A stretch of 64,000 nucleotides of DNA from Bugula neritina (lineage: Eukaryota; Animalia; Bryozoa), in assembly GCA_964035545.1 (NCBI GenBank), contig OZ037766.1, forward strand, positions 24,606,126 to 24,670,125, written 5' to 3'. Below are positions 1 to 64,000 of the stretch, one piece after another; the first letter of the stretch is position 1, and each line of letters starts with the position of its first letter. The notes beneath the pieces were generated by a model. It did not search any database. It was not told the DNA's origin and was given only the letters and a program-made list of their open reading frames with translations. The position numbers and the translations under genes are program-made.

Positions 1-836
1 TAATATTCCGATGACGTATTTGACAAGATAATTATTTTCTAATTAGCAGTTTTTTTATGCTTTACTTAAAATTTGCTAACAAATCATAACAGGAAATATT
101 AATGATTTAGTGCACCTGCACAACCTGCCTGCTATAGACTGAGAGTTGACAAAGTTAGCAAGTGACTTTTTACACTTGAGTTATTTTAATTTTATTGTAT
201 ACACTCATGTAATCACTAATGATGTTGAACCATGTAGTCTGATGTTTTTGGGTAGGCTTGGCTTTTAGTGGTTGCATGTTGAACTTTGAAAAGGTATATG
301 GATCGCCTATTTCGAAATAAAACCTGGCTCCCTGTGCTCTTTTAATTCTGTAGCTAATTGTTTAATTTTGGCATGTTTGATTGTATAATGTACTGTTTTA
401 CATCTAGAGAGTCTTGTCTTGAGCCAAGCTGATAAATTTTAGTTTCATTGATGTAAATGGTTATTATACAACAATTTTGATTAAAGCACAAATTTCTACG
501 TAGGCCTATTTATGTTTTGTTCCATTTTTTGCAATTGCACCTTATGCTCTTATGGCTTCAGAATGTTTCTATATTATGTAGTTTTCTTATCGTTGCTTCT
601 CTACAACAAATATTTTTTCCAGAAGCTGATATGTAAAGAGTGAAGCATATAGCAGCAATAAAGATGTTAAATGTATTTTATCACTATATTACACTAAATT
701 GGTCACTATATTACACATAATGACCAATTTCTATAGGTGTAAGCTAAACATGCATTAAAGTATCTATTAAGTTTTATGTTCATGCTGTCTTACTAAGTAA
801 CTTCTAGCAAAAACCTGAGTTGTATAACTTTTACAG

Positions 837-3800
837 CAGTCACCATCTGTAACAACAACGGCATAAGGCGCCCACCTCCTCCTCCATTTCGAGGATCAGA
901 CGGAGCAGTTGGACCAGGTTTCGCATTAGAAATCGATGAGCTCCCTGATTTATGTGAGTGTGTGATCTCTTTTTCACACCTACAACTCAAATAATTAAAT
1001 TACAACCATGAAATTGGTTCCTGCTACTCGAGGGATGATAAGTCAAATTCATTAAGTTTTTCCATTTCAATGTTTAGAACACTAGCTATTACACTATTTA
1101 CTATTAGTTAGATCTCGATCCAACTCGATTTGATTTTCATGAGTACGCTATGGTTTAATTGTAGTGGCAATAAATGATTCAAGCCGAGGTCACCAAAAAG
1201 AAGATCTAATAGTGAAAGCAATATTTGACAACCACTTTGTGAACGTTGATGAAGAATTTATTCTAATTATAAATGCAAGACACGGGAATTGCTACACTTT
1301 TAATATAGATGGAGCTAGAAAAACCAGAAGAGCAATGCCTGGGTATGGTAGGTCTTGCATCTGTTTCATTTTGCTATATTCTAATGACCAGAAGTATAAT
1401 GCTGTTCCACGTAAACTTTCTTAGACATATTGGATTTTTAACATAATATTTTAGTATAACTTGCAGCTTTTGAAACTTTTTAAAACCATTGCAATATGAA
1501 AGATGTTCAACAAAATCAGTGGCTATTTTGAGCAAGACCTTTCACTTATAACAAAATTAGTTGCAATGCAGCAACTTCTACCCTACCTACTTTGAGTTTC
1601 ACATTTAATCTGCACCTTTAAAAAAGTCAGTGGTCGTTCTAGCAACGACCACTAGAATGAGCTCATCACTGAACAAACACAGCGAGAGGGGGGAAGGGAT
1701 GGTTTAAATTAAGATAGCTGTGATATAACAAGCAATGAACATTTAACTTTTCCTTTAGTGTAAATGCGGTATTAGAATTGTAGTTGTGAACTTACCATTC
1801 GAAGCTGGAACCAATTGACTTAAGTTATGGTTTTCTGCAGGTTTAGAGTTGGAGCTGAACATAGAACACTATGCATATGATACGTACGAACTTAGCTATT
1901 ATGATGAGGGACCACTTTATAAACCAGTTGAATGGGTTGGAGCAGTAGTAGAAGTTCATGATATAGACATAGAGCCTACGCCACATGAAAGGGGCATACT
2001 AGTAGCACCCGGTACTCTAAACAGACTTACAATAACTCAGGTAAACTCTTGGTTGTTGCAATTTCAGAACCCCTCATCATCAACTGTAAATCTTGTAATG
2101 TCTATATATATTGGAGTTGCCAATCTTCAAATTACAAGTTACTTGGACATGTCGTAATGTAAATATAAGTTGTAAAAGAACGCTGTTGTATATACTTAAA
2201 ATAAATAACATGACAAAAAGACGATTAAATAGAACTAGATGTACTTTTAGCTGCATCACCTTTGTAACCGCAAATTAATACTTTTACGATTTGTTTTGCA
2301 ATCAGCACAGCAAAATCTCAACACAATTACTACAGTGATTGATTTGAAATATAAAACATGTTATTACTGACTTGTAATGTTTATTTGGAGCATTGTATTA
2401 TATATTGATTTATTGAGCCTATATGCAACATATTTTTAGACTAAGTTTGAGAGAAAAGGTGGAGTTTACGGAGACTGCTTAGATACTACTGATAAGAAGC
2501 CACCAACATTTTATTCTGGAAAATACACCAAGCAACACTGCGATAACACTTGTCTGCAAAAAGAGGTATGCACTTATAAATATCGGAGAGAAATATGTCT
2601 GCAACTGTTAAAAGTAAAATATTGATGTTTTAAATAAGCAAATCTATGTAGAACAATTTTATAGAAAATTGAATATGGCATAGGATGAAGGTAAAGGCAA
2701 CCATTGCATAAATTGTTATTAAAATGGTGTTGCTATGTGCGTTTTGTAATGGTCTATGCACAGAAACAATTTAAAACTACTCTATTTTAAAAATACCTAT
2801 AATCAAAACCTTATGCAAATTTATAGTGACTATCCCCGTAAGAACCACTGATGAAAAGGTTTATTTAAGCGGACTAAGGACTTATTCACATGTGGCACAG
2901 GAGCATTTCTGACTGGATGCTCTTCCTAGCATCACCGCAGTAGCTTTTACTGGGGCTTGAACCCATGACTTTGTGTTTACTAAGTCAAACACTGTAACCC
3001 CTAAACCACGGCTTCTTTCTAAAAGCACCTCCAACAGTACAGTTTAAGAAGGTAAAGGTAGAGTCATAAATTTAGTTTCATTTTACAGGTTATTGAAAAG
3101 TGTTGCTGCTATTTAAAGATTATTAAATACAACTTATCAAACTACACCACTGAATCCTGGAGCTCATCACTAGAAGACAGAAAGTCTGGTCTGAGTAACT
3201 GGACGGAATGTTCTGGGTCCAATCTCACCACTTGTATAGATGAAGATAGTAAGTTGATTTACCCCCTAGACACACTTTGTCGTAACGTCAACCGTACTGT
3301 CAAATGTCAGCCATGTCCGAGCTGACCGTAAGACATTGTGGTACGTCAGGATCAAGCACTGATTGATTAAAACAATTATATCAAACTTCTATTGGACAAA
3401 GAGACGCTTGCGTAAACTTATTGGATATAAAATATGGTTAATGAGGTGTCATAGATTGTACCCAACAGCGGACTTTGAGTGAGAGTTTTACGTTACGACC
3501 TATGTTATGGCAAAACATGTCTAGGGGGTTAGACCAACTATAACATGTAAAACTTTGTTGAATCTCATACTCAAAACCTACTTGCATGACTTAGCTTACA
3601 CATTTTCTTGAAACACACAAATTTATTGTTAACAAACTATAGGTTGCTGGAAGAGAATATGGGAGAAATATGATAGTGGCTCTTTAGCATGTGACAACTG
3701 TACTGATACTTGCAAGTATGCATATAATTTATAAACCTGAAGTAGTGATGGGTGAATGAAGCATGTAAGTTTTAAGAAGCTTACAGAGTATTCATACACC

Positions 3801-5692
3801 TAAAGTATTAGCTGTTGTGATCTGTTTTTTTTTAACTCATCAGCTTGTATTGATTTGGGATGTTCAAGTAACGATCTCTATAAGTTCAACCTCAACTGAA
3901 ATTAAACTTTTTCACTTTTTATCTAAATTATTCAATTATGATATTGCTAACACAGTTTATAACATTGATATCACCAATGAAAAATAAAAACGTAAAAACT
4001 CTAATGCTTGATAAAAATAGAAAAAATTATTTTTCGCATATTTTTTCAATTAAGCTTGAATACATTCAATTTAATCATATTAAACCTTTTTATTCTGTGA
4101 TTAACCAAAAAACTACAAAGTAAAGTTATAACTCATCGCACATCTTCAAATATATAGAATGCTTTCTGATTGCAGGGAAACAATATATGCTACAAAGTTA
4201 GCCTCAGTTCCATGGCCTGCACCAGCGTATTATGTGAGTAGTTTTACTAGGCCTACCATCATTTTCAAGTTACCTCAGTTTTTGTAGAAAATAAGGATAA
4301 TATCTCAGTAAGCAATAGCAATCACTTAGTCTAAAACTTGCACACAAAGCATGTCGGATGCCCTCAATACACATATTCAATGCTTACAGAGCTGAATGAT
4401 TTTGAACCTTACTAAAGCCGAACATATTTAGCATGTTGAAAAATTACTAGTTATAAATATGACAATCTAGTAGATAACAGTCTGTTCAAAATTGCAAATT
4501 TTTGCACCAATCCCAAATATAATCGGACTGAAATATAAATAAAATAATTTATTTCTAGCTATCTCTGAGCAATTTTTAATTGATGTCTATAAGCTAGGCA
4601 GCTGAAATATATTTTTTAGAAGCATTTAGTTAATAGACTGACGCCATTTTTACCCGAACACTATTTACTAGTATTACACATTTAAGCTAGTTGAAAAATA
4701 TGCAAACAAACATTTAAATTTTAAATTATTTCCAATAAAATAGAATTTGGCTAAAATTAAAATTTAGCCAGTTTGAAGGCTACATTGTAAAGAGATATCA
4801 AAACTGTCTTTGTTAATCCTGGCCTGTTTCGTGCAGTAAATTTTAAACAAAATTTTTAGAAACCTAAAAAAGATTTGCAACGGTGTAATCAACAGCATAG
4901 GAATAACAAGTTATGTGTGCCAATAATCATCCTGATGTTCAAAACATTAGTGGAATCTTCTACTAGCTATTACTTATCAGTATTTAATTTACTCACAAGA
5001 AATTTCCATAGCTAGAAGGTTATAGTCACAACAATTCTAAACTATTTTTGTAGGATAGCCAAATACGTGTGAATGAAGCAATAAGGAATACTTTGGCTGA
5101 ATATAGACATTTAGACACAAATCAAAGTTATATCCCTTTGAGTCTATACAAAGAAAATTTCCTCAAAGTACAGATTTACTATGAAAGTCTATCAACAACA
5201 TTTGTGAGAGAACAGGCTGCCATTAGCCAGTTTGAGTTTGTGTCTGAGCTAGGTACATGCACTCTATAGGGGCAACTTATAATACAATAATTAGTATGTG
5301 ATCTTCATTGCTCAAGTAAAGGTTTTCTTATTAAATGAAACTTTGTTGTTTAAGAATTGTTATTTATTATAGTATCACACTCAGCTATTCAGCAGCTTTT
5401 ATAGTCGCAATTGTAGGCCAATATAAAATGATTTCATATTTGAGCGTGTATAGTAACATATTTTTGTTGTGCTCAATTATTTTACCAAGTTTAGCTTAAA
5501 TCTATTTTATGATTGATCAAAGTTTGTGTAAACCTGTGTTATTAGTTAATTATTGTTTAATTTTCAGGTGGAACTTTTGGTCTGTGGATAGGATGGACAA
5601 TTCTCACCATATTTGAGTTCTTTGAGTTTATGAGTGACTTAATATTTGTGAAATTCATGTCAAAAGCAAAAAAATTAAATGATGAAACGTAA
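837..5692 (+). CDS. DEG/ENaC (ASIC-like) sodium channel paralogue A; 5' exons (N-terminus, TM1) not found and presumably upstream of the window
   Basis: Phase-consistent GT-AG exons 837-953, 1165-1347, 1841-2040, 2440-2565, 3089-3248, 3643-3715, 4176-4233, 5054-5252, 5568-5692 (TAA). Motifs: VTICNNN, GHQKEDL, GNCYTFN, GLELELNIE, Cys-rich thumb, WP, ENFLKVQIYYESL, SELGGTFGLWIGWTILTIFEFFE (TM2). Confidence 0.9.
2829..3015 (-). mobile_element. tRNA-derived SINE-like repeat, family 1
   Basis: Reverse complement has A-box CGTGGTTTAGGGGTT, B-box GGGTTCAAGCC and body AGGAAGAGCATCCAGTCA shared with other copies. Confidence 0.7.
3261..3529. mobile_element. MITE (~265 bp) with CCCCCTAGACA termini, in intron of channel A
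   Basis: TIRs ACCCCCTAGACACACTTTGTCGTAAC / GTTATGGCAAAACATGTCTAGGGGGT; related copy at ~25098-25357. Confidence 0.75.
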
Positions 5693-5865
5693 TAACAAAG
5701 TGAATGGCATTATTATACTCTATACTTTATAACTATATATAGCTTATTATATTATTGAATTTTTTAAAAAGTTAAAATTGAATAAATGAAAGATCAGAAA
5801 CTTAATTTATTAATACCAAAATTATTACATAATGTTATTTATTATTTAATTAGTGTTTGGAATTA

Positions 5866-5921
5866 CACACACACGCACAGGCACACGCACACGCACACGC
5901 ACACACACACACACACACACA
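5866..5921. repeat. (CA)n microsatellite downstream of channel A stop
   Basis: Seen directly. Confidence 0.9.
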
Positions 5922-7845
5922 ACAATAGTTTTTCATTATTTGTGATGGCTTTGATTGCCATGAGAGAAGGGAATTTTTAATATGGGTAATTCACAAGAAA
6001 AAAAAACATAAAAGTTGTTAACATAAAGCTGACAAAATTATGTTACTATTGGTAATAAAGTCGACATATGTTCTTGAACTCACATGGTTTGTTCTAATGA
6101 TAGCAACTAGTACTGCGGTTTGAATTTTACACATGAAAGCAATTATCATTTAAGTCAACTTTTAACATAAAAAGTTTCGACTTAAAAGCAATGCCACATT
6201 TTGTATAAAGCATGTATTTTATATAATTATGCAGGCATGTAGAATTTCACTCTAGCATTACATCAGATCTGGGTTTGGAAAGCCTGCAAGATGTTCAGAG
6301 ATGCAAACTACTTAACACTATGACTAACTTCCAAACCCACATTGCTGTATATTTGGCTGGCTTATATATACCAATATACCAGCACATTCCATCTAGCAAG
6401 TATGCAGAAAACTAGAACGTATACTTGCAAGGTTACATTGAGTAATAAATATACAACTGATACTAGCTATAATATATCTTGTAAACTCTAGCAACATGTG
6501 TTTCTAAAGATAAAAATCGTTTTACTTGGAGATCATTAAATACTACTGGTATATGCATGCTGTGTGATTTCATTGCCTCTGTACTAAAGTTAGGCTTTTG
6601 ATCTACCACCCAGTATCACCCAAACATACAATGAATTTGCTGTCGCGGTTTACATGAACTTGTGATTGTGGCTTCATTTGATGCAACTGTTGCCAATCAT
6701 CAAATGAAACATCCATGATTGTATAATGGGGAGTTTTGAGATGCAGTCATTTTTCATGCCACTGTATGGCTTAATAACCATACAATATTACATGAACTGG
6801 TTGAGTTGTATAGCAATGGATTGTTGTATTCCGATGTACATATAATTTTTAGTCAACCAAAAAGTATAGTGGCATAAAGATGAGGTAATTTAATTCAATT
6901 TATTATTATTAATTCATTTAATTAATTTAACCTAATAAACTTAACAAACTGAAACAATTTGCGTATCACGGCAAAGTTACATTTACACAGCTGCAAACAG
7001 GTTAATTTTGTTGGTTACTTTTTAGACAGAAGCTTACAAAATAAAATAAATTGTTCTTGTTTTAAATATTTTATTATTGTATCCATAATTCTATAACTTA
7101 ACAATAATCAAACATGGCATACGAATGTGTAGCAATACTGCATTGTAAAAAGCTAAGAATTAACCTGCAATAACATACAAACTTACGCATTCAGTTTTAT
7201 TTTGGGTAGCCTACTCTATTATAAATATAGCACAACATCAAATCAAATAGAGAAATTTTCAAGGATATAGCAGACTTGAAATATATACTGCCGCTACACA
7301 TATAAGAAATGCCTTTAAACATTTGTTCATCTATCTATGCTATTGTGAGTGGCGCTACAAAATTTTTTATCGGGTGCAAGACATGCCGTGTTATCTAGTA
7401 GTAGAGAGAATGCATTGAGTTCACAGCAAATGTACACAAGCTATTTAACCGTGAGTCTCCATAGCTTTATATTGAAAAGCTTGCATATAGTATCAATGCT
7501 ATAGTAATACAACAACCCAGACAGCTGTATATTTTTGTGCATGTATAGCCATAATAATTGCCATTTGTAAAAATATAATTTTTCAAACGTAAATTCATGT
7601 AATTTTTTTACATATATATACTACGTAGTACATACTAAAATTTTAGTGCCTAAATTAAAGAGTTGAGTTAGTCTGAGTAGTTCAACTTTCATGCATAGTC
7701 ATCTAAGCAGATAAAATGGTGCTTTGTTATGCTGGTACACTTATTCAAAGCTGCTGCACACAGTAACAGTTTACTGTACATACATTTATATATAGATCTG
7801 TGAAAAGTGTAGGCGCAAGAATATTTGTATGAAGAAACAGCACTG

Positions 7846-7889
7846 CAGGAGGAGGAGCAGCAACAGCAGCAGCAGCAACAGCAGCAGCA
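7846..7889. repeat. (GAG)/(CAG) trinucleotide tract upstream of channel B
   Basis: GCAGGAGGAGGAGCAGCAACAGCAGCAGCAGCAACAGCAGCAGCA; no supporting ORF. Confidence 0.8.
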
Positions 7890-8106
7890 CTGATTGAAGG
7901 ATCTGATTTCAATTTATATTGCCTAGTAGTGGCAGTAGTTGAAGAAAGTTGTTACAACAATTTTAGTAACCAGGTCATCTATGATACAAGTGGGTTTGTA
8001 TATAACTATGTCTTGAAGATATTAAACAAAGTTATTTTAATGTTTTTTAAGTTAAACTGACTCCTAAACATTTAGGTGTGTATATGTAATGTTGAAGTAG
8101 TATAGA

Positions 8107-8325
8107 GAGCAGTTGTGGTCTAGGAGTTAAAGCACTGGTCTTGTAAATACAAGGTCAGTGGTTAGAATAAAAGTCATTGGTAATGTTAGGAAGTCCACAA
8201 CTACTCCTTTGCCAGAATAGAAAACAAGTCTTTAGCACCTGTTAGAGACTTTTCTATCAGAGGTTTTCCATGCAGTATGACAAATATATAAACCCAACTG
8301 AGTGGAATATAAACCCAACTGAGTG
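8107..8325 (+). mobile_element. tRNA-derived SINE-like repeat, family 1
   Basis: GAGCAGTTGTGGTCTAGGAGTTAAAGCAC head, shared body, ATAAACCCAACTGAGT tail repeats. Confidence 0.65.
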
Positions 8326-9121
8326 CGTAGACATATTTAGGCAGTGGGAAGATTTTTATATTGTAGCTAATTATTGATTTAAAAGTATTAACTTGCTAAC
8401 AGCTTAGTTTAATCAAAAAGACATTTATACATATTTCATTCAGGTCCCTCGAAAGCATTTTAAAATTTCTCCTTAGACCTAATTGAAGCATCTTTTGGAA
8501 ACTAACAAAGACACAAATAAACTCAGACAATTCTGCTGTATAAGACTTGATTTGATTTAAATGCCTACACTTTGTGTTACTTTTAATAAAAATCTATGTT
8601 ATATACACAGAAAGATAGAAACCACTAATAGTGGTAATTTATATTATTCATGTAGATATTAATATTTCAAATTGTAAAACTGAGTTCACATTTTAATATA
8701 TAAAAAAGGTTATACAAAACTTCATGCTTGTCATCTACAAAATTATAATTTAAAAAAAGTGGTCTACAAACGACAAAATTGTTTCTTCAAGCGGTGTATC
8801 TAGTATTTTGCTATGACAATTGAAAAATACTTTTGCCCCCCCCCACTGGGAATCAAAACTGATACCTCTGGCTTGCAAGCAAGTGTGCTAACCATGCATT
8901 ACACTACGGGACCATTGGGTAAACTCATGCATCACTACAGTAATTGGAATTAAAAAGAGTAAGTCATTTACACTGCATGGTATATTGCTTATAATTTATA
9001 ATGATAATAATACCAATTTAAGTTCAATTTAACCCAATAAAATTTAAACATTATAATATTTCAACATTTTGATTGTTTTGTTCATACGTTAACATAAGAC
9101 TAAATTTTAAGGTGCTTTAAA

Positions 9122-17687
<8,566 letters not shown>

Positions 17688-18446
17688 GATAGGTCCTGCT
17701 ACCTGATCAGAATATAGTTGTGAAAGGTAAACCAAATTGGTGGTGGTTTTTCATTCATTGGTTATTACTCAGTAAATTTGTATCATTTTTACTCTTTTAT
17801 TAAATAATTATAAAAAGAAGCTACAGAAGCATTCTATTATAAAGCTGAATACTTCAATTTTTCTAAATCTAATACAACCTCAATAACTAGCCAGTGATAA
17901 AATAGCATTGTTCATCCTTATACTGTATATTAGCATAAGATAGAATACCAATTATTATGTAGATTTATAAAACCATATGCATGATTTGGTTGGGGGATTT
18001 TTGTATATAATATATAATTATATTATATTATATAATTATAATGTTAGGCCATACTAGCTTTTTAACTATAGTAGTTAACATACATGTTTGGAAATTTAAT
18101 ATAAACTAACATTATACTTGTATTGCACTGTATAATTATGAACAATATATGCTACTACTATTGACTGTGTATTAAACTGTGTAGTTAGTTTCATTCAGAT
18201 AGCTATAGTGTTCCTGAATTTCTATGATTAATATAATTAGTATATGCTTAGTAAAAAATCAGTCTTATAACAATAATTTGAGAGTGGAAAATTTTTATAC
18301 GCGTGTCAAGAATAAAACTTCAAAGTAGCAAAGACTACATTTATAGATAATTATAGTTCCATTTTATTTTTGCATAGTTTTTCCGACTGCTTTCATGTTT
18401 GCTCATTTTTTTGTTATACACATTTATGTATATTTTCTTTTGCTTA

Positions 18447-18718
18447 CTGTAGTGATGGTTAGCACACTTGCTTGCAAGCCAGAGGTCTTGGGTTCGAATC
18501 CCAGTAGGGGCAATTATTTTTCAAGCTATTTTGGTCTTTAGTGAAGTTTAGTAGTACTCCGAGGGAGTTGAGAGGCCAGGGAAGCCTGATGACTGAAGGA
18601 GTAGTAGATAGGCCAGTGGAGTTCAGAGAACTGGGTGGGATATAGTGTTGAGTTTACCCAGTGGCCTCCGTGGTGTAAGCTAGAGGTCTTAGTTTTGAAT
18701 CCCAGTTGGGGCAATTAT
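18447..18718 (+). mobile_element. Dimeric tRNA-derived repeat, family 2 (tRNA-like / linker / tRNA-like)
   Basis: Two tRNA-like units ending GAATCCCAGT.GGGGCAA, separated by a linker homologous to the reverse complement of ~34420-34540. Confidence 0.7.
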
Positions 18719-19901
18719 TTTTCACTTACAAATTGTAGCATTATTAAAGGGTGCTTAATCAAATGGATGGATAGATCACAGCTGTTATTAGTTAGTTAAA
18801 ACATCTTTACAGTACAGCGAGGAAATAAGTTTTTATAAATGCATGCATTTCTCATCTTTAGAAAACTACATTTGATTTTTTATAGCTACAAATTTAAATT
18901 AGAAATTTTAAGCTTTAAGCTTTCGACAACACATTTTGTTTCTAGCAAAACATTTCATACACATTTAACAAATCAATCTATCAACTCTTTTATGTCTAGC
19001 CTTTTTCCTATAACACCGCTTGGAGCTAGACTCAAATTCAAATTCTTAGTAATAAGGACTAGAAACAAACAACTGTAGAACAGGCAAATTATAGTTTGTC
19101 AACTTTGAGAAGGTTACCTGCTGGTGCAGGGTATACTACATGCACATACTGCTTTAGATAATGTTTTTACACAGCGGTTTATGCAGCATTGTAGTCTATT
19201 TATTGTTCAATCATTTGCAACTGTTTCTTACAACTGTATATGCGATAGTCCCTATTAAGTAAAAGCTTAAAACTACAAAATATAGTGCAATCAGCACAGA
19301 TGCAATGATTATAGTTATTATATATTTCTAATATATAGTGCTAAAGCCTAAAATTTTATGTGTGAATTCTTTAAAAAAAATTGTATACTAGAGAAATTTG
19401 TTTATGATTAGAAAATTTTTATTGAAATTATAGTGCATGTTAGCCTGTTAATAACATCTTGGTGTTATTGATATAATTATCAATTTTTTTCTAGTAAAAC
19501 TTAGAAAAAAGTGCAACTTTTAAGCTGCAATAATGATGAATGATCAGAATAGTTATTACAATTATCTGTATAAATATATAGCTGAATATATTGCTTCTCT
19601 ATTTGCATTTATTATAACCAATTACCACACAATGTTATAATATACTACTTTATATTATAAACATACAAACAACAAAAATAAAAAACAATAGAAAAGATAT
19701 TCTCTGATCCTTGCTATAATTTTGATTGTTGTTGTAGTTATACCTAATCTATAGTCATAGTTTGCAAGAAATATTGTTTTAAAAGCTCTATTAAATTTCT
19801 AAACCAATTATTGTATAATTTTAGAAACTGAAAACTGTAAAATATACAGTAGCTTTGATAATTTTTTTATTTCAATGTTCATCATTAAAAGTTTTTGCAT
19901 T

Positions 19902-21050
19902 CTATGTGCTAAACTCCCAGAGCTTAGCATATCTACTTGGTTCTCCCTTTTCAGCTGCCACGTCTGAATAATCACGACTCATCACATTCTTTCCGTCGTC
20001 ATCGTATCTGATAGTAAAAACACCACAAACCAAATTATAGTTTATATTTATTGTTGAACTCTGATAAATTACTTTATAAATTTCAAATAAATTCAAGAAT
20101 TTTTTTACAACCAGTAGATTACTTGCTATACTGCAGATGAATAACAATTAAGAAACATGCACTCATTAGTACATAATTTTTGCACTGAAAACTTAAAAAC
20201 GATGCGTATCCAGACATGCATCTTAATCTACAGAGCACACTGTGTTTGAAACGTTGCAGTTTAAAAAGAATTCACAGTTTCTACAGCGAGTGTAGAAAAT
20301 TAATGAATGAAACTTAACTATAATACATGTACAATAATTTTAACAAAGAAAGTGATTGAATAAATAAGATATACCCAGGTATATTCCAATGCTCCTTTGG
20401 ATTTTAGATTAGAATGTCTAAATCTGGTTGAGTTGTAAATAGCTATAAATTACATAGATATGTGACAAATTTTGATTGAAAACTATTTGCAAAGAAAGAA
20501 AACTATATTGATATTTGTAAAAATTTGTTATTGAAAACTTTAAATCATTTTAACCCCGTTTACAGGGTAATCAGTAGGCTATTTCAGCCGGCGTTTTAGC
20601 TTTTAGAGTTGATATTTGTACTGTATATCTTATATGGAATCACTTTACCAACTTTTTATGCTTTTATACAGAAGATTTATATGCAACCTATAGCTCTTTC
20701 AGCATTTTAAAAATTTTCTAAATTCAAGGGCACCTTTAACATCATAAATATTCTATTGCTATATAGAAACGTCTACTAACTTTGCTGCAGCACAGGACCT
20801 TCCAAATGATTTGCTAAGTGCTCTCATATAAGTTGCATCATTACCACAACACAGTCCTATATATGTCAAACCCATCTTTTTACACTCTTCTGCAAACCAT
20901 CCAATTTCTTTAAGAGATACGTAATGCTCCTTCAAGTCACTAGGAAAACAAGGCTCACCTAAAACATGTGTGTAACTTACCTAAAGGAGAGTGTGGCAAA
21001 ATAAAGACACACACGTGTGTGTGTGCGCGTGCATGTGTGTGTGTGTGTGC

Positions 21051-21146
<96 letters not shown>

Positions 21147-24100
21147 TGGTGTGTGTGGTGTGTGTGGTGTGTGTGGTGTGTGTGGTGTGTGTGTGTGTGT
21201 GTGTGGTGTGTGTGTGTATTGTAAAGTGCAGTTGGTTAAGCAATTCACTTAATTTCTTTAATACCTACTTTACAAATAAAAATGTGTTTGAAATCTGATA
21301 TACTCGTATTAATGACCGCCAACCTTTTAAAAAGATTAAAAAACCCAATTATTTCAAAATACATGTCTTTAAAATGGTATAATGTGCAAATTAATTAATT
21401 CATTATTTTGAAATAAAAGTAAAATTTTTAAAATCCTGTTTCACTTAAACAGAGGAAAATTTATACAAACTATAATAATTCTATTGACTGACGTTAGATA
21501 AACAGCAATTAAATTACTTTGTCTTCACAATGATAGCTATGTTAATTTATTTAAACTGGGTTGCTGCTATATTTTTTATTAAAAGTTATGGAAATATAAA
21601 TTTTGTGCTAACCGGCTTTTCTTCTTTATTGACAATGATTAAGTAAACAAAAACATGTTTACAATGCTAGATTACAATAGTTTATGTAACTCTTCTGCTC
21701 CTATTCTATTTTGGTTCTGTATGAATACAAATATTTACACAACTTAATCATGATAAAAAAAATATGATGTTTTCATTGTTTGAACAAAGTGATAAAAAAT
21801 TCAAGTTAAAAACTGCAGCTAAATATAGCCAAAAGCTTTCATTACATACTGCATTATGAAACATAACAGCCACGTGGATTGGAACTGAGGTCGATACATG
21901 GGCTACCAGTGATGATAAGATTTGGCCCCATTATATATGACTAGACATTTTGAAACATCGGTTAATTAATTGCTCACCTGAGTCTCTGTATTTAAAACCC
22001 TGAAAGCTGTGGCACTTCTCATCAGTTCTATAGCATATTGGCAAGCAGCCAACAGGTCCCTGGAAATGTGACGTCATTGTTTCATAACAATTTATCTCAA
22101 GCATATTATGCAACATCTTACATAATTATGCACTTTTCAAGTTTAGTCCAAAAGCTTGGGAAGAAAAGCAAATGCTATCTTGTATACCAATTGTTTAAAT
22201 TTTAGAACAATTCAATTCCTTCTTTTTGGAAATTATTTGAGAGTATAATATTTCAACTTTAAAGGGAAATCATACTGGGGTCAGTTGCATAACTGCCATT
22301 ACCTTACAAACAGCTTTACATTTCTCTATAAGAGGGAGCATAGTCTTAGGACCTCTAGCACAATTGAGAGCAACCACATCAGCGCCCTCACTTTCTAGAC
22401 GAGCCAGAGCTTCAGGAACTGGAACTTCATCAAATGTAATCTCTTTCTTGCTGGTTGCACAAATACTGACTACATTAGGCAGATCTGCATAAAAAATCAG
22501 TGGAAACATTTGAAACATTTGAAGCAGAACATACATAAAAAATAGCCTTGGGGTTAGGGTATTTTTGCTGCACTTGTTTGTACAATCTGTAAACATACCT
22601 CTATCAGCAACTGAAGGATAAAAATACTGATGCTGGTTTTTAGGATTTCATTGCAACAAACTAACTTAAAAAAATATAAAAGACTTGTTAAATGTTGAAC
22701 ACAATTATAATCTCATGTTGCTATAATAATTATTATAGCATGCTATATACTGACAAACATTTTTTTAAAGATTGAAAACTTAGATAATTACAAAAAACTA
22801 TTTCAGCTTGCAACTGGTTGATAATTATTTGATGCAATGTTATATCCCCAGTATTACAACTAGAAATTTTTGTGGTGATGCTAAAGCATGCAAATGAAGA
22901 AAATTTATAGTTGTTAATTTTCAACTCAAACTTACCAAAGCGCTTCATAACTTTCAAAGCTAAAGACGCTTCTCCATAGTCCCAGAACGTCTCTGCTATC
23001 ATGAAGTCTACACCAGCTTCCTTTGCCCACTGACATTGCTCCTATAATTGGATAAGACAATACCAGATTTGCATGTGATCATTTTAATTCTACATTAAAA
23101 ACTAGTACCTACTGAATTTTGTAAATATTGCATGTGATTTTAATTAGTATTTACATGCTTTAAAAATTTATTGCATTGAAGGTAAAACAATAAAAATTAC
23201 ACGCAAAAAAGTCTACTTTGGTGTGCTGCTAATGCAAGTAAGGTACGCCGAACATTATTATTTTCCTTTAAGTCTTGTTCTACCATCATGGTAACAGACT
23301 AACAGTAGGTTGCGAAGAAAGGCTTGAACATCTCCATAATATGTACTATGTGTTATGTGCTATGTGTTATGTGTTATGTGCTATTTGTTATGTGTTATGT
23401 GCTATTTGCTATGTGCTATAATGCGCTATTTGTTATGTGCTATGTGCTATGTGCGATATGCTATGTGTTATGTGCTATTTGCTATGTGCTATGTGCTATG
23501 TGCTATTTGTTATGTGCTATGTGCTATGTGCTATGCGCTATGTGCTATGTGGGATATGCTATGTGCTATGTGCTGCGTTCTATGTATAATATGCTACATA
23601 TATACTATGTAAAAGAGCTATGTATTACTAACACCTAAAAATATCAGTATATACCACCTAATAGATATTGAGCATAGCACATAACATGCATATAGCACTT
23701 GACACATAGTAATAATATAACATAACTTTGCTAGGTTTATCAGCTGTCTATCAACAGTTTATCAAGCATGTATAAATAATAAAGTGGCGACTGAATCAAA
23801 CTCAACTTTATTTAACTTTTAATACCAGGTTACAATTAAAAAGGTCATAAGATAGAAAATGCATCTGGTTATGTAAAGAGCACTTGCAGGGGCGACAAGT
23901 ATATTCATGCTATATGTGAATAGATTTCTTACTGATGCATAGAATCATAGCAATTGTTTATAAAGCTGGAGTCAGTTGTACCAGTATCTTTATCATAATT
24001 ATTCAATTTCATAGTGTTATAATTAGCTTAATCTTAATTTGATAGAAGTTATTGGAAGTCATTTGAAAATTTCTTGGATGCGGGATTTGTTATTAATAAA

Positions 24101-26592
24101 AAACAACCTTGATTACGTTATTTGAAATAGCACATTTTATTCAAATCAGTCTATATAGTTGAAAAACAATTGTCAATAAGTCATGAAATTGAACTACAAT
24201 GCTATAATAATATACCTGCTAAGCCAAAATTGATTGTTATATGACAATGCAGTAACTCCTAATAATTATTCAATTTCATAGTGTTAGAATTAGCTTAATC
24301 TTAATCTGATAGAAGTTATTGGAAATCATTTGAAGATTTCTTATTTGTTATTAATAATTGGTTGTGTAAAAATAAGTTACTTATTCATATTATGGAGCTC
24401 TTTTAATTCGAACCATACAATCCATGCAGACAAAAATCCTTAGATTAGAATGGCTGTTTGTGTTTGCTAAACGTGTAGAAACATGTCAATAAAAATGTAA
24501 TATTATATTGCACCAAAATGTATATTCCCATAATAAACAGCTTTCATTTTCTCTATGAAAAGATTATGGACTTTGAGTTAGATTATCATATACTCTATTA
24601 AGTACTCTACTTACAGTAAACATGTTCTCACACTCTTGTATGGTCTCCGGTTTGTTAGGATCATACAGATTAGAGTTACAGAGACCTCCAGCAAATAACT
24701 TGTTATTCTCTCTGGCAACCTCCTTCGCTATTTGTAAAGCTCTTTTGTTGACTTCTTCAAGCTCTCCTTCTCTACCAACATCCTTCATCTTCTCTCTGGT
24801 GGCATAATACTGCAATATTACAAAAAAATTAAAAGTTTTGGAAGTTGTCCAGCTTATCTCACAGGAGAAGTGCAATCAAACTAAACTGCAGGTAAAAGCT
24901 GTGATAAGTTGTTGTGTAATACAGAGTCCAACATTCTGAACCTTTTTGATATTTTGACGTATTAGTATGTTTCTCCTAAGAGCTACAGTTTGTTTATGAT
25001 GGAGAGTTTTTAAGTTTAATTCAAGTTAGACTAATGTAGCTTTGTTAGTTTTGAGCATTTAAAATTGTGATTGAGCTGCAACTAAATTTTGGTTCAGGCT
25101 AAACACACTTTGCCAAACCGTAAGCCTTAACATAAAATGTCAGCCATTTTTAATGTGTCCGGGCTGAGGTTTTCAAAGTCCGCTATTAAGGATGATCTAT
25201 GACACCTCATTGGACAATTGTTCAATAGGAGGCCGCAGCAACCGTTTTGAATCAAACAGTGCTTGATCCTAACGCTGTACAGAAAGCTTAAGCATTTGTA
25301 AAATGGCTGACATTTTATGTTACAACCAAGGGTGCAGCGAAGTGTGTCTAGGGGGTTAGTGTCCTGGTAGCAGGAGTTCAGGTGGTACAAGCAGTGGATG
25401 TAGGGGCAGTTGAGGAGTGCCACTTTCAGTGTGGTATTAGACAGTGTACCTGGTGCTACATAACAGTGATAACTCTATACACATATTTGAAATAATATAA
25501 ATGCAGAATCATTGCTTATGCAAAATTATAAAATAAAATATCCGTAAAAAAATTTATGAGTCCAAGATTAAAGTTTATGATGTTAAGTTGCTCAATTGAT
25601 TGGCCTATAGCATGAGTATCTTTTACATCAAGATTAACTTGTGGATAACTTGCTAATAATCTAACAAAAATTTTTTTGAGTTTAAACAATAAGTAACCTA
25701 AACAGTTACCTATGTCTGCATGCTCAGCTTTTTGAATATTTTACTTTATAAAGTTAGATATGCTGTTCAATTAGGTCATAGTTCTTTAACTATTTTACTT
25801 ATTTAAAGCTTCTCACCGTAAAAGCCTGAACTACATCTGTACCAGCATCAACAAACTCCTGGTGAAGAGCCCTGACACATTCAGGGTAGTCCAGGACCAC
25901 TTCAGGAACAAAGCTGGCTGGCTTAACTTTACCTCTTCTTATAAACTCAAAGAGATAGCCTTCAGCTATCAGAATAGGTTTGTTAGTCTTCAGATACTCC
26001 CGGAAATCTGCATCAAGATATAAACAACTAGTAATCCTTTTTTTCTTAAGATTTCTTGTCACTTTTGATAAAATGAAATACAACCAAGGAGCCTGTGATT
26101 TCGAAAATTGCTTGTTGGTAAATGACTAGCATATTATAACTTACTTCAAGAATTTTGCTAACAGTACCAAAAAACAACAGCTAAAAGTTGAATTCTTGTT
26201 ATAAATAGGCAAAAGGCTAGAAAAGTTGTGTAGCTATAACCAATTAATTTGAGTGAAGTCTAGCCCTTATACTTATAACAATTATCTGAAATGTTCAAAA
26301 TTTAACTCATTTATACTACAGTAATCTACATATTTTGTAAAGAGCTTCATTTTCTTCGGCATAATATGCATGTAATGTATTTTAAAATAATAGTTTTTAA
26401 TTAGTTAGTACCCACTGTAGCTGTCTTATTCAATGTCTAATCTTTGGCAATTAAAAAATATGGCTCTTTACTCTCTTGATTTTGCATGCAAATTGATTAT
26501 ATAAATTTTAAAACTTGCAAATAAATGAATATCAAGTGAAAGTTAAAATAGCTTCACAATAGTAAATAACCTAAATAATTTTACTTACCCAT
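19902..26592 (-). CDS. BHMT: Betaine-homocysteine S-methyltransferase-like (homocysteine S-methyltransferase family), copy A, 347 aa
   Basis: Exons (minus) 26592-26589 (ATGG|gtaagt), 26007-25817, 24809-24615, 23041-22936, 22484-22303, 22059-21978, 20958-20781, 20007-19902 = 1044 nt, open. Motifs [36 protein letters not shown]; Zn ligands in LNCARGP and IGLCCG. Symbol indicates family, not proven orthology. Confidence 0.88.
21015..21217. repeat. Interrupted (GT)n microsatellite in BHMT-A intron 6
   Basis: Seen directly. Confidence 0.95.
23332..24357. repeat. Interspersed repeat with expanded (TGTGCTA)n minisatellite; second copy at 32121-32808
   Basis: Both copies begin CTCCATAATATGTACTATGTGTTATGTGCT and are near-identical over ~600 bp. 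Confidence 0.85.
25098..25357. mobile_element. MITE, same family as 3261-3529, in BHMT-A intron 2
   Basis: Ends GTGTGTCTAGGGGGTTAG; subterminal inverted repeat TAACATAAAATGTCAGCCATTTT / AAAATGGCTGACATTTTATGTTA. Confidence 0.7.
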
Positions 26593-28286
26593 TGATTCGC
26601 TTTAAACACAGATCAATGAACAAAATGATTTACATTTCCATTTTAAATAGCCTTCGATACCACGTCTTTATCTGTTTGACCTTGCAAAAAATAAGAAAAC
26701 TGGAGTATACCGGTTTGTTTCACTTTGAAGTCTGCGCAAATGCAATACCAAGATAACAACAGCTGGTAACATAGACTTATAGATAAACTATTAGCATCTT
26801 TGAACAAAATTACAACATAGCCTACAGAAAAACAGTAGACTGAATGGTGTGCTAATTAGACTGGCAATATTCTTGAAAATATTCTTAAAAATATAAATGA
26901 CAATTGATTATAACGGTTCCTTAATAATTTAAGCCATTAATTTACATTTTACGCTTACAATACGCTGCTGTAACAAATAGGCCCAACAATTCACACTTCA
27001 CAGTCATGTACACATTACCAACTGAATCCAAAGTACATGTTTGTTATCACTGCATGTAAACACTATGACAAGTTTTTGCAATGTTGTGCATATTCTCACC
27101 GTATATAGTGAGGGTATTACTAACTGTCACAAACACTTAGCCACGTACGGTAATAATTTTCTGTCTCAATTCAATACTTCTTTCGTAACAGCAATCTTGT
27201 AAATTTAAGCACTTGCTGGTTAAGTTTGGAAAAAAGCCCACAAAATGATAAAAATGTTAAAAAGCTTAGCGTTTTCAACAAAGCAAATGTAAAAAAATAG
27301 CTGATGCTACATTAAGCAATTTAGATTAAATATAGCTATTTTTAAAGGGTTAGCGAAATGTTCTTTTTTGATTCAGAATAGACCGGTGAATGTAATGTAG
27401 GTTAGGTACTTTTTATTATGTTATATAACTCAAAGGTATCCAATTTCTTTAGTTGACATAAGCAACTAAAAATCATAGTAATAAACAGTAAAATCAAATA
27501 GAGGTGTAGCATTTTTGTGCACACGAAATCTAGCTTAAGCAATGGTACATAAAAGCTGAACTATACCAAACTGTTGCTGTAATAATTCTGTCAAGCAGAT
27601 TAAAATAGCTGTCAACTTTTTTTAAATTTAAACTTTATTTTACATGCTGCTAAAAAGCTTGGCACAGGTTTTGTGAAAGCTATAACCAAGATTATTTACC
27701 AATTTTGTGCGAGTGCTTATTATATATGCTAAAAACGAAATCATATAACTCTAGCCTACTCAATATTTAAAAACTTGTCAATTGTCAAATCGATGATTTT
27801 TAACAAACTGGCATGAGTGAAAGACTTCAAATGCATGGGACTGTGGGGACATCTATTCAAATGTGATGTCTTAGCTTAAAGAGTATATAATGCAGCACTA
27901 TCCCTTTCGGTGTACTTTGCCTTTGATTTAGCCCAATGATTGACATATACTCTCCAACTTGCAGTTTATGTTAATTTTTATCAATCTGTCTGAGCCAATA
28001 TATAAGCTTAATATAGCCACAGGTCAAAGGGAGGTGGAAAGTTACAGAAATCAGTTGATATTGTATATTTTTATCAATGATAATTTTTATATAAATACTG
28101 TTTCACATTAATTTGATGCTAATGTAGGCTTTCAACTAGAGGTCTGCCAAAGTTTGCCCGGCACCAAACCTTGAATAGAATCTGTCCAACTTCGGTTTAA
28201 AAAGACATGCCTGGTGCCTTTTTGTTTCTACCCAAATAAGTGACAGCGAGTGTGCATTCTATATGCTCTCAATTAGACATCTGTGT

Positions 28287-28378
28287 AGTGTTGAGTTTAC
28301 CCAGTGGCTCTTGTGGTGTAATGGTAGCACACTTGTTTGCAAGCCAGAGAACTCGGGTTTGATTCCCAGTGGGGGTGA
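28287..28378 (+). mobile_element. Monomeric family-2 tRNA-like repeat (others at ~8835-8925 minus and ~62328-62432 plus)
   Basis: TAGTGTTGAGTTTACCCAGTGGCTCTTGTGGTGTAATGGTAGCAC..GGGTTTGATTCCCAGTGGGGG. Confidence 0.65.
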
Positions 28379-29479
28379 AATTATTAGAACATAAAAAGAA
28401 TACTTAAAATCATGTTGAAGGATTTGCCAAAAAAGCTCAGGAAGTACATAAAATAATAATCTTGAGAGGTTAAATTGACTGAAACCGGAGCATCAAGTGT
28501 GCTTTATCCCTGTGTGGAAAATCTTCTTAAAGTTTAATGTTGAAGTTATATCACAATCTGTCAACATTAGTCAGAGTGATATACCAATAGCACACTTAGC
28601 AGCCAGAATATATAATAGCCGTCATGTGACCGAGTACAGCCAGTCATTTGGCAAGTGAACCGGAAGTAGCAGCATATACATGTATAAATGGTGAATGTGT
28701 GCCCAACACTACTATAGTAAACAATTATACAGCTATCATTGTTTTATAATCTTAAAATGTTTTCTACAGTAGAAATGTCCAAAGTCTGTAGTAGCTCAAG
28801 CAGAAACTAAAATCTAGGAACCTGGGAATATCAATTTTGTGAAAGCCAAATATAAGCAGAATTAAAGATTATATTTTGTTTCAATTCTCTACACCAGAAG
28901 ATAACTATTGACCTAAGACAATGATTTTTAGGGCCTAAAAGCGGAGTTGCATTTCTTGCAATATTTTTATTTTCATCTGCGATAGGAGTTGTTGCCCCAT
29001 AGTGCAAATTAGTCTTGCTTCTAATGTAAAAAAACAATTCCAGTTAGAGTAGACAACAAATCAGATTAGTGACTGTGATGGTAACTTTTTGAAAACTTTA
29101 ACTCAGTACAGAACATAAAATAATAGTTTGTAGCTCCTCGTTCCCAAAAGATATACTTTTAAATTAGTCATCTCTTTTCCTTATCTGAAAAGCATTTATT
29201 GCTACTAATTTGTTTACAATAGAAATTATTAGCTTTACTGCTTGTTCGAGTGTCACATTACAAAATTAGGTCTATATACGGTCCTATGACAGATTCCATC
29301 GTCATTTCCTACATTTAATTTTCAACAAAAGTATAAATGCACCATTACTTATAGCAACTGCATTAGACCATTCATTAGATATTAGAAAGAATAGACTGTA
29401 TTTCAAGGCAATTACAGCGAAGAAGCATTTTAGAATCTAGCTATGCTTTATAAAGAATAATGCTTTAAATAATCATGTA

Positions 29480-36770
<7,291 letters not shown>

Positions 36771-39700
36771 TATTGTACTGTATTTGCAGGTTATAGTAAA
36801 CAGAGATGGTTCACGGTGTTATGCCAACTGCCTGGTGGTGTTTTCTGCTTGCGTAATCTTACAATAACCAGTCCTTACCAGTTTGCATCATAGCAAAGTT
36901 CACCTATAAACTTGTATCAAGATAAAAACTGTCAACAGCCTAAAGATAAACATTGACTAGGGTTTAAACTTCACTCTAATATTATGTAGACTTTAGTCTA
37001 TTATATACATAAAGCTTAAGTAGTGTTCCAACACAAACATGCAGTAGCATTACCCTACATGCAATATGCTACTGTATTTGTTATTGATGTCTAGTTAATT
37101 AAATAATAATACTGGATTAGTTGAACTTTTACAAGCATTGCAAATAGAAAAAATGTTATACATCTATTATAACACTTTACAATGTCAGCACTGCTCCTAT
37201 ATAACTTTTTTGAACAACATGAAAATAGACAGTCAACTTGCTCACAACTAAGTGGCAGTAATAATTTAGGAGCAGTATAGTGGAGAAATTGAGATAGACT
37301 AAACTCTTTAAAATCTTTTATTACATTTTGGTTTGGGGCATGGGTTGAAATTCATAAAAGAACATAACTTATGATGATACAATGTTAATCTAGAACACAT
37401 GCTTTTTCTTAATTTCTCCATTATTGCTCCTACCTTGCAGTAGTTACTAAACTTTGCTAATATAGTTATCAAAGCAGGTTAATTGAGATAAACAAGTTAT
37501 AGGTTTAGTGTGCTATAATATTATTTGGGAATTGGCATCTTTTACTGTTTAAAATTCTGGCCAGTAAAAAGCATGAATTTTCTTACAATGTAAGCCACAA
37601 ATTTAAGAGTAACACATATATGTATAGAGCTACCGCAGTAACAAAAAGCTGGCATAGACTATATAAATTTTGTACCATCACCAACTGTTCTAAGAATTCG
37701 GTCAAATTGATAAATTTTTGCCTCGAGCCAATGTCTTCTGTGCATCTATATAACTATGCTGGGAGCATTTGCACCTGGTGGTTAAGTTTGGAAAAAACCC
37801 ACAAAAGATAAGATTTGTTATAATGAAGCAACGTGCATTTGTTAGACAGTGTCTACATGCCACATCTTGTATAACATAATTATGTTATTTTATCTGGCTT
37901 TTATCTAGAAAGCCATCTCCATATAATTATATAGTAATAATTTAGCTCTGATGTAGTAATGACCAGTTATAGGCGACGAAGTATTATATGGATCAAAAAT
38001 ATTATGTTAAGTTTCATGATCTTAAACTAATGAATCATTTCAAAAAACTTTATATGCAACGCGTGCACCAGTACAGATTACATAGTTGCTAATTACGTGC
38101 TAATGTCCAAATACTTTGGTTAACCTACCAATTTTTAAACATATATTAGAAAATGAAAAGAATGAAGTGCTGTTATCTACCTAAACACTCCATTTAGTGC
38201 AGGTTATAGGCGTTTAGCTATCTTATCAGTCTGAAATAAGCTTTTGAGAGAATATATTAATAATCTAAAATTAATTTAAAATCATTACAAATAGCAAATG
38301 ATATTATAGCACACTATAATTACCAGACTTAACAAATTGATTTGCAGTCAAACTGTAGTTGCTTTTTACTCCAAAAAGACAACTCTCAGTTTAACTCAGA
38401 GGTAATTATAACTCAATGTGAGAACTCTAAAGCATCATTTTTATGTCTTAGTGAAGCAATTCACTGCCTATAGCAATTCATTGTCTTTTCAAGAGGGCAT
38501 AACTCACCAAATAGTTTAATATCACTGATTATCTGAAATACTAGCATTACAAGCTTGCATTATTAAGTTTCTATGCACAATCAAATAATTCACTATGAAA
38601 TTCAATATTTATTAAACTTACACCAATTTTAGAACATATCTTGTTGAGCTACCTGTGATATGAGTAGCCTGTATAAAATAGTTTTGTTAAACTTTACAGA
38701 TGTGATTTCTCTGCGGCATATTTAGACAGTTTGTAGCTCCTTGACCGTAGAGAGCAGTGTTTACTGTAGTTCTCTACTTGCAACTGGTGCTAAATAATTA
38801 CAATACTAATTTCATTGATTGCTTTCAACTGCATGGGTGTTGTATAATACACAATATGCTGCTATGTTAATATTGTATATGAGTATTGATTTTACACACC
38901 CAGCCTAATAAAGTTATATTTTTGTATTGATAGTTTATCGTAGAGCTGTTTATTTAATGAAAAGTTGGCTGCAGTACAATTAACACATGATACAGCTAGT
39001 GGAACTCATTAGTAATAATTTTAAAAACTTTCCTGGTAATTATCATTCTAAGTTGTATACAGAAGATATGATACATAATTTTGAGGGAGTTTTGAAAAGT
39101 TGGGAAGGGATTTGTGAGGGGTTTGAAGGAGTTTGTGAGGGATTTGGGAAGGGAGAAGATATTGAAACTTTGAAGCTGTACATTTAGTCTGGTAAAGTTT
39201 TAAAGTCATTTTATTCTTTGAGTAGAGATTGCCTAATAGCCATGAATTACTGAGTCATCGAAACTAGTTTTCAGCAAAACTTATTTAGAGACCATTGATG
39301 GTGCACCATGGACGGTAGCCAATAATGGTCAGCCTCCTAACCTCCAAAACCCGTCATAAGATTGCTGTTATAGTCGTCTTTCCAACTTATAATAGTGCAA
39401 ATGTATAACGGAATAACAGTTCTTGACCTATACTTTTAAAAACGGAAAAACATGCAAGTCTATCAACTACCAGCTCTGAGGTAGCCATTCTTGTCTAAAT
39501 ATAGCTGTTACTAAAAGAAGGACGTCATCAAAATGATCTAGAGGAGATTTCTGATTAAGGCAAGAGCTTCCAAATTAACCAATCATGTTTAATGGGACTC
39601 TAACTTCAATTTAGCCGAAATTGATATGTATAAATTGGTAAAAGGCTTCAATTGCTAAACTATGAGCCCTATAAATATTTTGATTATTATTACATATTGT

Positions 39701-40123
39701 TTAAACACCTTAATTATTGTTATATAGCTTATACATTTGTTTTAACTAGGATCTCTTATAAAAAGTCAAAAAGAAGTTGGTCTCTCTGCCTTTAAGTTAT
39801 ACTGATCATAATGATAGTGAGAAGCTTATTGAGTAAAGAGTTGTCGTTTCAATATTATAATAACGCGTCTTTTTCGAAATGTTTACGCAAATTTAGCGAT
39901 TATGAATTATAGCACTACTGAGACTAGGAACTGGGACTATCGACTCATAGTTTAGATAGTTACCGCGTTGCTGTAAATATTGCAGATTTAGTTATGTACA
40001 ATATCTTACCTGCTGTCTTTCGTTCCCAGATCATCAAACAAGAATATTCTGGTAGCTGAAAGAAGGCTTGTTTGGTGGTTCAATGATCAGAACGTACCCT
40101 TTTGGGTTGATTATCCCTACATC

Positions 40124-43100
40124 ATGGCCCAGGAGCACTTTAGGTATGTATTTTACTCTATTTAATTTGATTTTTATATAATTTTCATTTTCTTCCAGTC
40201 AGCACTGTACAAGGTTTGGTTTTCAACTCTGATGTTCATGATGATGATGATCGCATTTTGATTTTTGTTGAAATAAAAATAAAAGTCAAGTTTAACTTGG
40301 AACCTAACTTCAAGATATTGATAAAGATCGAGATGAAGAATAAGTGTATTGGTATGCCACCCAGAAGTATTGGCAGGCAGCCAATCATTAAAGCTTTCAA
40401 GCTTCAAAAGCTTTCACCAAAGCTACTATTAGCTGGCAGAGCTAGTTCATTCACTGTACTGCATGAGTCAGTGTATCATGATCAAACCGCCATATTTACA
40501 CTCTTTGTATGAATAAACTATCGGTTTCGGTATTGTGATGGCTAAGATTTTTATCCACGCATCAATATTGGTACGATTTGACAGTTAATAAACTCGAAAA
40601 CCTGTTGCCAAGTTGGCTAGTAGTTAAAGCATATCTTGCAACCAGACACAAACACAAACCGATACAGTACCAATATTGCTGAGGCTGACATGGACCGACA
40701 GGACATAGTTAATCTCAAAAAGCAACGTACTACTCTGAGGTCTAAGGTAACAATGCTAACTAATCTCATAGAATCAGCAATCTCTAGTAGCAACTCTACA
40801 CAAGTGGAATGCCTGCGATCTCAGCTTGAATCTACATATCAAGAGTTTCTAACTATCCATTATGACTTTTTGGAATATGTTTCATCAGATGAGTCTATGG
40901 AAGACATTGCTTATGTTAATAAGATGAGTCCAGTAGAGTACTATCAAGCTGTGAAGGCTAGTTATGACAAAGCTATTTCTGACTGTAATACTTGGCATAG
41001 CAAATTCTATAAAATCAAGCACAGCCTTATTTTAGCAATTAAGAAAGCCAATGGATTAGTTACTGATTGTACTGACAATACTCTTATCACTGAACATCAT
41101 AGGAAATGTGTAGCTCTTTCAGAAAGTTTGGCAGATACCATAGGTTTTTCTGATTTATTATTAGAACTAGACGAAGTTATTTTATCTTTAGATTATTGTA
41201 TGTCTAAGTTTACTCTTATGTCAAAGGCTCAGTCACAGAGCATGAGTTTCGAACACCGTGAATCTGATCCGTCCGTGGTCCGGTCCGGTCCCGCGGAGAG
41301 CGGTGTGGGTGGGGGGTCACCTTCAGACGGCGCGAGTCATGCACCGACTATGGTCGCGTCGAGTCGGTTGTTTTCTTCTAGATCACACCCTAGCACACAT
41401 GAGGCTACTCTTGCACCAAATCCAGGTGTCACAGCAAGCGGTAGTGATAGGCAGGTACTACGGGAAGATCACACATCCGGTGAAGCTTTGGCATCAAATC
41501 CAGGTGTCATAGCAAGTACCAATGTCAGAGATGTTCGTTTTTCTTCATTCTCAGTACGTGATCTACATGGTAGTCCTGATCGTGCAGCTCATTCTGAATT
41601 TTTGATTCGCGGCGCAACTTCCTCGGTTGTCAATGCATATGATAGCTACCCTAATGGAACTAGTCAAATAAGTTATGACTCTAGACATACAAGTGGAAAT
41701 AACTTCAATTCATCTATACATAAAACTCATTCACAACCCAAGCCATTTAACGGCACCAGATACTATTGGCCGGAATTTAGGTCAGTATGGCTAAGATATG
41801 CCACTATGTTTTACGATGATGTTGATAGGGCTTGTGAATTAAAAAAATTTCTCACTGGCGAAGCTCTGGAGATGGTTCAGCCAATCTTCGCAACTCAGCC
41901 TCAAGCTTACGAGAGAATGATGTGTAGATTAGAAGAGGTCTACAACGATCCTAGCATGAGTGTGCAAGCAGTCTTCAACAATCTACAAGAACTAAAGCCA
42001 GTAAAGGAAGGAGATGCACGAGAACTCGTCAAAATGGCCAATGCAGTGGAAAGTTCGTACAGCCAACTCGGTGAAGTGGGACTTTTGCAAACTGTTACGC
42101 TGCCACAGGTCGATACTCTTGCAAACCTATTACCTACAAGCATTAGACGGGACTGGGATAGACACTTTCACTCACTTACTCACGAGGAGAGAATCAAGCC
42201 ATTCCCACACCTCATGAGGTTTCTAGAGCAGGAACGGCAGATAGCCCTCAGACGCATAGAAACTGTAAACCCGCAGTCCTCCAGTATGCATAAACAGAAG
42301 GTGAAAATGTTCCACGCTGAAAGTAGTGGCCCAAAGTCTAGTAGTAACAGGTCTACTAATAATAGCAAAATCATTGATAGTAAGAATTACTGTTTTATTC
42401 ATTGCAGTAAGCGTCATTGTCTTGTTGAGTGCAGAAATTTCTTGGCGTTGTCTGTAGAGGAAAGATACAAGTTAATAAAAACTAATTCTCTATGTGTTAG
42501 GTGCTTGGGTGCCCATGAGCCTAAGCGCTGTCCAAATTTCCGAACCCCTTGTTCAGTCTGTGATAAAACAACTCACCATGTATTATTGTGCATCAAATCA
42601 GCTGAAACTAATACACATACCAATTGTAATACCAACAAGAATAAACTAAAAGCTGATCAAATTAAGCACAAAAGTAACGAAAATTCTGAAACGCCTGCTG
42701 TTAGCACCACAGTCCATGTGTCTCCCAATCATGGAGCGCACAATCATCCAGGAAATGCTACAGTATTTGCCATTCAGCAGGCTCAAGTAGTGGGTACATC
42801 TCATACAGCTATTATATTCTTTGACGGCGGATCCAATGCGTCATTCATATCGGAGAGAGCTGCTAAAGCGTGGGATGCGCGACAGATAGATAAGGTGAAT
42901 TTGGAAATGAACACACTTGGTGAACATGAAGTTAGCGAAACTTCTACTATTTATGAAGTAAAGTTACAAACTCCAAAGGGAAGGACCTTTGCAATTTTAG
43001 CTTACAGCCTTCGGAAACTCACAGGGGCTATCAACAGGCCACTTGATGCAAACATCCTCAAATCTCTCTTCCCGAAAGTAGATACTCACAAGCTATTGAA

Positions 43101-46100
43101 GAAGACGGGACCCATCGACCTGCTAATTGGTAACGATCTTCTTGGATTGCATCCAAAACACCAAGTTGATCAAGCAGGACCTCACCTCTATGTATATTCC
43201 GGACCCTTTGGACTGTGTGTGCAGGGATCACACCCTGCCCTTAGCAACTTTTCTACACTTCCATCCTCATCTTTTCATGTACAGGCTACCATGGCGCATG
43301 AGAAGTTAGAGGAAGTTGAATTCACTCAAAGCATACACAACGACACGCTCAACAGTTGTGATTTTGAATTGTCTACAGTTTCTACGCCAACTTACAGTGT
43401 CAATAGTCCCGACGCATCTCCCAGTCAGTTTGCAAAGTCATTTTCAAGACCTCAGACTATTATAAATTATGGTGAATCACATACTATAGCCACTGAATGT
43501 GGTATGATTGAGTCAGCCGATGATTCCGACCCTTTACAGAGCCCGGGAGACCCAGACACTGAGTCTGCAGGACAAATCGGTTCTGGACAGTTGAACAGAT
43601 CTTTAGAAGTCAATGACTCTATGTCCATGTCTGTAGAGATTAAAAGAAAGTATGAATTTACTAGCAGTACCTCTATCACACAATCCACGCCTGTTCCGGC
43701 CAATGAGAGGGCAGAATCTAAAGCGACTGCTAAAGGGGTAAACAAAGCTACAGCTAAATGTCGTATAGCACCCATAAAACAACAACTCAAGATTCCTCAA
43801 CTAGAACTCAATGCGGCCGTATGGTCAAAGAGAGGCAGACAAGTTATTAAGACTGAAATGCGCTATGAGTTTGAGAAAGTTTATCAGCTTATCAATTCTA
43901 AAACGGTGCTCAAGATGTTCCAAAAGAAGTCAACAAGGTTTCATGTTTACGAAGGTGTACGCATTGGAGAAATTCAAGGAGCAACCAATGGGGATATGAG
44001 CTGCTGGCACTGGGTAAGTGGCAAGGAAAACACAGCAGATTGGCTTACAAGAGGGAAGCCTGTCAATGACATTGGACCTGAGAGTGAATGGTGGAGAGGC
44101 CCAAATTTTCTCTATCTGCCTGAGGATCAATGGGATATAAAATCGCCATCTGACTCGAATGAGCTTGTCTTTGGAGAGAAGAAAATAGTTTACACCGTCA
44201 CTGCATCAACAGAAGTCCAATCATTTATTAAATATGAAAATTTCAGCAGCCTCAAGAGTCTAACATGGACAATAGCTCGAGTTTGCAACATCTTCAAATA
44301 CAAAAGTTTTAAGGGAATCCAATCTGATCTCATCACCGTGGAAGATCTACGGCAGACCAAACTCTACTTACTGAAGCAGGTACAACGCACTATAGATTCT
44401 GAGTTGAGCAAGATTAAAGAGAAATACACAAGGCTTCACCCCATTAAGACAGAGAGTGAAGTATGGATAGTAGGCAGTAGACTCCTAAGGCATAACCCCA
44501 TGACAGCGATTAAAACGCACACGCAATCAATCTTTCCCACCTCTCACTACTTTACTTACTTGGCAATGCGGCAGGCACACATAAACAGCTATCACCGTGG
44601 CCGAGATGCAACACTCGCAAGATTCCGAGAAGAGTTTTGGACTATGCAAGGATCTAAGGTTGCTAGGGGCATAGTAACATCATGCCAAATGTGTCGACTC
44701 AAACAACCTCGCTTTACTGATCAACTGATGGGAAGTCTTCCTACAGAACGACTAACGACCGGACCGCCATTCAACAATGTAATGATAGATCTTTTTGGTC
44801 CGTATATTGTGAGAGGAGAAAAACAGACTAGAACTTCGAGCAAAGCTTATGAAGTAATATTCACAGACATCAGTTCACGAGCAGCACACATCGAAGCAGT
44901 TTTCGGATATGACAGTGATTCTTTCCTGTTGGCATTAACTCGATTCGTCAACATTCGTGGCTGGCCATCCAAGATTTATTCTGATCCTGGAACACAGTTA
45001 GCTGGAGCAGAAAAAGAACTCAAAGATATGTGGAGACGCATGGACAAAGATTCTATCAAGAAAACCAGTGCAGAAAATGGGTTGCAATGGGAATTTGGAC
45101 CTGGTGACAGCCCCTGGTATCAGGGCGCTGCTGAATCACTCATAAAGGCTGTCAAGAGATGTTTCACATTTTCAAAGAGCAACCGCCGGCTTTCACCTAC
45201 AGAATTTCTCACAATCTGCACTGAAGCTGCAAACACACTAAATGAAAGGCCATTGGGATTACTGCCAGATTCAGACTCTGAGATCAACATATTAACACCT
45301 AACTGTCAACTTATTGGACGACCCTTCATCAAGAATCCTGGCAACTGGAATACAGACTACTCCTTAAGGGGGCGACTGGCTTTGGTAAATACAGTCTCAG
45401 ATGACTTCTGGCGGAAGTGGACCGAATTGTATGCACCCACACTGATTCATCACCAAAAGTGGCATACCCCAAGACGAAACTTTCAGGTGGGAGATGTTGT
45501 AGTGGTTATGGATCCAAATCAGCTGCGTAATCAGTATAAACTAGCTCGAGTACATCAAGTATATCCGAGCAAGGATGGCGTAGTAAGAAAAGTAGCCTTT
45601 TCCTACAAAAACTATAAGGTAGCAGGGAAACTGAGGGACTATGTAGGCTGTAAAGACAATATCATAACCCGCAGCGTGCATAGGTTGGCTTTATTAACTG
45701 AAGTGAACCCATAAATGACTGATCTACCTTCTTGGCCGCGTGTACGCTCGTGTCGCTGGAGGGGTCTGCATTCAACCATTTTTCGGGGGACGGGCTGGTG
45801 CGCGGAGGGGTCAGCGGATTGGTGCAAGAATTTCATGGTCTGTGACTGATCCTATTTTGTTTTGTTTGTTTTGTTTGTTTTGATTTACATAATTTATCAA
45901 TATTTGTCAGAATAGTATCTGCCAAACAATTCGACCCCACCGATGTATTGGTATGCCACCCAGAAGTATTGGCAGGCAGCCAATCATTAAAGCTTTCAAG
46001 CTTCAAAAGCTTTCACCAAAGCTACTATTAGCTGGCAGAGCTAGTTCATTCACTGTACTGCATGAGTCAGTGTATCATGATCAAACCGCCATATTTACAC

Positions 46101-49100
46101 TCTTTGTATGAATAAACTATCGGTTTCGGTATTGTGATGGCTAAGATTTTTATCCACGCATCAATATTGGTACGATTTGACAGTTAATAAACTCGAAAAC
46201 CTGTTGCCAAGTTGGCTAGTAGTTAAAGCATATCTTGCAACCAGACACAAACACAAACCGATACAATAAGACTTATTTTAGAACCAACATGAAAATTTTG
46301 TATTTATTGAAACTTGCAAGTGAATGTTCACGTTAGGTTGGTTGTAACTTTGAATAATATTAATTGAAGTTTATAAAATAAAATGGAATTGAAATTGATT
46401 CAAATAATTGAAATGATAAAACTCTGATACTGATAGTGATTTTATTTTAACAATAAAGTTTTGTTTTACGGTTTTGCTTCAAACTTGATTAAAATTGCTG
46501 TGCCCAGGGAGTAGAGTGAGGGCTACATGTAGTTGAAATCAGAATCCAATTCAAACTATATTTATAATTATTGTTAGCACTCAATCAGTAGTCTCCAATA
46601 GTAATACTATTGGTTTTTGAGTTACTATTTACTTTTAGTATTAAAATCTAGGTATTACTATTACTATTAGTATTGGTTTAGCTTCAACTTTTGGTTAACA
46701 TAAGTTTTATTTTCACTTGTTCTCATAGTGATAGTGTTAGTTTAAGTAATTACTTATAGTTATTACTAATTAGTTATTAGCCCTAGCTTAGCCTCAAATT
46801 TGAAATTTAAAGTTGAAAAATTTTGAACTTATCTTTGAAATAGAATTATATTGTTTTAAAAGCTAGCTTAAAATGAAAATATCCAATTTGATTTTAAATT
46901 TATGAAATTATGGTAGCTAAAACAAATTATGAGAAATTAAATAGCTCTAATGGCTAATCATTGAATTATTTAAAAGTGCACCTATGTTACTTATAATATA
47001 ATATAAGGTAAATATTAAATTAGAAAATTGAATTTCTCAGTTTTTTTTATGAACCTGGGAATGCATTGTCATCTATTTTTTAAGTTCAGTGATAAGTTTT
47101 TATAAGGTGTACGTCATTGAAATGCCATTTAAAAGTATCAAATTGACAGGCTGTTTTAGCATTAGTGAAACATCTACGACTATAGCACTGTCTTACTAAG
47201 TTAAATATTAAGTGAACGTAGCTATAAAGTTGATCCCATCTCTTTATCACCATATTAGTCGTACTTTTACTCAGTTGAGGTTTCATTAGACATTGTATTC
47301 AATTTCATATATTTAAACTAATGTAGGGATGCGGAGACCTAACCTAATTATTAAATTGTGAAAGCAATTTGTTGGTAAACATTAAGGTTTATTCTGGTCA
47401 AAGTATCTATCCATACTAAACTACTTCATTTTAGTTTTAATGAAGTGATTTTTGATAACAAATATAGGTTGTGCAAAAGTAAAACTGTGCAATCGCTGTC
47501 ATGTTATAGCAACAATTATTTGTTTATGCATTTTCGTTATTATGGAGTATTTTAAACTTAGTCACCAATAATTACAATATTTCCAAAGGTTGCTGACAGT
47601 ACAGGGCAATAGCATACTCAATATTGTTACCAAATTTGTTGACAAATGGTGTCTAAGACCTGCGTTGCAAGTGCAGTTAAACATTTAGTGAAAATAGAAA
47701 CATTCAATTAAATATTAACCTGTAATTAGCTCATATATACTATGGTTTGGCATTTGCCTATTTTCTAGATCTAATATTTTAAAAATATGTACTTACCATT
47801 TATTTAATTTTTATAACGTTTTAGCAAAGGCAATCAGGCTTTCGTAGACGAAGATTATGCAGAAGCTGTAAAGGTTAGTTATAAAAATGTTATGGAAAGT
47901 TTCAATGCTTGTGAGCAGTAGTAGCACTGTTACAGCACAGTGCAGTTGTTTGACAGAATTACCCTCATCTAAGTTTGTTTAATTGATTAAATAACAAATG
48001 ACATGTGCACAAAACTGGCTTGCGTTTTTGCTATAAAATATCTTTTTAATATTTTTCAAGCTGTTTTGTAGTGTTGTTGTATTCATCCCTACGAATTTAT
48101 CCATACTTTGTTACTGTATGAATGCTATTCTAACTTTGTTAGTGTTTCTAGCACTACACTGATGTTATTATAACTCTATTACCATGTGTTTTAGCACTAC
48201 ACTGGCATTATTCTAGCTCTATTAGCATGTGTTTTAGCACTACACTGATGCTATTCTAGCTCTATTAGCATGTGTTTTAGCACTACACTGATGCTACTAT
48301 AGATCTATTAGCATGTGTTTTAGCACTACACTGATGCTATTGGAGATAACCCGGAACATGCTGAATATTATTCCAGCAGATCTTATGCTTATTTACGACT
48401 CAACAACTATCCAGGTAAATGTTCCTTGTATTGCTTGAATACCCATACTCTTATCCAGTGTTGTGGGTTGCATTTCACATAATCAATGAAGTTGAGTAGT
48501 CTTTGCTTACAAGCTTGATGATGAGAAAATTCTAGAAACTTTGGTTGATTTTTTGCTTTTATAAGTTTTTTTTATTTGAAGTTTTTGGTATTTTATGCTA
48601 AAATATGTATATTTATTCGAGTGTGCTTAGGTTTTAGAGCTTGCTGAAACAATGAAACATGGTATTATTTTTAAACATTTCAATTCTGTCTAGAATTGCT
48701 TTTTTGAATTTAATCAAAGTTTTTATAATCCAATAGTTTTTAATAGCTGAGTAATATTTTTCTATTGGGTAAACTCTGTTTTGTGCATTTATTTTACAAG
48801 TAAATATGTCATATGATTATTGCACTTGGCATTTAACTCTGGTCAAATAAATTTTATCTATATACAGCTATTCGTAATCAATTCACATGGTTTAGATTTC
48901 ATTTCCATACGAATTAGTGATGGTTATTTAATGGAATAGTTAGCAGTCTAGATGCCACATAATTATAAAGAACAGCTCAGAAGGACTAGGCTTTTATATG
49001 CCTGCTCTTTGCAAACAGCAAATTGTTGGGAAGTCTTTTATTTTGATATTGTACAGCACGCCTACCTTCCTTTATATTTGAACATAAACTTAAAAACTAT

Positions 49101-52100
49101 TTTTTGCTGTAATAGATATTAAGAAACTTTATAGTTAATCTTATTGAGAATTGGTGGCAGTGTAGTAGTTCTTGATGATGATAACTAGAAATTCCTCACC
49201 TTATACAGGAGCAATGTGTTGAATATTAACCATGTGGGATTTGTCTCCCCTTATAGATGCCCTATCAGATGCTGTCAAGGCGTTGAATATTTCACCAAAA
49301 AATGTCAATGCTTTGGTAAGGAAAGGAATAGCCCTGTATAACCTGGGTCAGCTAGAGGAGTCTATGGTGGAATTAGAGGCAGCCAAGGCATTGGATAAAG
49401 GTTTCATAATATAATACAGTATACACACAGTTGTATAGTATCTTACCTTTGGGTTGTATAATATTATACATATGAGTTATATGATATTCTATAGCCTATA
49501 GTAATTTTAATAGTATAAAATCTATAAGCGCTAATAGTATATATTGTAGCACACTTATGTTATAATACATGCCGTAATGCAATATATACTATGGGTGCAA
49601 TTATAATGCATTATAATACACATTTGCAAGTATGAAATAGTAAGTTTATAAGTTGCATTTCATATAATTCAATGAATTTTATACTACATTATAACTGCAG
49701 CTTATATTTAGTATAATTATATTATGCCAACTTCTTGATAAAAATTTTGGGTAGATGGTTTGAATTGTATAAAATACTTGTTCAGTTCTCTTACTGTGAT
49801 ATATTTGTTGGAGCTTTGCCAACTAATCTCTATGTCTCACAGATAACCAAAACAGAAGCCTGCCTGAGTGGTATGAGAAGTGTAGCATAGATCTAGAGAA
49901 GAAGAAGGCAAGTGAGCCCCCACCCCCTCCTCCCCCTCCTACCATCAGGTTAGACTAATTTCTTATATTAGAAACACTCTTTTACTCATTCACCAGTTGG
50001 ACTAAGCAAACCTATTATATTTTATTAAATATGGTAGTAATAACTGTGTAGTCTCAGTTCCGACATGATAAGCATTGTATAAATGATATACCCTTGTGCT
50101 AGTTATTGTGTGTTGTGGAGTTACTGTGAACATATGCTACCCTAGATATGACTGGTACCAGACAGAGGCTAATGTAGTGGTAACCATCTTAGTGAAGAAA
50201 TTACCTCAAGACCATTTTAAACACGAAGTCACTGATAGCACTGTAAGTTGTCTTCTCTTTTCTACTAATCTAAAATTTAGGCTAACTTTTGTGTTTTAGT
50301 ATAACAGCTCAACTACAAAAGTGTAGGGAAGCTTGAGTGTGAGCAAAATAATGCCGAAACACACTGGAAGTGCAGCTAACAATCTGTCTGTCTAGCGGAA
50401 TTTAATAATTAATTTACTGCAGCACTGCATAATAAATTAAGCACACATTTTTCTTAATTTTTTATAATTCTATTCAAATAAATTATGTCTTTTAAAGATA
50501 ACAATTTAGTATATACAGAATTTCCCACTATTACATCATCATTTTTCCAAATAGTAACAAAGATATTTAGTTTAATTTATTACATGCTAAATTCTACTGT
50601 AAATTTACTCGTTATTTTAATAAAATGTGTTTTTGCTGTATTCATTCTGGATGATAAAACAATATCTCAATCCTAATTAAAGAGAAATTAACCATATCAT
50701 TTAACGTACACTTTTGGTTTTCTAAATTTAAGTGCAAGTATGCAACTATAGAAAGTTAGAAAATTTTAATATTGTATGTGTTGTGAAAATTGACCTAAAA
50801 TTGTTGTTGAAACACATTTTTGAATGATTGTGTCAGATGATTTATCTACTCTTTGATTCATATCACTCCAATACTGTTACACTCCCTCACTCATGTTAAT
50901 CACTCCTACATTATCTGCTTACATATGCTGTTATCTACCTGTTTAACGCTGGCTTTATTATAAGCAGCATATACCTTGGTTTTACTGTTTTAGCTTTCAA
51001 GTCTGCTGATTTTTAAAGCTTTATAACTGGTTTGGCAATCAAATAAAAAATTATTTTATTTTCAATGCTAATATTGGGGGAATTTATTGAAAATAAAATA
51101 TGTAATATGTTTAAAAAAAACTCCATACTTATGATGCGAGAAATTGTCTAAATTTCTGTTCCCTATTCTCATAAAATCTTATATTGAAGAGGAGAAAACT
51201 CCAATGTATTTTATAATTTAAGTTGACAAATACTCATTAGGATGTCTGCAATATTAATAATATGGATTATAATTTTAGGATTTGTTTAAAATTTCGAAAT
51301 GTATGTATATTAATTTTGTATCTCACTTGTGTTTTGTAGCTGGACTTAGAACTTATTATACCTGGTACAAGTTCAGAATGGAAGCAGCATTTCAACCTGG
51401 CTCATGAAATAGATAGCTCTAAGAGTGTGGTGAAAGTCTTGTCTACTAAGGTGAGCTGATAGCTGCTAGATTACACTAGGTGCACACGCAGTGTTCTATT
51501 TATTGTATCATCTGCCATCAGAGATAAACAGTGCTTCCAGACAAAATAAAGTAGGAATTTGATAAAATTTTCAAATCTGAAGAATAATAAAATAATAGAA
51601 GTAATAAATCTGAGATTGTTTTTATTCTTCTGGTACTCTGATATTCTTACTCTGCCATTACTAACAGCTGAATAATATGGCATCAGAATCAGAAAAAGTA
51701 AACTAGGCTAGGCTAGCTTTTAGCTATTGCTTGATAAAATCTGTTGTTTAGCAACAATAGTTAGGGTGAAGCTGATGAGAAGGTGCTCAGTTTATATGTG
51801 CAAACGTAATAGTAACTGCATTTATAAAAGACAACTCCAAAGTTTTGTCTCGGCTTACTTTCACAGCCTGTTCGCACACTATTATAGTGAAACTGTTTTT
51901 GAGCTTCTTACCATAAGTTGACGATGCCTCCTTTCAGGAAACGTTATACAAGAAATAATATACAAAACATGTTAAATTTCTGCAATATTTTCAAAAACAA
52001 TATTCTTGCATACTGCCTAAAGCTCAATATTGTTGTTAAATGAGTATTAGAGGTAAAGAAAAGTGTGCAGCTTATGTTGACAACTGTTTGGCTATTAGAT

Positions 52101-54135
52101 TAGAAATTGCTTGATATAACTCTTAGAAGACAAAATCATAGTTAACAAATATGTTAAAGAGTTTGAAAAGCTAAGGTCAAACATTGTGTTAATAAATATT
52201 TTTATGTTTATATTTATGTTTATAATATTTATATTTCTATGAATTTGGCAGCTATTGATGTATCAGAATCTAGAAATGCTCCTCTCGAAAATATACTGTA
52301 AGCCTTGAAGGATTGCCAATTCACCAGTCTACTTTTGTAGGTAGAAGTCAAATTATATAAACGAGAGGGTATTCGGTGGAATGCTTTGGAGGCAGGATCT
52401 GACCTTGACACTCTGAAAACCTTTACAAAGACCCAACAGGGTTAGTCTCATTCTTGTCTCAATTTTATTTGACAGCTTGGGATTTATTAGAATATGCCTA
52501 ACATTAAAACCTGTGTGCTGGTAGAATAAACTTGTATGGAGCAGCTGTGGTGTAGTGGTTAGAGTGCTGGCCATACAAGGTCAGTGGTTTAATTTCAATC
52601 ACTGGTGGTGATGTTGGGAAGAACATCCAGTCATAATTGCCTCTGTGCCACAATAGAAGACAAGTTTGTTGCCTGCTTTAAAAAAACCTTTCATCAGAGA
52701 TGGTTATTATTATAAACTCTAGTGAGAGTAAGATAGAATTTCATAGCGGTATAAAAGTGTAAAGGCCTGGCCACACGTGAGAATCACACGAAACTCTTGT
52801 GACGATTTTCGTGAGTTATCTTTTGGTATTGTGATTATCACGACCGTGAGGTCAGGCCTTTAATAAGAAGAGTTATGTAAAGCTAAAGCTCTTCTGACCC
52901 TGGCCAATAAAGTGTCATCTAGTCTGACATGTTTGACTTTTATCATGGCCAAACAAATTCTGCTGATATGTTAATGACAAAAATGTTGAATTTTGAAATA
53001 TTTTCAAATGAATATGTTTTTGTGGACATTTTGTGACATTTTGTCTTCTTGTATTTTATATGTTTCTACAGTGAATGATGTTGAATGCAATTTTACTAAA
53101 GATCTCTATTTATTAACACAAGAACTGTTAAGTGATAGAAGATTGTAAGATTAATGTTGTATTCATAGATACGAGACCAATTGGTGACAGCAAATGGGAC
53201 AAATTGGCAGCACAGGCAGTAGAGGAAGAGAATGCCGAGCAGAAGGAAGGTGACGCTGCCTTGCAGAAACTATTTCAAGATATTTATAAAGATGGGAGTG
53301 ATGAGACTCGGAGGGCTATGAACAAATCATTTGTATGTTTAGTAATTACACACAATATTAATAGCTGATTGAAGGTTGAATTGTATTGTATTCACTTGTT
53401 TTGCTTAGACTGGGTAGACCTCATTTACTTGGACTGTACCTGTGTCTGTTACATTATAATTAAACCACCATCTCTAAATCATGGTTGATATTACCTTTTG
53501 AGCGTGATGAATTTATCCTCTCTCGTGTTGTGTAAATTACCTCAATATATTTAGCCTCTTTGCCTTCTATCTCCAGTTTTGTTATGGTTCTATCCCCAGA
53601 TAATGGTCTCACCCCACACACAGTACACACAGTAGCACACTGTAGTACACACTGTAGTATACACTGTAGTACACACTGTAGTACACGCAGTAGTACACTG
53701 TAGTACACACAGTAGCACACACTGTAGTACACACTGTAGTACACACTGTAGTACGCGCAGTAGTACACTGTAGTACACACAGTAGCACACACTGTAGTAC
53801 ACACTGTGGCACACACTGTGGCACACACTGTAGTACTTACAGTAGTACACACTGTAGTACACTGTAGTACACACAGTAGCACACACTGTAGTACACTGTA
53901 GTACACACAGTAGCACACACTGTAGTACACACTGTGGCACACACTGTAGTACTTACAGTAGTACACACTGTAGTATTTAGTGCTATTCAGCTACAATTGT
54001 CACAAATGGTCACAATCTATGTTACAGCAACAATCTGGGGGAACGGTTTTGAGCACTAACTGGGGAGATATTGGTAAAAAAGATGTAGAAGTGAAGCCCC
54101 CAGATGGTATGGAATACAAAACGTGGAGTCAGTGA
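40124..54135 (+). CDS. SUGT1: Protein SGT1 homolog (TPR-CS-SGS Hsp90 co-chaperone), 10 coding exons, 329 aa
   Basis: Exons 40124-40143, 47825-47873, 48324-48414, 49257-49400, 49843-49948, 50146-50242, 51340-51450, 52341-52440, 53169-53332, 54028-54135 = 990 nt, open. [18 protein letters not shown] (TPR), [31 protein letters not shown] (CS), [44 protein letters not shown] (SGS). Confidence 0.93.
40345..40666 (+). repeat. 5' LTR (322 bp)
   Basis: TGTATTGGT...ACCGATACA with short terminal inverted repeat; AATAAA at 40512 and 40587; direct repeat of 45944-46265. Confidence 0.95.
40690..45714 (+). CDS. BEL/Pao polyprotein: Gag, aspartic protease, C-terminal half of RNase H, integrase; no RT
   Basis: First ATG 40690. 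Gag core ([15 protein letters not shown]), three Cys/His knuckles (CFIH..H....C, CVRC...H....C, CSVC...HHVLLC), protease [11 protein letters not shown], Pao RNase H tail [26 protein letters not shown], integrase [25 protein letters not shown]-terminal GDVVVV..LARV..DGVVR. No YxDD motif. Confidence 0.92.
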   Translation: MDRQDIVNLKKQRTTLRSKVTMLTNLIESAISSSNSTQVECLRSQLESTYQEFLTIHYDFLEYVSSDESMEDIAYVNKMSPVEYYQAVKASYDKAISDCNTWHSKFYKIKHSLILAIKKANGLVTDCTDNTLITEHHRKCVALSESLADTIGFSDLLLELDEVILSLDYCMSKFTLMSKAQSQSMSFEHRESDPSVVRSGPAESGVGGGSPSDGASHAPTMVASSRLFSSRSHPSTHEATLAPNPGVTASGSDRQVLREDHTSGEALASNPGVIASTNVRDVRFSSFSVRDLHGSPDRAAHSEFLIRGATSSVVNAYDSYPNGTSQISYDSRHTSGNNFNSSIHKTHSQPKPFNGTRYYWPEFRSVWLRYATMFYDDVDRACELKKFLTGEALEMVQPIFATQPQAYERMMCRLEEVYNDPSMSVQAVFNNLQELKPVKEGDARELVKMANAVESSYSQLGEVGLLQTVTLPQVDTLANLLPTSIRRDWDRHFHSLTHEERIKPFPHLMRFLEQERQIALRRIETVNPQSSSMHKQKVKMFHAESSGPKSSSNRSTNNSKIIDSKNYCFIHCSKRHCLVECRNFLALSVEERYKLIKTNSLCVRCLGAHEPKRCPNFRTPCSVCDKTTHHVLLCIKSAETNTHTNCNTNKNKLKADQIKHKSNENSETPAVSTTVHVSPNHGAHNHPGNATVFAIQQAQVVGTSHTAIIFFDGGSNASFISERAAKAWDARQIDKVNLEMNTLGEHEVSETSTIYEVKLQTPKGRTFAILAYSLRKLTGAINRPLDANILKSLFPKVDTHKLLKKTGPIDLLIGNDLLGLHPKHQVDQAGPHLYVYSGPFGLCVQGSHPALSNFSTLPSSSFHVQATMAHEKLEEVEFTQSIHNDTLNSCDFELSTVSTPTYSVNSPDASPSQFAKSFSRPQTIINYGESHTIATECGMIESADDSDPLQSPGDPDTESAGQIGSGQLNRSLEVNDSMSMSVEIKRKYEFTSSTSITQSTPVPANERAESKATAKGVNKATAKCRIAPIKQQLKIPQLELNAAVWSKRGRQVIKTEMRYEFEKVYQLINSKTVLKMFQKKSTRFHVYEGVRIGEIQGATNGDMSCWHWVSGKENTADWLTRGKPVNDIGPESEWWRGPNFLYLPEDQWDIKSPSDSNELVFGEKKIVYTVTASTEVQSFIKYENFSSLKSLTWTIARVCNIFKYKSFKGIQSDLITVEDLRQTKLYLLKQVQRTIDSELSKIKEKYTRLHPIKTESEVWIVGSRLLRHNPMTAIKTHTQSIFPTSHYFTYLAMRQAHINSYHRGRDATLARFREEFWTMQGSKVARGIVTSCQMCRLKQPRFTDQLMGSLPTERLTTGPPFNNVMIDLFGPYIVRGEKQTRTSSKAYEVIFTDISSRAAHIEAVFGYDSDSFLLALTRFVNIRGWPSKIYSDPGTQLAGAEKELKDMWRRMDKDSIKKTSAENGLQWEFGPGDSPWYQGAAESLIKAVKRCFTFSKSNRRLSPTEFLTICTEAANTLNERPLGLLPDSDSEINILTPNCQLIGRPFIKNPGNWNTDYSLRGRLALVNTVSDDFWRKWTELYAPTLIHHQKWHTPRRNFQVGDVVVVMDPNQLRNQYKLARVHQVYPSKDGVVRKVAFSYKNYKVAGKLRDYVGCKDNIITRSVHRLALLTEVNP
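45944..46265 (+). repeat. 3' LTR (322 bp)
   Basis: Direct repeat of 40345-40666, followed by TSD ATAAG. Confidence 0.95.
48141..48341 (+). repeat. 43-bp tandem repeat (~5 units) spanning the SUGT1 intron 2/exon 3 junction
   Basis: Unit GCATGTGTTTTAG|CACTACACTGATGCTATTCTAGCTCTATTA; AG ends at 48151, 48194, 48237, 48280, 48323. Confidence 0.93.
52539..52722 (+). mobile_element. tRNA-derived SINE-like repeat, family 1 (inverted copy at ~59070-59180)
   Basis: GAGCAGCTGTGGTGTAGTGGTTAGAGTG head; GGAAGAACATCCAGTCATAATTGC body. Confidence 0.7.
52762..52860. mobile_element. 99-bp MITE in SUGT1 intron 8
   Basis: TIR AAGGCCTGGCCACACG / CGTGAGGTCAGGCCTT, TA on both sides; absent at the equivalent site of the inverted duplicate (~59012). 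Confidence 0.75.
53618..53974. repeat. (GTAGTACACACT)n-type minisatellite in SUGT1 intron 9
   Basis: 10-12-mer units seen directly; inverted remnant at ~58322-58424. Confidence 0.93.
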
Positions 54136-56724
54136 AGCATGCCCTCCATCCTGTAACCAACAATACTGTATAAGTGATGCATCCTGAACATGCCTGCTTT
54201 TCTATCTTCAAGTGTTGCTAAACAATACCTATTCAATCCAATAGTTTGGCTGTTAGCTCTTTACATTACATACTATTTAGTGCAACTAGCTACAGGTTGT
54301 CTATTAAACCATCATATTCCAAGTGTACACTTACTACAGCATATGGCTGTACACTTACTACAGCATATGGCAGTACACTGTTTCTTTGATCTTTGATACA
54401 GAGTCTGGTGTCATTGGTTGTGTTATGTTAATAGTGTAAAGTTCTCTTAAAATGAAAGATTTTCAGTGTGTTTTTAATGTAATATTTTAGCTAAATTTGC
54501 TGCAAGTTGTCCTTAAAGCCTGCTGTGGATTTTATGTATATAGTTTTCACAATTTTACCTTCTCAGCTAGTAGTATTGTTGCCATTTACCACTTAGGTAT
54601 GTGTGTTTGTTACCTAACAGAAGTCTATATCTGCTGTGACGTGACATGACCTACTAGTGTTAACGGGTTCAATTGCCACAACCATATTGAGCTGATGATA
54701 TTTTTTAAGAAGCTTTAGGATTATACAAAAAGGTCTTCTATTGTATGCTATATAGTGTTTACACTTGGTTATGTATGACTAATACAAAGTGATTTTTTGT
54801 TTTCAAGTATTAAATGAAATATGGAAATACAAAACCAGTGATGATATTTAAATTATTGAGTAAGTTAGGCCACTTGACTGCTAAATGTTTGTAATGTTTC
54901 TTTAACAAACTCCACTTGCAACATAAAGCTGCATTGTTCAAACTTTAATGTATTAGTAAAGATTTTGCATTGCAAAATAACATAACTAATAGAAGGAAAG
55001 TTGTATTAGCTTATAATATCCTGATGAGATAAGCTTGTGCCACCATTCATAGTTGTTTCAATTCATTTAGAGCCAAAGTAAAAACAATAACTATTGTCTT
55101 TGTTTTATAAACAATTTGATGACAAATTTTAACATAGAATGCACATTCATTATAGTTACATGGCCTACAGCATACTAGACATAAATTTAGTCTCATTTCT
55201 TGTATAACCTACAGACTGCACATATTAACATCATAAACTCTCACGAACCTGTAAAACTTGCTACACTGTGAAAAGTTGTACCACACAAACCTAATAGGAG
55301 AAGAAAGGTTTCAGAAGGTAAAATGTTTTAAAAGTATTTATTAGGACTAAATTATTGACTATAAGAATCATTTAATAATTGGCTGCTTTTTAGCACCATG
55401 ACTTCACCGACCATGAAATTTTTGTAAACTGCTGCGCCTTGTAAATTTTCTTTTCAGTAGCCATATTGAAAAGTCACTGATTCAAGGTCTTATCGAAAAA
55501 TTGATGCAATAGTTATCCCACTTTATAGTTGGTAAAATGGCTAATTGCTTTTTGGACTTCTGTAGTGTCTGGAGTTGAAATGAAGTGGATTGTGTTACTA
55601 CTAGTGTGTTTGCAAATTATAACAGCAGCATGGCTGAGATACCCCTTTTCATGGCTAAACTTGACTCCCCAAAAGTGTAAATCTCGGCATTGCTTCTACT
55701 CAAGAAATGTGTAAGTAAAAGAAGCTACAAGAACAAGTAGTTTTGCTTATAATTGCCATATATAATAGGCAACATATATGCAAAATAAATATTGGAATAT
55801 TTTTTATTGGAAAATTAAATAAATTTAAAATTTCTTGCTTGAATTTCAAAGCAGTAGGCTAAAGGTTATGTTAGTGGAGTAGTGGAGAAACTGAGAAATC
55901 AAGAAATTATGACTGGATGCTGTCCCTAACATCACATCTACTTTGATTTGAAGCTGAAACTTTGTTTTACTAAGCCAGTGCTCTAACCACTAGATCATAG
56001 TTGATAATAATAATATAATGCCTAACTAATGCACAATAATGATATTAATAACTATATCGTCAACAAATACAATGGCTATAATGTAAAAGTCCCACATACA
56101 TGTACAGTTAGTATTTCTGAAACTATATCTTAATTGGTAACCCATATGTTGAAAATTATTACTTTTTATGATTGTAGTAATCTGAACCAGCTGCAATGTT
56201 TTAAAGGTTGCCGTTGTAGCCAAGGCAATGTTTGCACTAGTATATAGACAATCATCTCAAGACATAATAGGAAAGGGTGATTGCATAGCACATATTACAT
56301 AATATAAATATACATATATGATATATGAACATTATATGTTATTTAATACAAACATACTTTTATTGTTTTGTTGCCAAATCCATCTGGCAATGTTCTTTGT
56401 TATGTTATAATCATTTTTAATGTTTTTGGTAATCAGCTAAGTTGGTATTAGCTATATAACATTATTGTAACATTATTCAGTCTCACTGGTTTATTGCAAG
56501 GCAAAGTTGCAAAGCTGCAATGTACGTAAGAGTAAGCACAGTGGCCTTTTTTTAACTTGCATTAGCAATAATTTTCTTGTTGCAATGTTTTAAACAAGAT
56601 TAGTTTTTATCTGCATGACCCGCTAAAGTAGTATAATACAGTTTGATTTAATAGAGATGTTTGCTGTATACTCTTACTGAATATACATAGTAATAGTTAT
56701 TGAACTAACAAAATTGATCACCAA

Positions 56725-58312
56725 GTTTGCTTGCTTACTTACTATAATTTTAGCCATTGATATATAAAATATGAGATCCATTAATAAAGCAACAAAGTCA
56801 CCTTTCATCTGCATGTCATATACAAAATGTTTTAGCTTTGCTTGGGCATTTTAGAGATTATTGAAGAAATGTATTGCTACTTGATTGCAAAAACATAGCA
56901 TCTGTAGTTTACAACAGTTTCAAGCAAATTCTACACAGCGTGACTGACATACTGATTTCAGAGCCGAATTGACGAAGAAGTTACGTCACTTCTGCATCAA
57001 ACTAATTGTTTTGAAGCTGATAATAATTTAAAATTATCTTTATACTTGTTTAGTAGTAAGTTTAATAAAGATAACATATAGTTGGTTCAGAGGATTTTTA
57101 GCTTGTAGAGTAAAATATGTTTAACTTTAGATAACTCGAGCAAGTTTATAGTCGCTATCCCTGTGAGAAGCCCCTGATAGAAAGGGTTTTTGTTAAAGCA
57201 GGCTAAGAACTTATTTATATGAGGCACAGGAGCAATTATGACTGGATGCTCTTCCTAACACCACATCACCAATGGCCTTTGTCCAGGCTCGAACCTATGA
57301 CCTTCGTGTTTACTAGGCAAACACTCTAACCCCTAGACCACGACTGCTCCCTATGCTTAACTTTAGATATTTTTCATCAAAGAGCATACATTATATTAAC
57401 ACATTCAATCTCTATTAGCTACGATACAGTCATTTATAGTACGGCAAACTTTGTACTTTGAAACAGATAATTGTTATAATTTTTAGTAAAATTTCTATAT
57501 ATGTTCTAAAATAAAAATACAAATATTTTGCTATATATTCAGCTAAATATAACAAATAATTAACTTTTGCTGATCAAGATTTGAAAAACCACTAACCAAC
57601 GTATATATCTGCTAAACTAATAATTCAAATACTATTTATGGTTATCAAATCTATTTCACAGCAAAAACCAAAACCATGCTGGATGATGAACACATATAAA
57701 AATAGCTATGAGCAAAATGAAACTCATTAATATAATTTAGGTATAACTATATAAAACAGACAACTTGCGTCAACAGTTCTTTCAACATGGAATAGATAGG
57801 CACTTAAATTCATGGAAGATACATTAGATGCACTACCAAAAAAGAATAAAGATATTTATGTGAATGTTTTTCACCAATTTTGGCTGTGATAATAATTTAT
57901 GAAGAAAGTCATGTCATTATAGACATGGTTATAATTATATGAGAACTTATGTTAGAGAAATTTATATAATATATGATAACTGTTGCAATAATTTTAATAA
58001 TATAAATATGAACTTATTTTTATCCACATTGTCTGCGCATACATACGTAAATGTCAAAAGTGGGTGAAATTTCTTGTGATCACAGTTGCTTTTCTATATT
58101 TTATAGCAACACATAGTGAACACAATAAAACTCAATCATGATACTTTTTATTTAGAAGTGAGTAACTACACAGAACTTTCATCTGAGAGTTATATAGGTC
58201 AGCTTTCATGCTTAATGCGTGACTTCCTAACTTGTAGGCTTGCTGTGTCAACATTAAAGCTTCATCTGGGGAGTAAAAATTTTATTCACACAATATTTCA
58301 TCAATTAAATTT
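56725..58312. repeat. Left arm of long diverged inverted repeat (partner ~60266-61563)
   Basis: Collinear reverse-complement matches, e.g. GAAGTTACGTCACTTCTGCATCAAACT (~56977) vs ~61307-61333; GACAACTTGCGTCAA vs TTGACGCAAGTTGTC; TGACTTCCTAACTT vs AAGTTAGGAAGTCA. Confidence 0.88.
57149..57349 (-). mobile_element. tRNA-derived SINE-like repeat, family 1
   Basis: Reverse complement GAGCAGTCGTGGTCTAGGGGTTAGAG..GGTTCGAGCC; present in only one arm of the inverted repeat. Confidence 0.75.
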
Positions 58313-58319
58313 GTAGACT

Positions 58320-59806
58320 AATGTGTGCTACTGTGTGTTATAATACTGTGTGTACTACAGTGTGTACTACAGTGTGTACTTATACAGTGTGTACAAAAGC
58401 GTGTACTATAGAGTGTGTACTACCATATATAGGCCTGTAGGGCGAGCCCAATGGTCTGGGGTTAAAGCCACAACAAAGCCATGGAGATAGAAGTCAAAGG
58501 GGCTAAATATATTGAGGTAATTTACAAATTAAAAGAGAGGATAAATTTATCTCACTCAAAAGGTAATATCAACCATGACTTGGAGATGATTTTTCAATTA
58601 TAATTTAGTTTAGTTTAATTTAATCTAATTATAGTTTACATGATTTACTATAGTGGCATGTGAGTTGAAGGTACAGCCCAGGTAGATGCAGTTTACTCAT
58701 TTTATATACAAAACAAGTGAATACAATACAATTCAACTTTCAATCAGCTACTATAATAAATAGAGAGATTTGGTAATTGTATTCAACACGATGCACTGTG
58801 GAAACATATAAAATGCAAGAAGACAAAATTTCTACAAAAACATATCTTTTTAATTAAGCATATTTCAAAGTTCAGCATTTTTGTCAATAATTCAAAAGAT
58901 TGAAAATCAGCAGAACTTGCTTGATCATGATAAAAGTCAAACATGTCAGACCAGATAAAAGCTTATTGGCCGGAGTTAAAGAAGACTTTTAGTTTTACAT
59001 AACTCCTCTTATTTATACTGTTGTACTCCTGTAAAATTGTACCTAACTCTCACAAAAGTTTATATTAACCATCCCTGATGAAAGGTCTTTTCAAATCATG
59101 CTAAAGACTATTTATGCTATTGAACCACTGACCTTGTGTACTATAGGCCAGCACTCTAACCACTACAGCACACCTGCTCCATACAAGTTTATTTTACCAG
59201 CACACAGGTTTTAATGCTAGGCATATTTTAATAAATCCCAAGCTGTCAAATTTTATTGAGACAAGAATGAGACTAACCCTGGTGGGTCTTTGTGAACGTT
59301 TTCAGAGTGTCAAGGTCAGATCCTGTCTCCAAAGCATTCCACAGAATACCCTTTCGTTTATATGACTTCTACCTACAAGAGTAGACTGGCGAATTGGCAA
59401 TCCTTCAACAGTATACTTCAAGAGAAAAAGTTTTACTCTCATTATTGAAACATTATTAGATTCTGAGATATCAAAATCTTCTAAATTCACAAAAATATAA
59501 ATATTGATTTATAAACACAATTGCTTAAACTCTTAGCACATTTCTTAGCTATGGTATTTTCTTCTTACAGAAAAATCGAAATGGTTTAAAGTAGCATTTT
59601 AGCAAATTGTTTCCAAGCCTAGTAACCAGACATGCAGTTGTCAACATCAGCGCTGCACACTTTTCTTTACTACTTAGGTTTATGCAACAATATATGAGCT
59701 AACCATGAAACAGCTTTACATAGGCAGCAATGCAAGAATCCTGTATTTGGAAATATTGCAGAATTTTAACATATCTCATATATTGTTTCTTTTACAACAT
59801 TCCCTG

Positions 59807-59808
<2 letters not shown>
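58320..59808 (-). pseudogene. Inverted, decayed partial duplicate of SUGT1 (source ~51932-53700: intron 7, exon 8, intron 8, intron 9)
   Basis: Reverse complement aligns to the source. Exon-8 copy (~59280-59372) has a ~5-nt frameshifting deletion; the segment holding exon 9 (~53115-53360) is absent; the SINE and minisatellite are co-copied. Confidence 0.88.
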
Positions 59809-60210
<402 letters not shown>

Positions 60211-60265
60211 CTTTCACAGAGGGTTCCAAGCTAATAATGTTATAGGACCAAAATGTTTTGTGGAA

Positions 60266-61563
60266 AATTTTTTGTGAAATAGTTTGTGATTAAAATGCTT
60301 ATTTTCAACATGAAACTTTAATGTTTACACAGTAAGCTGGAAAGTTAGGAAGTCATATATTATGTATATAACTCTCAAATGAAATTTTCCTGTGATCATA
60401 TATTCACCTCTAAAAATATCAGGACTAAGTTTTATTGTGTTCATTGGTTCTCTATAAAGTATAGAAAAACAATTTTGATAAGACAGTTTACCCACTTTTG
60501 ACATTTATGCATGTATATTTCAACACTCTCATGTATGCTCAGACGACATGGATAAAAATAAGTACATATTTTTGTTATTGACATTATTGCAAAAGTTCTC
60601 CTATTATATAAATTTCTCTAATTGAGTTGTCATATAATTAGAACTATATGTCTTGGGTATGGTTTTCTTCATAAATTCTTATCACAGCCAGAACTGGATT
60701 ATCAAAACATTCAAACAAATAACTTTATCTTTTTATGGTAATGCAACTAATGTATCTTCCATGAGTTTAAGTGTTCATCTATTCTATGTTGCAGAACGTT
60801 TGACGCAAGTTGTCTGTTTTATATAGTTATACCGAAATCATAATAATTTTAATTTTGCTCATAACTATTTTTATGTGTTTTATTATTCAGTATTGGCTTT
60901 GGGTTTTGCTGTGAAAAAGATTTAATAATCATAAATAGTATTTACATTATTTGTCTACCAGATATATGCGTTGGTTGGTGGCTTTTCAAAACTTGATTAG
61001 CACAAGTTTTATTGGCTAGTCACCTAAATAGTAACACATTCATATTTTTATTCCAGAACCTCGAAATTTTACTAAAAAGTATAATAATTATCTGTTTCAA
61101 AGGACAAAGTTTGCAGAATAAATGATTGTATCAGAGCTGATAGAGATTGAATGAGTTATTTAATGCTTTTAAATAAAAAAAAACCTCAAGTCAAACATAT
61201 ACTTTATAAGCTAAAGATACTGTGAATCAACTCTGTGCTTTCTTTATTAAACAATACTAAACATAAGTAAAGATAATTTCAAAGGTGATCAGCTTCAAAA
61301 TAACGAGTTTGATGCAGAAGTGACGTAACTTCCTCCTTTACTTAGCTCTGAAACAAGAATGCTATAGCACACTGCATATAACATTTGCTTGAATTGCTGT
61401 TGCAAACATAGAATGCTACTTTCTGCTATCATATGCACAACATTACATTTATGCAATAGTTCCTAAAATGCCAAAGCAAAGCCAAAACATCTTATATAAA
61501 ATATACAGATGAAAGTTGACGTATCACAAATATCATGTCTAATACTATAATAAGCAAGCAAAC
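60266..61563. repeat. Right arm of long diverged inverted repeat (partner ~56725-58312)
   Basis: Reverse complement of the left arm, lacking the SINE at 57149-57349. Confidence 0.88.
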
Positions 61564-61724
61564 CTTACCACTCTTCTGTAAACTGCACTGTATTTCTTTT
61601 TTTATCTTTGATACTTTAAAACCTTCAATATGCATGTGTTTCTGCACATTCGCTTTCTTTGCCATATACTTATGTGCTGATTTAAAAGCGTTGTAATTTT
61701 GGAGGTCAACATTTATAAACTTTA

Positions 61725-61806
61725 ACTAAAGGGATTCCAAACTGTTATACTGTCAAATTCTACCATGGTAGAATTTGACAGTATAACAGTTTGGAATCCC
61801 TTTAGT
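61725..61806. repeat. 82-bp perfect spacer-less palindrome
   Basis: ACTAAAGGGATTCCAAACTGTTATACTGTCAAATTCTACCA|TGGTAGAATTTGACAGTATAACAGTTTGGAATCCCTTTAGT; centre 61765/61766. Confidence 0.97.
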
Positions 61807-64000
61807 AAATGCATTTACTAATAATATTTTGATTTTTGTTTTTCTAAGATGTTAATGGCAAATATGAAAATGGCAAAGCAAATAATTTGTTGAAGTGCAG
61901 ATTTTTAAGTTATATATAGGCTTCAATTTAGAAAACAAAACAATTCCTATATTGCTGTAATTCCATAGCTTGGGGAAAGCTCTAAAAACTAAATATTTTT
62001 TGGTGAAATTAGTTAACAGTAGGTGATGAATTTCAAAACTTTAGTTGATATAATACTGGTGTTGTTGAATTGAGGGTGAAATAGTCTTTATTGCATTTGA
62101 CATAAAAAAAAGATTAAATTGCTTTAAAATAAAAACACTAGTGTCAAACACTATTTTTCCAATCTTCTCAAAAAGATTCTTCATTTGATGTTTGAAAATA
62201 ATTCCACCAAATGAAGCCACAACCATGATAGTTGTTAATGTAAATCGCCACCACATAAGTGATTATTGTTGTGTTGAAGGCTGATATAAACAACTGTTTG
62301 TTTTTGTAAATTCTTATATCAACTACATAGTGTTGAGACTACCAAGTAATCCCTGTGGTGTAATGATTATAATTAAAAGCCCATGCAATGTGCTTGCAAG
62401 CAGGGGACTTGGGTTCGAATTCCAGTGGAGGCATATATTTTATACTAACAAGCTTAGGCAGCCTTTAACAACCTGACAACAGGTATGCTGGCTATATAAG
62501 TGCATTTACTAAAAGGGTGAAGGTTTGGTGCGTGAATAAAGTCCATGCAGCAGAACCTAACTCAGAAAGTGGATAAATTTGTTGATAATTTAAGTTTAAT
62601 CATTTCATTTAATTTATTTCTGCACAAAATCAAACTGAGAAAAATTGACAGCAACCAGCTTTCCGCTTCAAAATGCTGAGCTGTCAACAAGTTTAATGAT
62701 CGTACAAGATCTATGTCTGATTAATAAAAAAACACTGACAATATGACAGGCTGACCTACGTAGCCTACTCTATAGCCAAAAACTATTATATTCTATAGTT
62801 AGCCCCATATTTATTGTTTGACGCACAATTTCGGCTTGCAATTTCCATTAGTTGGTTGTCTATAATTAGCAGGATAACAGTGAAATCCTGATGAATTAGA
62901 ATTCTATTTAATGGGGCTTCAAATTAGAATACCATGCAGTCACTTTTGAGAATATATAAGTTCTGGTTTTTAGCACTAAGCTGTTATTCAAATTGAGGAT
63001 TTGAACTATAAAGTGGAACTTTTTGATTCATGCATTTATGAATTTCAGTAAAGTTTCATCTATCTCTATCATGACGAGCTTTGCATATTTGCTTTCTCAG
63101 GTAAGTGTAATGTAACTTTGTAGACAATAAGAAGCTGTTCTGATTAAAATAGGCATCTTTATACAAAATGTGATAACAAAATTTCATTAAATCAAAAATC
63201 AACAAACATTTTTTAACTCATATTTTAAATTCACATTGTGCACCTGAAACTTTTTCAGACTTTAGACGACACAGAACATTAATTAACTACGTGTTTGTCA
63301 GCTTTTAAACTATTTCTAGTTATATATGTATCTTTATTATTATCTACATGCATGATGATTATATAATAAATAATATAGTTGATGTTGGTGGTAACATATA
63401 ATGTAAAACTATATATATAGTGTAAACAAATAATTTATCCTACAAAGTATAGCACAAAAGAATAGGGATGAAAAGCTATGTAGAAATGTTAGAAGTATGA
63501 GTGTGAATTAAATACACAGGCGATTGGTCCGGGGGAAATACTCTGTTAAAAGTTTTAAAGGCTGTTTTGAAAACCATATTCTGCTGGTTAGTTAATCTGA
63601 GATGTGCATGATATCTAAATATAGCCTCTAGATTGACTTTCATCAAATGCTTAATCATTTTTCTGGCTACCATTATTTGCTTTCTATTTCAGACGATTTT
63701 GATCTTAACCTGCTTAGCAGTTCAGAGTGCCTCATCAACCAATGCTGTCTATGACAGGTGAATATATACTTATACTACGCCTATGAAAAATAAAAGTGTT
63801 TTTTAAACACAAAAGCATATAGTAATGTAGCCCATTATAGCTTTTATCTTTTGAGTTTATGCTTGCTTTTGGGAAAATGAACAGAATATTATTCTTCAAA
63901 TATGATTAAACCTAAAAATAACTTAAACTTAAATGAAAATATAATAACGCTGGATAATTTGACCAAAACACATCTCAGACGGTAGCATAAATATTATAAT

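Follow-up and report, generated by a model that had tools for sequence, protein, structure and literature searches.

A probable self-primer, predicted to be joined by splicing in most families, in a BEL/Pao retrotransposon lineage without a tRNA site

The ICTV profile of the Belpaoviridae (2021) describes an 18-nt primer-binding site (PBS), specific to the 3' end of tRNA-Arg or tRNA-Gly, together with a polypurine tract measuring about 10 nt, and it calls the replication of BEL/Pao elements poorly understood (PMC8742986). Priming of reverse transcription by the element's own RNA has been described for the Tf1/sushi group and predicted for Tcn1 and TAR (available text of PMC6317226, PMC4600332 and 10.1101/2022.12.06.519325). 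In Tf1, according to the accessible part of PMC7175516, the PBS is bound by the first 11 nt of the RNA, at the end of which RNase H cleaves. The BEL/Pao clade surveys PMC3118150, PMC554778, PMC6238403 and PMC8556966 do not mention the PBS, and no report of self-priming or of a splice-built primer in BEL/Pao was found in the literature that we searched, outside which lay most subscription journals, Repbase reports and supplements. The analysis presented here suggests, with a probability that we put at roughly 0.8, that a BEL/Pao lineage without a tRNA site primes with its own RNA in a Tf1-like manner and that splicing builds the primer.

The element occupies positions 40345-46265 of the window, by which we mean the whole 64-kb stretch of Bugula neritina DNA that was analysed; apart from the target-site duplications, the features of the element given below are on the plus strand. 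It is flanked by an identical 5-bp duplication, ATAAG, at 40340-40344 and 46266-46270, and its two 322-bp LTRs (TG...CA), at 40345-40666 and 45944-46265, are without a mismatch between them. The original prediction had placed the 5' LTR's end at 40666, an AATAAA at 40587 and an ATG at 40690, with no TGG site, and the sequence bears out all of this: the AATAAA (40587-40592) is the predicted poly(A) signal in R, TGG is absent between the LTR end and the ATG of the ORF at 40690, and this single ORF of 1674 aa (40690-45714) encodes Gag, protease, a partial RNase H and integrase. Its Pfam matches comprise DUF1759 and zinc knuckles (Gag), DUF1758 (protease, weak) and H2C2 and DUF5641 (integrase), together with a Peptidase_A17 match that covers the last third only, namely the C-terminal part of the Pao RNase H region. 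These are the BEL/Pao set of Pfam families, and by its predicted proteins the window element is BEL/Pao. The only named protein matches came from the bryozoan Watersipora subatra (47-49% identity), and no named reference BEL/Pao element was among the protein matches. Contigs of runs X1, X4 and X8 join across the element (40338/46265 and 40343/46303), and this empty site indicates that the insertion is recent and absent from some chromosomes. Elsewhere in the window, two gene copies about 11 kb apart on the plus strand (~1150-17700) have a weak amiloride-sensitive sodium channel (ASC) match, and two gene copies about 10 kb apart on the minus strand (~19900-36000) have weak homocysteine S-methyltransferase matches, below the Pfam cut-off.

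The Gag-PR-RT-RH-IN order is complete by Pfam in the relative P0003, and reverse transcriptase (RT) is present in the relatives P0002, P0003 and P0005; in the 1674-aa ORF of the window copy, a Pfam search and a comparison with P0003 found neither YVDD nor an RVT match. The ORF aligns to P0003 over residues 6-862 and 1022-1673 only, and P0003 residues 827-1351 (525 aa, with YVDD inside) have no counterpart in it. Because RT was found in these three relatives and not here, we regard the window copy, as judged from its ORF, as a non-autonomous derivative in which RT is absent and RNase H partial. The place of RT and of the first part of RNase H is taken by 43308-43751, which lacks YVDD. Contigs of other copies leave the window sequence at 43307 and enter it at 43752, indicating that intact relatives exist. 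The replacing stretch keeps the ORF open and was also found in the four contig runs compared; an RT-less subfamily may exist.

Immediately after the 5' LTR, the bases at 40667-40678 (GTACCAATATTG) are exactly those of the reverse complement of 40563-40574 inside the LTR, which confirms the observation behind the original prediction. The former is the predicted PBS, which adjoins the LTR end and is not of the tRNA type; the latter is the predicted self-primer, and a second copy of this 12-mer lies in the 3' LTR at 46162-46173. The 12-mer consists of two adjacent palindromes, CAATATTG and GTAC, each self-complementary, a property that had been passed over in the original prediction along with the missing RT and the exon-exon joint at 40569/40570. 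The chance of the match had been put at about 2e-5; a complement of at least 12 nt was found in 69 of 200,000 dinucleotide-shuffled LTRs (any start offset 0-4), or 3.5e-4, which makes the match less striking than had been thought. In addition, 491 of 63,500 mock sites in the window had a complement of at least 12 nt within the preceding 322 nt, and 241 of these 491 measured 30 nt. Given these chance rates, the match in the window copy taken alone is suggestive, not strong, and it is the relatives that carry the case. The LTR/PBS duplex is present in both the best and the centroid folds of 40560-40692, a segment whose fold energy is ordinary (z -1.53; 15 of 200 shuffles equally good). In the contigs of other runs, 40563-40572, 40574 and 40667-40678 carried no listed variant; at 40573 a variant had a depth of 34.6 of 3186 in X8.

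To find relatives, a 40-protein alignment was used as the query, and 55 loci in metagenome contigs were obtained from the best 80 of 157 confirmed matches; scans of viral contigs and genome contigs found no relative. Of these 55 loci, 23 have a readable LTR-leader junction, L029 gave an LTR and 31 gave no junction; L029 and L036, two contigs of one family, were combined. A second LTR confirms the LTR end only for the window element, L019, L038 and L029/L036. Among the matches listed, a TGG site was present at none of the 23 readable junctions, and all 23 leaders start with GT, the junctions having been chosen partly by an A|GT motif. The original prediction had named a TGG site in autonomous copies as evidence against it, and none was found in relatives with intact RT-bearing ORFs. 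The apparent junction of L026 was rejected, as it sits in leader repeats common to L028/L029/L036. At the junction of L019/L021 the LTR ends in AA, not CA, in both L019 LTR copies. In L002, L006, L018 and L044, the 3' LTR continues into a second leader and a gag start, which represents either tandem elements sharing an LTR or assembly collapse.

In most relatives there is no contiguous complement anchored at the junction. Among the matches listed, the 20 families with a readable junction comprise nine in which the complement is split, three in which it is unsplit, two with only the downstream exon in view and six with neither half. In the split form, 5-7 nt follow an acceptor and the remainder precedes a donor farther upstream. 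The unsplit complement measures 10 nt in L027, 10 nt in L044 and 11 nt in L040, where the LTR end is putative and the predicted pairing probability of the 11-mer is 0.00; L038, the sister of L027, has one mismatch where L027 is perfect. Only the downstream half was seen in L017 (6 nt) and L041 (5 nt with one G-U). A donor half was also sought in the 3' tails of L005, L008, L014, L023, L035, L039, L041 and L053, which gave matches of 4-5 nt only and stop before the acceptor or without an LTR. In the distant L055, which lies outside the main clade, 10 nt (1815-1824 / 2158-2167) after an acceptor-like AG pair with sequence after ATACA; its LTR end is putative and its donor match is 3 nt.

The split form was evaluated by a PBS-blind enumeration, in which 3-25 candidate introns were listed per LTR and the longest joint-spanning duplex anchored at PBS +1 was then determined. 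Eight of the nine split families gave 10-15 nt across the joint versus 5-7 nt unspliced, the spliced duplex being 13 nt in L001, 14 in L002, 11 in L006, 12 in L013, 10 in L016, 10 in L018, 11 in L019 and 15 in L029/L036, whereas L025 gave 3 nt under the acceptor filter and 10 nt with a looser one. In those eight families, a shuffled PBS reached the observed length in 0-2 of 5,000 cases, and only 3 of 72 non-cognate LTR-PBS pairs reached 10 nt. The assignment of each LTR to the PBS of its own family was the single best of 362,880 permutations of the nine families, a count that is not an independent-sample probability, since the families are related by descent. Across 13 families (nine split, three unsplit and the window's), the duplex does not vary at positions 1-2, whereas each of positions 3-10 is occupied by 2-4 types of Watson-Crick pair and never by a mismatch. 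Complementarity in relatives, which had been named beforehand as a refutation test, is thus both conserved and covarying. In the intron-bearing families, as assembled here, the complement of 10-15 nt exists only across the predicted exon joint; the downstream exon contributes 5-7 nt of it, and the base that immediately follows the LTR is the one paired with the complement's 3' end. After splicing, the predicted probability of pairing is 0.86-1.00, against 0.00-0.07 before it, and when the fold boundaries are moved, 8 of 10 best structures retain the duplex (those of L013 and L018 do not).

These results bear on the view that the match is due to chance or is a palindromic dimerisation signal. 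In the window copy, the self-complementarity of both halves of the 12-mer, in an AT-rich LTR, and the number of window positions with a 12-nt inverted match nearby speak for such a view; non-palindromic versions in relatives nevertheless still pair, across the splice joint, and the PBS-blind enumeration contradicts it, so that we regard this explanation as extremely improbable.

The introns of the nine split families are GT-AG and 103-304 nt long, with the donors GTAAG in seven, GTGAG in one and GTATG in one, and the acceptors CAG in seven, AAG and TAG. An AATAAA or AATAAA-like word follows 6-29 nt past the primer end in all nine, exact AATAAA in six. In the integrase tree, from which 4 short and 7 no-hit loci are omitted and which has no named outgroup, the split families are scattered through a 44-row clade (97/94) and do not form one cluster, which indicates that they are not copies of one event. 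For the transcript start, put at A40564 in the original prediction, promoter motifs are inconsistent: TATA-like words occur at -20 to -41 in 5 of the 9 split families, and the window copy has none near -30. In the LTRs of L001, L002 and L025 we noted additional donor- and acceptor-like sites, and the relatives' LTRs may hold several introns. Because of such additional introns upstream in some LTRs and of the inconsistent TATA-like words, the upstream exon may be longer than its paired part. We also noted a YGTYGC/AC word that recurs 28-60 nt past the primer end in the window copy (40603-40608) and 6 of the 9 split families and is a candidate poly(A) downstream element or pairing partner.

A second alternative is that a host tRNA fragment or another small RNA primes, as in half-tRNA Copia lineages, and that the LTR match is incidental. 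Half-tRNA priming has been described in other superfamilies (available text of PMC6317226), the LTR is followed by two bases that do not vary, and the tRNA comparison covered only the one tRNA gene of the window, all of which would accommodate such a primer. The site nevertheless differs between families and tracks the joint of its own LTR, a family-by-family change in step with the LTR for which a host tRNA would offer no explanation. The window's one tRNA gene, against which the check proposed in the original prediction was made, pairs over 5 nt at best. We consider priming by a tRNA fragment very improbable. The tRNA gene itself, at 34544-34614 on the minus strand, was called tRNA-Gly(GCC) by ARAGORN and is possibly a pseudogene or a repeat.

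In the window's own family, four runs were compared over 40480-40760. Contigs of other copies begin or end exactly at 40570, and the loose letters before 40570 end in AG in two contigs of X1 and one of X3; on the donor side, a single X1 contig runs on past 40569 into a GT donor, and its 17 loose letters are the entire basis for that side. Contigs in all four runs also cross 40569/40570 straight, as the window copy does. These breaks with GT and AG indicate that the intron has been lost precisely from the window copy, so that intron-bearing and intron-less forms coexist, as far as the contigs represent them, in the window's family. In the register of the relatives, the window 12-mer is 7 nt of upstream exon and 5 nt of downstream exon, joined at 40569/40570. 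The exact loss of a GT-AG segment is the trace left by splicing followed by reverse transcription, and a second such loss was found in L019, where a 205-nt GT..AG segment (7175-7379) of the 3' LTR is exactly missing from the 5' LTR. The sequence basis of the splice reading is contigs, and the RNA or DNA labels of the runs are guessed. A larger contig-depth share of the straight-through form in X8 and X7 (guessed RNA) than in X3 (guessed DNA) was set aside, contig depth being no measure. The self-priming reading of the original prediction is supported by the relatives, but it was incomplete, as the primer is intron-split in most of them and the window copy is intron-less and RT-less.

Under the proposed model, the transcript would start in the 5' LTR, upstream of the donor, host splicing would join the two primer halves, and the exon joint would pair with the PBS. 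As in Tf1, RNase H would cut at the end of the duplex, in the window copy at a predicted cleavage site after 40574 that is placed by analogy with Tf1, and the new 3'-OH, paired to PBS +1, would be extended into U5, so that the DNA would start with the TG at the LTR end. The strong-stop DNA, which in these families covers 63-110 nt of R-U5 and includes the poly(A) signal, would then be transferred to the 3' R, and the 3' LTR would serve as template for the remainder of the LTR. Since the joint lies inside the primer and would never be copied, the intron would be lost only in a cycle in which the 3' LTR, too, had been spliced; the product would be an LTR free of the intron and with its primer already joined, as in the window copy, for which an intact relative would have to supply RT and RNase H. 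The usual escape of the 3' intron from splicing and the plus-strand start lie outside this model. Retention of an intron may protect an element from the HUSH silencing of intron-less RNA, or it may improve export.

It is also conceivable that the lineage is self-primed by the 3' LTR copy of the RNA or by a separate short LTR transcript, and not by the 5' end. The 12-mer is the same in both LTRs, contigs in runs guessed to be RNA span the joint with at least 50 nt of upstream LTR, and the 5' transcript start is predicted only, which would all fit a primer of this kind. Its end, however, would lie 6-29 nt before an AATAAA-like word and so would not be a natural poly(A) end; moreover, a spliced 3' copy that templates the LTR would be expected to lose the intron in each cycle, and 9 of 13 testable families keep it. 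On balance, we think a primer from the 3' copy unlikely. The duplex might instead act as an RNA switch that depends on splicing and governs gag translation, export or packaging, with priming by other means. The predicted PBS lies 10-193 nt upstream of the gag ATG across families, the duplex is predicted to form only after splicing, and priming by the duplex itself is inferred from sequence, which would suit a switch. In 13 of 13 families, as delimited here, the duplex nevertheless reaches exactly to the base that follows the LTR, a requirement for a primer but not for a switch, and another primer site is absent at the readable junctions; a switch therefore seems distinctly unlikely, and a primer taken from the 5' end and built by splicing remains our preferred reading.

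The plus strand appears to lack its usual primer as well. At the place expected for a polypurine tract, the window copy has a C-rich tract (45929-45943) with 6 purines of 15, and in all 18 valid rows a polypurine tract is absent, the 15 nt before the 3' LTR holding 3-8 purines and being mostly C-rich (the L018 row was mis-anchored and dropped). A G-rich stretch was observed farther upstream in the window copy (~45786-45811) and also in L001. The idea of a conserved hairpin where the 3' LTR begins was set aside, the folds there being weak and variable. Taken as a whole, it is a little more probable than an even bet that the two standard primers have both given way to others in a widespread animal BEL/Pao clade, with a minus-strand primer built by the spliceosome from two LTR exons, such that only spliced RNA would be reverse transcribed and the intron would stay uncopied inside the primer, and with a plus strand that would start from the C-rich tract by an undescribed route.

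If the proposed mechanism is correct, BEL/Pao would be the third superfamily with self-priming, after Ty3/gypsy, for which it has been shown in Tf1, and Ty1/copia, for which it has been predicted. A primer that exists only after splicing would tie retrotransposition to host RNA processing, for which no precedent was found in the literature searched, and it would offer a retroelement a means of preserving a spliceosomal intron while replicating by reverse transcription. Such a clade would be overlooked or ranked too low by annotation tools for which a tRNA PBS and a polypurine tract are obligatory.

Among described systems, the window clade resembles the Belpaoviridae in its LTRs (0.2-1.2 kb in that family), single gag-pol ORF, Gag-PR-RT-RH-IN order and BEL/Pao Pfam families (PMC8742986), and it differs from them in having neither a tRNA PBS nor a polypurine tract, and in the window copy no RT. 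Its membership is thus assigned by proteins; the 322-bp TG...CA LTRs and the 5-bp duplication fit the Belpaoviridae, while RT, a tRNA PBS and a polypurine tract are the features missing from the window copy. The fungal GalEa Copia elements, with their Conserved Hairpin Site, likewise have no tRNA PBS and carry a palindromic word directly after the LTR; that hairpin, however, lies inside the leader, and its authors found no LTR complement, whereas here the partner is in the LTR and a palindrome is not required (available text of PMC5445492). Ogre is also an LTR retrotransposon with a spliced intron, but its intron lies between PROT and RT, controls translation and builds no primer (available sections of PMC6317226). 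The accessible portions of PMC5445492, PMC3601003, PMC4558846, PMC8220671, PMC6934838 and PMC9873768 contain nothing similar to a split primer. Self-priming has likewise been predicted from sequence in the TAR (Houba, Osr-1) Ty1/copia and the Tcn1 plant lineages, which belong to other superfamilies and for which the available text of PMC6317226 describes no split primer.

The closest functional counterpart is Tf1. In Tf1 and Tf2 of S. pombe, Tj1, Tosmo and the Tf1/sushi chromoviruses of Ty3/gypsy, the PBS likewise adjoins the 5' LTR and pairs over about 11 nt with RNA of the element's own LTR (available text of PMC7175516, PMC4600332 and 10.1101/2022.12.06.519325), and here a PBS adjoining the LTR pairs over 12 nt in the window copy and 10-15 nt in 12 related families. 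The Tf1/sushi group, however, belongs to another superfamily (Ty3/gypsy, with a chromodomain), whereas the Pfam families found here are those of BEL/Pao, and no chromodomain match was found by Pfam. In addition, a polypurine tract and a three-duplex 'pretzel' are features of Tf elements that are not consistently found in the window clade; in comparison with shuffles, a side duplex downstream of the PBS stood out in 2 of 10 families (window 3/300, L018 1/300) and one at the U5 end in 1 of 10. The Tf1 primer is formed by the first nucleotides of the RNA, whereas in the window clade the position of the primer in the transcript is predicted only and the primer is intron-split in most families. On this comparison, the window clade would work like Tf1 without being a member of Tf1/sushi.
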